A stretch of DNA of 64,000 nucleotides, from positions 1,842-65,841 of IMG/VR virus record IMGVR_UViG_3300028498_000052. One strand, written 5' to 3'. The stretch comes from a virus. The notes under the pieces are model-generated. The model was not told the DNA's origin, did not search any database, and saw nothing but the letters and a program-made list of their open reading frames with translations. Positions 1 through 64,000 of the stretch are shown in pieces (position 1 is the first letter of the stretch; each line of letters starts with the position of its first letter). A program made the translations under genes and the position numbers.

Positions 1-2874
1 ATAGTAATCTTGTCCTCGCATGGCTTTATGACCAAACACGCTGTTGTCTAACCAGTACTCTATTAATGTATTGTTTTTATCATCAAACTTATAGGCTAGG
101 CGCTGAAAAGTATAGCTTAGGGTCATACCGACAAACATAATTGCCAATAGTGGCAGTGCTGGTAGTGCCGTTGGCGATGCTATTGCTAACAATCCTAAGT
201 TTAATCCAGCATAAGCTGATGCTGCGATAGAGAAACCCGCTCCAACTGTAAAAAAGCCAGAACTCTTATTACCATCATTAAACTTACGATGACCATAAAT
301 CGCTAAGCTTCCTACCTCAAATGTCGCGCCAACCACACCTAACCATCCTGCGCGATAGACAAGTTTATTTGCAAAACTGGTTCTACCAAACACACTAGCT
401 CCCGATGCTGCCACATCCATACTTGCTGTTACTAATGCAAGTCCAGAACTAATTGTGCCTAGCTGCTCTTGCGTTAACCGTAGTGGGTCGCCTGCGTATT
501 TTAATCTGGCAATCGCTGGTACACTGGCAATCACCGCATTCAGCTGAAAAAATGCAATGAAAGCCGATACTCCTCCTGTCGCACCCGTCGCTATATTCTT
601 GATGCTATTGTGCCACTCAATACCCCTTGCAGCTAATGCGTCAGCATCCAGCTGATCAAGATCAATAGGCTTTTGACCATCATTGAGCTGGCTTAACTCA
701 CTTATACCTTCACCTGTTACGCGGGCTTTATCAAAATATGATAAGACCCACTTTTCAGCCTGTTGTAGATTATCGATCTGCGGCGTACGCACAATATTAG
801 TATCAGTAACGGTTTCCAAGATACTGGTTACACCTCTTTGAGCTTGTCTGGCTCTTTCATTAATTCTATTAACGACTGATTTTGGAAGCACTGCACCTAA
901 GGCGAAATTTGCAAAGGCAGCCATAGTATCAGCCGTGGCAGTCACCTTTTTAGGAACAACTACTAATCCTGAATGACCATATACACTAAGCTCTAGTGCT
1001 TTATACAAATTTATAAACGCTTTTGAATCATGAAAACTCAATGCTAATAAATTTTGACTTAGTGTCTGAATCAATTTACCTTTATTGATATCAGCGCTTC
1101 GATTACTGTTGACTGTTATCTTATTCAACGTCTCAGCACTAACCCTTTCGACCATATAGTTTATTCCAGTACCTACTGCTTCAGAAGCTCTATCTTTCTT
1201 GCTAAAGCCATAAATAATCTCGACCAGCTCCTTATCCAAACCGCCAAGTGCTTTGAATAGCCAGTTTTGATTGATTTTGATGCTACTACTGATTTGAGGT
1301 AGTAATGCTTTTTTAAACTCCTCTTCAGTGGCCATATCACTTTTGGGTGCAGTAGATTCAAAAGCATCAAGCATGCTTTGTGGGATACCAATATTACTAT
1401 CATCAATACCGCATCCAGCGATACAAGAAGCAATCATCGCCTCAAAATCTTTAGCAGTCTGTTCATCGTGAACAAGCTCAATGTCAAAGTCATTTTCTAT
1501 AATAAATTTGAACTCTTCACTGGCGATTGCTTTGATAAAGACTTGACGAGCATTAACAATTTGCTCCTTAAGATCAATTATTTTTTGAGAAGACTGTAAG
1601 TAAGATTCATAACTGCTCTTATCGATATGCTTAAATATCAAATCATCTGGATCAGTATCTGAAAAACCTATATTAAGCAACGTTCCTACATAATCATTAT
1701 CCCCCCAGTTGAATAAGTCTTTTCCTTCAAACTGAGTAGTCTTTATACTTGATTTTTCAAGGTTTTTTATGATTAAAGCATTAATAGTTTTACGAATATA
1801 ATCATTATCTTCTGATAGTTCACTGAGTTGATTAATCAAATAGTTTCGTTTCTCCGCGGCTGCTATCACCTCTCCTACAGGGTCAGGTAAGGCGACCATC
1901 ATAAGTGTTACTTTTTTTAAAAATTTTAATTCTTCCTCATCAGCTTTAGTACCATTTCCATTACCAATAATTTCTTCAGTGCCCTCTATCTTTTCACTGA
2001 CACTTCTTTGCATACTTTGATACAGCGATAACGCAGTTCTTACACTTCCTAATATATCACTGCCGCCATTTCTCTCTAACACATTAGTTTTTTCGTTAAT
2101 ATCTCCACCTTGAGCAAGCTGCTTACGTTGAGAAAAACTTTTTATATACCCAACTTCATTAGTGCTCATATTAATGGTATTTGTATTGCCTATTAGTTCA
2201 TCAACGATAAACTTTTGCATACGTCTATTACGTAGCGTTTCATCTTCAATGTATCTTTTTAATACGGATTTACTCAGCTTGGCATGACTCACCATTAGCC
2301 ATGCCTTATCTCCTAGTAGCAAAGTAATATATTTGCTATCTAAGGTACTATGCCCTTTCTTGTTACAGTTAAATGGCTGTACCTCTTCGTCAAAACTGTC
2401 ACTGCCAGACTCATCGATATTTTGTACGTCTATTTGTCCAGATCGGCTGGCTCTTTCTTTAAAATTTTTGTCAATATATGAGTTAGTACGTTTTAATGCC
2501 CCGTCTGCACCTATGTAGTACTCATCAAAATTATATCCTTCAGTATCCTCTATATAACAATATAGATAGGCATGATTTGGTAGGCTCGCAACAGCAGTAT
2601 GACTGGATGGCATCGAGACAATTTCATGGGGGAAATATCGCTCATCCTGTAGTGTCACTTTATAATCCATCTTACTCAATACCACAGGTAATATCGGAAT
2701 ACCTGTTTTCCCGCATCCATAAGCGCATTTATTGGTAGCCGTTACTACGATGGTAGGTAATGTAGTCGAAGGTTCATCACTATCGAAAGGAGTTACAGGT
2801 ACAGCCTTACTTACTCTTTGTGGATTCTTATGCTCATTTGTCAATCTATTCATAAAGCTTAAGTCACTACTCAT
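1..2874 (-). CDS. T6SS effector, VasX/BTH_I2691-like (MIX-type N-terminus, C-terminal transmembrane region); partial, runs off the left edge
   Basis: ATG at 2874 overlaps the TGA of the DUF4123 gene. Hand translation gives MSSDLSFMNRL...CAYGCGKTGIPILPVVL...AYLYCY...FNCNKKGH...AWLMVSHAKLSK...RNRRMQKF. The same frame is open at bases 1-60 (EYWLDNSVFGHKAMRGQDYY), after hydrophobic helices (GFFTVGAGFSIAASAYAGLNLGLLAIASPTALPALPLLAIMFVGM). Frame was spot-checked, not checked at every codon. Confidence 0.8.
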   Translation of the reverse strand, partial: MSSDLSFMNRLTNEHKNPQRVSKAVPVTPFDSDEPSTTLPTIVVTATNKCAYGCGKTGIPILPVVLSKMDYKVTLQDERYFPHEIVSMPSSHTAVASLPNHAYLYCYIEDTEGYNFDEYYIGADGALKRTNSYIDKNFKERASRSGQIDVQNIDESGSDSFDEEVQPFNCNKKGHSTLDSKYITLLLGDKAWLMVSHAKLSKSVLKRYIEDETLRNRRMQKFIVDELIGNTNTINMSTNEVGYIKSFSQRKQLAQGGDINEKTNVLERNGGSDILGSVRTALSLYQSMQRSVSEKIEGTEEIIGNGNGTKADEEELKFLKKVTLMMVALPDPVGEVIAAAEKRNYLINQLSELSEDNDYIRKTINALIIKNLEKSSIKTTQFEGKDLFNWGDNDYVGTLLNIGFSDTDPDDLIFKHIDKSSYESYLQSSQKIIDLKEQIVNARQVFIKAIASEEFKFIIENDFDIELVHDEQTAKDFEAMIASCIAGCGIDDSNIGIPQSMLDAFESTAPKSDMATEEEFKKALLPQISSSIKINQNWLFKALGGLDKELVEIIYGFSKKDRASEAVGTGINYMVERVSAETLNKITVNSNRSADINKGKLIQTLSQNLLALSFHDSKAFINLYKALELSVYGHSGLVVVPKKVTATADTMAAFANFALGAVLPKSVVNRINERARQAQRGVTSILETVTDTNIVRTPQIDNLQQAEKWVLSYFDKARVTGEGISELSQLNDGQKPIDLDQLDADALAARGIEWHNSIKNIATGATGGVSAFIAFFQLNAVIASVPAIARLKYAGDPLRLTQEQLGTISSGLALVTASMDVAASGASVFGRTSFANKLVYRAGWLGVVGATFEVGSLAIYGHRKFNDGNKSSGFFTVGAGFSIAASAYAGLNLGLLAIASPTALPALPLLAIMFVGMTLSYTFQRLAYKFDDKNNTLIEYWLDNSVFGHKAMRGQDYY

Positions 2875-3743
2875 CCTGCTACTCCTTGACTTCTAGGCTG
2901 TTCCAAACCCTTAACTATATTCCTAACGGCTTGCTGTTGCGTAATTTGACGCTGAGCAATCAATAGTGCTTGGCTCAGTACAGTCTTATAAGATTGAACA
3001 TTGATTACCATTTGTTCTTTAAGCTGCCTTACTATCATATTTACCCACTCTGTCTGCTCAAGAAGGTGCCACTGCTGCTGATTAAATCTAAAGGGCAAAG
3101 GTCTTAGCTGCTCTAATGCCACTTGAGTATCAGACGGATATACTTCGCTAGGTGTCGGCAACGTTATCTCTGTAAAGGTGTTATTCCAGTCTACACAGTG
3201 CATACGAGGTAGACCCAATTGATATACTTGCAACTTTTGCTGACTAGTCCATAAATAGGGCAGTAGCTGTATTACTCTCGGATCCCAATAACGCAGATAA
3301 CGGCGCTTGTTTGATCCTAGTCCATACGCTTGACCTATCAGATACAGGTTCTGTTTGAGTTTTTCAGTAATCGGTTGCTCAAACAACCACAAGCAAATGC
3401 TACGTGAATGCGGACGACCTGCTATATCGTTGGTATTCTCATATATTGCTAGGGCCAATAACTGTTCTAGTAAGCGCTTACCAGTACTGTTACCTAACTG
3501 AATATTAACAACGACCAAGTCATCGCTAAAGGTATGGTGAATGCGCTTTATACGCTCAAATGGTAAATCTACACCGCAGTCAAGAACGTTAAAGACTTCA
3601 GCCCCATACGCATTTAGATCAATGAGTAGAGTGAGCTGCTGATAGTTATTATCAGCAATTATTTGATATACAGCTTCAAGCTGATTTTGGTACTGTTTCG
3701 TGGCTTGAATATCATCAAGGGGCTCTAGTTGTGGAAATAACAT
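2871..3743 (-). CDS. DUF4123 T6SS effector adaptor/chaperone (Tec/Tap-1 type)
   Basis: RYLRYWDPRVI motif typical of DUF4123; lies between vgrG and the effector. Confidence 0.85.
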   Translation of the reverse strand: MLFPQLEPLDDIQATKQYQNQLEAVYQIIADNNYQQLTLLIDLNAYGAEVFNVLDCGVDLPFERIKRIHHTFSDDLVVVNIQLGNSTGKRLLEQLLALAIYENTNDIAGRPHSRSICLWLFEQPITEKLKQNLYLIGQAYGLGSNKRRYLRYWDPRVIQLLPYLWTSQQKLQVYQLGLPRMHCVDWNNTFTEITLPTPSEVYPSDTQVALEQLRPLPFRFNQQQWHLLEQTEWVNMIVRQLKEQMVINVQSYKTVLSQALLIAQRQITQQQAVRNIVKGLEQPRSQGVAG

Positions 3744-3745
3744 AT

Positions 3746-6463
3746 TTAAACAGCTCCGCCTTTTTTGCCAGTGCTACCAGCCTTGGCAGAACAGTCGGCA
3801 AGCTCGTCCTGAGGCATGGTAATCGTTGGGCTACTTCCGCCCCCACTACCCCAATCCACCTTACTTGCTTTATAGCCCACTTGGCTTGGCGTGATAAAAG
3901 TCACATTACCGCCAGATATCTCAATACCACTGCCAGCAGCTTTTAAGGTCAACGTATCAGGGACAATAATCTCAATACTGTCTCGGCTATGGATGCGCAG
4001 TACTTGTTCACTATCGAGGCGCATCTCGCTTTGATGCGCTTGTATGGTCACATCACCATGGGCGGCGGTATGGGTTTGTGTTTTGTTTGAGTAGTAATGC
4101 ATGTCACCTGCGACCAACTGATTCATCTGCATTTGACTGTGATGATGGGTATCTGCTGCCGCATGACTATGCATACTTTGGGTGCTGGTAAATTGGCTAT
4201 GTTGTCCACTTAACAGTGCGAGGTGACGCTGGGAGTCGATTAGCAGGTTAGCTTGCTGCCATTGTCCAGACTCGCTCAGCGCAGCATCATTGGTATCTTT
4301 GCTAAACTTGGCAAATGGTGTTTGAGCGTCTTCTTGGTTTTGGCTACCTTTTGGTTTGTTATTGGCACCGCTAGCCAATCCAACGGGCTGATGGGTATTG
4401 GCGAGTTGCTCATACGCTTGTTGATGCTGATCAGCCGTTTGTAGTTTGCTATGACTGTCATGACTCATATGAGGGTTTGATAAGGGGTCTGCTTGCCGAC
4501 TACTGATATGCAGTCCTTTGCTACCTTGTACATTAGCGGCTGCCTCAGTTTCTATGCTGATGCCGCGTCCACGTGCAAGGCCGCGCGTGTGGTCAGTATG
4601 TTGATATAGATGACCGATGGTCAGGCTGCTTTGGTAGCTTGTACTATAGACATTGATTTGCGGACTCTCAGGATGGGCATCAAACATGAGCTGGTTGTAG
4701 CCGTTAGCGAGGCTGTCTTTGGTCGTATCTCCCGTACGGCTTGAGTCGATACTTTGGGTTTTAATACCGTCTATGGGATGGGCATGACTTTGATTAATGA
4801 ACCATGTCGGACTAGTCGCATCGATAAAGTCTGTATCACTTACTATACTGTTGTGCTGAGCATCACTGTTGCCCTGACCGTTGTGGGTGCTACCGATGAT
4901 GATAGGGTGATTGATATCACCACCGATAAAGTCGATCAAAACGTGTTGACCATGTCGCAGTGGATGGGTCTGTCCCATGTGGTCGGCAACTAGATGGCTA
5001 GCAATAGGTACCCAGTGAGACGTGTCACCATCATTATCTTGTCCGCCTTCATCATTTTGCCAGTGATAGCGAATGTGGGCACGATGATTACGATCAGTAT
5101 CAATAGCGCTGCCACTAGCAGTATCGACAATACTGGCACTCATCAGACCGGTGAGGCTAGGATGCGGTTGTCCAAGGTTTGCCAGCTGTTCGCCAAAGGG
5201 AATATGGTGATGGTGTGGAAATGGTAAGTAGCAAGCAGTGATATGATGGACGTGGTCAGTATCACTATGATCGTTCACATTAGGCTGTAAAGTAATGGGA
5301 TCAAAGGCTGCTATGCCCAACCAATCTGCGGGGAGGTGGTTGTTGATACGGTGATGAATAGATATGAGACTTATTGGCTCAGTCACATAAGGATTGCCAT
5401 CGAGATAGTGAGTACTCGGCAAATTGAGATGACGAATGTTACCAGCAAGGCTACCTACATTAGCAAGCTGCTGAGCATTCTTTTGATAGCGAATAGCCAA
5501 CTCTTCAAGCCCTTCATCATCAAAATGGGTATGGCTGTGTAAGAAGCGGGTATGACTATTTGGACTGTTCGATTCGATAGATTGTTCGCTAGTGCCGCTA
5601 CAAGTATAAGTACCTGTTAAGCGATTGTCATACCGATATAGGTCGGTTTGCTGGGTATGCTGCGCAACACGAGGTCGAATGGCAGTAACACGATCCTGTC
5701 TGTCGGCAAGGTTTGCTGGGTTTTGGCTTAAAGTGCTGCGAATGTCATTTGCGTCTGGACGCAATGCTTCGGCATTATGTGGCAATAAAACCAAAGTATG
5801 TTTGTCAGCTTCATGACGGTAGTAGCCTGTAACGCCATACAAAGCAAGATACTGAGTTAAATAAGCCAAATCCGTTTGATTGTATTGCACGCTGTGCTGA
5901 ATATGATAGTCGCTCAAACGCTCGTCGATCTCGATGTCCATCCCATAGGGGCTTAATATATCAGTGATGAGCTCGCTGAGGCTAAGGTGATGATGGCGAC
6001 GATTATGGCTAGCGAGACGTAGCTGGTTTAACGCAGGCTCGCAGACAATACGATAAGCTGCCATACCGCTATTGCTGCCCAGAGCTACTGCTTCCGTAAT
6101 AATTCCATGGCGAACTTGGCTAGGAATTGTAGCGTCGTCAGTGTTCCAATGAGTCGCCAGACTTTGCCCGAGCCAGTCTTTTATATTGAGTCCTGCCTGC
6201 GGATGCAATAAAGTGATGCTCATCCGGTAGCCGCAATATAGCGCAAGCTGGCGCTCTTGATAAGACTGCTGTCGTTGGTCGTGATGATAAGGGCTTGGAT
6301 AAGCAGTTGGCACCGGCATGAGAGCAGGTGTCTCCCAAACACTATCTGGCAGTGGCATTCCCAGCATGCTTTCAACAGTATCGGCTTGCTGAATAAGACT
6401 GGTGGCAATATCAGGGTGGGCACTACTGATTTGTAGATGTCGTTTTGTTTGAGTCCAAACCAT
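3746..6463 (-). CDS. vgrG: T6SS spike protein VgrG with DUF2345-type C-terminus
   Basis: VQYNQTDLAYL, PLRHGQHVLIDFIGGDINHPIIIGSTHN, NGYNQLMFD and GHL..RG.G motifs; C-terminal TLKAAGSGIEISGGNVTFITP. Confidence 0.9.
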   Translation of the reverse strand: MVWTQTKRHLQISSAHPDIATSLIQQADTVESMLGMPLPDSVWETPALMPVPTAYPSPYHHDQRQQSYQERQLALYCGYRMSITLLHPQAGLNIKDWLGQSLATHWNTDDATIPSQVRHGIITEAVALGSNSGMAAYRIVCEPALNQLRLASHNRRHHHLSLSELITDILSPYGMDIEIDERLSDYHIQHSVQYNQTDLAYLTQYLALYGVTGYYRHEADKHTLVLLPHNAEALRPDANDIRSTLSQNPANLADRQDRVTAIRPRVAQHTQQTDLYRYDNRLTGTYTCSGTSEQSIESNSPNSHTRFLHSHTHFDDEGLEELAIRYQKNAQQLANVGSLAGNIRHLNLPSTHYLDGNPYVTEPISLISIHHRINNHLPADWLGIAAFDPITLQPNVNDHSDTDHVHHITACYLPFPHHHHIPFGEQLANLGQPHPSLTGLMSASIVDTASGSAIDTDRNHRAHIRYHWQNDEGGQDNDGDTSHWVPIASHLVADHMGQTHPLRHGQHVLIDFIGGDINHPIIIGSTHNGQGNSDAQHNSIVSDTDFIDATSPTWFINQSHAHPIDGIKTQSIDSSRTGDTTKDSLANGYNQLMFDAHPESPQINVYSTSYQSSLTIGHLYQHTDHTRGLARGRGISIETEAAANVQGSKGLHISSRQADPLSNPHMSHDSHSKLQTADQHQQAYEQLANTHQPVGLASGANNKPKGSQNQEDAQTPFAKFSKDTNDAALSESGQWQQANLLIDSQRHLALLSGQHSQFTSTQSMHSHAAADTHHHSQMQMNQLVAGDMHYYSNKTQTHTAAHGDVTIQAHQSEMRLDSEQVLRIHSRDSIEIIVPDTLTLKAAGSGIEISGGNVTFITPSQVGYKASKVDWGSGGGSSPTITMPQDELADCSAKAGSTGKKGGAV

Positions 6464-6592
6464 GATAAGCCCTTCTCTATCCGTCCAACGGTTGAAATAC
6501 TAAAATCACAAAGTCAAGATAATAAGATTAAGCGTCTTTTGTACTGCCAACTAACTTACTAAGCTAAGCAATACTGTCCTGAATAATCGCCA

Positions 6593-7741
6593 TCAATACC
6601 CATCGTCAGACGACTCTCGTTTGGGCTGAATACCAATCATGTCAGAGAGCGTCGCTAATTGATCTTCATTTTTTATGATATGAGTCAGCCACTGATCCAG
6701 CGGCATATCTGCCCAATCAATCGCTCGTCCCAGCAAAAAAGTCACTGGGCTGTGCGGCTCATTGGTCGCAAAGTAATCTTGGATTTGACCCAATAACTTG
6801 AGGGCCTGCCGGCGGTTGCTTTGATGATCGCGATTGCTCGGATTAAAGCTGGTTGGCTTAGCGTTTGTAGAATTGCTTGCTTGTCCACCGTTATCCAAAA
6901 TAGACTCTTCATTTCCTATAACATCGGCTGTATTGTTATTTTCTGTACCAGCACCGTCTACATTGATAGTAGACTCTGGAAGCAATGAGCGCAGATGCTG
7001 ACTAAGGGCTGCCAATAAATCCGTCACTGGGGCAAACACGGGCGCATCCATACCCATGAGGTCGTTCAGCTGGTCAGTAAGCGCCTGCCATTGCTCAATG
7101 ATGGTCGTGAGATTGGTCATTAGCGTTTGTTGCCATGACTCACTACTGTTTTTTATGGCATGATTATAGTCACTCAGTATTAATTGGTTGGGCGTTTCAC
7201 CATCAGGATTTTGTTGACGCTGCTTGTCATGATCGCGAGCGGTTAGATAATAATTGTAATTATAATTGCCAGCTTTGGTATCAGAGAGCGATAACTGCTT
7301 AAGGTCATCAGTCAGTGTTTTGACAAACCATGACAGCAGTCCTGCCCTAATATCCATGCTGTCTTCTTCACCATCGAGTGGCGGATACATTGTGAGCCAG
7401 TATTCATCATTGAGTGCTTGTAATAGGCTAATGCCATGACTAATACCAGCTAAATGGTCGGTATGACTGAGCGCATCGACATACCAAAGCGCCAGCTTCA
7501 TGTCTTTACTGGTACGGCTCAATAACTCTGCACATTGCTCTTTGACAAAATCCCAATCAGCAATTTTTAGCTCAGTGACCCAGTTACCTTGTGCTAACAG
7601 TGGATCGTCCTCTTGACGAGCAGCAATGATGGCATCCACACGTGGGTCAAATATTAAATCTTCTCCCACGCCATGATGACTGCCATCAATAGGAGCAATC
7701 AGCGTGTCAATCGAGGTCATTAAAGAATGATCAGTTTTCAT
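6593..7741 (-). CDS. tssA: T6SS TssA (ImpA N-terminal domain)
   Basis: GEDLIFD..AR.EDDP..QG.W..ELK.ADW; SKDMKL; C-terminal EPHSPV.FL..RAI.WADMPL..WL. Confidence 0.92.
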   Translation of the reverse strand: MKTDHSLMTSIDTLIAPIDGSHHGVGEDLIFDPRVDAIIAARQEDDPLLAQGNWVTELKIADWDFVKEQCAELLSRTSKDMKLALWYVDALSHTDHLAGISHGISLLQALNDEYWLTMYPPLDGEEDSMDIRAGLLSWFVKTLTDDLKQLSLSDTKAGNYNYNYYLTARDHDKQRQQNPDGETPNQLILSDYNHAIKNSSESWQQTLMTNLTTIIEQWQALTDQLNDLMGMDAPVFAPVTDLLAALSQHLRSLLPESTINVDGAGTENNNTADVIGNEESILDNGGQASNSTNAKPTSFNPSNRDHQSNRRQALKLLGQIQDYFATNEPHSPVTFLLGRAIDWADMPLDQWLTHIIKNEDQLATLSDMIGIQPKRESSDDGY

Positions 7742-10638
7742 TATAGGGACTCTTCCTTAATCGGTTTTTTACGCTTTGTCTTTTTGGCTGGTGCATCCTT
7801 AGTGGCTTTTTTGCTGATCGGTTTTGTGGCTAAAATGGTCTCAGTATTAGAGCTACCCTCTATCTCAGTTTTGGTTTCACTGTATTGCGCCATTTGGTTG
7901 AGCGCCACAACAGAATCGCAGTCGAGGCGATAAGCAAAGTTATCATCGGCATCGACGAATACCGTAATCTTTCTTAGCACGCTTTGACTGTCATCATGAG
8001 CCAGTAGCTGACTTGCCAGCTGTGGCAATAGCGTATGACTAATGATGGCATCAGCGTTACGTGCACCCGAGTCAACTTCATGACAACGAGATAAAATCAG
8101 CTCAATTACTTCAGGGTCAATGACACAAGGCACGTCATAATTGTCACGAATACGATCGGTAATCTTGTTCAGCTTGAGACGAATAATTTCTGCCAGTGCG
8201 TCATCGGTCAACGGATAATAAGGAATCACCGTCAGACGACCCAAAAACGCAGGTTTAAAGGCTTTGTATAAATGCGGATTAATCACCTGCTTTAAACTAT
8301 CGCTGTCTGGCAAGCTAAAATCAGTATTAGCAGGATCTGTATTGATACACTGCTGCATAATCTGCGATGAACCAATATTGCTGGTCAATAAGATAAGGGT
8401 ATTTTTAAAATCGATTAAGCGGCCTTCGCTATCTTCCATGACCCCTTTATCAAAAACCTGATAAAACAAATCCAACACATCAGGATGCGCCTTTTCTACT
8501 TCGTCAAGTAACAGTACGCTATAAGGACGACGACGGATCGCTTCTGTCAACACGCCACCTTCCCCATAGCCAACATATCCTGGTGGCGAGCCTTTCAACG
8601 AGGCAACACTATGGGCTTCTTGATATTCTGAGAGGTTAATCGTAATAAGGTTACGCTCACCGCCGTACAGTACTTCAGATAGTGCCAATGCGGTTTCTGT
8701 CTTGCCTACGCCACTTGGGCCCACAAGCATAAATACCCCTTGCGGACGATTGGGATCATCTAGACGTGCTTTGGCGGTATGAATACGTTTGACGATGGCG
8801 GCAACAGAATGGTCTTGCCCAATGACGCGTGCTTGTAAGGTATCCGCCAAGGTTAATATATGGTTTTTTTCATTGCCTGTCATATCGTTAAGCGGAATAC
8901 CGGTCCAATCTGAGATAATCTGTTTGATGACTTGGCGATCCAATACGGCATGGATGAGTCGATGTGCTTCTTGTACCTGTTTTAGCGCTTGCTCAATCGC
9001 TTGATACTCGGCTTGTTTGTCTAAGCGCTCCTTTGCACTAAGGTTATCAGAGCCCTTAATTTTGCTATTCAACTGTTGATTAAGCACATCAAGTTGATCA
9101 TTAAGCGTACGCTGCTCTTGCCAACGAGCCGTCATATCAATAATGCTTTTCTGATTGGCTTGGCGCTGCTCATCAAGCACCGCTATCTGCTGGCTGACTT
9201 TTTCTTTTTCATCAACACCGCCAATACGCTCAAGCTGCTGACTGAGATTGTTGATATGCTGCTCTAACTGCGTGCCTTTTGCTTTTAATTTGTCGAGCTG
9301 ATTGGGCATAACAGTCTTTGATAAACTCACACGGGCGGCGGCAGTATCCAATACACTCACCGCTTTATCAGGCAGCTGTCTGTCACTAATATAACGGGCT
9401 GATAGCTCAACGGCTGCTTGTAGCGCATCATCATCTATCAAGATACCGAAATGCGCGTGCATTTTGGCGCTTAAGCCACGAATCATCGCCACTGCCGTGT
9501 CAATATCAGGCTCCTCGACTTTGACTACTTGAAAGCGACGCGACAATGCCGCATCTTTTTCGAAGTACTTTTTATACTCCGACCAAGTCGTGGCGGCAAT
9601 CGTTCGTAGCTCACCGCGAGCCAGTGCGGGTTTTAGCAAGTTGGCCGCGTCGTTTTGCCCTGCTTGACCGCCCGCCCCAATCAGGGTGTGCGCTTCGTCA
9701 ATGAATAAAATGATTGGCTGTACAGACGCTTGTACTTCTTCAATGACTTGCTTCAAACGATTTTCGAACTCGCCTTTGACGCTCGCCCCTGCTTGTAGCA
9801 GTCCCATATCGAGACTACGTATCGTCACGTCTTTGAGTTGGTCGGGAACCTGACCTGCCACTATTTTTTGTGCCAAGCCTTCTACTACGGCAGTCTTGCC
9901 CACCCCGGCCTCGCCCGTCAAAATCGGGTTGTTTTGGCGACGACGGATTAAAATATCGATCAATTGATGAATCTCAAACTCACGACCAATGACTGGATCT
10001 ATTTGCTCAGCAGTCGCTTTGGCGGTTAAGTCATACGTGTATTTGTCTAGCGCAGGTGTGGGCTGAGCCGTTTGCGCAATGTCTACATTCTTATTATCGC
10101 TGTCACCATCTGTTTTACTTTTGTTGAGATTGGCGGAACTACCGCCCTCAGTGCTACCAAGGCATTGACGCTCATAGTCGTCTTTTAGCGTAAAACGATC
10201 AATATACTGAAGCTGCTCAGGCAGCGCATGAAGCAATGGCTGATAACGCTCATGAGTCAAAAGCACCAGCAATATGTGTCCAGAGCGGATTTCTAGTGGA
10301 CTATTGTTATTCTCACTTTGGCTATATTGGCTACTTGCCAGCTCCCATGCATCTTCGAGCAATGCCATCAAACGCTCACTAAAGACAGGTGTTGAGCCTG
10401 TTGCCTGTCCAAACGCACCCAATAAATCTGTGATTTCTGCTAGTAGTAACGGCTGATTAATTTTATTCGCTTTCAATATTTGCGCCACATCATTATGCGC
10501 AGTGGCGATGAGTTCATGCAGCAAATGAATGGTATCTACTTCGCGATGTCCTTTATCAATACAAAGCCGAGCTGCCTGCTGCAAACACTGTCGGCAGCTC
10601 GGACTCAAGCGGGTAATCACAGCTTTTAACTGACTCAT
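7741..10638 (-). CDS. tssH: T6SS AAA+ ATPase ClpV/TssH
   Basis: Two Walker A motifs ([16 protein letters not shown]); [17 protein letters not shown]; [17 protein letters not shown]; extra Lys-rich tail. Confidence 0.97.
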
Positions 10639-10737
10639 AACTCTCTTCCTTTAGCATTCTTATTGATTTTGAAATTATAGTTATAGGGTTTATATATAGT
10701 GTGTACTGATAAACCGCTTCTGAACCCTAGTAGCCAT

Positions 10738-11748
10738 TTACTGAATCGGTAACGCATAGCGGGTGTCATCGTGATGCGCAGTAGCAGGCTGCGATACCAA
10801 AAAACCACCTCGTCCCAAGCCGCCAAAATGACTTTCTGATAAAGACAGTGGCGTAATATGTTGCTTATCCAATTCCAGCTGCATTTCAACCGCCAAACAT
10901 ACCCCGCACCATTTACGAATAAAGTCGATGATAACTTGGTACATATCGCCTGCAGGTAACAATCTGAGATAACGTTTGGCGTCTAGCTGATGAAATACAA
11001 TTCTGATCTTGCTATCAAACTGTACAGCACGCGCGCCACAAAATGCTGATAGCCCAAGCGTGGCATGTTGGCCGCCAAGCGCCGTCTGTTCAGTTGCGGG
11101 CAAATCAAACCATTCAGGCACAAACTGCTGCACACTCACGGTGCTGTCTAGAAAATGAGACAATACATGCGCCAATTGATCGGCAGTGAGACGTCCTGGG
11201 GCTATCATGCCTGCATAAGCAATCAAGCTATCGATTGCTGTAATCTTTTTAGGCTGGCGTGCCAGTGCCCGCAAGCTAAGCAAATAACTGTCCTTTTTGC
11301 GGTTTAATTCATACTGTAATGGCAAGTTATAAAACCAGCTCGCTTGGACATAAAGGTCTGTCAAACGATGATTAAACAAATCTAAAAAGGCTGGTGCCGC
11401 CTTATCTTTTACATGTTGTACTCGCGATGCCAAATGATCGGTATACATCGCTGGTAAAGTAGACAACGGCCCCGTCAAGCCGATCACTGCTGGATAGACT
11501 TCCACCTGCCTAACGTTTATCTGACTCGCATTGGCGTCCATACTGTCTTGAGCAATTAACGACAGTGACTCAATTTCAGCTTGCGGATAAGCCAGCGACA
11601 AGGAGGCACGGTAACGTATCTCAATAGGAGCATTGCCCATGTTGGGCTCATACTGAACCAAACGAAGCGCTTGCAATAGCTCATAAGTTTGAGGCGCTGC
11701 AATGAGATCGGTTAAATAAGAGGACTGAGACCACTGCGTGGCTGACAT
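10738..11748 (-). CDS. tssG: T6SS baseplate TssG
   Basis: GLTGPLSTLP..YT, AFLDLFNHRL, QFVPEW..LP..EQ..LG motifs; follows tssF. Confidence 0.92.
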   Translation of the reverse strand: MSATQWSQSSYLTDLIAAPQTYELLQALRLVQYEPNMGNAPIEIRYRASLSLAYPQAEIESLSLIAQDSMDANASQINVRQVEVYPAVIGLTGPLSTLPAMYTDHLASRVQHVKDKAAPAFLDLFNHRLTDLYVQASWFYNLPLQYELNRKKDSYLLSLRALARQPKKITAIDSLIAYAGMIAPGRLTADQLAHVLSHFLDSTVSVQQFVPEWFDLPATEQTALGGQHATLGLSAFCGARAVQFDSKIRIVFHQLDAKRYLRLLPAGDMYQVIIDFIRKWCGVCLAVEMQLELDKQHITPLSLSESHFGGLGRGGFLVSQPATAHHDDTRYALPIQ

Positions 11749-13535
11749 CTGTATATCTCCTCCTTGGTCACAGCATCACTAATGGCAACCTGAACAAAAC
11801 TGTTGAGGCTGGCGTGATAGCCAAAAACATGAGCCAATAAATGGGCAAACTGGCGAATACTGACACCAGCGAAATTCTTTTTGTTAATTTGAATATCAAT
11901 CACAGTACCACGCACAAACCCAGGTTGCGGTAAACGCTGGATACGCCGAGCTTCAATACTGGTCGCGACAGAGACAATTCCTTCCACCAATAGTTTGTTA
12001 GAAGCCGATTGCGTAATATCATATAGTGACAAATACTCTTTCATGAGTTCTGCGTCTTGCGCGGCAAGCGACAAAAAGTTTAAACTAACCAGAGAAATCA
12101 AGCGCCAGCGTTCCTCCCCTGTATATTCAAACCTTGCCGTTCTGGTTGGTTGCTTTAACAACGACAAACTACTAAAACCCGTCATCCCTTCACTAAACAG
12201 ATCACCGCGGCTTTGACCGAATACCACTTGAGCGGGCAGATCTCTATTGGTACACAATAAAGAAGTACTCATACTTACCGCGCCTGATAGTTCTTCACGG
12301 TTTTTTTCGACGAACATAATCTGATATTCAAAACCCTGCTTAAACTCCGCCATATCCTTGTCACGTTTAACGTGGTAATAACGGCCTTCGTCTTGTTGCT
12401 CATAGTGATTGAGCGCATAAAACGGATGATACTCACGCTGTATCAAGCGATTATCATTTTGTTTGGACTCTATAACTTTTTGAACCTCATAGATTTCATG
12501 CTGAAAGAGCGCACGTGTATCAGGTACTAGATCGTAATAGATAGAACGATGCGTGACTTGAATGGGCTTGGCCGCTGCTTTGAATAAGTTTACGACAGGC
12601 GTGCAAAACAACTTGATACTAGAAACGCTTAACTGCTGTAAGTTTTTGAGTAGAATGGTATTTTTTTTATCAAACTTAAAATAGCAACGAACCTCAAAGC
12701 CATTATTATCAATTTTTAGATCAGGACAAACATGACCCAGATTGAGGCGTAGAAAATTGAATTTTTCAGGAAAGTAAAAGTACTCTTTTAACAAGGCGGA
12801 CGCAGCATTGCTAACGCGGTGGCTAGGAAGAATTTGCTGCTCAGGATCAAAACCTATAATCTCAAACGGGCTGCCAACTGTCTTATTAACGTGCCTGCCA
12901 TGGAAATGCGTTTGCCTAATATCGCAGCCTAATAAATCCCACAAACTGGTGCCTTGACTGGCATCTTCGTCAATATACAAATCTAGCGGATGATTCAATA
13001 ATGATTGGTAATCGAAGCTTGGGTTAAGTCCTTTGAACTTAATACTAATACAGCCATTAAGCAGTCCGTACTGATTGTCGTATACTTCTTGACGTGTCTC
13101 AAAGTCAACGCTATCTATTTGTAGCGGTAGCAAGGTCACATCTTGGGTTGACTGAAACTGACAAGGCGTCCCATTTATTTTTTGCGTGGCAAACATACTT
13201 TGTTTGGGAACTAAGACTGCCTCACTCATCGCATTGCCTTGTACCCCTAAATTAAACTGGGCAATCGAGACAGACGGAAAAGGCTTGAGATAATCGGGAT
13301 AGACAACTTCTAATAATGATTCGGTAAAATCAGCATACGAATCGTCTAGTTTTTTATTAATACGCGCACTAATCAGTGAAAAAGCCTGTATCAATCGCTC
13401 AATATGCGGATCATCTACTGTGTCATGTCCCATCAACAACCGATTAGCTATTTTTGGGTATTTTTTAGCAAACGCTTTTGACTGTTTATTAAACAGACTA
13501 AGCTCATGCTCAAAATAAGGAAGTAGACTGTCCAT
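11712..13535 (-). CDS. tssF: T6SS baseplate TssF
   Basis: LLPYFEHEL..F..KYPKIA.RL; DPHIERLIQAF; EYFYFPEKFNF; LFCTPVVNLF; WRLISLVSLNFLSL. Confidence 0.96.
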   Translation of the reverse strand: MDSLLPYFEHELSLFNKQSKAFAKKYPKIANRLLMGHDTVDDPHIERLIQAFSLISARINKKLDDSYADFTESLLEVVYPDYLKPFPSVSIAQFNLGVQGNAMSEAVLVPKQSMFATQKINGTPCQFQSTQDVTLLPLQIDSVDFETRQEVYDNQYGLLNGCISIKFKGLNPSFDYQSLLNHPLDLYIDEDASQGTSLWDLLGCDIRQTHFHGRHVNKTVGSPFEIIGFDPEQQILPSHRVSNAASALLKEYFYFPEKFNFLRLNLGHVCPDLKIDNNGFEVRCYFKFDKKNTILLKNLQQLSVSSIKLFCTPVVNLFKAAAKPIQVTHRSIYYDLVPDTRALFQHEIYEVQKVIESKQNDNRLIQREYHPFYALNHYEQQDEGRYYHVKRDKDMAEFKQGFEYQIMFVEKNREELSGAVSMSTSLLCTNRDLPAQVVFGQSRGDLFSEGMTGFSSLSLLKQPTRTARFEYTGEERWRLISLVSLNFLSLAAQDAELMKEYLSLYDITQSASNKLLVEGIVSVATSIEARRIQRLPQPGFVRGTVIDIQINKKNFAGVSIRQFAHLLAHVFGYHASLNSFVQVAISDAVTKEEIYRCQPRSGLSPLI

Positions 13536-13604
13536 GACGCCTCAATATGTTTATTGCTAACATAGTCATCGCTGCCAACTAAAGAATGTTGGCGGCGCTA
13601 TTGG

Positions 13605-14084
13605 TTATTTGATTAAGTAACGCTGTGAGCTTGGCTCAAAAAACGCATCAAAACTGACCAATTCTTGTGCTGGGTAAACTTTCAACAAAGCTTCAATAGA
13701 AAAGCATAACTGGTTGACATCAACGGCCCCAATATCTAAAGATACTCGAACATTTTTTAATCGCGTGTCTTGCTGCTCAACGGTTTGGGCGATTTGTCGA
13801 CATATATAGTCACAGTCAGCAGGATTGGCGCTACTGAGTCCCACAAAGTCCAATATGCCAAAATTCAATATGGATGAACGCACTTGTTGGTATGCTTGTA
13901 GCTTGTGAGATATCACACAACGCGTATTTAATAGAGACTCTAAATCTTGCGCGACCGACGATTTTAATTCATCAATATTGAGACGGCGAACCACAAGTTC
14001 ATGCCCCAGTTCACGAGGCTGATCATCAAACAGCTGTTCAAATAAGTTTGGGCGAAATCCAATGTCTTTGGTAACATAATGCAT
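13605..14084 (-). CDS. tssE: T6SS baseplate TssE (gp25-like); start placed at the ATG with a GAGG RBS
   Basis: DLESLLNTR, SILNFGILDF, QDTRLKNVRV motifs. Confidence 0.9.
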   Translation of the reverse strand: MHYVTKDIGFRPNLFEQLFDDQPRELGHELVVRRLNIDELKSSVAQDLESLLNTRCVISHKLQAYQQVRSSILNFGILDFVGLSSANPADCDYICRQIAQTVEQQDTRLKNVRVSLDIGAVDVNQLCFSIEALLKVYPAQELVSFDAFFEPSSQRYLIK

Positions 14085-14113
14085 TGATACGATCCCTCTC
14101 ATTTGCAAAAATG

Positions 14114-14147
14114 AAAAAGAAAGGTCTAGCTATAAACCTTTCTTTTT
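14114..14147. terminator. Intrinsic terminator after hcp
   Basis: AAAAAGAAAGGT-10 nt-ACCTTTCTTTTT inverted repeat. Confidence 0.75.
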
Positions 14148-14184
14148 TGGCACGATAGGTAAAGAACCTCTGATACTACCGTGC

Positions 14185-14688
14185 TTAGGCAGTATAAGTG
14201 GCAGTGTTATTGGCTAGTGACCACTTCTTAGTGACTGCGCCTTTGGCAGTACCATCGATATCTTGTTGCGTGTAAGTCCACTCAACCGCGGCATACTTGA
14301 TACCAACTTTTTCAGTTGGGACACCTTCCGAACGTACTGTAGGCTCGACACTAGCAATAAGCGCATGCTTCAGCTTTATCTCAAGATATTTAACACGCTT
14401 ATCGCCATTCGCACGATAAAAATCAATTTGAATTTCATCAAAAGTATAACCAGCAGAACAAGCTTCCCATAATTTAGGGCTCGTAGAATCCAAATCTTTT
14501 ATGAAAGTCATATCAGCGTGCTCGCAACGCTCAGAAGTATGACCACCAACACTACTTGCTGTTGCTGATTTTGGCTGACGGATTAAATGATCCCATGTAT
14601 TTACTTCAAGCCAACCTTTATGCTCGCTATCACGAGATTCCCCATCGATCTTGTATTTACCACGAAACTGAATATAAATATCTTTCAT
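14185..14688 (-). CDS. hcp: Hcp (TssD) tube protein
   Basis: GESRDSEHKGWLEV..W; K.LDSTSPKLWEACSAG; KWSLANN. Confidence 0.97.
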   Translation of the reverse strand: MKDIYIQFRGKYKIDGESRDSEHKGWLEVNTWDHLIRQPKSATASSVGGHTSERCEHADMTFIKDLDSTSPKLWEACSAGYTFDEIQIDFYRANGDKRVKYLEIKLKHALIASVEPTVRSEGVPTEKVGIKYAAVEWTYTQQDIDGTAKGAVTKKWSLANNTATYTA

Positions 14689-14742
14689 ATCACATACCTT
14701 GTTTTAGGAGGTTTAGATTTAACATTGAGTTTAAATAAATGA

Positions 14743-16233
14743 TTAGCTGTTGCTAGCCTGCGGCAGTTGAGTGACCAGACGCAAAGAAACAGACAACTCG
14801 TCAAGTTGAAAGTGTGGTCTTAAGAAAACCACTGACTTGTAGACACCAGGCTTACCTGGCACTTCTACAACTTGTACAGAAGCTTCGCGCAGAGGATACT
14901 GGGCTTTTGCTTCTTGTGAGGCTCCATCGTCTAGCAAGACGTAGCGAGAAATCCAGTCATTCAAGAAAGATTCAACATTGCCAGGTGCCAAAAAGCTACC
15001 AACCTTGTCGCGCATCATTGCTTTTAAGTAATGAGCAATACGTGATACGGCCATAATGTATTGCAGCTGAGTTGATAGCACAGCATTGGCATTGGCATCG
15101 TCGTTTTGATACGTTTTAGCTTTTTGAACGGACTGTGCACCAAAGAACGCTGCATAATTGGTGTTCTTGCAATGGACTAATGGAATGAAGCCCAAATCGC
15201 TTAACTCTTTTTCACGGCGGTCAGTAATAGAGATTTCAGTCGGACATTTAAGCGCCAGATCTCCTTCATCCGTCTTGAAGGTATGCACAGGTAGATTTTC
15301 TACCAAGCCGCCACCTTCGACCCCGCGAATAGCGGCACACCAACGATAATCAGAGAAAGCTGAGGTCAAACGTGATGCGAAGGCATAAGCAGCATTGACC
15401 CATAGATAATCACTATGGTCATTACCAGAAACCTCTTCAGTAAAGTTAAAGCCTTCAACCACGGTTCCATCTTTAGGGTTGTAGGGCAAACGACCTAAAA
15501 AGCTAGGAACAGTGAGCGCAACGTAGCGGGCGTCTTCTGATTGTCTAAACGCACGCCAGCGGATGTACTCCGCAGTCTCAAATATTTTTGATAAATCTCT
15601 AGGGCGACCAATATCTGTAAAAGAGTCCAGCCCAAACATTTCAGCAGAGGCCGCTGATACAAAAGGTGCATGAGAAGCCGCAGCAACATGAGATAATTGC
15701 TCAAGTAGATACATGTCAGCATTTTGACGAGTAAACTCAAAATCACCAATAATGGCTGCGTATGGCTCGCCACCAAAACTACCAAACTCTTCTTCGTATA
15801 TTTTCTTGAATAACGTGCTTTGATCAAAATCTATTGAAGACTGAAAGTCTTTAGTAAGTTCACGTTTGTTGGTATTCATCATGCGTATTTTTAGCATTGA
15901 TTCCGACGGTGTTTGACTACACAAATAATGTAAACCACGCCAACTGGATTCTAATTTTTGAAATTCAGGCGCATGCATCACTGTCGTCAGCTGTTTAGAT
16001 ATCAGTGCGTCAATCTGTGCAATACGAGCATCAATCGATGCTGATAAATTATCAGATAAAGTCACTGTGCCTTGCATAACTTCATTAGCTAGCTCTGCGA
16101 TTTGCGACTTTGCACGATTCTTTTCTTCATCAGACTTGGCAATGTTACTTTTAATAACGATTTCTTCGAGTAAGTCGTAGCTTTCGTTATTTAACGGGTC
16201 GGTTACTATATTCTGCTGGGCCTGAGCATTCAT
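14743..16233 (-). CDS. tssC: T6SS sheath large subunit TssC
   Basis: FQKLESSWRGLHYL; YEEEFGSFGGEPY; AIRGVEGGGLVENLP; RREKELSDLGFIPL. Confidence 0.98.
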   Translation of the reverse strand: MNAQAQQNIVTDPLNNESYDLLEEIVIKSNIAKSDEEKNRAKSQIAELANEVMQGTVTLSDNLSASIDARIAQIDALISKQLTTVMHAPEFQKLESSWRGLHYLCSQTPSESMLKIRMMNTNKRELTKDFQSSIDFDQSTLFKKIYEEEFGSFGGEPYAAIIGDFEFTRQNADMYLLEQLSHVAAASHAPFVSAASAEMFGLDSFTDIGRPRDLSKIFETAEYIRWRAFRQSEDARYVALTVPSFLGRLPYNPKDGTVVEGFNFTEEVSGNDHSDYLWVNAAYAFASRLTSAFSDYRWCAAIRGVEGGGLVENLPVHTFKTDEGDLALKCPTEISITDRREKELSDLGFIPLVHCKNTNYAAFFGAQSVQKAKTYQNDDANANAVLSTQLQYIMAVSRIAHYLKAMMRDKVGSFLAPGNVESFLNDWISRYVLLDDGASQEAKAQYPLREASVQVVEVPGKPGVYKSVVFLRPHFQLDELSVSLRLVTQLPQASNS

Positions 16234-16236
16234 GGT

Positions 16237-16749
16237 TTAATCCTCACCCTCAGTTGGGTTTTGTTCTGCCATTTTTTTGACCTGCTCTGTATTTTTGAGC
16301 ACATCATCCAATAAATCTTCCAGCTTTTCATTAGCCGATATTTTATTACGTAAGTCCGCTAGACGATCGCGTGCCTCTACCAATTGTTTTAACGGTTCAA
16401 TTTGTTTGGCAACGGCTTCTGGGCGAAAGTCATCAATACTATTGAAAGCTAAATCAACCGAGAACTCGCCTCCTTTATCGCTCAAATCATTACTAACACG
16501 GAAAGCGGCTCGAGGAGCTAATCCTGACATCACTTCATCAAAGGTATCCAAATCCACTTCGACAAATTTTTTGTCTTTAAAACGGGGTTGCTCAAGTTTG
16601 GAATCTCCTGAAAACTCTCCTAATACTCCAACTACGAAGGGGATTTCTTTCGTTTCAAGTGAATCGCCAACTTCGACGTCATAAGTGAGGTGCACTCGAG
16701 GAGCACGTACTTTTGCAAGTTTCTTCTGCACACTGTCTTGATTTGCCAT
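16237..16749 (-). CDS. tssB: T6SS sheath small subunit TssB
   Basis: SVQKKLAKVRAPRVHLTYDVE; EIPFVVGVLGEFSG; DDFRPEAVAKQIEPLKQL. Confidence 0.98.
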   Translation of the reverse strand: MANQDSVQKKLAKVRAPRVHLTYDVEVGDSLETKEIPFVVGVLGEFSGDSKLEQPRFKDKKFVEVDLDTFDEVMSGLAPRAAFRVSNDLSDKGGEFSVDLAFNSIDDFRPEAVAKQIEPLKQLVEARDRLADLRNKISANEKLEDLLDDVLKNTEQVKKMAEQNPTEGED

Positions 16750-16776
16750 AATAAGTTGCCTCAGCAGTTTCTAATT

Positions 16777-17523
16777 TCAACGTAATATACTGAATGGATC
16801 AGTGGATTTGGCATTACTATTTTTTGGAGATGATGGGTTAGCCAATTTATTGACTGGTTTTGTTTTTGGTACTTGGCGTGACGGTCGCTTTATAGCTGCT
16901 TTTTGCTTAACAGGTTTTGCTTGTCTTTTTGCCACTGTACGCTTCCGACTTCTTGACTTATTCTTTACTTTAGCTTTTTTAGGTTTGACAAAAGGTGCTG
17001 AAGATTTTGGTAAGGATTCATCATAGTTAAAACCATAGATATCACCATAGATCTTACTCAAAGCATACTGATAGGCGGTTAAAAACACCTCATCAACTTC
17101 ATCCGTCAGGTAGTCTGACTGTAGTTGGTCTTGAGAGACGACAGCACTACTGTTTAACAATATTTTTTTGAGCTTAGCGGTGCTATGACCCAAATCTATT
17201 GCCTCACTAGCGGCATAAAGGGCATAGGCATGATAGTCATTGTTGTAGTAAGTCTGCGCCAGAATTTCCCATGCTAACGAGTCACTAGGGTTACGAGTCA
17301 CTCTCTGATTTAATTCTGTGACAAATTGACGTAATTGGGGTGATTTTGCATCAGAGTTTTTGAGCATCTCAAATTGATTCATGATGCTAGCACTTGGATC
17401 CTTTTCTTGTATTACTAGCTCACTATGCGACGTATTCATGGTCAACCACATTATTAAAACGCCAGCTGTCATGGTTCTTGTCAGTTTAAAATTGACTTTG
17501 GTATTGCTTTTTATACTGATCAT
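16777..17523 (-). CDS. Exported TPR-like T6SS accessory protein (positional equivalent of Acinetobacter AsaA/TslA)
   Basis: N-terminal hydrophobic segment; TPR-like AWEILAQTYYNN...ALYAASEAIDLG; basic low-complexity tail; directly upstream of tssB. Confidence 0.55.
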   Translation of the reverse strand: MISIKSNTKVNFKLTRTMTAGVLIMWLTMNTSHSELVIQEKDPSASIMNQFEMLKNSDAKSPQLRQFVTELNQRVTRNPSDSLAWEILAQTYYNNDYHAYALYAASEAIDLGHSTAKLKKILLNSSAVVSQDQLQSDYLTDEVDEVFLTAYQYALSKIYGDIYGFNYDESLPKSSAPFVKPKKAKVKNKSRSRKRTVAKRQAKPVKQKAAIKRPSRQVPKTKPVNKLANPSSPKNSNAKSTDPFSILR

Positions 17524-17581
17524 CGTAAGTTAGTGCTCGTCATTATTAGTAAAAGGATGTCGCTGTCTACTCAAAATTGAT

Positions 17582-18046
17582 TCAATTAGAAACGTTTACC
17601 AAAGTAGTGATATTGGTCAACGTTTCTTTAAATGTCGATTTATCCCTATCTTCCATCACGGCATTATTGTGATAAGCATCGACATTACTTTCCATCATTT
17701 TGACTGCTGATAACATAGCAATCTGACGTGCTTCAACCACTTGGTTATTTATACCAAGAGCCTCCTCAGCTGCTCTCAATGCACGTGCATAGTGTTTTTC
17801 TTCATAATCTTTTTTGGCAATCGCTACCCACGTTTCAATATTACGTGGGTTGGTGCCATCCATCTCATCGTTATCAAACATATATACCAGTGACGGCTCA
17901 CTCAACTGTTCAACCACGGGCTGACTGAGTTGACGTGGTTTATTTTCCGTCGTTGTGGTACTACAACCAATCGCTAATAAAGCTGTGCTAAACATGAACA
18001 GTAGCAGATTTGCTGCCTTAAAATTATTACGGTAAATAGAATTCAT
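17582..18046 (-). CDS. Putative lipoprotein with a TPR-like helix pair; T6SS accessory
   Basis: Signal peptide ending LLAIGC; WVAIAKKDYEEKHYARALRAAEEAL. Confidence 0.55.
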   Translation of the reverse strand: MNSIYRNNFKAANLLLFMFSTALLAIGCSTTTTENKPRQLSQPVVEQLSEPSLVYMFDNDEMDGTNPRNIETWVAIAKKDYEEKHYARALRAAEEALGINNQVVEARQIAMLSAVKMMESNVDAYHNNAVMEDRDKSTFKETLTNITTLVNVSN

Positions 18047-18142
18047 AAAGACAATATCATCACTAAAAATATAAAGAAAAGGCAGTCAAATTGGATTTAT
18101 ATAGAACTAAAGTTTGCTATAAACAAAAAATCCGTGGTGTTG

Positions 18143-18183
18143 ATTATACATACACTTGACAAAATTTCAATAAACTCTATACT
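18143..18183. promoter_or_regulatory. Overlapping divergent sigma70-like promoters for the T6SS core (minus) and vgrG2 (plus)
   Basis: Plus strand: TTGACA (18156-61), 16 nt, TATACT (18178-83). Minus strand: TTGAAA (18170-65), 16 nt, TATAAT (18148-43). Confidence 0.55.
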
Positions 18184-18261
18184 TTTCTCATTAAATAATC
18201 GGGTTATCTCTAAAATAATTTCATTTTCTTAATACCAAATAGTAACGATGGTACGCTTAAT

Positions 18262-21240
18262 ATGTCTTACAAAACCGCTAGATTACACAGTATTGTCGTT
18301 AATTCTAGCTTATTCGAACAAGATATATTTTATCCCCTTGCATTTTCTGAAACGAGCAGTATCAATCAAAACGATAATATTTTTATACTAGTGTTTATTA
18401 AAATATTTTTAGATTCGAACGATTGTTTATCATTAATTAACATGCCTGTATACCTGAGTATACTGTCATCCAATCGCATTGCCACTTCTCGTACGGGACT
18501 GATAAAAGGTGTCAACTATCAGTATTCAGACGGTGCCATACATTTCTACACTTTAGAAATTGTCAGTCCCGATTGGCAACTGACTCAATCTATGCATACT
18601 CGTAGTTTCATCAATCAGTCTACCCTCGATATAGTGACGACTATCCTTAGTGACTATGATATAAAGTGGCAAGTCTCTGAGGTGCTACTGTCATCAGAAC
18701 GCTTGTCTGAAACGCTATCGATACGCACGCAGTCAGATATTAGTGACTATGACTTTGTCACTGGATTGCTTGCTGATATTGGGGTATCTACCTTGTGGGT
18801 ATCGAGTGATTCAGTTGATGATATTGGAACATGGTTGTTAGTCGGTGGGTTGGATGAAAGCGAGCTGTTACCACTAAGCTACAGCTATGCTCAATCCTCA
18901 GTACAATCCGGTCAAGACAATGTGAATACGCTACAAATGAGTAATCAGCAGCTTGGTAGTCATACGGTGGTGGTCCGAGCAGATGGTTTGGCCAATGATA
19001 CTATCTATGAAGGGCAAGCGATTGATGACTCGCTTTTAGCAATTGATGACATTACAGTATTACTGGCGGCACCGTCTCGAGTGAGTAGTGATGAATCCGC
19101 AAATCAAATGGCTCAGCAATGGATACGGGCAAATCGTTGCCTGCGAGAAACCTATCAAGCCAGTGGCGCGATGCGTGGTCTTTGCATCGGTAGCCCAGTT
19201 GATATCTGTGATATACCATCGATTGGCCGCTTAACGACTCGCTGTATAGATACCATCACAATCGGCATTGAACCCGATAACGACAGTACCTCCTATCATC
19301 ATAAGGCGTTTATCAAAAAGTGGTTAGAGCAGACTGTACAATGCATGCAAAACTATGTCGTGAATACTACTGACATAATTCTTCCCCAAAATGCCTATGA
19401 CATTGCCTGTGATACGGGTATTTGGGTAACAGCAACCCTACTTGACTCCACTATTCCTTACTGTCCTTATCCCAGTCATCTGTCGTTGGTCAGTAGTACC
19501 TATCAAGGTCTTGCTCAAGCACGTACCAGTAACATTAGTGCACCCACCTACGACTCTCGCATCACTGACGACAACCTACACCAAACCATCTCTACTCCTG
19601 TTTGGTCAGGGATTAGCCCTCACGATGATGGCACTACTCCGCCCCTACGCTCATTACAATTGTCATCAGGTGCGACACATGGTTGGCAGTTTGCCCCGCG
19701 TATGGGACAACCAGTGTTGCTTAGTCATTGGTATGGGGATATTGACAGTCCGGTGATTAGCCGGTCACTGTTTGACGGTATCGGTATGGGCGATACGGAT
19801 GAGCATGACATCACTACCCGTGATGCTGGCTTATCTAACAGGCACAACGTACAAGGCGGCACCTCCCCTAGATGGCATGGCAATGGTTTGGGACACTCGC
19901 AAATCAGTGAGGACGATATTCACAGCGGCTGGATATCGGGGATTGCTCAGTATGGACTAAGCGCTGAGTCTGAGGTGACGTTCAGCTTTGATGATACGCC
20001 AAACAAAGTAGGGCTACAGTGGACGGTCAATACTGGGTCAAGTGCAAACAGCGAAAATCCAACCATCACAGAGATGGCGACCTTTGCGCCCGATGAACAC
20101 GTAGTAGAGCTTGGCGTCTTGCGGCATCGTTATAGCAATCATCAATCAAGTGACCGCGGTCAAGGGATTAATGTCGCCACCGATCACGGACTACAGGTCA
20201 GTGGCGATACAGGTGTGTTGCTCTCAACCTTTGGACTCAGACACTCACAATCAGAGCATGAGTCGGCGTGGGTCAATGATGCTGGACAACAGCAACTTAA
20301 AATAGGCGCTGAGTTGGGTGAGACGCTAAAAGAGGCCAAACAAGCACATCTACAATCGATACAGACTCTGAATAATGTGAATCAATCGATAAATGCCTTT
20401 AAAACCACGGCACAAGTGATAGATGAGACACTCAATGCGGAAGTCTTAGGTGCACCCGATGTGATGCTGGTCAGTCGTGACAGTATTCTTGCGTCTGCCA
20501 ATAATACTCTATGGACAGCGAAGACGATTGTCAGACAATCAGGCAGCACACAGTCAGATGTGGTGGCAGGCAATTATACGCTGACGGCAGATACAATTGA
20601 CTTGCTCTCAGGTATTGGCGGTCAAGCAAATCTATCAGGTCTACATATCAGTGCCAATACCAAACCTGTGGCGATACAAGCGCAAGGTGGTGAGTTGCAG
20701 TTGCACTCTCAGCAAAGTATGACAATTGGTAGTGAGTCGGGACCCGTAAATGTGTCGAGTCCGAAGCGCATCAAGCTGCAAACATCAGCAGGGGCTTCGA
20801 TTACGATTGATGATAGCGGGATTAAGCTGGTTTGTCCGGGGACGATTAAGGTGCAGGCGGTGAAGAAAAAGTTGATGGGTGGTGCGAAAGCCAATTACTC
20901 GCTGCCAATGATGCCGGAGACTATTCCGCTCTTTAGTAATAAGCTTGATGTTTATGACTTGTTTTATCATGCTGACTTTAATGAAGTAGATTACGTAGCA
21001 ATGTTAGATGATGGTCAGATAGTAGAAGGAACATTAGATGAACATGGGCGGACTAATAGATTGATCTCTATGAAGTCTGAAGAAGCTGAAGTATTAGTAG
21101 GATATCTGAATAATTGGAGTATAGAAATTGAAGATGATGATGATGATGATGAAAATGAAGAGGTAGAATTCGAATATTCAGAAGAATGCGCTTGCCAAGC
21201 GCCAGAAGAAGATATCGATCTTTTAGAGGATGAAGAATAA
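18262..21240 (+). CDS. vgrG: Second VgrG, with DUF2345, a C-terminal extension domain and an acidic tail
   Basis: RTQSDISDYDFVTGLLA; GWQFAPRMGQPVL; SPKRIKLQTSAGASITID..GI..CPG.I.V; C-terminal Y...LDDGQIVEGTLDEHGRT.R and an Asp/Glu-rich tail. Confidence 0.88.
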   Translation: MSYKTARLHSIVVNSSLFEQDIFYPLAFSETSSINQNDNIFILVFIKIFLDSNDCLSLINMPVYLSILSSNRIATSRTGLIKGVNYQYSDGAIHFYTLEIVSPDWQLTQSMHTRSFINQSTLDIVTTILSDYDIKWQVSEVLLSSERLSETLSIRTQSDISDYDFVTGLLADIGVSTLWVSSDSVDDIGTWLLVGGLDESELLPLSYSYAQSSVQSGQDNVNTLQMSNQQLGSHTVVVRADGLANDTIYEGQAIDDSLLAIDDITVLLAAPSRVSSDESANQMAQQWIRANRCLRETYQASGAMRGLCIGSPVDICDIPSIGRLTTRCIDTITIGIEPDNDSTSYHHKAFIKKWLEQTVQCMQNYVVNTTDIILPQNAYDIACDTGIWVTATLLDSTIPYCPYPSHLSLVSSTYQGLAQARTSNISAPTYDSRITDDNLHQTISTPVWSGISPHDDGTTPPLRSLQLSSGATHGWQFAPRMGQPVLLSHWYGDIDSPVISRSLFDGIGMGDTDEHDITTRDAGLSNRHNVQGGTSPRWHGNGLGHSQISEDDIHSGWISGIAQYGLSAESEVTFSFDDTPNKVGLQWTVNTGSSANSENPTITEMATFAPDEHVVELGVLRHRYSNHQSSDRGQGINVATDHGLQVSGDTGVLLSTFGLRHSQSEHESAWVNDAGQQQLKIGAELGETLKEAKQAHLQSIQTLNNVNQSINAFKTTAQVIDETLNAEVLGAPDVMLVSRDSILASANNTLWTAKTIVRQSGSTQSDVVAGNYTLTADTIDLLSGIGGQANLSGLHISANTKPVAIQAQGGELQLHSQQSMTIGSESGPVNVSSPKRIKLQTSAGASITIDDSGIKLVCPGTIKVQAVKKKLMGGAKANYSLPMMPETIPLFSNKLDVYDLFYHADFNEVDYVAMLDDGQIVEGTLDEHGRTNRLISMKSEEAEVLVGYLNNWSIEIEDDDDDDENEEVEFEYSEECACQAPEEDIDLLEDEE

Positions 21241-23765
21241 TGTCAAATACTCAAAAAAAGATCACTGCATGGTTCATATTGCTTGATGCGAAAAGCAAAC
21301 TTCTAAAAAATATTGAATATAAGGTCACAGCAGTTAACAATAATAATGAGGAGGAACACGTAGTTAAAGGTAAAACTAATAGTAAAGGTGCAACTTATGA
21401 ATTTATCAAACCAGTTAATACTGTGCTTTACCTATATATAAAAACTGGCACTAAAGACTTTGAAAAAGTTGCAAAGATACTACTACCTCAAACTAAGAGA
21501 AGCCAACTTAAAATTAGAGCTAGAGTTAGTGCGATTTTGATTGACTCAAAACTGAAGAAATATGGCAACGAAGCAGGTAGTATCAAGCGTAAAGATCATA
21601 AAATAGTTAAAGGCGATACATTGGAAAGTATAGCCAAAAAGTATAATACAGATATCACGCAGTTAAAGATTTTGAATCCAAAAATAAAAAACATTCATAA
21701 GATATTCGCAGGTGATTGGTTAAAAGTTCCAATGCAAATTGGTGATGGTGGCAAAGAGTCGGAAGATAAGTCCTCTCCATCAGTTTCGAAAAATCCGACT
21801 GCGAAAAAAAATAAAGATAATGAATCTAAAGATTCAAAGCAACCTTGGTATAAAAAAACTTGGGATAGTATTAAAGATGTTACTGATAAAGCAGATGCTG
21901 CAATTGACAAAACTGAAGAAGTCATTAAACAGAGTCAGCAAAAAATAATAAATGGAACTCTTGATGTGAAGGAACATGTAGCTGATGCAAGCGGAAAGTT
22001 ACATGGCACCCTATTTGGTGATAATACCAAGCCATTTAAGAACAATGACACGAATAACTCCTCCAAAACCGAGTCATCAGATAGTAAAAGCAAATCTAAC
22101 GAGCCACAGCTAGATATTAAGAAGGAAGTAGGTAACAACCAAAAAGGCAATCCTGCTGAACAAATTACTTATGATAGTGATACTACGGTTTACCATATTT
22201 ATCATGATGGGCATATAGAGCGTGCTAACAGGCAAGCCGTTGGGTATGCCGCATTTATCTATCACGATGAAAGTGGTTCTAAGCATTTTCTAGGAAAAAC
22301 TAAATACTTAAAAATACCACGTTACGGCGGAGGTGGCCATATATACTTGGTAAATATTGGCGGAGATAAAAAGAGCAACGGTATTGATGATAACAACCTA
22401 TCAAATATAGAAAAAGAAAAAAGGTTGTCTAAATACAGGAAAGGTAATATAGGCTACAGCATATATATGAACTCTCAGCAGTATCAGCGCTATTATCTGT
22501 CTGGAGTTGCTATGGCTACATTTTTAGGTGCTCTATGCAAATTGGGCTATGATGACATTTCTTTTAATGGAGCTAGTAAAGTTGACGGAGGCCCTGGTCC
22601 TAGTAGCAGTCATACCAATGGCAAATGTATCGATGTGAGATATCTTCGAAAAGACAGAAAAGCGCTAGAAATGATATTGAATAATCACAGCCATGACTCT
22701 CAATACGATCACGATAGAAACTTAAAACTTGTTAATACTCTCTATGAGTTTGGATGGGGTAAAAGAAAAAGACCTAACGATTCTATCGTAAAAATGCTTA
22801 GCGTATATTTCACTAACTCTCAAGCAGGGATAAATAAAAGTTATATTTTACCTCATTGCGGTCCTTATAAAGGACACGATAATCACCTTCATCTTCAGGG
22901 TTTAGTCGCGAATATAAAAGATATCGATGTTATTCACAAGACTTCTAGAAGTGAGACAGGTATATGCTCATGCAATACAGACCTCACGTTAGAACAGTTA
23001 CGAAAAATATGTACAGTAAGAGATAAATCAACTTTAGAAAGTATTTTACCTCATTTAAATAAGACTTTAAAAAACTATAAAATCACTACATGTGTAAGAA
23101 AAGCTCATTTTATAGCTCAATTAGCGCATGAATCTGCTGAATTTAAATATAACGAAGAAATTGGCACTACAGATGCTCATTATGGAGGTTATAAAGGAAG
23201 AGGATATATTCAAATATCGCTAAAAGGTGCTTACGAATCTTACGGAAAATACGTAAAGGTTAATTTCTTAGGTTCAAATAACGTTAAAATGGCACAATTG
23301 CCTTACTCTATTGATTCGGCTGGATGGTTTTGGACTAAATTTAAGTGGAAAGACCTAAATGAGTTAGCTGACAAGAATGATATTATTTGCATCAGTGCTA
23401 TCGTAAACGGTGGATTTAACGGATTTGATGATAGGTTAAAATACTTTAAACGTGGTGTCGAGAGTCTTAATTTGAAATCTTGTAAAAACTTAAATTCCAT
23501 CAACCTTACCCATTTAACTACTTTTAACTTTCCTGATAGCATGGTAACGGAAATGATTGGTGAGAGCTTTGGTTGGGGTTTATGGCATGATCCTGCTAAG
23601 AATAAAAGTGGCGTTACAAAAAGTGTAGTAGTTGCAAAAGAAGGATATGTTCACTTTATAAGACTAGCTAATAAAAAAGGTAGCTTCGGAAAAAGTGAAA
23701 AACGTTATGGATGGACATATGATGATGCTGTAAATTATGCTAAGCAAAGGGTAGATAAGTTATGA
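21240..23765 (+). CDS. T6SS peptidoglycan-hydrolase effector: delivery domain, LysM, zinc (LAS-type M15/M74-like) peptidase, GH19 lysozyme-like domain
   Basis: LysM HKIVKGDTLESIAKKYN..L..LNP; SHTNGKCID and GHDNHLHL zinc motifs; GH19 HFIAQLAHES, YKGRGYIQI, SAGWFW, NGGFNGFDDR. Confidence 0.85.
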   Translation: MSNTQKKITAWFILLDAKSKLLKNIEYKVTAVNNNNEEEHVVKGKTNSKGATYEFIKPVNTVLYLYIKTGTKDFEKVAKILLPQTKRSQLKIRARVSAILIDSKLKKYGNEAGSIKRKDHKIVKGDTLESIAKKYNTDITQLKILNPKIKNIHKIFAGDWLKVPMQIGDGGKESEDKSSPSVSKNPTAKKNKDNESKDSKQPWYKKTWDSIKDVTDKADAAIDKTEEVIKQSQQKIINGTLDVKEHVADASGKLHGTLFGDNTKPFKNNDTNNSSKTESSDSKSKSNEPQLDIKKEVGNNQKGNPAEQITYDSDTTVYHIYHDGHIERANRQAVGYAAFIYHDESGSKHFLGKTKYLKIPRYGGGGHIYLVNIGGDKKSNGIDDNNLSNIEKEKRLSKYRKGNIGYSIYMNSQQYQRYYLSGVAMATFLGALCKLGYDDISFNGASKVDGGPGPSSSHTNGKCIDVRYLRKDRKALEMILNNHSHDSQYDHDRNLKLVNTLYEFGWGKRKRPNDSIVKMLSVYFTNSQAGINKSYILPHCGPYKGHDNHLHLQGLVANIKDIDVIHKTSRSETGICSCNTDLTLEQLRKICTVRDKSTLESILPHLNKTLKNYKITTCVRKAHFIAQLAHESAEFKYNEEIGTTDAHYGGYKGRGYIQISLKGAYESYGKYVKVNFLGSNNVKMAQLPYSIDSAGWFWTKFKWKDLNELADKNDIICISAIVNGGFNGFDDRLKYFKRGVESLNLKSCKNLNSINLTHLTTFNFPDSMVTEMIGESFGWGLWHDPAKNKSGVTKSVVVAKEGYVHFIRLANKKGSFGKSEKRYGWTYDDAVNYAKQRVDKL

Positions 23766-24967
23766 TGCTAAATAAAATTTTGTTTATATTAATATCTACT
23801 TTATTGGTAGGCACAGGCTGTAATCTATCCACTGACTCTTCAGCTAATGATAGCTCATCTTCTAGTAACAACTTATCTTTTTCAATTAGCAGTCAAAATG
23901 TAAAATCAATATCCCATTCTCAAAAACCACCTGAAAAGAAATTACTATGTCTAATGGATAATAGTAAATCAATAAGTACCTACTATGATCAGAACCTTGA
24001 AGAATTAAAAATAAATGGTTATAGCACATTCACATTGGAAAGTATTAATGAGATAGAAACAAGTGAGACTCGCCCTCATGAGTTCACTCGTATATATAAG
24101 AATAAACAAGGATACATAGCAACATTAATGTCTCAAAGTTTTATTAGACGTTTAGAAATAACGAATAAAAGAAACCAAACTAAATCATATTCATTTGATT
24201 CTGGATTAGAATGCAACACTCTGCCAAATAGTAAATATTCAACCTATATAGTTAGTGTGGATAAAGCTTTCATCTATAAACAACCTTATCTTGAAAATAA
24301 GACTTCCTCGTATTTCATAGCAGGTGATGAGATTAAGGTGCTATCTACTGAAAAAAATTGGATACAAACATCTTATTTAAAAGGCTCAAAGAAAGGCTGG
24401 TTACGTCTCAACGATCTTAAAGCTCTAAAAAACTTAGACTTAACTGATGATAAAATACAAGATAGACCTGAAGAAATCCGAGCAGATAACCCTATCAGTT
24501 CCAATCGAGGGAAATATATTATAACTAAAAATGGTATTGGAAATATACCTCTTGGACAAAATTTTGATCCAAATGGATTTGAAAAGTTAGAAAGCCAATT
24601 AGAGGGTGTTGATAATTGTTTTTTAACTACTTCAAAAAAATATCCTAAATATCAACACTCTTTGTATTTTCAATTTGTCGATAATATTTTCGTAGGCGCT
24701 AGCATCAGTAGTATGGGGGACAATAAAATACCATTTGAGTCATACAATGGCATCAAGATCGGAGATACTACTGAAACTGTAATGAAGTTGCATGATAAGC
24801 CACCAGACGAAATTTTTAATAATATACATTCCGATGAGCCCATATTTATCTACTGGACTGATAGCTCTGAAAAGATAGGCCTGCGCTATGATATTTTGAG
24901 CGAAAAAGTGGTAAGTATAGGGATTCACTATAGCCCATATATTCGTTACTTTGAAGGTTGCGGTTAG
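23762..24967 (+). CDS. Putative periplasmic immunity lipoprotein with an SH3b-like domain
   Basis: 4-nt overlap with the effector stop; signal peptide ending VGTGC; SH3b-like segment FIYKQP...FIAGDEIKVL..EKNWIQTSY....KKGWL. Confidence 0.7.
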   Translation: MMLNKILFILISTLLVGTGCNLSTDSSANDSSSSSNNLSFSISSQNVKSISHSQKPPEKKLLCLMDNSKSISTYYDQNLEELKINGYSTFTLESINEIETSETRPHEFTRIYKNKQGYIATLMSQSFIRRLEITNKRNQTKSYSFDSGLECNTLPNSKYSTYIVSVDKAFIYKQPYLENKTSSYFIAGDEIKVLSTEKNWIQTSYLKGSKKGWLRLNDLKALKNLDLTDDKIQDRPEEIRADNPISSNRGKYIITKNGIGNIPLGQNFDPNGFEKLESQLEGVDNCFLTTSKKYPKYQHSLYFQFVDNIFVGASISSMGDNKIPFESYNGIKIGDTTETVMKLHDKPPDEIFNNIHSDEPIFIYWTDSSEKIGLRYDILSEKVVSIGIHYSPYIRYFEGCG

Positions 24968-25148
24968 GAGCTAAGTCACCCTACCAATAACCACTCTAAC
25001 CGAAAAAACCTCACATCTTAACGACATTGGGTTCTTCTGTTTTAAGTATAAAGCTTCCAATTTTAAATAGAAATCTTTCTTACCTAATGAAAAGCTGACT
25101 GATTGTCCTTTTCAATCTTCATCACAACTATATCCTCATAACTAAGTC

Positions 25149-25183
25149 AAAAAAAATCCGACCACCTAAGTGATCGGATTTTT
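25149..25183. terminator. Terminator hairpin beside the left ssrA 3'-end copy
   Basis: AAAAATCCGA...TCGGATTTTT. Confidence 0.7.
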
Positions 25184-25189
25184 AGTATT

Positions 25190-25211
25190 TGGTGGAGATG
25201 GCGGGAGTTGA
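25190..25211 (-). repeat. att core, copy 1: 3' end of tmRNA (ssrA)
   Basis: TGGTGGAGATGGCGGGAGTTGA is the reverse complement of TCAACTCCCGCCATCTCCACCA, the gammaproteobacterial tmRNA 3' end; repeated exactly at 28481. Confidence 0.88.
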
Positions 25212-25542
25212 TATACTGTGCTACATACATTGATATACAAGGCTTCCAGCATGAAATAAGCTCATGGTGTGTCATAGGTGTGTATGATATATTCAATATT
25301 TGTTTGCTATTATTCTAAATATTGCAGGATAATAAGGTATCTCTAGATACAAATGTTAGTACTTAGTTATTTCAAAGCAGTTTTAGCTGTTATTTATCTT
25401 CTTTAACAAATTGACTATAAAATATTAGGTCTACTAATATTTTATGATTTAAAAGAATAAGTAGTTGATTAGCTTCTCACTATCGATAGATGATATGATT
25501 TTACCCGATACTTAATAAATCTTTTTTAAAGCTAAAAACACT

Positions 25543-26793
25543 ATGACTCAAAATTATACTAATGCTGATCAAAACCAAGCAGAATCTCAAGCTATTATGA
25601 AGTCTGATAAAAATAGTAATAGCCTTACCCTAAAGGGTAAAGGTAGCTTATTGGCATTAACAAATTCTATCATTAGTTCAGCAATAGCCGCACGTAAGGC
25701 TGGTCAATTAGCAGTTGATGATAGCTGGATACAGGAAATATGGGATTGGGCAGATGAATTTGAACTAACTGAAACACAAATACCACGCAATAAAGAAGAT
25801 TTAATAAAACTAGAGTCTTTAAATATTGAAATGTGTCGCTCTGAGGACCTTGAGAACCTTTTGGAAGAGAAAAAAGAGGCAGAGGAATCTCTGAGAGTGG
25901 AAAATGAAAGACTACAAAGAGCGAGGGATATAGGACTACATATTGGTGGGATACCTCCAGAGTTTATAAAAGTACATGACCTGAATAACGAAGTAAGACG
26001 TTTGGAAAGGCTCTTATCTACCACTAATAAAATTAATTCTATACCTGTTGAACTGAGCCATCTCCAGAATCTTATAAAGATTGAACTTCAGAGGGTAGAT
26101 TCTAGTAATTTCTTAAAAAATGCCCAGTCATTTAGTAATTTAAAGACGTTAGTAGCTATGAGATGTAACGTCAGTAATTTTTTCGAGGAAATTTGTCAGC
26201 TGAAACAGTTGACTGATATTATTATTCGTGGATCAGAGATAATAAATATACCTCAGAGCATCCGTCAGCTTAGTAACCTGACTAAACTTAGTATCAATAA
26301 TTGTAAGTCAATAACAATCCATAAAGATATTCATCATCTTAGTAATTTAACCAAACTTAGTATTGATAACTGTAATTCGCTAGAAATTCCTGAAGCTATT
26401 TGTAAACTCATAAATTTAACTGAACTTAATATTACTAATTGTAATTTATCAGAAATTCCTGAAGCTATATTCCAACTCAAAAATTTAAATAAGCTTAACA
26501 TAGCAGGCAATAACATTAGTACATTACCAGAAAATATTAGCAAGTTAAAAGATCTTACTAGCCTCAATATTAGTAATAACTATATTACAACCCTACCCAC
26601 TAGCATGTGTTTGCTTGAAAGTTTAATTTCATTTCATATAGACGTTGGAATTCTTAAAGATTTACCAAATTATGGTTACAATCAAGCGTTAGAAGGATTT
26701 GATATTAAAGTTAATGCAATAAATAACCTTCCTCTAAGTCTTAAATTAATTAAAGAGCATTACTTCCATGGTGAAGAGGACCAGCCTTTCTAA
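25543..26793 (+). CDS. Leucine-rich-repeat protein
   Basis: Repeated LxxLxxLxIxxCxLxEIPxxI units; 69-bp DNA periodicity (26269/26338, 26383/26452). Confidence 0.9.
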   Translation: MTQNYTNADQNQAESQAIMKSDKNSNSLTLKGKGSLLALTNSIISSAIAARKAGQLAVDDSWIQEIWDWADEFELTETQIPRNKEDLIKLESLNIEMCRSEDLENLLEEKKEAEESLRVENERLQRARDIGLHIGGIPPEFIKVHDLNNEVRRLERLLSTTNKINSIPVELSHLQNLIKIELQRVDSSNFLKNAQSFSNLKTLVAMRCNVSNFFEEICQLKQLTDIIIRGSEIINIPQSIRQLSNLTKLSINNCKSITIHKDIHHLSNLTKLSIDNCNSLEIPEAICKLINLTELNITNCNLSEIPEAIFQLKNLNKLNIAGNNISTLPENISKLKDLTSLNISNNYITTLPTSMCLLESLISFHIDVGILKDLPNYGYNQALEGFDIKVNAINNLPLSLKLIKEHYFHGEEDQPF

Positions 26794-26862
26794 TACTACT
26801 ATAGCGATATATATAGTAAAGAAGTAAACCCCTTTTCTTAACTTTTATAATTCTTAAATTGG

Positions 26863-28224
26863 ATGAGTATGCAAACCGAAGCAATATTTGAAGACATCGC
26901 TGAGCGAATTCGCCTTGAGCTGGAGCAAGCGAAGCAAAGCATCTATATTGCTGTCGCTTGGTTTACTAATCGCACTTTATTTAACACGCTTATTGAAAAA
27001 TCAAAAGAGGGTGTCACCGTTCAGTTGATGCTATCAAACGATCACATCAATCAGCAAAGTTATGTCGACTACGACCAATTAAGTGTTGGCAACTCTGCTG
27101 CCTATCTAATCGGTGACGGTAAAACAAACCTTATGCACAATAAGTTTTGTGTGATTGACAGTGATACTGTGATTAATGGCTCTTATAACTGGAGCTATAA
27201 GGCTGAGAAAAATCATGAGAATGTACTGATTACTAAAGGCGATACCATTTTAGCTGAACAATTCATTAGTCAATTTAAGAAAATCCGCAATACCTACTTT
27301 GATCATCAAGATAGCACCCCAGACTTACCACTCGATAAAATCATCAAACGTCTCGAAATTATCAAAAACTACGTTATCCTAGAGGATATAGATGATATTA
27401 CGCGCGAAAACACCAAGCTAAAGACATACGCCTTTCAACAAGACATTGCTGCTATCACCCAAGCTTTACAACAGCATAGCTTTGATACTGCAATTACCCT
27501 CATTGACCAATTCATCAAAAACCATCATGCCTTGGTCGTCTATAAAGATATTGATGTCAAAGCTTTGAAATTAGAGATCCGCCATCTTGAACACCAACTC
27601 AATGCCTACGACAATGAGAAGATTGAATTGGATAAAATGCTTTCAGAATTTCATTACCGTCATACTAATGAGCTCGGAAGCTACATCAGCCGATTACTAC
27701 AATTACGCAAGTTATCTACCAAAGATAATCCTGAAGAGTATGCAGAAGCCGTGCAAGATGAAGAAGACTACAACGAGCAAATTGAAATTGAATCAGAAAA
27801 AATAATTTATGAGCTCGATGAGGAAGAACGCGTAGAGCTAAAGAAGACCTATCGACAAGCCAGTCAAATCTGTCACCCTGATCGTGTTAGTGAAGAGATG
27901 AAAGATATTGCACAAGAGGTTTTTATAAAACTCAACGAAGCCTATGAAAAAAATGATGTCATTGAAGTGCAAGAAATACTGGCGGAGCTAAAGCAAGGTA
28001 TGTTTAAACCTCGCTCAGAAACGGTTAGCAAATCAGAGCAGCTTAAAGCCATTGTTCAGATATTAAAACATAAGATTGAGAAAGTCGAACAAGAGATTTT
28101 TGCGATCAAAAACAGTAAAGACTATCAAACCATCAGTAGTATTAACGATTGGAATGCGTATTTTGAAGAAATAAAAGCACAACTGAAGGAAGAAATTGAT
28201 TACCTTGAGACTAATAATGTATAG
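26863..28224 (+). CDS. PLD-family (single HKD, Nuc-like) nuclease fused to a coiled coil and a DnaJ J-domain
   Basis: IAVAWFT; MHNKFCVID...INGSYNW; LKKTYRQASQICHPDRV...FIKLNEAY (HPD motif). Confidence 0.88.
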   Translation: MSMQTEAIFEDIAERIRLELEQAKQSIYIAVAWFTNRTLFNTLIEKSKEGVTVQLMLSNDHINQQSYVDYDQLSVGNSAAYLIGDGKTNLMHNKFCVIDSDTVINGSYNWSYKAEKNHENVLITKGDTILAEQFISQFKKIRNTYFDHQDSTPDLPLDKIIKRLEIIKNYVILEDIDDITRENTKLKTYAFQQDIAAITQALQQHSFDTAITLIDQFIKNHHALVVYKDIDVKALKLEIRHLEHQLNAYDNEKIELDKMLSEFHYRHTNELGSYISRLLQLRKLSTKDNPEEYAEAVQDEEDYNEQIEIESEKIIYELDEEERVELKKTYRQASQICHPDRVSEEMKDIAQEVFIKLNEAYEKNDVIEVQEILAELKQGMFKPRSETVSKSEQLKAIVQILKHKIEKVEQEIFAIKNSKDYQTISSINDWNAYFEEIKAQLKEEIDYLETNNV

Positions 28225-28393
28225 GTGATTTTATTGATTAGACGCATCTACGGTGCTAACTGAAAATATGTCTTTTTCACTAAATATTTGGCTATTTCCT
28301 GTGTGTAATCCGTGTACGTCAGGTGTGTATTATTACGATATTAATCGTTTTTTTCGTATCTATTGTCCTGAACAAAAACATATTGTAGGTAAT

Positions 28394-28430
28394 AAAAAAC
28401 CCCTCAAAGCGTTGTGCTATAAGGGGTTTT
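28394..28430. terminator. Terminator hairpin beside the second ssrA 3'-end copy
   Basis: AAAACCCCT...AGGGGTTTT. Confidence 0.7.
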
Positions 28431-28480
28431 CGCTTTTAACGTTTGTTACTATTTTATTGCTGGTTTGTTGCTTTTTGTAT

Positions 28481-28507
28481 TGGTGGAGATGGCGGGAGTT
28501 GAACCCG
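28481..28507 (-). repeat. att core, copy 2: 3' end of tmRNA; probable left boundary of the prophage
   Basis: TGGTGGAGATGGCGGGAGTTGAACCCG, followed by arm-like TGTCAA repeats (28610, 28622). Confidence 0.88.
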
Positions 28508-28636
28508 ATATCATCACATTCTATCAAACGCTATCAAATTCATACTTAGTAATATCAATGACTTACGAAAATTGAATGTGATTACGTGTGATAGTGTTTG
28601 ATGGTAGGCTGTCAAAAATCATGTCAAGAATTACGA

Positions 28637-29812
28637 CTATTGTATTTTTGCTAAAGCATTCTTATAGTTTTGACGATCTGGCTTTAACTTAATTACAGCT
28701 TCGAGCTGTGCAATTGCTTGCGATTTTTTACCAAGAGCTAAGTAAACCATTGCAAGCTCATATTTAGATTGGTATGACTCTGGCCATCTTTTTTGAATTT
28801 CTAAATGTGTTTTTACAGCTTCTTCTAACAAACCAACCTGACGAAAATAATACGCAAGACTGACATGGTGTGCTGGTATATTTGGCTCTAATGCCAAAGC
28901 AAACAATATATGATCTTTTCCTTTTTCGTAATTATTTAATCGATACAATATATTCCCCATCATATACTGACTATAAGATGAAGCAGGATACTCAGCTAAT
29001 GCTAACTCAAGAAACTGTCTGCATTTTTCATTATCTTTATTTTGATAAGCTAGCCAACCATGATAAAAATTATATGCAAACTTATCATAAGACATAGCAC
29101 GACCTGTGTCTGATAATTTTAGCGAATCACTTCCAGACATAAAGGACCAAATCAACGCCAGAAACCTGTTGCTGGAAACAAAGGTTCTTAATACAGTATG
29201 CTCATCAGCAGGAAACGTTACTACTCTCACATTTTCAAAATCTTTGACTGAGTCAGCACAATATAAGTCAACTGGATCACGTTCACCTGTATATATATGA
29301 AAAACCGCACTACTATCTTTCATTGATGATCGAATATCTGGAAAGTTGACAGGAGCACCTTTTGGCATCATTTTTGTAGAGCGGCTGCTAGGGAGTTTGA
29401 GCTCAATTTCTGGGTTGAACGCTAGTACATTGCAATTCAATGACGTGCCATAAAGCAAGGCACCGTATGCTCCCATGCTTGATCCACATGTATACATACT
29501 TGTTATATCATGAGCTTCCGCTAGCGATTTAATTGCTGCAATGGTTCCATCATGGGAGTCAGAAATGCCCGGTATGCCGCTTTGATACCAGTCATTGGTC
29601 GGAACTCGCAGAAATAATATGTTATGTGGTATTTGGTCTCTCAAGCTCCATAAGTTGAAACGGCCAGTCTTTGTTCCCGTAGCACTAAGTACTATTAACA
29701 ACTTGTTTGAGTTGGGCTTCGCGTCAAAGTAGTGTGTATCTGATGACAATGGGATTGTAGTATTTATTTCTGCATTCATTTCTATAATAGTCCTCGGTTC
29801 CGAATAACTCAT
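28637..29812 (-). CDS. Moron: alpha/beta-hydrolase + TPR protein, paralog 1
   Basis: Nucleophile elbow CGSSMGAYGA; GERDPVD; DEH; C-terminal TPR helices. Confidence 0.8.
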   Translation of the reverse strand: MSYSEPRTIIEMNAEINTTIPLSSDTHYFDAKPNSNKLLIVLSATGTKTGRFNLWSLRDQIPHNILFLRVPTNDWYQSGIPGISDSHDGTIAAIKSLAEAHDITSMYTCGSSMGAYGALLYGTSLNCNVLAFNPEIELKLPSSRSTKMMPKGAPVNFPDIRSSMKDSSAVFHIYTGERDPVDLYCADSVKDFENVRVVTFPADEHTVLRTFVSSNRFLALIWSFMSGSDSLKLSDTGRAMSYDKFAYNFYHGWLAYQNKDNEKCRQFLELALAEYPASSYSQYMMGNILYRLNNYEKGKDHILFALALEPNIPAHHVSLAYYFRQVGLLEEAVKTHLEIQKRWPESYQSKYELAMVYLALGKKSQAIAQLEAVIKLKPDRQNYKNALAKIQ

Positions 29813-29939
29813 ACATATTTTGATAGCTGTTAAATTTACAATAAATTAACGACAGTTAGGTTTGATGTCTAAATTCAACTGTCGTCATTACACAACCAAC
29901 TTAGAACTCTGAGAGTGTATTGTAATAATTATTCGTCAT

Positions 29940-39450: not shown

Positions 39451-39972
39451 CTAAACCTTCAAATCAAGATAATAGCTTGGTGTGTAAAGACGACCTGTGG
39501 CTACAGTATTTTTATCAGGCGTCTTAGCATCAAACGTGGTGGCTTGGTGATCACGACTCATTTGCTCAACAAACAAGCCTTTGGTGATATCAATCGGTTT
39601 GTCTTTGGCAAACGTCATTGAGGCTGCATCAAAAGCATAAGCGCGATAAATAACTTGTGGATATTCATCACTATCAGATGCTCTTATCTGCTTAATAAGT
39701 GGTGGTACAATCTCACCTAAATCACCGAGCGTAATATTTAAAACTTGATCAAGATCGTCAGAGGTTTTGCCTTTGTTGATTAGCAGTGGCGCAAATTCAA
39801 AGTTAACTACTTCGCCCGTCTCAAGCATGGCATCAACCCCATCAGCATGATTGGTTACGATGCGGATAGGGTTTGGCCATAGGCTATGTCGGATTTCTAA
39901 TGTTTCCAGCAAAGCAATACTTGGTGAACTATCAAGATGTAGGTCTTTGATATCATCAATCGTTACCATCAA
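39451..39972 (-). CDS. Minor tail protein (DUF1833-like)
   Basis: LETLEIRHSLWP.PIRIV; TGRLYTP; position after the distal tail gene. Confidence 0.7.
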   Translation of the reverse strand: MMVTIDDIKDLHLDSSPSIALLETLEIRHSLWPNPIRIVTNHADGVDAMLETGEVVNFEFAPLLINKGKTSDDLDQVLNITLGDLGEIVPPLIKQIRASDSDEYPQVIYRAYAFDAASMTFAKDKPIDITKGLFVEQMSRDHQATTFDAKTPDKNTVATGRLYTPSYYLDLKV

Positions 39973-40450
39973 TACCTCCTAATGCATCTGGAAAATCTTC
40001 ATTGACCAGCGTCTCAAGCAAGTTTAGTAATAGCACAGGATTTTTAGATTCCCATGCTGTTACAATTGATTCGGCAAAATCCGCATTGGTAGTGTTCGGT
40101 TTCAAACGCAGACCAAACGACACGCTATAAACAATACCGTCGCGCTCACCAACGCTTAAAGAACCTGCTATAAACTGGCAGACGTAAATAGTAGGCTGAA
40201 CGTCAACCTCATCCACAATTAGCCGCCACAAAAAAGGACGCGGATTCCTTTGATGGCTCCTCCAGAATGCCCACCAGTACTGTTGTTTGCCTTTATCATC
40301 AAGCATGACAGACGGATTAACCGTATGCACGTTATTGACAAACTGGACACGCTGACGACCAAACCCACCCATTAACGCTTGCTCTAATAGGTTGTTTGCG
40401 ACTTCAGGAGTGTAGCCTCGTTGCAATGGGCGTAATGCAAAGTTATTCAT
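39956..40450 (-). CDS. Minor/distal tail protein
   Basis: Directly after the tape measure gene; GGFGRQR motif. Confidence 0.7.
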   Translation of the reverse strand: MNNFALRPLQRGYTPEVANNLLEQALMGGFGRQRVQFVNNVHTVNPSVMLDDKGKQQYWWAFWRSHQRNPRPFLWRLIVDEVDVQPTIYVCQFIAGSLSVGERDGIVYSVSFGLRLKPNTTNADFAESIVTAWESKNPVLLLNLLETLVNEDFPDALGGIDGND

Positions 40451-43400
40451 CGGCGGTTCACCTTAGCGGTCGTACCGCGCTGTATGCTTTTGCTTTCAAG
40501 TGAATTGGGGTTTTTAATACGACGAAATGATTTTTCAATCATCTTGTCTACGACTTCAATAGTGACTTCACCATTGGGCTGACGGGTAGCGCGCGCGTCA
40601 ACACCGCTTGATTTGTCGATAAACGTTAAATTTAAAGCATTAGACTTTTGACCTTCAGACATAAACTTAACCAGGTCTTTATTTTGCTTTGGAGATAAAA
40701 CGCGTTCATCTTTTTGCAGGAGGTAAGTTGCTTCTTCAGGTACGTTGTCCAAGCCACCATGAGCAATACCAGCTATGCTGGGTGCGGACATTCCTTGGAT
40801 TCTGCCGGCAGCAGCTACCTGAAGACCAGCTGCAACAGCTGCCCCTGGTCCCGCAATATAAGGACCAATTAATGGAACGGCTGATAGTGAGTTAAATGTA
40901 TTTGAGTAAGTTTCTTCAACATTCATCAAAGCTTTGTTTACGGCATAAGCTTGCTCAACTGCAAACGCAAGCTTATGCATTCTTGAGTTTTCGCCAAAGA
41001 ATACGGATGCCGCATTGGTCATGCCAGCAAATAAGCCTTGATAGATAGCTACGCGTTGTGAAGCGTGTTGTTCTGCCAGCGTCTGGTCTCTTAAAGCATA
41101 TTCCTGCTCAAGCGCCCACATTTTATCCAAATGCTCTTGTTTGGCGGTTTCTAACAATTCAAAGCGTTCAAGCTCTGGCAAGCTATACTCACCACGCTCA
41201 TCTTTAGCATTAATTTCTTTTTCACGATCAGAATATTGATTATTAACAGAACCAAAACCTTCTACATAGTCTTGGCTCAAGCGCCATACATCATAATCTT
41301 GACCGCTCATGTTGCGTTGCATGATGCTATCAACACCAGTACTCAATGCTTCTGCACTATTTGCTTTGGCACTATTAGCAATGGACTGATACATCTTGTC
41401 TTGCTCACGCGCTTTAGCACCTGCGGCAAATTTAAAGTTAGCCAGGTCTTCTTGGTATGCTGCGTTTTGTAGATCGATCAGCATCTGTCTTGTTGGGTCG
41501 CCCTCAACAAACTCAGCATTGATACGCTCAATCTTCTCGTTATGCTCATATGTCAGCTTTTTTTCATCTGCCATATAGCTTTCAAGTATCGATTTTGCGT
41601 TTGCGGTGCGCTTTTGGTCGTACTCAGTCTTTGCTCGATTTAGTAAATCAGTGCGTTCAATCGAACCTTCAGCATACAAAGATTCGATCTCTGTAATATT
41701 GGCTGCATATTCTCGGTCTAACTTTTCGCGATCAGTCGCATACCTAGTCTGTATTGAACTTTGACGGCGCAGAGTTTCCTCTTGAAGCTTTTGAGCTTCT
41801 TGCGCTTGCTTGGTGACGGTGTCGTATACTAATTTGCTTGTATCGGTCGTGGCCGACTTCATGTAAGCTAGAACATTTTTGGTGTACTCTTTGGTTTGGC
41901 CAATACCTGTTTTTTTGTTTCTAGCCCAACGGTCGGACAGTATCAAAGACATTGGGTTTTTATCTACATTGCCCTCGCCTGTGTTGTAAGCAGCAATTGT
42001 CTTAGCAAGGTCGCCATCGAACCGCTTATAGAGATAACTTAAATACTTAGCTGCACCCTCAGTGGCCTGCTCCATATTGTAAGCATTATCAACTTTAAAG
42101 CGCTGTGCGGTAGCATCGATGAACTGAAAACCGCCCTTTGCTTTGCCGTACTTGGTCATAGGGCCAGTAGCATTGGTATTACCATGTGACTCTTGCATGT
42201 GTATGCCGGTCATCAAACCATATGGCAAACCGTATTGCGCCTCATAGTTTGCAAAACCATAGTTCTCGGCATTAGCTAATACTTTAGCGTTTGGAACCAG
42301 CTTTGCGGCGCCCGCTACCTTTTGAGCTTTTTCTAAAGCTTTTGTTCGGGCCTCTAATGCCTTAGCATTAGCCTCTGCTTCAACGGTATTGATTGCCAAC
42401 CCGCTGGTGTTACTCTGCAAGAAAGTATTGGCGTTGTAATAAGTGCTTGCAAGGCCACTAAGCCTTTTTTGCTGACCTGTCATTAATGTGTCGATGGTTT
42501 TAACGGCTTTCTCATACTTGTCTGTAACTGACATATAACCATCAGCACCAATTACCCCAGCCTTGAAAAACCCAACAGCTAATGCTTTACCTTTTGCGGC
42601 CACACCATCAGCACTAAAAAATGCTTGCGAAGTCTCTCCAATATTTCGCATTTGCGAACCGACTTGCTGAAAAGCCTCAGCAATAATACTAACGCCTGCT
42701 GCAAGTCCAACAAGAGACGCTGCTGTGATTTGTACTGCGGAGCCAATGCCGTTTACTTCATTTTTAAAACCTCGACCTTCAGTAGTGCTTTCAGTGAAAT
42801 AAGTAGTTAATGTTCCTAGGGCTGGAATCATCTCGGAGATTAGCTGCGTTTTTAGTCCTTCAAATTGTGTCTGTATAGCCTGTGTTTGGGCTGCTAATTT
42901 ACGAGACTCTTCAATGGCTGCAGCAGTTTTAATAACACCTGCATTCTCTAATTGAACGCCATACTCCTCAAGTATCGAACCGCCATTGGCAAATAGCGGC
43001 ATCAAGTTGCCTAAATCACCCGCCAAGCTTTCCATAACAAAACGTTGTTCTTGAGAAGTAGCACCTAACGCGTCGAGCTCGTCTTTTAGATACTGGATAG
43101 CGCCTACACCATCTTTGCCTTGCAGCGTTTTACCTAGATTACGAATCTCTTCATCAGTCAATTTGGTATTGTTTTGCAGCGCCTCAAAGAAGTCAGCCGC
43201 ACCACCACCGCCAGTCGCACTAAACTCGCCTAATTTTTCTTGAGTATCTGCTAAGATTGCTGCCAAGGCTTCTTGCTCAACGCCAAAGCCAGCAGCTGCA
43301 TGAGTTAGCACTTGAAAACTCTTTAGACCTGTGTTGGCTGTGCCTGCCATTATGCCAAGCTGCACGTCTGCATTAGCTGTTTCGACTGCCAATGCAGCTA

Positions 43401-43632
43401 ATGCGCCTGCTGCAACTACCGCACCACCAATCGCCATGCCAGCAAAAGAGCCTGATATTTTACTGATATCATCAGCAATATTGTCGCGCAGCTCTCTTAC
43501 CGATCCACCTATATTTCTTGCGCTATCACGTGCTTGTCGCTCAGCTTGCGTTAGGCCATCCGTAAAATCACTTAGGCGTACTGCCAAATCGAGTGTTAGT
43601 CTGCCAAGTGATGTAGTTGCCATGCTGGACAT
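40447..43632 (-). CDS. Tape measure protein with an internal lytic transglycosylase (SLT) domain
   Basis: TTSLGRLTLDL start; QESHGN...AKGGFQFIDATA...AAYNTGEGNV; GIAHGGLDNVPEEATYLL. Confidence 0.93.
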   Translation of the reverse strand: MSSMATTSLGRLTLDLAVRLSDFTDGLTQAERQARDSARNIGGSVRELRDNIADDISKISGSFAGMAIGGAVVAAGALAALAVETANADVQLGIMAGTANTGLKSFQVLTHAAAGFGVEQEALAAILADTQEKLGEFSATGGGGAADFFEALQNNTKLTDEEIRNLGKTLQGKDGVGAIQYLKDELDALGATSQEQRFVMESLAGDLGNLMPLFANGGSILEEYGVQLENAGVIKTAAAIEESRKLAAQTQAIQTQFEGLKTQLISEMIPALGTLTTYFTESTTEGRGFKNEVNGIGSAVQITAASLVGLAAGVSIIAEAFQQVGSQMRNIGETSQAFFSADGVAAKGKALAVGFFKAGVIGADGYMSVTDKYEKAVKTIDTLMTGQQKRLSGLASTYYNANTFLQSNTSGLAINTVEAEANAKALEARTKALEKAQKVAGAAKLVPNAKVLANAENYGFANYEAQYGLPYGLMTGIHMQESHGNTNATGPMTKYGKAKGGFQFIDATAQRFKVDNAYNMEQATEGAAKYLSYLYKRFDGDLAKTIAAYNTGEGNVDKNPMSLILSDRWARNKKTGIGQTKEYTKNVLAYMKSATTDTSKLVYDTVTKQAQEAQKLQEETLRRQSSIQTRYATDREKLDREYAANITEIESLYAEGSIERTDLLNRAKTEYDQKRTANAKSILESYMADEKKLTYEHNEKIERINAEFVEGDPTRQMLIDLQNAAYQEDLANFKFAAGAKAREQDKMYQSIANSAKANSAEALSTGVDSIMQRNMSGQDYDVWRLSQDYVEGFGSVNNQYSDREKEINAKDERGEYSLPELERFELLETAKQEHLDKMWALEQEYALRDQTLAEQHASQRVAIYQGLFAGMTNAASVFFGENSRMHKLAFAVEQAYAVNKALMNVEETYSNTFNSLSAVPLIGPYIAGPGAAVAAGLQVAAAGRIQGMSAPSIAGIAHGGLDNVPEEATYLLQKDERVLSPKQNKDLVKFMSEGQKSNALNLTFIDKSSGVDARATRQPNGEVTIEVVDKMIEKSFRRIKNPNSLESKSIQRGTTAKVNRR

Positions 43633-43649
43633 TCCTTATTTTTAGATAT

Positions 43650-43684
43650 AAAAAAACCCCAATCATTTCTGATTAGGGTTTTTT
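43650..43684. terminator. Terminator closing the tail moron
   Basis: AAAAAAACCC(C)AATC...GATT(A)GGGTTTTTT. Confidence 0.7.
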
Positions 43685-43698
43685 ATTACTGGTATTTT

Positions 43699-43848
43699 TT
43701 ATTCGTCGTCTAAGTTCAAATAAATATAATATCCAATTGGCACAGATTTGGCGTGTGTCCATCGATTGTGTTCAATTAGATTATTTATCCATATTTGCGC
43801 CCAGTGTAATTGAGTGGCAGGCGGTTTGTGACGTGGAGAGTATTGCAT
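43699..43848 (-). CDS. 49-aa hypothetical protein, below the ORF-track cutoff
   Basis: Hand translation MQYSPRHKPPATQLHWAQIWINNLIEHNRWTHAKSVPIGYYIYLNLDDE*; lies between the moron gene and the terminator. Confidence 0.4.
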   Translation of the reverse strand: MQYSPRHKPPATQLHWAQIWINNLIEHNRWTHAKSVPIGYYIYLNLDDE

Positions 43849-43879
43849 ATTACATCCATAATTCGTGATAGTTTGAAAA

Positions 43880-44593
43880 TTAAAACCTAGTCCACTCTAA
43901 ACCAGATACATTAAACTTAAACTGCTCGTTGCCATGGTCGAAAAAATTAACTTCTACCATAACCATATCAGAATTTTTTAGCTTTTCAACAAAGCTCGCT
44001 ACGTCTTCAGCTAAGAATAAGACTTCGCTACTACCAGCTTCTGCTTCAGTAGCAGCTATTTGTTGTACAGCGCCATCATCAAATTTCACAGTGACATAGC
44101 AATCTTGATAGGAGCAAAACAACTGACCCTTATTAACGGCAAACAAGATATCCTGCCCATGCTGAGCATCGTCGCGAATTATGATATTTAGCTCAACACC
44201 TTCGCCATAAGGAAAATCTAGCGTTACTGTATTAGTTGATTTATTGATTGCAAAATATGAAGACTCTCCGCGCATTTCATCAACTGACTCATCGTACTGC
44301 CAATTACTTGCAGTAGCTAATGGTTCAACAAGACTCTCTTCCCCGCCTTGTTCGGATTCATCTACACTATTTTGTTCAGAAGAAGGATTTGAAGCAAGTG
44401 CTTCTGGCTCTGTGCTAGGAGTGTTCGCAGAGTTTATAGACATAACTGCTGAAATAACTAGCAATCCAATAAATATCGCAGCAATCCACGTAAGGATTGA
44501 AGTCCGTTTAATTTTTGCACCACAATTAGGACAAGTGGCCGCATTCTTACTAACTTGATGACCGCAATCTTTACAATTTATGAGTTTAGACAT
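43880..44593 (-). CDS. Tail-region moron: zinc ribbon, transmembrane helix, periplasmic domain
   Basis: CKDCG...CPNCG; hydrophobic ILTWIAAIFIGLLVISAVMSI. Confidence 0.8.
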   Translation of the reverse strand: MSKLINCKDCGHQVSKNAATCPNCGAKIKRTSILTWIAAIFIGLLVISAVMSINSANTPSTEPEALASNPSSEQNSVDESEQGGEESLVEPLATASNWQYDESVDEMRGESSYFAINKSTNTVTLDFPYGEGVELNIIIRDDAQHGQDILFAVNKGQLFCSYQDCYVTVKFDDGAVQQIAATEAEAGSSEVLFLAEDVASFVEKLKNSDMVMVEVNFFDHGNEQFKFNVSGLEWTRF

Positions 44594-44630
44594 GACTTGA
44601 CCTTATCGTTTTCTTTGCAATAAAGACATC

Positions 44631-44659
44631 ACTATAAATCATCAAAAACAATTCAGCAA
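44631..44659 (-). promoter_or_regulatory. sigma70-like moron promoter
   Basis: TTGCTG, 17 nt, TATAGT, upstream of the ATG at 44593. Confidence 0.55.
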
Positions 44660-44670
44660 CATTTGTCCGA

Positions 44671-44943
44671 TCAATCATCAATTTGCACTTCAAAACTTTC
44701 AACGACATCATCTTCGTGTGGCATAAACTCAAGTGGCTCTACCCAATCCTCGCCTTTAAGACCTTTATTGATATTCATTGCAATGATATTGGCAGCCGCT
44801 TGCTCGACACGCCTTCCAATATTTAGACTACCCCGCCGTGATCGGTATTCTGCCCACTGACCAACCTCAAGCATTGTCAGATTGTTTTTAACTTGATGAA
44901 TTGTATTACCACCGATTCCTGCCAGCGCAAGCTCAAAAAGCAA
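44671..44943 (-). CDS. C-terminal (gpT-like) part of the tail assembly chaperone, reached by -1 frameshift
   Basis: In frame with the -1 reading from the slippery site at 45000-44994. Confidence 0.8.
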   Translation of the reverse strand: MLFELALAGIGGNTIHQVKNNLTMLEVGQWAEYRSRRGSLNIGRRVEQAAANIIAMNINKGLKGEDWVEPLEFMPHEDDVVESFEVQIDD

Positions 44944-44957
44944 TTCATTTTCACCAG

Positions 44958-45314
44958 CTATGAATCCTTTTTGCTCTTGGCTTTCTCTAAGGTCTTTTTT
45001 ACGCTATCAGTACCAAAGACTTCGTCGAAAATAGCTTGAGCCATCGGCTGCACAAAGGTATCGCCGACTTGCTTAGGTGTAAAATTATTCTTACCCTTGT
45101 CATCTACAAGCGCTTTGGCGATCCATTCGTTCGCAACTTTTTCACCTCTGTTCAGGCGCGTCAGCAACTCATCAGTCTCACAAAAAGGTAACTGCTTAAT
45201 CAGGATGTCGACGTCATATTCTTTACCGTTGTGGATAAACTCAACCGTTTTTTGGCGAATCTCTCCTACTAGCTTGCCATCTTTGACATCTGATAATAAT
45301 AATTTTTCTGCCAT
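44958..45314 (-). CDS. Tail assembly chaperone (gpG-like)
   Basis: Between the major tail and tape measure genes; contains A AAA AAG. Confidence 0.82.
   Translation of the reverse strand: MAEKLLLSDVKDGKLVGEIRQKTVEFIHNGKEYDVDILIKQLPFCETDELLTRLNRGEKVANEWIAKALVDDKGKNNFTPKQVGDTFVQPMAQAIFDEVFGTDSVKKTLEKAKSKKDS
44994..45000 (-). promoter_or_regulatory. -1 programmed ribosomal frameshift heptamer A AAA AAG
   Basis: GTA AAA AAG ACC; the -1 frame reads DLRESQEQKGFIAGENELLFELALAG into the downstream ORF. Confidence 0.85.
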
Positions 45315-45389
45315 TTTTGCAATCCTCTAAAAGTAGTAAAGCCCCAATTAAGGGGCTTATCGTTAGTTTATTTTGTCAACGCTCTACGT

Positions 45390-45884
45390 TTATGGCGTAG
45401 GAACTTTGTATGCGGTAATAGCTCGAGACTGACGCTTCATAGAAACAGTATGCTTGACCAATGAATCAGCATCGAACGTAGGTGCGCTATTTTTCAACAA
45501 CGCTGTGAATGATGTCCAAGTACGATCTTCAGGCAGCGTGACTGTATTGGTCGACAGTGTCGGAGCGGTTTTGCCATCGGACCAACCCACAAACACTTCA
45601 ACATATTCGCGGTCATCAGCAAGCTGTAGCAAAGTTAGATGAGTCGCGTTTTTAGGATCAGTATTGATCATAATAGACCCTTCGCCTGGCGTATTAAGTC
45701 CATACGTTGATGTTGCTGAATCCTCTTCCTCAAGGCATGTATCAGGTATATCTGTGGGCGAATCATCACCAAGCACGATACCAGTGATACACACCATCTT
45801 AGTGAGGGTTGGTGTGACATCATCGCCATGCTTCACCCAAACACTGGTGCCTTGCGTGAGAACGCCTTTTGTAACTTTAGCCAT
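45390..45884 (-). CDS. Major tail (tube) protein
   Basis: GVLTQGT.V; GLNTPGEGS; TLPEDRTWTSF; position. Confidence 0.85.
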   Translation of the reverse strand: MAKVTKGVLTQGTSVWVKHGDDVTPTLTKMVCITGIVLGDDSPTDIPDTCLEEEDSATSTYGLNTPGEGSIMINTDPKNATHLTLLQLADDREYVEVFVGWSDGKTAPTLSTNTVTLPEDRTWTSFTALLKNSAPTFDADSLVKHTVSMKRQSRAITAYKVPTP

Positions 45885-45914
45885 ATCCTTTATTCCTGTT
45901 CAATTAAAAATGGT

Positions 45915-46274
45915 TTATCTTTCTAGAATCCAGTTCGCGTCAAAGCCGCGACCGTACAGCTTTGCTTTGCTGTCATACTGATGGATGGATGGATTTAATA
46001 TCCACGACTGCTGCTCAAGTACTGTGCGCACAGCATCGCGTATCGCATAAGAGGATTTAGCATCTGCCGCGTAGACCATTATTTGATACTGTGTATCGTC
46101 AAAATTAGCGGGTGCGTCTAGATGATTGTTCGCCTGACCAGATATTGCTTGCCATACGATGTACGGTGGTGAAGTGCCATAAGGCGCCACGTCCTCATAG
46201 ACTTTTGCTTCTACATCGATGAGTAAAGCCAGTGAATCGTCAGCTTTTAAAGCTCTGTAGATTGGTAAACTCAT
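45915..46274 (-). CDS. Tail terminator (DUF3168-like)
   Basis: VYEDVAP...PPYIVWQAISG; QIMVYA. Confidence 0.78.
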   Translation of the reverse strand: MSLPIYRALKADDSLALLIDVEAKVYEDVAPYGTSPPYIVWQAISGQANNHLDAPANFDDTQYQIMVYAADAKSSYAIRDAVRTVLEQQSWILNPSIHQYDSKAKLYGRGFDANWILER

Positions 46275-46714
46275 AGCTTTGCAATCTCCTTGTCGAGCTC
46301 TAACATAAACTGTGAAGTAAATTCAGTCTGCACAGCTTCACGATTATTATTAATTGCAGGTCGCAAAAATGGCGTCGCTGATTGATGTGCTGTGCCAAAT
46401 TCTTTAAATCGCCAATACCAAGTATCACCACCCGAATTGCCCGTGCCCACCGTCTTCTTGGCGCCACCCTTCACACCCACTTTCATCATGACAAAATCGC
46501 CCTTAGTTTTACTGGGCTTAGTGACGATGTTCTTCCAAATCTTTTCGGCTGTTTCTTTATCATCTAAAGCTTTGGCATTTTTCACAGCGTCTTTTTTGAC
46601 GATGTTCATAGCTTTACGTGATGCCCGCGTCGCAGCGTTTTTAACTTTCCGTGGCTTGCCTAGCTGCCTAATTTTAGCAAGCACCTCGTCAAGTCCTGTG
46701 ATTTCGTTAGCCAT
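46271..46714 (-). CDS. HK97 gp10-like tail completion protein
   Basis: ITGLDEV; YWRFKEFGT..Q.ATPFLRPA. Confidence 0.88.
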   Translation of the reverse strand: MANEITGLDEVLAKIRQLGKPRKVKNAATRASRKAMNIVKKDAVKNAKALDDKETAEKIWKNIVTKPSKTKGDFVMMKVGVKGGAKKTVGTGNSGGDTWYWRFKEFGTAHQSATPFLRPAINNNREAVQTEFTSQFMLELDKEIAKL

Positions 46715-46716
46715 GG

Positions 46717-47082
46717 TCAGTCCTTAAACTGCTCAACACCAGATGACAGATTGAACGTTGTGTATTCGACGCCCGTGTCACTATCATCAAGCCCTTGGCT
46801 ATCTATAGCAAAAATGCGGCCCTTCCAAATGATTCGCATAGTTGTATCGATATCTAGTCCAGCGTTATATCGAACTTTCATTCGCGCTGTGATTTCAGAC
46901 CCTGCAGCTTGTGCGCTGAGTAAATCTTTAGTAGAGAGTGGCGTGATTTTGGCATAGGCTTTCTTATAAAAAATCCACTCTGACGGCAATTCATATCCAT
47001 CGTCATCACGCCCACCTTTGACATAGCTCTCTATAGTGACGCGATGGTGTAACTCGCCTGCCTTGACTGCCATATCAATCAT
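46717..47082 (-). CDS. Head closure / head-tail adaptor
   Basis: AGELHHRVTIE; ITARMKVRY; MRIIWKGRIFAI. Confidence 0.88.
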   Translation of the reverse strand: MIDMAVKAGELHHRVTIESYVKGGRDDDGYELPSEWIFYKKAYAKITPLSTKDLLSAQAAGSEITARMKVRYNAGLDIDTTMRIIWKGRIFAIDSQGLDDSDTGVEYTTFNLSSGVEQFKD

Positions 47083-47317
47083 CCATATCTAAAAAGGTAG
47101 ACCCTGTTTCCTCATCGTCATCTTGCTGCTCGATGAGCTCGCTTAATATTTCGTCATTCTGTTCAATCAAACGCAATATCGTTTGTTCTTTCGCATTCGA
47201 CTGCTCAATTAAAACGCTATTTTGTTCGACTATCTTTGTCGCTAGAGCTATTAAGTCTGGCAATAAGCTGCTTTGCTCGCTGTCTGGCTTCATTGGCTCG
47301 TTGTTTAATCCACTCAC
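47075..47317 (-). CDS. Hypothetical acidic coiled-coil phage protein
   Basis: ORF on the operon strand within the head-tail module. Confidence 0.6.
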   Translation of the reverse strand: MSGLNNEPMKPDSEQSSLLPDLIALATKIVEQNSVLIEQSNAKEQTILRLIEQNDEILSELIEQQDDDEETGSTFLDMDD

Positions 47318-47345
47318 GGCGTGCCTCGCATGATTTACAAGTCAT
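47217..47345 (-). CDS. 42-aa CxxC protein overlapping the downstream gene in another frame
   Basis: MTCKSCEARREWIKQRANEARQRAKQLIARLNSSSDKDSRTK*; ATG 2 nt after the gp6-like stop. Confidence 0.6.
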   Translation of the reverse strand: MTCKSCEARREWIKQRANEARQRAKQLIARLNSSSDKDSRTK

Positions 47346-47347
47346 TG

Positions 47348-47656
47348 TTAAATTCCCATGTTGCGATAGGGTTGTAGTAAATGATAAGTACCCATTGGCA
47401 TCTCTGTCATTGAAGACTCAGATACCGCCTCACGATGGGCGTACCAATGGCTAATCAGTAGCAGAGTCGCCTGATCAATGGATGGGTTATCAATAACGCC
47501 ATCAGGATCATCGTCCGGTACCACTAATTCATAAATAGTACGATCAAGATGCTTCTGAACATGGTCACGAGCAGCTGCCATATATCCAGCCAGCAGCGCA
47601 TCTTCATCATCATGCTCGATGCGGCATTGGAACTTTACCTGCTCGAGTGTTACCAT
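47348..47656 (-). CDS. Head-tail connector (gp6-like)
   Basis: VTLEQVK.QCRI...DEDALL; QATLLLISHWYAHREAV; LLQPYR. Confidence 0.9.
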   Translation of the reverse strand: MVTLEQVKFQCRIEHDDEDALLAGYMAAARDHVQKHLDRTIYELVVPDDDPDGVIDNPSIDQATLLLISHWYAHREAVSESSMTEMPMGTYHLLQPYRNMGI

Positions 47657-47658
47657 AA

Positions 47659-47856
47659 TTAATCCACCTTATCTTTCGTGACCACTTTGGTTTTTGGCGT
47701 TTCCGCTTTTGCTATCTCAACACTAGGCACGTCTACTTCGACAGCGTAGCCTTTATCAACCAGTTTTTTACCCTCTGTCTTGTCTACTTCGACAGTAGTA
47801 TTACTCTGCAGAGGAGTTCGGTTGACTATCATGTATCTCAAAGTACGTATTAACAT
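47659..47856 (-). CDS. Hypothetical phage protein
   Basis: ORF in the head module. Confidence 0.6.
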   Translation of the reverse strand: MLIRTLRYMIVNRTPLQSNTTVEVDKTEGKKLVDKGYAVEVDVPSVEIAKAETPKTKVVTKDKVD

Positions 47857-47862
47857 AACGGT

Positions 47863-48147
47863 TTACTCTGATTTGTTAGCTGGCTCTTTTGCCATCTTGT
47901 TTTTGTTTTCAGGTGCTGCCTTCTCTGCATCACCCTCCTTTTCATCAGCCTTAGCTTTGTCAGCGGCTTCCTTTTCGGCTTTGGCATCAGCGGCCGCTTT
48001 TTTCTTTTCAGCTGCAGCTGCTTTGGGATCGACAATCAAACCCATTCTGACAAGCTCTTTAGCATCTGAGTCGTTTTTAACTTCGCGCGTATCGCCCTCA
48101 AAGTATTGTTTATCGCCCCAGTGCTGCTTAGTGACTTTATATTCCAT
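47863..48147 (-). CDS. Hypothetical Ala/Lys/Glu-rich phage protein
   Basis: YKVTKQHWGDKQY.EGDTRE; ends PENKNKMAKEPANK. Confidence 0.7.
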   Translation of the reverse strand: MEYKVTKQHWGDKQYFEGDTREVKNDSDAKELVRMGLIVDPKAAAAEKKKAAADAKAEKEAADKAKADEKEGDAEKAAPENKNKMAKEPANKSE

Positions 48148-48202
48148 GACATACTCCTTTTAGTAAGACAAAATCAGCTTAATAAATTGACTTTGGCTTA
48201 AT

Positions 48203-48240
48203 AAAAAAACACGCAACTTGTTAGACAGGTTGCGTGTTTT
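48203..48240. terminator. Terminator after the major capsid gene
   Basis: AAAACACGCAAC...GTTGCGTGTTTT. Confidence 0.75.
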
Positions 48241-48271
48241 GTATTTTTAAGGATAAAAGTTTCGTTAACTA

Positions 48272-49474
48272 TTAGACAGTTTTCGCTGCAAGCGTTCCAG
48301 TGACGAATGCTTCTGGGCGATATACCGCCAAACCTAAACGCTCTTCTGCCAAGATAGTGATCTTATTTCGTACAAAATCATCTTCATTTTGGGTAGCAAC
48401 TGCAACCGATGATTGCTGACGGTCGAAGACTTGGGCTGCCATATCAAATGCACCTGTCAAGAATTTCCCAACACCCATTGCTTGGGTGGCAACGACTGGC
48501 AATCCCCACATAGTTGGATTTGCTGTGCCTTGTGGTTGACCAATGATATAACGACCTTCATTATCTTTTGACAGTTCCATGATTGCCCAATCAATAGGGT
48601 TAAGCACATGACCACTTGCTGGGTATTCAGCCAATACTGCTTGCAACATTGCCAAACGTAGCTGATCCATCTTGCTATAAGCCGCCATCGCCGCAGGATC
48701 TGCAAAGGCTGACGCTTGTGGAACAATACCTTTCAGGTTGCCGTTTAAGCCATCACCATTTAGCAGTTGACGATCTTCAACCAATTTTAGGCCATACATT
48801 AAACGACCACCAATGTATGATTCAAGTTGACTAGCATCATCAAGAATCTGACGCGAGGCTTTAACCCAGTGGGCTAAAGTACGAACCGTTACGGTTTCAT
48901 CATCAAACTGCAAATCAGACTGACCTTTTAGATCACCCTCATTCGCCTGCGCCTGAGCGCCGTTGGTGAAGCCAGTTTCACGCACGTACTCAATAGAATT
49001 ACTATCAGTCTTACCAGGTGCAATCAAATCACGGATACGTAGCAACTGATTGGGTGGTGCGATAATACCCGCTTGGCGCTGAGCAGTTGTCAACGCGCCA
49101 GCTGAACCAGCGGCGTCAGTCGTTGCGCTAGTGATATCAGCTTTAACATGCAAGGTTGCACGTCCGCCGTTACGCGGATTGGCAGCAAACTCTTTGAATT
49201 GTTCACTTTCAAACATCTGCATACCAAGTGATTTTTGATGCTCGATATCATCAGAACCACGGCGAGATTGCTTCTGCTCAAAATCATCGAGACGAGTCTT
49301 GGTTTCATTCATTACCGTTAATGCATTATCAACCTGGTCTTTTAAGTCGCCCAAATTCTTCTCGCCAGCCTGCATTTTACCTTTTAGATCTTCACCTAAA
49401 GCCTTAACGCTGTCAGTTGCTTTCGCAAATTCGGTGGCGAGCTCTTTTACTTGATCTTCTGGTTTCATAACCAA
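48272..49474 (-). CDS. Major capsid protein, HK97 fold
   Basis: LRIRDLI; SIEYVRETGFTN; VRTLAHW.KASRQILDD; TILAEERLGLAVYRPEAF. Confidence 0.95.
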   Translation of the reverse strand: MVMKPEDQVKELATEFAKATDSVKALGEDLKGKMQAGEKNLGDLKDQVDNALTVMNETKTRLDDFEQKQSRRGSDDIEHQKSLGMQMFESEQFKEFAANPRNGGRATLHVKADITSATTDAAGSAGALTTAQRQAGIIAPPNQLLRIRDLIAPGKTDSNSIEYVRETGFTNGAQAQANEGDLKGQSDLQFDDETVTVRTLAHWVKASRQILDDASQLESYIGGRLMYGLKLVEDRQLLNGDGLNGNLKGIVPQASAFADPAAMAAYSKMDQLRLAMLQAVLAEYPASGHVLNPIDWAIMELSKDNEGRYIIGQPQGTANPTMWGLPVVATQAMGVGKFLTGAFDMAAQVFDRQQSSVAVATQNEDDFVRNKITILAEERLGLAVYRPEAFVTGTLAAKTV

Positions 49475-49477
49475 CCT

Positions 49478-50152
49478 CTATAAATTAATATTTTTTAAAG
49501 TATTTAGCGCATCGCTAATACCAGTGTCAGCTGCTTTGGTATCATCAGGCTCGCCCTGAATCAATGAGCGCAAGCCGTGCCCAGCTATGGCAGTCGCTTG
49601 CGATTTGGAGAAGCCACCAGCATCACGCAGGAACTTCTCAAATTCGGATAGTGTGGGCATCTTGCCCTTTTCTAAAATAGATTTAACGCTATCGATTCGG
49701 CTCTCTTCATTAGCAGGAAAGGTCACAACACTGACTTCTTTTAAGTCGATAGCCAGCAACTCCAGTACCGACTCATCTTCGTTGTAGGACCACTTCTGCA
49801 ACCGATAGCCAATAGACAAACCATCAATGGCGCCGTGCTTCATTAGCGCATGAGTCTCACGTGCTCGAGCAACATCTTTGATAAGCAAGCGACCTTCACC
49901 ATATAACCCGTGATCATCTTCGGTCAGCTTGGTCCAAACGCCAATCACCTCACTACGATTGTGTTGCCATAGAATTGGCGGCATCTTACCTTTGTCTGCC
50001 CATGCCTTGATGCTGTCAGCGAATGCACCCTTCTTAACAACTTCACCGTAACTATCTTCAACGTCATTGACGCTGCAATAGCCACTGAAAATGCCCTCAT
50101 CGTCGATGGCTTTTACGTCAAAGCTAATCGCTTTCGTTTTTAGTTGACTCAT
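49478..50152 (-). CDS. Prohead maturation protease (HK97 family); start placed at MSQLKTK
   Basis: FSGYCSV..VEDSYGEVV.KGAF; PILWQH; DGLSIGY; EVSVVTFPAN. Confidence 0.93.
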   Translation of the reverse strand: MSQLKTKAISFDVKAIDDEGIFSGYCSVNDVEDSYGEVVKKGAFADSIKAWADKGKMPPILWQHNRSEVIGVWTKLTEDDHGLYGEGRLLIKDVARARETHALMKHGAIDGLSIGYRLQKWSYNEDESVLELLAIDLKEVSVVTFPANEESRIDSVKSILEKGKMPTLSEFEKFLRDAGGFSKSQATAIAGHGLRSLIQGEPDDTKAADTGISDALNTLKNINL

Positions 50153-51374
50153 TGTTTTTTCCCAATAGTTCGATAGGTGTGAGGTTGAGCTGTACGGTAA
50201 GTTGATCAGCACCAGCATGTGCTGGCAGATCCTCTAAGGCTCGTACTTCGTTACGTGTCATCACGCCATTTTGTAGTAACTGACTGTAAAACGCTGAACG
50301 AGCGGCACTGTCTGCACGCAACAAACCCTCAACCGAAAACTTCGGTGAGTATTTTTTTCGCTCTTCAGGTGTCAGTAATTTACGCGTGACCATCTGCTCA
50401 ATACGTACCAGTGTTGGCCGTAATCCATACGTTAAGTAACCCAAGTTCATTTGCTCAAGACTAGACGCCCATGAGGATGCCTTATCCATGTGATAGATAA
50501 GCTGTGGAGGAGTTTTAAAAGTTCGACATATCTCTTCGATACCAAAGCGGCGGTTTTCAAGCAGCTGGGCGTCTTGTGCACTAATACGAATATGTGAAGC
50601 ACTAGCTGGTTCCATGCCAGCCTCAAGCACCATCCATTTACCAGCGTTCTGAGGCTCACCAAATGTCGCTAAGTTTTGGCGTAAGCGTTCACGCTGCTCT
50701 TTGTTGAGTGATTTTTCGCCAGTCTTAAGGAAGCCGCCAGCTTTGAGATTGTTTTTAAATTCAGAATTGGCGGCATTATTTGCATCAATCTGACCACCAA
50801 TAACATCGGACTGATATTTGATAGCAGACAAACCAACTAAGCCATCAAGAGAGAAACCCTTTAAATGCAAGATGTCTTCTTCGTCGTAAACGACTTCATC
50901 CTTAGTGCCTTTCTTATATGTGTAATCGATTTTGCCCATTTTGCTGCGACTTACGTGCATACACTCTGGGTCTAAGAACTCCAAAGCAATGACTGTTTTC
51001 AAGGTGTTTCTAAGTATGAGCGCGTAACCATTACCATCAAGCTCTTGAGACGCGACCATCGCCTCCCAAAATTCACTAGCCGTCATGTCGGCATTAGGTT
51101 GATCATGCAAAATTCGATATAAAGGATGGTCCTTTGCTAGGTCTTTTTTTTCGTCACGAAGATGAAATGGCAATGAGGCAATAGTTTCGCTCCGCAATCG
51201 GACACATGCCCACACAGTTGCAAGCTTCATCGCCTTATCTGGGCTGATACTATTGCCACCTGCAGTACTTCCGCCCGTAAAAGGAATAGAGGTGTCTCCC
51301 TTATCTAAGCGGCTATCATTGCGCCACGAACCTCTAAATCGTGACCACCAGTTAGTGTCATTAAGTGTACTCAT
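50124..51374 (-). CDS. Portal protein, HK97 family
   Basis: VWACVRLRSETIASLP; QPNADMTASEFW; GLVGLSAI; RRFGIEEICR; EGLLRADS. Confidence 0.95.
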   Translation of the reverse strand: MSTLNDTNWWSRFRGSWRNDSRLDKGDTSIPFTGGSTAGGNSISPDKAMKLATVWACVRLRSETIASLPFHLRDEKKDLAKDHPLYRILHDQPNADMTASEFWEAMVASQELDGNGYALILRNTLKTVIALEFLDPECMHVSRSKMGKIDYTYKKGTKDEVVYDEEDILHLKGFSLDGLVGLSAIKYQSDVIGGQIDANNAANSEFKNNLKAGGFLKTGEKSLNKEQRERLRQNLATFGEPQNAGKWMVLEAGMEPASASHIRISAQDAQLLENRRFGIEEICRTFKTPPQLIYHMDKASSWASSLEQMNLGYLTYGLRPTLVRIEQMVTRKLLTPEERKKYSPKFSVEGLLRADSAARSAFYSQLLQNGVMTRNEVRALEDLPAHAGADQLTVQLNLTPIELLGKNNESTKNESD

Positions 51375-53074
51375 GCGATAATTGGGTCCATTAGAAAGTC
51401 GTTTAAGTTGCCAGCGTCATGGTCATGCACCGTCGCACGCGCCAACGCCATGATTCCAGCAACTGGCCCATCAATCTTGTTTTCTGGTCGCTCTTTGTTT
51501 GGATAAATATTGTCTTTAACATCAAGCTTGGCGACCACGTTTGACATCATCCACGTCATAATTGGACAACCGCCATGTGCCCATCTCTGAGACAGCACAA
51601 GTGCTTCATTCTCTTTCATAGGCTCAGATATGTTTTGCACGGTGTGACGTATCTCAACCATGGTCACGCCATCATCTGATAAGTTCTGTGCCAGTTGCGC
51701 TGCTTGCCATGGGTCATACGCGACTTCGCGCACGTCATGCGTTGCCATATCGTCAGCAATATCATCTTCAATCATTGAAAAATCAACGACCTCCCCTTCC
51801 ATTACAGTAAGTAATCCAAGCTTGTCCCACTCTTGATATCGCTCGCTATTGACCTCGCCTTCTTCATATAGCCGCGCTTCGGGTATGTAGTACTTACCAT
51901 GGACGTGATAGTTAAGATCATCTCCGCATGGCGGGAATATCATCACCTTGGCAACCACATCAATCTTGGTTGCCAAATCAAGGCCGATATAACATGGTCT
52001 GCCTTGCAACTCTTCAAGTGATAAGCGCTTTGGCGCAAGATTCCATTTGGACATATTCATCCAAGCTGTCTTGGCGCCGACAAACTCATTGACGTGTTTG
52101 GTGCGGAACGTATTTTGTTTACGCGCAGATTGCACGGCATCACGGCAGCGGTCTTTTAAAAACTGACCACCGACAGAGATGTCATAATTAGGGTTTGCTT
52201 TGCGTAATGCGGCTTCGCTTGTCCATTCATCATCTTCGTCTTTGGTGTAAATCATTGCCCACATATCAGGCATATTAAGTACACCCTCAAGCATTTTCTG
52301 CGCATCACGTATGAGCATGTAACATGGACCACCGATGCCACTACCAGCAGTAGTAATGACAACCATCATGGGTTGTTCACGCGCACCCATACCCGTTTCC
52401 ATTGTGTCGTATAGAGTGCTGTCTTTATGCTCGTGATACTCATCGACCAAAGCACAAGATGGGCTTGAGCCGTCACCAGGTGTACCGATGATAGGTTCAA
52501 ATCGACTGCCATCGCGTGCTACATTCAGATTTGACGCATTAGATTCAACGCCGTAATACTCTTTGAGCGCTGGTGTACGATCAACCATTTGCTTAGCTGG
52601 ACGAAATACTTCCCATGCCTGCTTCTCAGTAGTTGCGCCCGAATATACTTCAGCACCGAACTCATCATCGGCAACGAACATGTACAGTCCAATGCCAGCG
52701 GCAATAATTGACTTACCGTTCTTACGTGGCACAAAAATAATGATGCGCGTATAGCGACGTAGCTTTGTCTTCTTATGAATCCAGCCAAAAGGGATGCAGA
52801 TACTGAATAATTGCCAAGGTTCTAGCGTAATTTTCAGTCTTTTTTGTGCCCATTTACCCTTGGTATGGGGCAGTAATTGAATGAATTTGGCTATCTTTTC
52901 AGCTTTTGCAGGGTCAAACTTGTACGGAAAATCCTTTGAGCGACTGGCTTTTTTGTCATCAAGGTGACGTTGGCATGCTAGTTTTACCCACTTACATGCG
53001 ATGATTTTGCCCGCAACAACGTCACGTGCATACTTTTCAGCCTTTGCAACATTGGTGTATTTAGTACGGGCCAT
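51371..53074 (-). CDS. terL: Terminase large subunit
   Basis: VPRKNGKS (Walker A); LVDEYHEH; ITTAG; IGLDLA; KIDGPVA. Confidence 0.96.
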   Translation of the reverse strand: MARTKYTNVAKAEKYARDVVAGKIIACKWVKLACQRHLDDKKASRSKDFPYKFDPAKAEKIAKFIQLLPHTKGKWAQKRLKITLEPWQLFSICIPFGWIHKKTKLRRYTRIIIFVPRKNGKSIIAAGIGLYMFVADDEFGAEVYSGATTEKQAWEVFRPAKQMVDRTPALKEYYGVESNASNLNVARDGSRFEPIIGTPGDGSSPSCALVDEYHEHKDSTLYDTMETGMGAREQPMMVVITTAGSGIGGPCYMLIRDAQKMLEGVLNMPDMWAMIYTKDEDDEWTSEAALRKANPNYDISVGGQFLKDRCRDAVQSARKQNTFRTKHVNEFVGAKTAWMNMSKWNLAPKRLSLEELQGRPCYIGLDLATKIDVVAKVMIFPPCGDDLNYHVHGKYYIPEARLYEEGEVNSERYQEWDKLGLLTVMEGEVVDFSMIEDDIADDMATHDVREVAYDPWQAAQLAQNLSDDGVTMVEIRHTVQNISEPMKENEALVLSQRWAHGGCPIMTWMMSNVVAKLDVKDNIYPNKERPENKIDGPVAGIMALARATVHDHDAGNLNDFLMDPIIA

Positions 53075-53133
53075 TTCATAGTTTCTTGTCTTTTATTAGG
53101 CGTAAAAAAACCGCTATGATTAGCGGCGTTTAT

Positions 53134-53334
53134 TTATCTATCTGAACATTTCACATGAGACTTTCTGATGTCAGCGGTTAGATCATCGTAAGTTTCATGC
53201 GTAGTAAATATAGCTTCATCTGTGTGTATATCAGCAAGTCCTGAATCTGTTTTACTGATACTAATTACAGAGTCAAGGTTTAGCATAATTTTTCTGCCAG
53301 TTGATAGACTGGTTACTTCTATAAATGCATGCAT
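53134..53334 (-). CDS. Small hypothetical protein inserted between terS and terL
   Basis: ORF followed by a terminator hairpin at 53104-53126. Confidence 0.6.
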   Translation of the reverse strand: MHAFIEVTSLSTGRKIMLNLDSVISISKTDSGLADIHTDEAIFTTHETYDDLTADIRKSHVKCSDR

Positions 53335-53342
53335 ATCAAATC

Positions 53343-53831
53343 CTATAAATCAGCAAATGGATTGCCGCTACCTTGATCGCCTTTCGGACCCATCAAACGT
53401 TGACGACTGCTAGGGTCCAACCCAAGCAAGCTACCAAACTGAACCATCTGACGTTTGGCTTCATTAACGACCGTTAATGCTGGATTTTTAATCGTAGTTT
53501 TTTCTGTTTCAATCGTAAGACCTACCTTGCAAATCTCTTCCTCAGCTTGACGCCAGCGACAATAAGCCATGCAAAATGATTCAACGTTATGCAAATCTGG
53601 TACCGTCAAAACATCATTGGTCAATAAGTCCGGCATGATAGTTTCCCACATACCGATAGCAATATCTGGCATCCAAGCTGGAGGCTCAACCTTGGTCAGC
53701 TTAGTAAATTCAGGCTCATTATTATTTAGTGCTCGCTTACCGGGATTACCCGCCAGCTGTTTTTGCTTCGTGGGTTTTGGCTTGCGACCACGACCTGGTA
53801 CCGTTGCAATGCCACCCATCTCAATCTCCAA
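53343..53831 (-). CDS. terS: Terminase small subunit (P27 family)
   Basis: GRKPKPT..K.LAGNPGKR; KNPAL; LGLDPSSRQRL. Confidence 0.92.
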   Translation of the reverse strand: MEIEMGGIATVPGRGRKPKPTKQKQLAGNPGKRALNNNEPEFTKLTKVEPPAWMPDIAIGMWETIMPDLLTNDVLTVPDLHNVESFCMAYCRWRQAEEEICKVGLTIETEKTTIKNPALTVVNEAKRQMVQFGSLLGLDPSSRQRLMGPKGDQGSGNPFADL

Positions 53832-53859
53832 TTTTGTAAGTTTTGCTTTTGACCTAAGT

Positions 53860-53941
53860 TTTTAATTTCGCGGTCGTAAAAATGTACTTTAGGGGGCGGT
53901 CACTTGGGGCTTCCGGCTGAACAATTTGATCACCCTCCCCC
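53860..53941 (-). other. Probable cos (packaging) region
   Basis: Between HNH and terS: GGGGAGGG...TCAAA...GTGACCGCCCCCT...TTTTT..CGCGAAATT, the layout typical of HNH-associated cos phages. Confidence 0.6.
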
Positions 53942-53942
53942 T

Positions 53943-54287
53943 TTATTCATTGGCGGTTTTGGTTCGATGACATTTTTTACAGAGAGATTGGAGGTTTTCA
54001 AGCTCGTCGGTACCGCCGTTTGCCTTGTTAATTATGTGGTCGACGTCGGTGGCTGGCACGTATCTACCTGAGTGCCTGCAAGCCACACAAAGATGAGCAT
54101 CACGATCAAGTACTTGCGCACGAATCTTGCGCCAAACGTGGCCGTAACCGCGCTTTGTTGTGCTGCCTGTTCTGTCTGGTCGCTTGGTCCAGTTGCTGCG
54201 TTGGTCTGCATGTTCATCACAATATCCTTTGTCTTTGCGTTTAACTAGGTTTGGACAGCGGTACTGTCTACATGGTGTTGACGGCAT
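53943..54287 (-). CDS. HNH endonuclease (packaging cofactor, HK97 gp74-like)
   Basis: RGYG..W..IR..VL.RD..LC..C; VDHII.KA.GGTD...NLQSLC..CH..KT. Confidence 0.92.
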   Translation of the reverse strand: MPSTPCRQYRCPNLVKRKDKGYCDEHADQRSNWTKRPDRTGSTTKRGYGHVWRKIRAQVLDRDAHLCVACRHSGRYVPATDVDHIINKANGGTDELENLQSLCKKCHRTKTANE

Positions 54288-54450
54288 GATTACTTTCCTT
54301 GGCTTCTATGAGCCTGATAAACTCTTTGGCTTCAGTGTTGCCGCGGTCAGCACGATCTTGTAGCAGCTTGCGCTGATGCGCTTTAAGTATTGGTGTCTCA
54401 GCATTGTCGTAGCTGTCATAGAGAGCCTTGCCTGAGTATTCATACAACAT
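54268..54450 (-). CDS. Hypothetical phage protein
   Basis: ORF upstream of HNH with a GGAG RBS. Confidence 0.55.
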   Translation of the reverse strand: MLYEYSGKALYDSYDNAETPILKAHQRKLLQDRADRGNTEAKEFIRLIEAKESNHAVNTM

Positions 54451-54557
54451 GACAGCAACTCCATGACCAAACGCTGGACATAAAAAAGCCCACGCTATTT
54501 CTAACGTGGGTAAGGAAGATGTTTGGTACCGTCATTGATGAGGGTACCACCTTTATT

Positions 54558-54633
54558 TGGCCCGTTGGGCAGGACTCGAACCTGCGACCTCATACATCAG
54601 TGTAATGCGCTCTACCTGCTGAGCTACCGTCGG
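54558..54633 (-). tRNA. tRNA-like element / pseudo-tRNA with an aberrant anticodon arm
   Basis: 76 nt. Canonical D arm (TAGCTCAGCAGGTAGAGC), T arm (GCAGGTTCGAGTCCTGC) and encoded CCA. Acceptor stem has two mismatches; anticodon arm CATTACACTGATGTATG lacks U33. Confidence 0.72.
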
Positions 54634-54879
54634 GACAAGAAGTTCGTCAACACATCATGATGACTACACGCCACATGCAACGTGCATCAGTCAGTGAAGA
54701 CTTCGATTTGGTTTGCAGTGCCACCTGCTAGCGGGTGTCTCTATGGCATGTGCTGACTGTGGCTAAATCAATCAGGCACAAAAAAAGACGAGAGCAATTA
54801 AGCTGTCGTCTTTTATGTTCTGCTTTATCTGTTACCATTTAGCAGTATGAGAAATACTACCCTAATCTGGCACGGTGCG

Positions 54880-55737
54880 TCAAGCGTTATCATCTACTCT
54901 ATTGAGCTGCATACGATAGCTACTGACGTACTGATCAGCGGTGCTTACCATATCGATGAGATCATCCATCATTTGACGCTGGTACCGCACCCATAATGTA
55001 GTATAAGAGCTAGCCTTTACTTCTATTCCTGAGAACTGCAACCGACCTTTCACTGTATAAATATCCCAAAGCTCATACAATTCAAAGTGTAATACCATAC
55101 GCGCCATCAGTCGTGCCAGCTCAGGCAAGGTGTGAGTACATGCCTGCGGTGCAACACGCTTATCTTTATTACATCTCTCAATCATATTGGTTGCTAAATG
55201 CTTCACCACATCATCGAAATGACGCGACCAATTCCAGTTAGTATCACTACCCCATAATAATATGCTTGCCAGCGCTTTGGCTGGCTTGTCATCAATCATA
55301 GCGATGGCAGCGCAATGGTCTTCCCAATTGACTTCAGGAGGCAGCCCACCTTGACCAATATTGAATTTAACCGTCTTAGCCTGCATGCCTTGTTCAAGCC
55401 AATCTTGGTTTGATAGATGTAGGTTTGGAGACTGACCAAAGTTAGGTTGTGATTCACCAGACCATACAGCATTTTCTTTTACTGGCTCAGGCTTATCCAA
55501 CACCTCTTGTACTTGATCAAGTGGTACAGCGTAACGGAGGAATTTATCAATAGATATAACCCTTTCTTTTTTGCGGTTGGGATTGTTGGGCCAGTTAAAT
55601 CTAACTTCGCCTTTATCAGTATCAACATGCAGTACCTTAATCACCTCACCTTCTTTATCAACCCAATCAATCTTAGTATCAATACCACACATCGCCATCC
55701 CCTCAATATCAATCACGTTTAAAACCAACTCTTGCAA
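54880..55737 (-). CDS. Late-gene regulator, Q-like antiterminator candidate
   Basis: Last early gene before a terminator-rich late leader; helical C-terminal half. Confidence 0.5.
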   Translation of the reverse strand: MQELVLNVIDIEGMAMCGIDTKIDWVDKEGEVIKVLHVDTDKGEVRFNWPNNPNRKKERVISIDKFLRYAVPLDQVQEVLDKPEPVKENAVWSGESQPNFGQSPNLHLSNQDWLEQGMQAKTVKFNIGQGGLPPEVNWEDHCAAIAMIDDKPAKALASILLWGSDTNWNWSRHFDDVVKHLATNMIERCNKDKRVAPQACTHTLPELARLMARMVLHFELYELWDIYTVKGRLQFSGIEVKASSYTTLWVRYQRQMMDDLIDMVSTADQYVSSYRMQLNRVDDNA

Positions 55738-55897
55738 CCATCAACAGCGCCACGAACCCAAGTAATGCTAACAATGAACCTGATAGCTTATATAAGGACA
55801 CAACAACCCAAGACACAGCCAGTACCAGGACCACGTTATAAATCATCGCCATTAATGCATGCCAGCATTCTGGCCAATATTTCCAGTCCATAATCAC
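55709..55897 (-). CDS. Small membrane protein
   Basis: Two hydrophobic segments; overlaps both neighbours. Confidence 0.55.
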   Translation of the reverse strand: MIMDWKYWPECWHALMAMIYNVVLVLAVSWVVVSLYKLSGSLLALLGFVALLMVARVGFKRD

Positions 55898-56379
55898 TTA
55901 CTCCCTTTCTTTTTAATTGGCTTTGGTGCTGGCACGTCGACCACACCTTTATCAATAAGCCTGTGATATTTATAGATCATCATACCAGCGTCTCGAGCGT
56001 GCTCAGATGTACGAGCCGTCCACCCAGTAATCATCTCGAAGTCCTCAGCATTACGCTTGGTATCGATGTTGGCTGGTGCAAATAAGATATGACGCAGACC
56101 ATTACGCTCACAGAACTCTTGCCAGATGCTGCAATCACGCGTGACTGACCCAACCCCTTTTAAGCGCTCTTTGCCAATACTGTGGTCTACCCATGTGCGC
56201 TTGCGGACGTCCTCAATGCAAACCACCAAATTAACGTCTGACTGTGCAGCTTCATCTCTAATCTCTAAGACTCTATCTTGTGCGCTAAGAATAGTCTGTG
56301 TTGATACATCTTGCAGCACACCATCAATGCTATGAGCAAAGCCTGTCTTAACGCCTGTGTCGATACCAATTAAAATCAT
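55894..56379 (-). CDS. RuvC-like Holliday junction resolvase
   Basis: ILIGIDTG..TGFA; VCIED; SEHARDA acidic catalytic pattern. Confidence 0.7.
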   Translation of the reverse strand: MILIGIDTGVKTGFAHSIDGVLQDVSTQTILSAQDRVLEIRDEAAQSDVNLVVCIEDVRKRTWVDHSIGKERLKGVGSVTRDCSIWQEFCERNGLRHILFAPANIDTKRNAEDFEMITGWTARTSEHARDAGMMIYKYHRLIDKGVVDVPAPKPIKKKGSK

Positions 56380-56522
56380 TATTCAACGTCCTTATGCATT
56401 TGCTTAAATTCAGCTGGCGTCATTGTCTTTTTGCTCATGTCTTCGTAGGTGATTTCAACCCTGTCAGATTTCACATGTGGCGAGCTAATAACTTTTAACC
56501 CTGTTGTTATGTGTTGCTTCAT
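56379..56522 (-). CDS. 47-aa hypothetical protein, below the ORF-track cutoff
   Basis: GGAGGCGGT RBS; MKQHITTGLKVISSPHVKSDRVEITYEDMSKKTMTPAEFKQMHKDVE*; TAATG coupling to the next gene. Confidence 0.7.
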   Translation of the reverse strand: MKQHITTGLKVISSPHVKSDRVEITYEDMSKKTMTPAEFKQMHKDVE

Positions 56523-56547
56523 ACCGCCTCCAAATAGATAGAATTGT

Positions 56548-56820
56548 TTAACGCAAAACAGTCATAACGCAGTTTTCAAAAGGGCCTTGCGTGAATCCAA
56601 TATTTTTACCGCCAAAAACTCTCATGGCTGTATGTAACTGCATTACATGCATGCCCTCACCATCTATCTTGGTAGCACTGTAATCGGCCAACATTTTGCA
56701 GGTGGCTCTAACCTCAGCATTATGATCATCTAGTATCTTTTGACCGTGATTGGTTAGTTTAAATTTTACTTCTTGGTTTATGTTTACTGGCCCTTGGGCG
56801 TAACCGTCGAAATAACTCAT
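56548..56820 (-). CDS. Hypothetical phage protein
   Basis: Translationally coupled to the replication gene. Confidence 0.65.
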   Translation of the reverse strand: MSYFDGYAQGPVNINQEVKFKLTNHGQKILDDHNAEVRATCKMLADYSATKIDGEGMHVMQLHTAMRVFGGKNIGFTQGPFENCVMTVLR

Positions 56821-58052
56821 ACTGTCTCCTGCATCTGGTTTAGCAACCTGCTATATACCTCATCCTGCATTTCACCAGGCATATGCTCTTGTTCGATGTA
56901 TTCATAAGTTTCATCAACGCTCATACCGGGCAATGGTGGCTTCCAAAGTCCATTAACCATGACCGATACTTCTGGATCACGTTTGACTGATGTAATAGGT
57001 TGGCTATGGCTTGGATGGTACGCAGGTGGTAGATCACTATCGCCAGCTATAGGTGACCTACCAATGGCTGAATAATCTACAGTAGGTGTTTGACTGTCTG
57101 GCGCTGGCTTCGCTGCAGCAGACTCAGATTTTTGCTGATAGATATACTCACGCTTAATCCAATCAACGAACATATCTAGACAACGACCCTCAGTGACAAC
57201 AGGATCCCCTTTTTCCTTATCCTCTATACGGAAGTTTCTAAACTTTTTGAGGTGGCTGTTGAATGTAGCCTGAGTCATTGGAGGCATTGCTGGGGCCTCA
57301 GCATTTACTAAGGGCTGTATTTCAGTAAGCGTTGGCTGCCAAAACTCAACATCAAATTTTTTCTTCACGGCTGCGCTGTTGTTGAGAGTTTTTAATTGGT
57401 TACTGGTTTCTGGTTCATAGTTACTAGTTATAGCAGCGTTTTTTGCGTTACTAGCGTTACAGTCATCGTTACTAGGCGTTACCGTTTGCGTTACATCACT
57501 TGTAACGTTACTAGCGTGACACTGCTCGATAGCGTCAATATGCTTGGCATGTAATTCTCTTAGATCAGCGGTACCAATATCTTTATTAACAGATACGCCT
57601 ATATCATTAAGGTCGTTAATCATATTGCGCTTGTCTTGGCGAGACTTACGTACGCGCTCTGCATTTGTCATAGGTACATCATCATCGTTACATGTAACGT
57701 TACTTGGCGTTACACCTTGCGTTACATCATTCGTTACAGCGTTACGCTTGACGTTACTATCAGCGTTACCATTTTTGAATTTGTAATTCTTGATCTCTTT
57801 ATCGATACGGTGATGATGATGACGCTTACCACGTTTGACAAAAAACTCATCAAGTATATATTCGAGCATTTTGAGATATTCAGGCGTAGTACATAGCAGA
57901 CGACGAGCCAGCTTATCCATATCTGACGAATCAATGGCTTGTTCGTTGTGATAGTACATATCTATCAAATCACGATAGATAGCACGCTCAGGCAACGACA
58001 GGTGGCGTGTTGAGTTGTTAAAATCAGCAATGTTGAAGTTGTAGAAATGCAT
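56817..58052 (-). CDS. Replication initiator (YdaU/DUF1376 N-terminus)
   Basis: MHFYNFNIADF...HLSL.ERAIYRDLIDMYY; internal iterons. Confidence 0.85.
   Translation of the reverse strand: MHFYNFNIADFNNSTRHLSLPERAIYRDLIDMYYHNEQAIDSSDMDKLARRLLCTTPEYLKMLEYILDEFFVKRGKRHHHHRIDKEIKNYKFKNGNADSNVKRNAVTNDVTQGVTPSNVTCNDDDVPMTNAERVRKSRQDKRNMINDLNDIGVSVNKDIGTADLRELHAKHIDAIEQCHASNVTSDVTQTVTPSNDDCNASNAKNAAITSNYEPETSNQLKTLNNSAAVKKKFDVEFWQPTLTEIQPLVNAEAPAMPPMTQATFNSHLKKFRNFRIEDKEKGDPVVTEGRCLDMFVDWIKREYIYQQKSESAAAKPAPDSQTPTVDYSAIGRSPIAGDSDLPPAYHPSHSQPITSVKRDPEVSVMVNGLWKPPLPGMSVDETYEYIEQEHMPGEMQDEVYSRLLNQMQETV
57446..57769. repeat. Iteron clusters (phage origin): 14 copies of CGTTAC
   Basis: Copies at 57446, 57455, 57467, 57477, 57489, 57506 and 57686, 57698, 57708, 57720, 57732, 57740, 57752, 57764. 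Confidence 0.8.
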
Positions 58053-58756
58053 TAGGCCACCTCATGAACGATGGCGAAAGTCTTAGCAAGGTGCGTAAGG
58101 CCCTTTGGCGTAAATAGCGGCTGCGTAGTCGCTTTGGTGTCACCATTGCTATCTTTGTAAGTGACTGAACGCTGCTCCATGAAGCCCTGCTTCATACGTC
58201 TACTATCCATCTGCAACTTTTGGCGATTATCACGATACAGCCAGTCGTGAGATAGGCACCAAGCAACAAACTTGTTCTGTGGAATACATAGAGTCTTAGC
58301 AGTATCACGAACGCACTGACTACCAATAGCGCCATCAATAACATCTAATGCTGCTGCTTTAGGTTCTGCTAGTGCCAAGCGCTCATTCTGTTTGTCGATT
58401 AAATCAGCTTGATCGGCAGCTAAACGTAATGCTTGTGATAAGGTTTGCGGAATAGCTGATGCACTTGCTTGTGCTTCTAGCTCTTGCCAGCGTCTATTAA
58501 TGCGTATGCGGATGTCAGCACGATAGCCAGTGATCAAATCAATCGTCTGTTCTTTATTAAGAAGGTATTGGCGATAGCTTTGGCCGTTGTCAGCGATATA
58601 ATCTGACTGCCCAACTTTGGGCAGTGCCATCACGTCATACGTTGCATTCAAATCATCGATATCGCGCAACACATGACGATGATCTTTATTACACAATTGA
58701 GCAATTTCGCGACTGCTTATTGTTTGATTATTAGTTTGCAATGTCTGAATATTCAT
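58052..58756 (-). CDS. Rha/ANT(KilA-C) antirepressor-type protein; start placed at MNIQTL
   Basis: ISSREIA...KDHRHVLRDI (Rha); PQTLSQALRLAAD...AEPKA; TPKGLTHL. Confidence 0.85.
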   Translation of the reverse strand: MNIQTLQTNNQTISSREIAQLCNKDHRHVLRDIDDLNATYDVMALPKVGQSDYIADNGQSYRQYLLNKEQTIDLITGYRADIRIRINRRWQELEAQASASAIPQTLSQALRLAADQADLIDKQNERLALAEPKAAALDVIDGAIGSQCVRDTAKTLCIPQNKFVAWCLSHDWLYRDNRQKLQMDSRRMKQGFMEQRSVTYKDSNGDTKATTQPLFTPKGLTHLAKTFAIVHEVA

Positions 58757-58797
58757 AGTAATATTTCCTTCATCAAGTTTTTGCATTAAAGAACGAC

Positions 58798-59001
58798 CTA
58801 AACCCCATCAGTTACAGCTGATGGGGTTTTTGTTTGGGCGTCTGCTTCGTGTTTAAAATCCCAGTGCTTATGCTGGCAAGCTTCTATACGGTCAAACTCA
58901 CGTCTGATATTTGCATCATCGCCAGTTACTTCTGTTGCTTCTCTTAGATAGCAGGTCTTACATTTATTGATAGTCGGATTACACATGATGATTACCCTCA
59001 C
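58798..59001 (-). CDS. Hypothetical phage protein
   Basis: ORF in the early-right operon; its 3' end encodes a hairpin. Confidence 0.55.
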   Translation of the reverse strand: MRVIIMCNPTINKCKTCYLREATEVTGDDANIRREFDRIEACQHKHWDFKHEADAQTKTPSAVTDGV

Positions 59002-59431
59002 AATGATTCGTGATTTGAACGCTGAGTGTGCGTAGCGCTACCATAGCGTCCTGAATCTTTGTCTGTAGCGCGTCACGCTCATTACAGTCAATGCGGCCAT
59101 CTTCTAATGCTTTTTTCATCTCACTCATAATGTCGCCCTGACATGCTGACGTAGATAATGCGGTCATGATTATGCTTGCCTGCGTTGCCTCGTCATCTAC
59201 ACGGGTAAACACGCCACCAAGACGGTGAGCCATGGCCTGAATGATGCTGTGATCGCCTGTAAACTCCATAATAGTCAAAGCTTCGTCCAAGCGTAGATGA
59301 TGCGTACTGCAAGTTGGGCTTACTTTGTTGTTGAGTACGGTGTTAGACATACCCATACGTACAGCGATGACTGTTGATCCACCGTGTGATGGGTTATGTA
59401 CTGTCTTGTGTGCTGCGTCGATAACGTCCAT
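58979..59431 (-). CDS. CII-like regulatory protein (186/CP76 family)
   Basis: DAAHKTVH...GGS..IA.RMGMS..VLNNKVSP....HHL.LDEA. Confidence 0.82.
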   Translation of the reverse strand: MDVIDAAHKTVHNPSHGGSTVIAVRMGMSNTVLNNKVSPTCSTHHLRLDEALTIMEFTGDHSIIQAMAHRLGGVFTRVDDEATQASIIMTALSTSACQGDIMSEMKKALEDGRIDCNERDALQTKIQDAMVALRTLSVQITNHCEGNHHV

Positions 59432-59483
59432 CGTGTCCTTCCTGTTTATAAAAACGTTTAATTTTTTGCTGGGGCTTAGTATT

Positions 59484-59660
59484 CTAAATATCTGCTTTTA
59501 GAGCTCCATTTGTTTTCAATTCAATAATTGCCTGTCGTCCTGTTGGGATACCATGCTGTTTGTAAAAATCTAGGGGTGAATGGCTTTTGAGACCAATTTC
59601 TTTAGCTATTTCCCTGAGAGATTTTCCCTCGAAATATTTAATAAGTTCGTTGTAGGTCAT
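59484..59660 (-). CDS. cro: Cro-like repressor, 58 aa, absent from the ORF track
   Basis: MTYNELIKYFEGKSLREIAKEIGLKSHSPLDFYKQHGIPTGRQAIIELKTNGALKADI*; divergent from cI. Confidence 0.85.
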   Translation of the reverse strand: MTYNELIKYFEGKSLREIAKEIGLKSHSPLDFYKQHGIPTGRQAIIELKTNGALKADI

Positions 59661-59677
59661 AATGTAAAATCCTGTTT

Positions 59678-59741
59678 TGTCCCACTATTGAAACACTTTG
59701 TCCCTATATGTGTCAACATTTTATGTTCTCATATGAGCACA
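59678..59741. promoter_or_regulatory. OR-like operator region
   Basis: 18-mers TGTCCCACTATTGAAACA (59678), TGTCCCTATATGTGTCAA (59699) and the near-palindrome TGTTCTCATATGAGCACA (59724). Confidence 0.7.
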
Positions 59742-59757
59742 ATAAGAGGTTTATATA

Positions 59758-60639
59758 ATGTCTAATACAATTAGTGACAGAATTCAGACTCGAATGAACG
59801 ATCTCGAATTACGACAAGCAGATTTAGTAAAAGCTACAGGCGCAGGAAGAACGACGGTATCAAATTGGGTCAATGGTCATACCTCTCCAACCGGGGAATT
59901 CCCTAGTCTTTTAGCAAAAGCATTAAAGGTGGATACGAATTGGTTGCTAACAGGCGAAGGACATGGGTCCCAAGAAGATCATCTTGAGTTTTTATATGAG
60001 TTTATGGAAGGTAGAAGCAAAAGAGAGCAAGACTTCCTTTTTGAGATTACGAAAACTGACCCTAATGGGCCATTTAGTTATCCAGATTTCGCTAACAAGG
60101 TTCGTGACCTATTGGGAGTATTGGGCCTCCCACCTAGAGTCAGAGAGAATATTCTCGAAGGTACTGATCCATCTGTACTATTTAATTCAGAGTCGACAGC
60201 AACATCAAACCTCACGAATAGTAAAAGTCATAAAATTTCAATTGAGTTATATGAGATAAAAACATGTAACGATGAAAGTGATAAGAATTTTTATTTTGAA
60301 CCTGTAGGAAAAAATATATCTTTTACAAAATCTTTTTTCTCAAAATATTGTCGTAACCCTGAACACTGCTTAATGCTTTATGCATCGAATGACAGTATGG
60401 CTCCGTATATTCAGAGTAGAGATTTTGTCATGATTGATAAATCTATCACTCAGCCAAGGGATGGTGAAGTTTATGCTGTATGGTTTGAGGGAGAACTTAT
60501 GCTCAAACGTATTTTTAAAGAAGCAGGTGGAGCATTACGCCTCACATCAGACAACGAAAAATATTACGATAAAGTAGTCACTGTAAACACAGAGGTTGAT
60601 TTCAAAATACTAGGTGAGCAGTTCTATCGTTGCGGATAA
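59758..60639 (+). CDS. cI: CI-like repressor (HTH + S24 peptidase)
   Basis: LRQADLVKATGAGRTTVSNWVNG HTH; NDSMAP (Ser) and LKRI (Lys). Confidence 0.92.
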   Translation: MSNTISDRIQTRMNDLELRQADLVKATGAGRTTVSNWVNGHTSPTGEFPSLLAKALKVDTNWLLTGEGHGSQEDHLEFLYEFMEGRSKREQDFLFEITKTDPNGPFSYPDFANKVRDLLGVLGLPPRVRENILEGTDPSVLFNSESTATSNLTNSKSHKISIELYEIKTCNDESDKNFYFEPVGKNISFTKSFFSKYCRNPEHCLMLYASNDSMAPYIQSRDFVMIDKSITQPRDGEVYAVWFEGELMLKRIFKEAGGALRLTSDNEKYYDKVVTVNTEVDFKILGEQFYRCG

Positions 60640-60708
60640 TAGAGGTTTAAATAGATATTCTTTTTACTAACTATGTATTGTTTTCAATACGCTAAGCACT
60701 ATTTCATT

Positions 60709-60740
60709 AAAAAACCCATCTGATATCAGATGGGTTTTTT
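60709..60740. terminator. Perfect 32-bp palindromic bidirectional terminator after cI
   Basis: AAAAAACCCATCTGAT|ATCAGATGGGTTTTTT. Confidence 0.8.
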
Positions 60741-60965
60741 TTGATAAAATTTAATCAGCTTGAATAATCTAATCATTCTTATCGTCCAACCTTTTCTCTT
60801 TTCAAATCAATATTCATTTAACTTTCATTCATCAATCCAGTCGCTTCACAAAATAATCTTCTTTAATTGATTGAACTATTCATTCATTTTTTTGTTACTA
60901 AACGAACCTCTAATACATGGTTGAACATTAAATCCCTATTCAGGAATAAAATAGTTTGACATATT

Positions 60966-60983
60966 TGTCCCAATATAAGAACA
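60966..60983. promoter_or_regulatory. OL-like operator
   Basis: TGTCCCAATATAAGAACA matches the OR 18-mers. Confidence 0.7.
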
Positions 60984-60998
60984 TATGTATATCAATAG

Positions 60999-61310
60999 TT
61001 GATATCTAAGCGAATCACCATGAACTCAATCAAAGACTTTCTAGCCAGCATTGGCGTTATCACTCTATTAGCAATTGGTGCTACTGCAGCAACGGCTGGC
61101 ATGCAACAAATCAATGATGCGTTTAATCGTCAGCAGGCAGGTCAGGACGCGATGATTGCAGAACATAAGGCGTATCTAGCAAGCGATGATGACAACTACA
61201 TCACCGATCCAATGAATGGCTTTGATGCTGAGGTTTATGAAGCGTCTGAGCAGGCTAAGACAGCACGTCACGCTAATCTGTTTATCTCTAATGCTTACGG
61301 GAGCGAATAA
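60999..61310 (+). CDS. Hypothetical protein with an N-terminal hydrophobic helix
   Basis: First gene of the early-left operon. Confidence 0.65.
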   Translation: MISKRITMNSIKDFLASIGVITLLAIGATAATAGMQQINDAFNRQQAGQDAMIAEHKAYLASDDDNYITDPMNGFDAEVYEASEQAKTARHANLFISNAYGSE

Positions 61311-61312
61311 AT

Positions 61313-61681
61313 ATGCCAAATGAATCTCAAGCCATAATCGATCTGCTCCATCAAATGGGCCTAACACCGCTTGATTGGGTAGACGCCAAGCAGTTTGCTG
61401 AACTGACTGGCATTGATGAAAAGAAGCTTACTCACCGTAAGCAACACTGGCCAGAAAACGTTGTTTGGATGAAAGAAACTGGTAACCTGTATTATTCAAT
61501 AAGAGGATATAACAAGTGGATGACGCAGCAGGCAGACATACGTTACCGCAAGGCGTGCGGCTTAGATCGGGGCGCATCCAGATCTACTTTAGCCGAAACG
61601 GTAGCTCCCATCACGTCACGCTCCCACACCCAGTCACTGCGGAAGGCATCAAAGCAGCTGCTAAGATTAGACGCGATTTAA
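61313..61681 (+). CDS. xis: Excisionase-like protein
   Basis: WVDAKQFAELTG...W..E.GNLYYSIRGYNKW winged-helix pattern; upstream of and overlapping int. Confidence 0.75.
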   Translation: MPNESQAIIDLLHQMGLTPLDWVDAKQFAELTGIDEKKLTHRKQHWPENVVWMKETGNLYYSIRGYNKWMTQQADIRYRKACGLDRGASRSTLAETVAPITSRSHTQSLRKASKQLLRLDAI

Positions 61682-62670
61682 TTACCAAAGCTGAATGGGG
61701 TGTGCTGACAGAAGCAGACCTCGCCAGCGCTAAAGGCGAACTGGTTAATGATGATAGCGTTATCGTTGGTGATGGCGCTCTATTTCAAGAAGTCGCCCAA
61801 AAATACCTCAAGCATTGTGAAGCCAACACCGACTCTAAAAAGGATTATGTCAGCGCATTAAATAAGCACTGGATGCCACATTTGGCATTGATGCCTATTC
61901 ATGACATAACATCCGACCTGATACGCGACATCATATCTGATATCAATTTTAAATCTGATAAGACCTTTAATAATTGTTTGGTACCACTCAGAGGTGTATT
62001 CGATAAAGCGCTTGAGCTACGATTAATCGTGCCAGCAGAAAACCCTATGGCTATGATCAAAAATAAAAAGGTGCAATCAGGATTACCTGATCCATTTACA
62101 CGCGCTGAAATGGATGCGCTATTAAATTGGCTGGATAATAATTTATCAGATAAAGATCACTTCTATTACTGGTACTTCGAAGTAGCGTTTTGGACAGGCT
62201 GTCGCCCAAGTGAGCTGTATGCCCTAAGATGGAAAGATATCGACTGGTTTAATGGCTCAGTGATTATCAATAAGAGTCGTGTGCGTGGTGTTGAGAAGCA
62301 AGTAACCAAAACTCACACTGCGCGTGAAGTCTATTTAAACGATCGTTCTAAGCGTGCGTTTGAAGCAATAGATGCTATGAAGCTCAGTAATGACTATGTG
62401 ATGATATGTCCTGAGACAAGCCAGCCTTTCTACAATGAGAAGCCAGCACGCATGCGCCTGATTGAAGCGATGAAGTCTACTCGCGTGCGTCACAGGCCAG
62501 CATATAACGCTAGGCACACCTATGCGACAATGCTACTCATGTCTGACGTAAACCCAGTGTTTGTCGCTAACCAATTGGGCCATAGCTTACAGATGCTTAT
62601 TAAGCGTTATGGACGATGGCTGCATGGTGATCAAAACAAGCTTGAGATATCGAAGCTAACAACTGATTAA
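61516..62670 (+). CDS. int: Tyrosine integrase with an N-terminal arm-binding domain
   Basis: TGCRPSELYAL (Arg); KT; YNARHTYAT; QLGHSLQMLIKRYGRW (His, Tyr). Confidence 0.95.
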   Translation: MDDAAGRHTLPQGVRLRSGRIQIYFSRNGSSHHVTLPHPVTAEGIKAAAKIRRDLITKAEWGVLTEADLASAKGELVNDDSVIVGDGALFQEVAQKYLKHCEANTDSKKDYVSALNKHWMPHLALMPIHDITSDLIRDIISDINFKSDKTFNNCLVPLRGVFDKALELRLIVPAENPMAMIKNKKVQSGLPDPFTRAEMDALLNWLDNNLSDKDHFYYWYFEVAFWTGCRPSELYALRWKDIDWFNGSVIINKSRVRGVEKQVTKTHTAREVYLNDRSKRAFEAIDAMKLSNDYVMICPETSQPFYNEKPARMRLIEAMKSTRVRHRPAYNARHTYATMLLMSDVNPVFVANQLGHSLQMLIKRYGRWLHGDQNKLEISKLTTD

Positions 62671-62913
62671 TATCCTCTCGCCATCCCACCGTTTTATCAA
62701 AAAGCTTTTAATCCTACTGCATGAGTTTTATAGGATCGCATCCCAAATGCGATCCTGATGTTCGTGAAACTTTCTATCATCTGCATTCACGCAACTATAT
62801 TTGTTTATTAACATTGCTCAAAACTTACTAATAAGTTAAAGTTGATTAATATTTTTTTATTATCACAAAAAACTTATAGCTATCAGTATAGTTAATAGAA
62901 AGGTAATTTCCGC

Positions 62914-63207
62914 ATGAAAAAACTAATACTAGCCTCTATACTAACTATCTTCGCACTTTCATCTAATGCTGCAATCAAAACAATAGAAAATCCGTTCCAA
63001 AGTAATACAGTCTTGAAAGAATCTGTCGAAATCGGCCACCCATTATTTGCCAAAGGTGTAGGTGGTTCGCAGTGCAAAGGCTTACCAAGTGTCTGTGGTC
63101 AGATGGCTAATTGTGAGCAGGCTAAGCAAGCACTGAAGTGTGGTAATACTAGATTAGATAGAGATAAAGACGGAGTACCATGCGAATCAATCTGCCCAGG
63201 TGGTTAA
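62914..63207 (+). CDS. Secreted Excalibur calcium-binding domain protein
   Basis: Signal peptide; C..M.NCEQAK..L.CG..RLDRDKDGVPCESIC. Confidence 0.85.
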   Translation: MKKLILASILTIFALSSNAAIKTIENPFQSNTVLKESVEIGHPLFAKGVGGSQCKGLPSVCGQMANCEQAKQALKCGNTRLDRDKDGVPCESICPGG

Positions 63208-63569
63208 TTAGCGTAACAGCAATATTAGTAGTTTCTTGTACACCTGCCCAAGAAGAGAATCACGGATCTGGTTTCGTTGCAGTAAATGAGGTGTTCTGGG
63301 GAGCAAATCATGATACGCCCTATCCGTTTACTACAGATGGTGAAATCTCATGTGGCGTTCACCCAGAATTTGGTCCAGCTGTATATTTTGAGCCTGTAGG
63401 CTTTATTGGTGAGTCCTCTATTGGTACCCCACTCAATAAAGCTGCTGCAGAGTCTTTAAAGCAAGCGAGGCTGACGTCAAACGTGCCTTATCGCATCAAG
63501 AAGGGTGCTAATTTGAGTGAGGCTAGAGAGGTTGGATTACGAGTGTGTAATGAGCAAAAATTTGAATAA
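63180..63569 (+). CDS. Lipoprotein, YebY/DUF2511-like
   Basis: Lipobox VVSC; YPFT.DGE.SC...PLN.AA resembles DUF2511. Confidence 0.55.
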   Translation: MRINLPRWLISVTAILVVSCTPAQEENHGSGFVAVNEVFWGANHDTPYPFTTDGEISCGVHPEFGPAVYFEPVGFIGESSIGTPLNKAAAESLKQARLTSNVPYRIKKGANLSEAREVGLRVCNEQKFE

Positions 63570-63668
63570 GCACTTCGATATCTTATCAATGATGGTAAAA
63601 ACTATATATAAACACAATACCAAAACTAAAAACTCATTGCTAAAAGTTCACTTATAAAGTAACCTATT

Positions 63669-64000
63669 ATGACAAACATTGAACCCTATTATTATCCTTT
63701 TAAGAAAGTTGGGTACCCCGACAGGCTCAGACCTACGAATCTGCCTATTAACTTGAGCGTCTACTTACTTTGTGATTCAAAGGATGAGCGTGAGATATTT
63801 GTTTATAAAGAGAGGCAAGAGATAAAAAGTAATAAGGTGGAATATAAAAATGCCTCCTTACTTTTTGTGAATCTTAAGCGAAGCTTGGGGAACTGTTTGT
63901 ATATAACTCAAATACTTGATATTTATGGCGAACAACTTCATACCGGATTGACGCATGTTATTAACGGCAAAAAGATCAATATCCACCGCTTAAGAAAAGG
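63669..64000 (+). CDS. Hypothetical protein, partial at the right edge
   Basis: Open frame MTNIEPYYYPFKKVGYPDRLRP...IHRLRK with no stop before 64000. Confidence 0.55.
   Translation, partial: MTNIEPYYYPFKKVGYPDRLRPTNLPINLSVYLLCDSKDEREIFVYKERQEIKSNKVEYKNASLLFVNLKRSLGNCLYITQILDIYGEQLHTGLTHVINGKKINIHRLRK

What the first reader, a model, noticed from the sequence alone, without database searches (positions are those of the whole stretch)
25190..28507. Integrase-less 3.3 kb islet with both att cores and matching arm-type repeats: candidate hitch-hiking defence cassette
Seen: identical 22-bp tmRNA-end repeats 3291 bp apart. Tandem GTGTGT(A/C) repeats lie just inside both ends (GGTGTGTCATAGGTGTGTAT at 25266-85; GTGTGTAATCCGTGTACGTCAGGTGTGTAT at 28301-30), sharing an exact AGGTGTGTAT. 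There are two cargo genes and no recombinase. Known: tyrosine integrases need a core plus arm sites, and ssrA is an island hotspot rich in defence cargo. Inference: a non-autonomous element that can be excised or integrated in trans. The adjacent prophage has different flank repeats (TGTCAA), so the helper may be another integrase.
Basis: partly seen in the sequence, partly recalled or inferred. Interest (0 to 1): 0.72.

Follow-up and report, generated by a model that had tools for sequence, protein, structure and literature searches.

The report
Integrase-less mini-island at tmRNA gene
A 3.3-kb insert with no recombinase of its own lies in the end of the tmRNA gene of a Psychrobacter strain and carries a probable two-gene anti-phage cassette. 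It is a real but familiar kind of decayed integrated element, and nothing shows that it still moves.

Summary
An exact 23-bp copy of the tmRNA (ssrA) 3' end lies at 25189-25211 and at 28480-28502. Between the copies are only an LRR gene, a PLD-nuclease/J-domain gene and about 450 bp of unique end sequence.

A prophage-free strain of the same species has the islet directly against a complete tmRNA gene. The islet therefore supplies the present 3' end of ssrA, and it is older than the neighbouring Psymv2-like prophage. Three prophage variants sit beside an unchanged islet. Other species have the site empty, with the same genes on both sides.

The two genes form a portable cassette (25464/25469 to 28215/28288). 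Elsewhere this cassette lies in defence islands, next to Drt2 with type I R-M, and next to Wadjet-like, Abi and MmeI-like genes. The GGTGTGT end repeats are modestly enriched (empirical p about 0.02). They resemble, by analogy, the ATCATGTCA repeats found at both ends of the prophage.

No relative with these ends turned up, with or without an integrase, in 154 Psychrobacter genomes, 401 Moraxellaceae genomes, IMG/VR, JGI metagenomes, phage records or plasmid records. Sequence divergence fits vertical inheritance.

This matches the known pattern of a cis-mobilisable element (CIME) followed by accretion. The scan has reported similar ssrA islets in other genomes.

The parts
25152..25183 (-). Native ssrA terminator hairpin, displaced from the gene by the insertions
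   Evidence: Terminator scan. The stretch of terminator plus core is 100% identical over 64 nt to the empty site of G337 and is conserved in G399 and G243.
25189..25211 (+). C1: displaced 3'-terminal 22 nt of ssrA plus 1 nt; the distal att core of the islet
   Evidence: Exact repeat. Identity with tmRNA ends inside the T-loop (AGTTGA|T), read from the sequence.
25212..25468 (+). Left end ('arm') of the islet, unique sequence; tandem GGTGTGTCATAGGTGTGTAT at 25266-25285 with an 11-nt period, 55 nt from the core
   Evidence: No BLAST relative in 154 genus genomes or 401 family genomes. Motif statistics.
25469..25542 (+). Conserved leader of the cassette, with the 17-bp palindrome TCACTATCGATAGATGA
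   Evidence: Homology with G285 begins at 25469 and with L163 at 25464. Alignment A2; sequence.
25543..26793 (+). LRR protein, 416 aa (conserved N-terminal domain, coiled coil, leucine-rich repeats)
   Evidence: Pfam LRR_14 at 5.7e-21. Paired with the PLD-J gene in G285, G337 and L163.
26863..28224 (+). PLD-family (HKD) nuclease domain fused to a J-domain with an HPD motif, 453 aa
   Evidence: Pfam PLDc_2 at 1.1e-22. DnaJ at 9.1e-6, 26.1 bits, just under the 27.8-bit cut-off. HNK...GSYN and CHPD motifs read. PADLOC matches only the PLD domain of DrmC/MkoB.
28225..28288 (+). Conserved 3' tail of the cassette
   Evidence: Homology with G285 runs to 28288.
28289..28479 (+). Right end ('arm') of the islet; GTGTGTAATCCGTGTACGTCAGGTGTGTAT at 28301-28330; hairpin at 28396-28430 that would serve as the ssrA terminator on the minus strand when no prophage is present
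   Evidence: Only the hairpin has look-alikes in the genus. Inverted repeat I21. In L113 this end lies directly against the full tmRNA gene.
28480..28507 (+). C2: islet-borne ssrA 3' end (27 nt of tmRNA plus 1). This is the real end of ssrA in prophage-free strains; here it is the distal att of the prophage
   Evidence: In L113 the tmRNA gene at 14720-15078 starts at this repeat. Most Logan contigs break at 28507.
28508..28636 (+). P' arm of the Psymv2-like prophage (repeats CTATCAAA, TGTGAT, TGTCAA)
   Evidence: 84% identical to the attP end of Psychrobacter phage Psymv2 and 88% to the match in Acinetobacter phage AbIPP1. 96% identical to the prophage end in G225, which has no islet.
61516..62670 (+). 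Tyrosine integrase of the prophage, the only recombinase in the 67-kb record
   Evidence: Pfam Phage_integrase at 1.1e-14; Arm-DNA-bind_2 at 5e-4, 20.5 bits, below the 22-bit cut-off. The third core, C3, lies at the record's end, about 1.2 kb beyond the window.

Best explanation
The segment is a 3.29-kb integrase-less mini-island of the CIME type, bounded by att cores, in the tmRNA gene of a Psychrobacter species.

An integrating element recombined with ssrA inside the T-loop. Site-specific recombination by a tyrosine integrase is inferred from the junction anatomy. Its own copy of the last 22 nt of ssrA, with its own terminator 50 nt downstream, became the working end of the gene. The original end with the native terminator was pushed 3.3 kb away and is now C1.

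What remains is about 257 bp plus 191 bp of attP-like end sequence around a portable two-gene cassette: an LRR protein and a PLD nuclease with a J-domain. The cassette is probably an anti-phage system.

The integrase was lost, or was never linked. The islet is now inherited vertically in one sublineage. Psymv2-like phages later integrated repeatedly into the regenerated ssrA next to it (accretion), which gives the order C1-islet-C2-prophage-C3-ssrA.

Shown: the insertion, the order of events, the absence of a recombinase, the portability of the cassette and its defence-island neighbours. Inferred: the kind of recombinase, the arm-site role of the GGTGTGT repeats, and the defence function. Present-day mobility is neither shown nor excluded.
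For: Repeat and anatomy
- The 23-bp repeat is exact and far beyond chance.
- Identity with tmRNA starts in the T-loop and runs to the 3' end, read.

Order of events
- L113 (NCBI assembly, 99.2% identical over 14.7 kb) has the islet directly against a complete tmRNA gene, followed by chromosomal genes, with no prophage.
- G225 has the related prophage against the native terminator with no islet.
- Three prophage variants flank an identical islet: the window with 3 TPR genes, L114 with 2, and L011 with an M15-type endolysin.

Empty sites
- G399, G337 and G243 have the empty site with terminator, ssrA and right flank conserved. G399 (immunity-gene homologue) and G337 (vgrG) also share the left flank; G243 only traces of it.

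No recombinase
- None lies in the islet. The only integrase in the record belongs to the prophage.

Cassette
- Its boundaries recur independently, at 25469-28288 in G285 and 25464-28215 in L163.
- Its neighbours there are Drt2 (2e-141) with hsdR/hsdM, and JetC/MksE-like, Abi_C and MmeI-like genes.

Decay at this site
- G367 (tmRNA 99.7%, flank 98.9% identical to L113) holds a 1.3-kb integrase-less relic of a Psymv2-like prophage at ssrA.

Vertical inheritance
- The islet differs from L113 at 1 of 3.3 kb, against about 10 of 9.7 kb in the flank outside a vgrG recombination tract.

Precedent
- The three-step CIME accretion scheme (PMC5704250).
- 15 integrase-less ssrA islands in Dehalococcoides (PMC3146451).
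Against: - No parent element with these ends and an integrase was found, so 'decayed from a larger island' is a model and not an observation.
- The end sequences are the size of a complete attP and carry no gene debris. That is tidier than a random internal deletion would usually leave.
- C1 is still a perfect 23/23 match although it has no known function. The strains compared are too close for this to carry much weight.
- The defence role rests on neighbourhood and domains only. Outside Psychrobacter the PLD-J gene usually lacks an LRR partner.
Confidence: 0.72

Rival explanations
1. One reading: the islet is a working non-autonomous element. An integrase encoded elsewhere in the cell, or on an incoming element, binds the GGTGTGT arm sites and the shared core, and excises and reintegrates the islet in trans.
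For: - Both cores are intact and identical.
- A rare heptamer recurs in tandem with an 11-nt period on both ends, in one orientation. The prophage likewise has ATCATGTCA on both arms.
- The ends together are the size of a full attP and contain nothing else.
- The cassette is clearly portable between contexts.
Against: - No second copy, no other location, no other cargo and no integrase-bearing relative in 154 genus genomes, 401 family genomes, IMG/VR, JGI metagenomes, phage records or plasmid records.
- No genome of the genus has an ssrA-end copy that diverges at the same base.
- The tandem GGTGTGT pattern occurs in the genus at chance level, 20 matches against 14 in the control.
- Every strain that carries this left flank and whose contig extends past the repeat has the islet in the same place.
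- Divergence fits vertical descent.
Confidence: 0.13
2. Cis-mobilisation with the prophage. The phage integrase sometimes recombines C1 with C3 and excises islet plus prophage as one circle, so the cassette travels in phage particles.
For: - The three cores share the same 23 bp, and both elements use the T-loop site.
- Transfer of CIME-ICE tandems is documented (PMC5704250).
Against: - C1 is flanked by the islet's end and not by the phage P' arm. That arm, with its own repeats, lies 3.3 kb away.
- Related prophages in G225 and in phage records (Psymv2, AbIPP1) carry no islet.
- The islet is unchanged beside three different prophages and in a prophage-free strain. This points to precise C2 x C3 exchange.
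- The composite would be about 40 kb against 33-36 kb for the related phage genomes.
Confidence: 0.06
3. The cassette arrived second. An older, already gene-poor relic at ssrA, like the 1.3-kb relic in G367, later received the LRR/PLD-J cassette by the recombination that shuffles defence cassettes between islands. On this view the ends and the cargo have separate histories.
For: - The cassette has the same sharp boundaries in three contexts, and the GGTGTGT motif is absent next to it elsewhere.
- Integrase-less relics of 1.3-2.2 kb are common at Psychrobacter ssrA.
Against: - No cassette-free version of these ends is known.
- No repeat or scar marks the cassette borders.
- This rival is compatible with the main explanation and is not a true alternative to it.
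Confidence: 0.1
4. The islet is simply the cargo end of the prophage, and 28480-28507 is an internal pseudo-att site.
For: It lies next to the prophage, and prophage ends often carry cargo genes.
Against: L113 has the islet without the prophage. G225 has the prophage without the islet. The Psymv2 genome ends at the core, right after its endolysin.
Confidence: 0.01

Closest known systems
CIMEs (cis-mobilisable elements) and ICE/IME accretion in streptococci, as defined in PMC5704250
   Same: [quoted passage not shown] This is exactly the order seen here.
   Different: - The incoming partner is a temperate phage, not an ICE or IME.
- Its arms are unrelated to those of the islet.
- No parent element and no co-excision are known.
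- The target is ssrA in a gammaproteobacterium.
Dehalococcoides ssrA-specific genomic islands without integration modules (PMC3146451)
   Same: Tandem islands downstream of ssrA, bounded by roughly 20-bp repeats of the ssrA 3' end, with the insertion point in the T-loop. Fifteen of them lack integrases and were proposed to be CIMEs.
   Different: The recombinase there is a serine recombinase (DsiB), and a conserved 15-bp motif and family-wide ends are known. Here the ends are unique and the cargo is a probable defence cassette, not rdhA genes.
Islander-type tRNA/tmRNA genomic islands (PMC4383910)
   Same: A regenerated target gene at one end, its displaced 3' fragment at the other, and an identity block running from a loop to the 3' end.
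   Different: By definition Islander islands contain an integrase gene; this one does not.
Psychrobacter phage Psymv2 (JF270478) and Acinetobacter phage AbIPP1 attP
   Same: The same target (ssrA T-loop to 3' end), and matching repeats on both arms.
   Different: - Their identity block is longer, running through ACCCG and a terminator copy.
- Their arm repeat is ATCATGTCA/TGTCAA, not GGTGTGT.
- They are complete phages.

Membership tests
tRNA/tmRNA-integrated genomic island (Islander definition) | Intact target gene at one end, regenerated by island sequence | tested here: met
   In L113 a full tmRNA gene (ARAGORN, tag ANDETYALAA) starts at the right-hand repeat.
tRNA/tmRNA-integrated genomic island (Islander definition) | Displaced 3' fragment of the target as a direct repeat at the far end | tested here: met
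   23/23 repeat at 25189-25211, next to the native terminator.
tRNA/tmRNA-integrated genomic island (Islander definition) | Integrase gene inside the island | tested here: not met
   Only the LRR and PLD-J genes are present. The non-coding parts are 331, 69 and 255 bp.
CIME (cis-mobilisable element) | Retains attL and attR | tested here: met
   Both cores are intact. Arm-like repeats on both ends, p about 0.02.
CIME (cis-mobilisable element) | Lacks integration and transfer genes | tested here: met
CIME (cis-mobilisable element) | Derived by decay from an autonomous element with the same att sites | tested here: inconclusive
   No relative of the ends was found. Decay of another element at the same site is seen in G367.
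CIME (cis-mobilisable element) | [quoted passage not shown] | tested here: met
   Prophage between C2 and C3 in the window, L114 and L011; none in L113.
CIME (cis-mobilisable element) | Excision or transfer together with the neighbour | not testable with these tools
Phage satellite (P4-like, PICI) | Own integrase, replication and helper-hijacking genes | tested here: not met
   None present.
Known anti-phage defence system (PADLOC) | Full set of system proteins matching a described system | tested here: not met
   Only the PLD domain matches DrmC/MkoB (7e-9, 1e-8). The LRR protein has no match.

The most novel reading that the evidence does not exclude
The islet is a minimal 'attP plus cargo' vehicle, not debris. 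On this reading, small att-bounded units in Psychrobacter carry single defence cassettes and are inserted and removed at ssrA by integrases supplied in trans. The same cassette would move between these vehicles and ordinary defence islands, in a way comparable to an integron using a tRNA-type site. Integrase-less mini-islets of 1.3-3.3 kb at ssrA in at least four other Psychrobacter genomes, two of them with the same junction but different cargo, would belong to the same phenomenon.
Probability: 0.1. Interest if true: 0.65.

Novelty: new member of a known kind. Interest (0 to 1): 0.3.

Why it matters
The locus gives a clearly ordered example of how a defence cassette becomes fixed at an integration hotspot. 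An element inserts in ssrA and loses, or never had, its integrase. Its cargo then stays put while phages come and go in the gene end that the element itself rebuilt. This is useful for annotating the variable region of Psychrobacter ssrA, and as context for testing the LRR plus PLD/J-domain pair as an anti-phage system. It does not change the current understanding of integrase-less islands. It would matter more if the islet were shown to excise.

Tried and rejected
Searches for relatives of the islet ends
- BLAST of the left end, the right end and the whole islet found no relative of either end. The right end gave only look-alikes of its terminator hairpin.
- Exact junction and arm patterns gave 0 hits in JGI metagenomes and IMG/VR.
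- Core plus GGTGTGT, and an 18-mer from the right end, gave 5 hits in IMG/VR, all unrelated by BLAST.
- Phage records gave only matches to the ssrA core, the terminator and the neighbouring prophage's P' arm (Psymv2, AbIPP1), none to the islet's own ends or genes; plasmid records gave nothing.

Search for a helper integrase through the motif
- Tandem GGTGTGT in 154 genomes was at chance level.
- The recurrent hits belong to a promoter-like block in tRNA-Pro satellites and not to att arms.

Other tests
- The idea that the right end derives from a Moraxella ssrA flank: no similarity.
- The idea that Logan contig breaks show empty sites: rejected. The breaks fall at the 67-bp terminator-plus-core repeat shared with the phage end.
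- Lower divergence of the islet as a sign of recent spread: rejected. 102 of the 112 flank differences lie in one vgrG recombination tract.
- The prophage-cargo reading: rejected.

Tools that could not be used
- The NCBI assemblies of the species are not held as whole genomes.
Full report
**Observation**

The window holds two exact copies of TTGGTGGAGATGGCGGGAGTTGA, at 25189-25211 and 28480-28502, which are 3291 bp apart. No shuffle of the window gives even one match to the 22-mer. The sequence is the reverse complement of the tmRNA 3' end, so ssrA lies on the minus strand to the right. The right-hand copy continues to match tmRNA as far as 28507 (ACCCG).

The GTGTGT repeats are at the stated coordinates and share AGGTGTGTAT. 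The shared 10-mer alone is unremarkable, since 11-22% of random or shuffled pairs share one. GGTGTGT occurs only 7 times on both strands of the 64-kb window, and 3 of those fall within the 448 bp of islet ends. Only 96 of 5000 random segment pairs show an equally rare shared heptamer.

The islet encodes an LRR protein (25543-26793) and a PLD-nuclease/J-domain protein (26863-28224). The second protein has HKD and HPD motifs. There is no room for a recombinase.

**Where the window lies**

The window is part of a 67-kb IMG/VR record.
- To the left of the islet is a chromosomal T6SS cluster ending in vgrG, a LysM effector and its immunity gene. It is followed by the native ssrA terminator at 25152-25183.
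- To the right of 28507 is a prophage. Its first 120 bp match the attP end of Psychrobacter phage Psymv2 and the attP region of Acinetobacter phage AbIPP1.
- The prophage integrase is at 61516-62670.
- The record ends inside a third core, C3, which is preceded by the phage's own terminator copy and by the tandem AATCATGTCAAAATCATGTCAT.

The layout is therefore: chromosome, terminator, C1, islet, C2, prophage of about 36.7 kb, C3 and the body of ssrA.

**Order of events**

- An NCBI assembly of the same species (L113, 99.2% identical over 14.7 kb) has the islet directly against a complete tmRNA gene, followed by chromosomal genes, with no prophage.
- A second assembly (L114) has the islet plus a prophage with two TPR genes, where the window has three.
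- A Logan contig (L011) has the islet plus a related prophage with a different endolysin.
- G225 has the related prophage directly against the native terminator, with no islet.
- G399, G337 and G243 have the empty site with terminator, ssrA and right flank conserved; G399 and G337 also share the left flank, G243 only traces of it.

The islet therefore inserted first. Its own copy of the ssrA end is the working 3' end of the gene, and the hairpin at 28396-28430 is placed to act as its terminator on the minus strand. Phages have since integrated several times into that regenerated end.

**Junction anatomy**

Identity between the islet and ssrA starts inside the T-loop and runs to the base after CCA. 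This fits a crossover in the T-loop. A T-loop insertion point is also reported for the Dehalococcoides ssrA islands, and that this is typical of tyrosine integrases targeting tRNA-type genes rests on my own knowledge.

The prophage uses the same loop. Its identity block is 5 nt longer and continues through a terminator copy. Its arms carry ATCATGTCA/TGTCAA repeats on both sides.

By analogy, the GGTGTGT repeats (11-nt period, one orientation, 55 nt from the core on one end and 150 nt on the other) are plausible arm-type sites of a different integrase. That role is inferred and not shown.

**The cargo is a portable cassette**

- In G285 the homology covers 25469-25805 and 26870-28288. In the metagenome contig L163 it covers 25464-28215 at 91% identity. 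The LRR-repeat region is divergent in G285.
- G285 places the pair beside Drt2 (2e-141) and a type I R-M system.
- L163 places it between JetC/MksE-like genes and a second LRR gene, Abi_C, an MmeI-like enzyme and a helicase.
- G337 places it in an integrative element with an RDF-like gene, YqaJ and DUF932.

This supports a defence role by association. PADLOC recognises only the PLD domain. Outside Psychrobacter the PLD-J gene usually has no LRR neighbour. The GGTGTGT motif is absent next to the cassette elsewhere, so the ends and the cargo are separable.

**Is it mobile?**

I found no relative of the 257-bp and 191-bp ends in any of the following:
- 154 genomes of the genus;
- 401 genomes of the family;
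- IMG/VR and JGI metagenomes;
- phage and plasmid records.

No genome of the genus has an ssrA-end copy that diverges at the same base. Every contig that carries the same immunity protein either has the islet in the same place or breaks at the 67-bp terminator-plus-core repeat.

Against L113 the islet differs at 1 of 3.3 kb. The flank differs at about 10 of 9.7 kb once a vgrG recombination tract is set aside. This fits vertical descent.

G367 is of the same or a sister species (tmRNA 99.7%, flank 98.9% identical). It lacks the islet and the T6SS block, and instead holds a 1.3-kb integrase-less relic of a Psymv2-like prophage at ssrA. Decay to small relics therefore does occur at this locus. 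G353/G389 and G369 carry further integrase-less mini-islets of 2.0-2.2 kb.

**Comparison with what is known**

The structure and history match the CIME-plus-accretion scheme: integration, loss of the integration genes with the att sites retained, then integration of a newcomer into the att site that contains the gene end (PMC5704250). They also match the integrase-less ssrA islands of Dehalococcoides (PMC3146451).

The islet fails the Islander definition only in lacking an integrase. Earlier follow-ups in this scan reported comparable integrase-less ssrA islets in several unrelated genomes.

**Verdict**

- The islet is a new member of a known kind.
- Trans- or cis-mobilisation remains possible but has no positive evidence.

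Noticed in passing
L131 (G367:C1) 6878-8260: A genome of the same or a sister species has a 1.3-kb integrase-less relic at ssrA. Its ssrA-proximal 179 nt are 80% identical to the right end of the window's prophage, and its distal ssrA-core copy is degenerate. This looks like a decayed Psymv2-like prophage.
   Followed up: partly
L129 (G353) 6619-8725; L128 (G389); L130 (G369) 6830-9100: Integrase-less mini-islets of 2.0-2.2 kb at ssrA, bounded by a terminator copy plus TTTGGTGGAGAG|G. The junction is the same in G353/G389 and G369, but the cargo differs (lipoprotein plus secreted protein in one, a 579-aa protein in the other).
   Followed up: partly
G000 record bases 1-55 (before the window) and window 1-25140: The record starts with the last 55 nt of a membrane-protein gene that in G367 lies directly against the ssrA terminator. 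The 27-kb T6SS/vgrG block is therefore present in some strains and absent in others, within or near the species.
   Followed up: partly
window 19000-20500: 102 of the 112 differences from strain L113 cluster inside vgrG, which suggests a recombination tract.
   Followed up: no
window 62900-64000 and about 1.2 kb beyond: This prophage carries about 2.5 kb of extra genes, including an Excalibur-domain protein, between its integrase and its ssrA-proximal end. In L153 and G225 the integrase lies next to ssrA.
   Followed up: no
window 25469-25805; L098, L099, L100: The cassette leader (with the palindrome TCACTATCGATAGATGA) and the first 90 or so codons of the LRR gene are conserved at DNA level upstream of other genes in several Psychrobacter genomes. 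This suggests a shared promoter plus N-terminal module. In L163 an XRE-type regulator gene lies just upstream.
   Followed up: no
L147 (G219:C18) 4322-4385 and 14457-14520; L148 (G430:C5): Islands at tRNA-Pro with a P4-like integrase, KilA-N and DUF927 carry the same 70-bp block twice, 9-10 kb apart. The block contains GGGTGTGTAAAGGTGTGTATTGTG, and each copy lies directly before a different gene of unknown function. These may be cargo slots of a satellite.
   Followed up: partly
L163 11405-12166: In the metagenome copy of the cassette a second, shorter LRR gene follows the PLD-J gene. It has the same N-terminal module.
   Followed up: no

Follow-up and report, generated by a model that had tools for sequence, protein, structure and literature searches.

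Nuc of the Salmonella plasmid pKM101, NucT of Helicobacter pylori and Zucchini are single-HKD nucleases of the PLD family, with one HxK(x)4D and one GSxN motif per chain and one active site per homodimer. They are stand-alone enzymes of about 150-200 amino acids and are often secreted or membrane-anchored. A PLD nuclease domain is also carried by DrmC of DISARM and MkoB of Mokosh, in a defence-island setting. In the STAND/NLR-like systems Avs and bNACHT, sensor folds such as TPR, LRR and WD40 are linked to a nuclease, and the sensor diversifies while the effector stays constant. For Shedu, a constant nuclease core regulated by diverse sensor domains has been described (bioRxiv 10.1101/2023.08.10.552793). 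Its sensors are N-terminal domains fused to a PD-(D/E)xK nuclease. bNACHT25 requires host DnaJ to sense a phage coat protein (PMC12169576).

The locus described here, in a Psychrobacter genome, encodes P0002, a PLD protein with a J-domain (PLD-J), next to P0001, an LRR protein with a putative tag of about 30 residues near its N-terminus. P0002 shares the fold of Nuc, NucT and Zucchini, but it has no signal peptide and carries 300 additional residues (helical linker, J-domain and tail). Like DrmC and MkoB, homologues of P0002 have a PLD domain and lie in defence islands, whereas those two effectors have neither a J-domain nor a tagged binder, and their helicase and methylase partners are missing here. 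Unlike Avs and bNACHT, the pair has no STAND NTPase; its sensors are separate polypeptides, presumably joined to the nuclease via the short tag, and the sole ATPase implied is host DnaK, through the J-domain. Membership in the STAND/NLR-like group was rejected because Pfam, NCBIfam and PADLOC scans of P0001 and P0002 found no NTPase family. The pair differs from Shedu in having its sensors encoded by genes of their own, a nuclease of PLD type and a J-domain. bNACHT25 and PLD-J would both link the Hsp70 chaperone system to a DNA-degrading defence protein, but the former uses host DnaJ and has no J-domain of its own, whereas in the latter the nuclease itself carries one. The cassette is probably a minimal member of an undescribed and widespread two-part conflict system, most likely directed against phages or against mobile elements.

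The window, that is, the whole stretch of DNA analysed, comprises 64,000 nucleotides of an IMG/VR record classed as viral (IMGVR_UViG_3300028498_000052), and positions are given in its coordinates (Table 1). The locus is an islet of 3.3 kb, the cargo of which is two plus-strand genes alone. As the sequence-only reading had stated, they are co-oriented with an ORF gap of 69 nt; the true start of P0002 is probably Met3 at 26869, the start used by homologues and by the ESM Atlas record, with which the gap becomes 75 nt. The pair is flanked by exact 23-nt direct repeats (none expected by chance), which are identical to the 3′ end of tmRNA of Psychrobacter sp. P11G3. No further supported gene lies between these repeats, and the earlier statement that the two genes are the whole cargo thus stands. 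A hairpin that natively follows ssrA is located directly 3′ of the distal tmRNA-end copy on the minus strand, and it marks the outer (distal) edge of an ssrA insertion array. Downstream of P0002, a hairpin with a T-run likely terminates the cassette, and it was not picked up by a consensus terminator scan. A stretch of 26 nt at the proximal repeat recurs beside a related cassette on a metagenome contig (L177).

Table 1. Features of the islet, in window coordinates.
Feature	Coordinates	Strand	Basis or remark
ssrA terminator hairpin	25152..25183	-	14-bp stem and T-run; inverted repeat I12
Distal 23-nt repeat copy, islet left boundary	25189..25211	.	Reverse complement of tmRNA 3′ end
Conserved 5′ leader of the cassette	25464..25542	+	Start of 91% DNA identity to P. 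immobilis L007
Partner gene P0001, putatively tagged LRR protein, 416 aa	25543..26793	+	ORF; Pfam LRR families; AF2 solenoid
P0001 N-terminal conserved module, aa 24-95	25612..25827	+	Putative tag of ~30 aa (aa 24-54) and LRR N-cap
P0001 leucine-rich repeats, aa ~160-365	26020..26637	+	Pfam; AF2 ladder; tandem family D1
Hub gene P0002, PLD-J, 453 aa	26863..28224	+	ORF; Pfam; AF2 mean pLDDT 90.7
PLD nuclease-like domain, single HKD, aa 1-145	26863..27297	+	PLDc_2; NucT NCBIfam; Foldseek
Helical linker, aa 157-311	27331..27795	+	AF2 secondary structure
J-domain, aa 320-377	27820..27993	+	HPD at aa 338-340 (27874-27882)
C-terminal helical tail, aa 391-451	28033..28215	+	AF2 helices 391-417, 419-425, 430-451
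Candidate cassette terminator, hairpin and T-run	28396..28440	+	Inverted repeat I13, 28396-28430, then TTTTCGCTTTT
Proximal 23-nt repeat copy	28480..28502	.	Islet right boundary and left edge of prophage region

Two other readings arise from this position. The record is classed as viral, the pair lies between two ssrA att cores beside a prophage, and the islet has no integrase of its own; it could be cargo of the neighbouring ssrA-integrated phage or of a mobilised satellite, serving for example superinfection exclusion or degradation of host DNA, and another IMG/VR contig (L062) holds a full-length homologue. However, just one of the 64 matches on viral contigs is full length, the 50,697 phage genomes of INPHARED contain no full-length match, and in other genomes the cassette sits on the chromosome at a distance from prophages. 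Such an origin is very improbable, and superinfection exclusion would itself be a form of defence. The second reading starts from vgrG (18262-21240) and an effector-like LysM/GH19 gene, both on the strand of the pair and 0.6-7 kb upstream of it: the pair would be an effector and its immunity protein from this T6SS cluster, with the PLD as a Tle5-like phospholipase. Tle5 effectors have two HKD units and are genetically linked to vgrG/hcp, and their Tli5 immunity proteins are periplasmic Sel1-repeat proteins with a signal peptide. Sel1 proteins occur as partners in Glaesserella. Yet the ssrA terminator and att copy part the pair from the vgrG operon, P0002 has one HKD rather than two, neither protein has a signal peptide on inspection, a J-domain works in the cytoplasm of the producer, and the annotated homologous loci are all without T6SS genes. 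Being largely refuted by genomic context, this reading was rejected as barely credible.

The domain assignments of the sequence-only reading, a single-HKD PLD and a J-domain in P0002 and an LRR solenoid without a catalytic domain in P0001, were borne out. Pfam finds one PLDc_2 stretch in P0002 (residues 19-141, 1.1e-22), with HxK(x)4D at residues 92-99 (27136-27159) and GSxN at residues 106-109; H92, K94, D99, G106, S107 and N109 are each at least 90% conserved among 69 relatives. In the AF2 model, pLDDT is mostly 87-98 over residues 1-130, with one 10-residue block at 76. Foldseek matches the model to NucT (6ehi), Nuc (1byr) and Zucchini (4ggj) with probability 1.00, the TM-score by target being 0.69-0.75 for NucT and Nuc and 0.55-0.71 for Zucchini. 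NucT models of NCBIfam match residues 11-141 with 38 bits, against an equivalog cut-off of 297 bits. PADLOC gives weak matches of residues 14-135 to DrmC (6.6e-9) and MkoB (1.1e-8); DISARM and Mokosh were rejected because DrmA, DrmB, DrmMI/II and MkoA are absent between the att copies. As for the substrate, a Rickettsia phospholipase D is among the closest PLD relatives and top fold matches of P0002, so that the substrate may be a lipid, while P0369, a family member in which an RNase_T exonuclease is naturally fused to PLD-J, hints at nucleic acid.

The linker that follows the PLD domain includes a single helix of about 79 residues (207-285) in the AF2 model and shares homology with the N-terminal portion of the stand-alone J-proteins of enterobacteria. 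The J-domain gives a Pfam DnaJ match over residues 323-362 of 26.1 bits, just below the cut-off of 27.8, and a relative, P0265, reaches 32.1 bits. Alignment by hhalign to the J-domain of E. coli DnaJ (residues 16-56) has a probability of 91.9% and an E-value of 6.9e-7; the J-domains of auxilin and DnaJ in the PDB match weakly (E 0.017-0.5). Helices 320-337 and 344-362 flank the HPD in the AF2 model, and C337, H338, P339 and D340 are each conserved in at least 90% of the 69 relatives. This conserved J-domain implies Hsp70/DnaK as part of the mechanism. The tail is kept family-wide in alignments of full-length homologues and is also present in the stand-alone J homologues.

In P0001, Pfam matches LRR_14 (5.7e-21) and LRR_8 (1.8e-12). 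Its AF2 model (mean pLDDT 79.5) has a confident solenoid over residues 58-365, and a strand/helix ladder over residues 179-365, with pLDDT mostly 83-96, identifies this as a solenoid of tandem LxxLxLxxN/C repeats. Three 69-nt DNA repeat units lie within the LRR region (26241-26447), and the number of repeats differs among relatives. Residues 1-57 have low pLDDT, and flexibility is predicted for the tag region. The N-terminal module has 16 invariant residues between K31 and L93 among relatives. In diverged relatives, identity is 47-71% in this module and 27-34% in the LRR part, and evolution is thus faster in the binder than in the tag module; the hubs from the same strains are 82-86% identical.

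LRR is one among at least six folds of the interchangeable binders. The neighbour of PLD-J may be an LRR, TPR, WD40, Fib_succ_major or Sel1 protein or one with an unnamed W-rich repeat, and nearly all of these neighbours open with the same N-terminal tag. Fifty tag-bearing neighbours were collected from PLD-J loci, including 11 TPR, 11 Fib_succ_major, about eight LRR and two WD40 proteins. A tag HMM built solely on TPR partners also detects partners of the LRR (3.5e-10), Fib_succ_major (1.5e-7) and W-rich (3.5e-5) types, and the tag is therefore common to several folds. An independent test set of 8,682 ORFs (1.24 Mb) yielded 20 tag matches, all in PLD-J loci; most lie next to PLD-J or within an adjoining tandem array, and co-orientation holds for all except one. 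None lies in the PLD-only loci of this set (88 PLD-only ORFs), and in about 2 Mb of collected loci no ORF outside a PLD-J locus reaches 12 bits with the tag HMM. The linkage of tag and hub genes is thus exclusive in these loci; a single tagged LRR gene stands alone, in a genome that lacks PLD-J. A tagged ORF lies within 3 kb of 20 of the 24 PLD-J genes that are at least 45% identical to P0002 and have both flanks present, whereas only six of 20 PLD-J genes below 45% identity have a detectable tagged neighbour. A locus may have up to four different partners, and partner and hub genes are tightly coupled, their stop and start often overlapping.

In P0001 the tag scores 19.3 bits at positions 24-54 with the tag HMM, of which P0001 is itself a seed; tag HMMs free of Moraxellaceae do not reach P0001, and the reverse search is weak (E 0.11). 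The Psychrobacter-type tag is divergent, and its presumed equivalence to the Bacteroidota tag rests on position, alignment and context; the conserved N-terminal module also speaks for a tag in P0001. That the tag is a signal peptide was rejected, as the Bacteroidota version is charged throughout and the motif may begin as far as 30 residues into the protein. Among partners of unrelated fold, tag identity does not co-vary significantly with hub identity (Spearman rho 0.12, reached in 73 of 500 permutations). A complex prediction of P0002 with residues 1-100 of P0001, run without controls, scored 0.19 against a mark of 0.32 and counts neither way.

The gene family is widespread and undescribed. 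At E<=1e-30 it comprises 366 clusters (at 50% identity), with full-length members in Moraxellaceae, Pasteurellaceae, Bacteroidota and Ignavibacteria. P0002 aligns with the family end to end over PLD, helical linker, J-domain and tail, and full-length relatives are 34-69% identical in Moraxella, Bacteroidota and Ignavibacteria and 59% in Glaesserella. A stand-alone J-module of 391 aa in Salmonella and Enterobacter is homologous to residues 157-450 of P0002; E. coli genomes contain no match to it and no tagged partner lies near it, so that it gives no clue to function. The HscC-DjlB/DjlC-YbeQ/YbeT (Sel1) cluster of E. coli was rejected as a homologue, since BLASTP of P0002 against DjlB and DjlC gave nothing significant. 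PADLOC returned only the weak PLD-domain matches and nothing for the LRR protein, in agreement with the sequence-only reading, which recognised no named system here, and no PADLOC model or Pfam family was found that describes the system as a whole. PHROG matches cover the generic LRR and PLD domains alone, in families of unknown function, and the literature searched described neither a PLD-J-domain protein nor the N-terminal tag.

The pair recurs in Psychrobacter immobilis (L007) at another chromosomal site with 91% DNA identity over 25464-28215, covering exactly the two genes, which indicates that it moves as a unit; the P0001 orthologue there is 96% identical and adjoins PLD-J. Further loci in Psychrobacter, Moraxella and Bacteroidota likewise have an LRR partner next to PLD-J. 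What had been proposed as a possible system is thus a real conserved module, and the co-occurrence in other genomes on which the sequence-only reading had staked itself is found. Related strains carry the cassette at different sites, in one locus (L219) the pair adjoins an integrase, in the present one it is enclosed by ssrA att copies, and the system is absent from the genome of one close relative. The antiphage setting is upheld in part, in that the surroundings of homologous loci are defence islands. PLD-J neighbourhoods abound in genes for restriction, DRT2, SIR2, Abi and GmrSD, in combinations such as type I RM with DRT2, Mks-like with Abi_C and MmeI, HsdR with a resolvase, and PDC-S37 with GmrSD; about 12 of the 58 nearest neighbours have strong PADLOC matches, a count made without a matched control.

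Some loci lie among housekeeping genes, such as fmt and rsmB in Glaesserella or topoisomerase and ligase genes. These loci, the ordinary chromosomal contexts of the stand-alone J-module homologues, and NucT and Nuc as the best structural and NCBIfam matches would suit a co-chaperone and nuclease with adaptors for a cell process, for example DNA uptake or processing as for NucT, or nucleoprotein turnover, the islands being merely sites of accessory genes. However, the family occurs patchily across phyla, members from different phyla being 50-69% identical, it is absent from a close relative, related strains have it at differing sites in keeping with cassette-like movement, and adjacency to RM, DRT, SIR2, Abi and GmrSD genes is repeated. 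A role outside immunity is accordingly improbable, and the family probably represents a bacterial immune module of a new kind.

How such a module might work, including its function and the binding of partner to hub, can be predicted from these sequences. The hub would be a single-HKD nuclease of the Nuc/NucT type, probably dimeric, in which the long helical linker joins the nuclease to a J-domain that would recruit host DnaK (Hsp70). Binding scaffolds of swappable fold that bear the tag would come from one to four adjacent genes. The tag may tether the binder to the hub, or it may be the peptide passed by the J-domain to DnaK, and its contact would keep the nuclease in check. Capture of an invader-derived ligand by the variable scaffold would be the trigger, upon which DnaK-driven remodelling would alter the contact, free the nuclease and allow it to cut DNA. 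The sequence-only reading had proposed that recognition of a phage protein by the LRR would activate the nuclease. A precedent for phage sensing coupled to a chaperone is bNACHT25 (PMC12169576). We consider it somewhat better than an even chance that this is a modular system of defence whose DnaK-coupled nuclease is under the control of tagged binders. Analogies can be drawn with systems that have no sequence relation to PLD-J. HscB-IscU-HscA is a specialised J-protein/client pair, and a dedicated J-domain protein could likewise present a short conserved client motif to Hsp70, as the tag might be; in TAC systems a chaperone-dependent segment on the partner of the toxin would be analogous to the tag.

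The latter analogy leads to a different account, a chaperone-guard or toxin-antitoxin-chaperone arrangement, in which the tagged partner would be a DnaK-dependent inhibitor, or antitoxin, of PLD-J as the toxin. The toxin would fire when infection overloads or hijacks DnaK, the partner then being no longer kept on the nuclease, and the repeats would recognise no phage molecule. The conserved HPD shows selection for Hsp70 coupling, the predicted flexibility of the tag region is what a client segment of Hsp70 would have, the tight coupling of the genes with frequently overlapping stop and start is in line with it, and bNACHT25 senses phage indirectly via DnaJ (PMC12169576). This account leaves unexplained why the body of the partner is swapped among six ligand-binding folds and diversifies rapidly, and why a locus has up to four different partners, as an antitoxin needs one constant fold. 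It is rather unlikely. Returning to control of the nuclease by tagged binders, a bolder version, which we put forward tentatively and hold to be doubtful, is a categorically new architecture of innate immunity powered by Hsp70: a nuclease with its own J-domain, the tag as a universal plug for binders that are swapped or stacked, and DnaK as the ATP switch in place of a STAND NTPase. The scaffolds in question, LRR, TPR, WD40 and lectin-like, are each separately encoded.

If control of the nuclease by tagged binders holds, a widespread defence family would be added, with hundreds of 50%-identity clusters and full-length members in Pseudomonadota, Bacteroidota and Ignavibacteria. The system is small, two genes in 2.75 kb, and the tag HMM is a simple handle for finding further loci; tag and hub together could also be engineered as a compact scaffold through which any binder is coupled to a nuclease. 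Sensor diversity would be reached by a plug-in route, in which separate genes with a docking tag are exchanged or stacked while the effector is unchanged, and immunity would be coupled directly to the Hsp70 cycle, a connection hinted at so far only by the need of bNACHT25 for DnaJ.

The window covers positions 1842-65841 of a 67-kb IMG/VR record of a Psychrobacter-like genome, and its nearest protein homologues are all from Psychrobacter. The genes for the LRR protein P0001 and for P0002, which joins a single-HKD PLD nuclease-like domain to a J-domain (PLD-J), lie between two exact copies of a 23-nt direct repeat, TTGGTGGAGATGGCGGGAGTTGA, where chance would give none. In Psychrobacter sp. P11G3 the tmRNA gene (ssrA), with the tag peptide ANDETYALAA, ends with the same 22 nt. 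The two repeats are therefore copies of the ssrA attachment site read on the opposite strand, and the islet between them and the neighbouring prophage are stacked insertions at ssrA. No intact tmRNA or tRNA gene was found at either copy or elsewhere in the record, except the tRNA-Gln of the prophage, so that the intact ssrA must sit past the prophage, outside the 67-kb record. The islet is 3.3 kb long, and the pair is its only cargo, as the sequence-only reading had proposed for these co-oriented genes 69 nt apart. Since it has no integrase of its own, that of the neighbouring phage may move it. Type VI secretion genes occupy the left part of the window; the att copy and the terminator set the pair apart from the vgrG operon. 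A type VI function for the pair is contradicted by this boundary, by the single HKD motif, by the absence of type VI genes at other loci and because neither protein has a signal peptide.

Features of the window and of related loci, with coordinates
Feature	Position	Strand	Remarks
Type VI secretion core	left part of window		on the minus strand; includes sheath subunit (TIGR03355, 1e-212)
vgrG	18262-21240	+	begins plus-strand cluster left of the pair
LysM/GH19-like gene, 841 aa	after vgrG	+	plus-strand cluster
401-aa ORF	23762-24967	+	overlaps stop of LysM/GH19-like gene; unmatched in Pfam, NCBIfam and PADLOC; its location makes it a candidate immunity protein for the LysM/GH19-like effector
Terminator hairpin	25183-25152	-	strong; native ssrA terminator, directly outside left repeat copy
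Repeat, left copy	25189-25211
P0001 gene, 416 aa	25543-26793	+
P0002 gene, 453 aa	26863-28224	+	start probably 26869, Met3 being the first residue of homologues and of the Atlas record
98-aa GTG ORF	28253-28549		spans terminator-like hairpin and att repeat; no family match; most likely not a gene
Repeat, right copy	28480-28502
Three TPR paralogues and prophage	right of the pair
Region cited beside the tmRNA-end match	L214:1164-1522
W-rich tagged partner	L025:1519-2703		no Pfam match
W-rich tagged partner	L027:3633-5339		no Pfam match
W-rich tagged partner	L028:3854-5287		no Pfam match
W-rich tagged partner	L030:9368-10864		no Pfam match
W-rich tagged partner	L037:9364-10899		no Pfam match

Pfam recognises one PLDc_2 domain in P0002 (residues 19-141, 1.1e-22); its DnaJ match at residues 323-362 falls below the cut-off (26.1 against 27.8 bits). 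Its NCBIfam matches to NucT are all sub-threshold, and PADLOC gives weak matches to DrmC and MkoB through the PLD domain alone. A confident AlphaFold2 model (69 relatives in the alignment, mean pLDDT 90.7) has its PLD fold at 1-145, then a helical stretch (157-311) in which one helix spans about 79 residues (207-285), followed by a helical unit of J-domain size (320-377) and a helical tail (391-451). By Foldseek, the PLD domain groups with NucT (6ehi), Nuc (1byr), Zucchini and FAM83, and the family profile aligns with the J-domain of E. coli DnaJ over helix II-HPD-helix III (hhalign, 91.9% probability, E 6.9e-7). In the 69 relatives, down to 28% identity, the HKD/GSxN residues H92, K94, D99, G106, S107 and N109 and the HPD-region residues C337, H338, P339 and D340 are at least 90% conserved; selection therefore acts on the catalytic site as well as on the site that activates Hsp70. 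P0001 matches LRR families of Pfam and nothing else, with no match in PADLOC. Both assignments of the sequence-only reading, an LRR protein without a catalytic domain and a single-HKD PLD protein with a J-domain, therefore hold.

The linker, J-domain and tail also occur by themselves: a 391-aa 'DnaJ family molecular chaperone' of Salmonella (L126:6022-7197) and Enterobacter (L217:4998-6167), lacking the PLD domain, is homologous to residues 157-450 of P0002, and no tagged neighbour (see below) was seen at these two loci. This part is therefore an independent module, and it may be the PLD part that the tag relates to. P0002 is not related to DjlB or DjlC of E. coli, which had been considered as its relatives.

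Among 1.84 billion representatives, a full scan found 366 PLD-J clusters (50% identity) at E<=1e-30, whose members are almost all 440-480 aa long and align end to end. Full-length relatives occur in Psychrobacter (76-92% identity), Moraxella (51-69%), Glaesserella parasuis (59%), many Bacteroidota and one Ignavibacteria MAG (34-54%). There are essentially none among sequenced phages, and they are rare in viral contigs (1/64). One natural fusion, P0369, joins an RNase_T exonuclease to PLD-J, a combination that favours nucleic acid as the substrate. The gene upstream of PLD-J encodes a 96% identical LRR protein in P. immobilis and a 310-aa LRR protein in P11G3, while another contig (L219) has two tandem LRR genes before PLD-J and an integrase adjoining; the pairing looked for in other genomes is thus found, in a broader pattern than had been expected. 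The window and P. immobilis are 91% identical in DNA over 25464-28215, that is, the two genes and an 80-nt leader, with differing flanks, and in P11G3 the cassette is 2 Mb away from ssrA, from which it follows that the pair moves as a unit. Just upstream of the cassette at two Psychrobacter loci (L003:5139-6713 and L007:4792-6387) are a divergently transcribed gene for a 429-434-aa protein, conserved in both and of no family, and a 69-aa XRE-type HTH gene; neither is in the islet of the window, so they are not essential to the pair.

When the genes around PLD-J at 30 genomic loci were clustered, four adjacent partner families recurred, TPR, LRR, Fib_succ_major and a tryptophan-rich (W-rich) repeat, often with overlapping stop and start codons; in Glaesserella there are three or four small genes upstream, of which one carries Sel1 repeats. 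Nearly all partners open with a motif of about 30 residues, approximately [ND]xxSL[VI]Pxxxxx[LI]x[RK]VxNSIxITNK[IL]L, here called the tag. In a set of 4,191 ORFs, an HMM trained on one fold class picked out partners of other classes: training on TPR partners recovered those of LRR (3.5e-10), Fib_succ_major (1.5e-7) and W-rich (3.5e-5) type, and training on Bacteroidota LRR partners recovered Fib_succ_major (4e-8) and TPR (1.4e-7) ones. An independent set of loci from metagenomes and viruses (8,682 ORFs, 1.24 Mb) gave 20 hits at E<0.01, all at PLD-J loci, most beside PLD-J or in a tandem array next to it, and all but one co-oriented. None was found at loci with only a PLD domain (88 such ORFs in the independent set), nor did any ORF outside PLD-J loci reach 12 bits in all fetched loci (about 2 Mb). 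Where the hub, the PLD-J protein, shares at least 45% identity with P0002 and its gene has at least 1.2 kb on both sides, 20 of 24 loci contain a tagged ORF within 3 kb; at three of the other four, either an LRR or Fib_succ_major gene adjoins the hub or there is a tag match below the threshold. Near more distant hubs the figure is 6/20. Co-variation of tag and hub was not significant. By Pfam, 50 tagged partners comprise 11 TPR, 11 Fib_succ_major, about 8 LRR and 2 WD40 proteins, the others having no family.

The W-rich partners, of 400-570 aa, are built of repeats of about 22 residues (W..LS.N..I.WS.ELIE.F.DKWDW), probably an undescribed repeat family. The largest array found, at a metagenomic locus (L154:4232-8974), has four tagged partners, two on each side of one PLD-J, compared with three in Glaesserella. 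Psychrobacter sp. PL19 has a tagged-type LRR gene, P0134 (L218:4141-6904), flanked by inverted IS630 copies and neighboured by McrBC, and no PLD-J gene in its genome; this partner has been either orphaned or captured by a transposon.

P0001 has a probable, divergent version of the tag, SLTLKGKGSLLALTNSIISSA. HMMs trained without Moraxellaceae sequences miss the Psychrobacter tag, the best reverse hit having an E of 0.11. The firm point for P0001 is a conserved N-terminal module: over residues 26-95 its relatives share 47-71% identity, with 16 invariant positions from K31 to L93, against only 27-34% for their LRR parts. LRR number differs even among close relatives. In the AlphaFold2 model (mean pLDDT 79.5), residues 1-57 have low confidence, followed by a confident solenoid (about 58-365) with a helical hairpin insert (100-159).

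The hub genes keep company with defence genes. Neighbours include a DRT2 reverse transcriptase and a type I RM system in P11G3; Mks-like genes, Abi_C, an MmeI-type enzyme and T5orf172 in P. immobilis; and a resolvase, DUF3987 and HsdR at L128. At 21 loci, about a dozen of the 58 nearest neighbours that are 200 aa or longer match PADLOC models strongly (SIR2 three times, type I and IIG enzymes, Hhe/PDC-S37, DRT2, PDC-S02, PDC-S71 and ShosA), with housekeeping genes also present; the enrichment is qualitative only. A distant PLD-J (L132:2-12711, 32% identity) has a 1295-aa PDC-S37/Hhe-like helicase on one side and, on the other, a vWA-PP2C-kinase triad with DUF4407 and two GmrSD genes. In Pedobacter, a vWA gene resembling that of L132 is 3′ of PLD-J (L034:9364-10341); the vWA gene may be a second type of partner for the hub.

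It is established that the nuclease-type active site and the Hsp70-activating motif are both conserved and that the scaffold body changes and is swapped rapidly. Also shown are the exclusive linkage to tagged binding scaffolds, the mobility of the cassette and its defence-island company. Dimerisation has been established for Nuc, BfiI and Zucchini, and to our knowledge all single-HKD nucleases dimerise via the PLD domain; by analogy, the hub would pair through this domain. The tag would either dock the binder on the hub or serve as the segment that DnaK receives from the J-domain, as HscB presents IscU to HscA, which for the tag is an analogy only. The variable body would capture a ligand and, with the ATP cycle of DnaK, turn the nuclease on. 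We lean somewhat towards this sensor-effector defence reading. It is unlikely that the system instead guards the chaperone network and binds no phage molecule; bNACHT25 is a precedent because it requires DnaJ (PMC12169576). Non-immune, phage-moron and type VI functions share the remaining probability.

The arrangement of hub and tag was not found in PADLOC 2.0 models, Pfam or NCBIfam families, PHROG annotations or the literature searched, in agreement with the earlier impression that the pair is no named system, and the hub proteins are automatically named only 'phospholipase D-like domain-containing protein'. A sensor coupled to a nuclease is a known kind of defence module; there is a real chance that this one, coupled to Hsp70 and with plug-in sensors, is categorically new.
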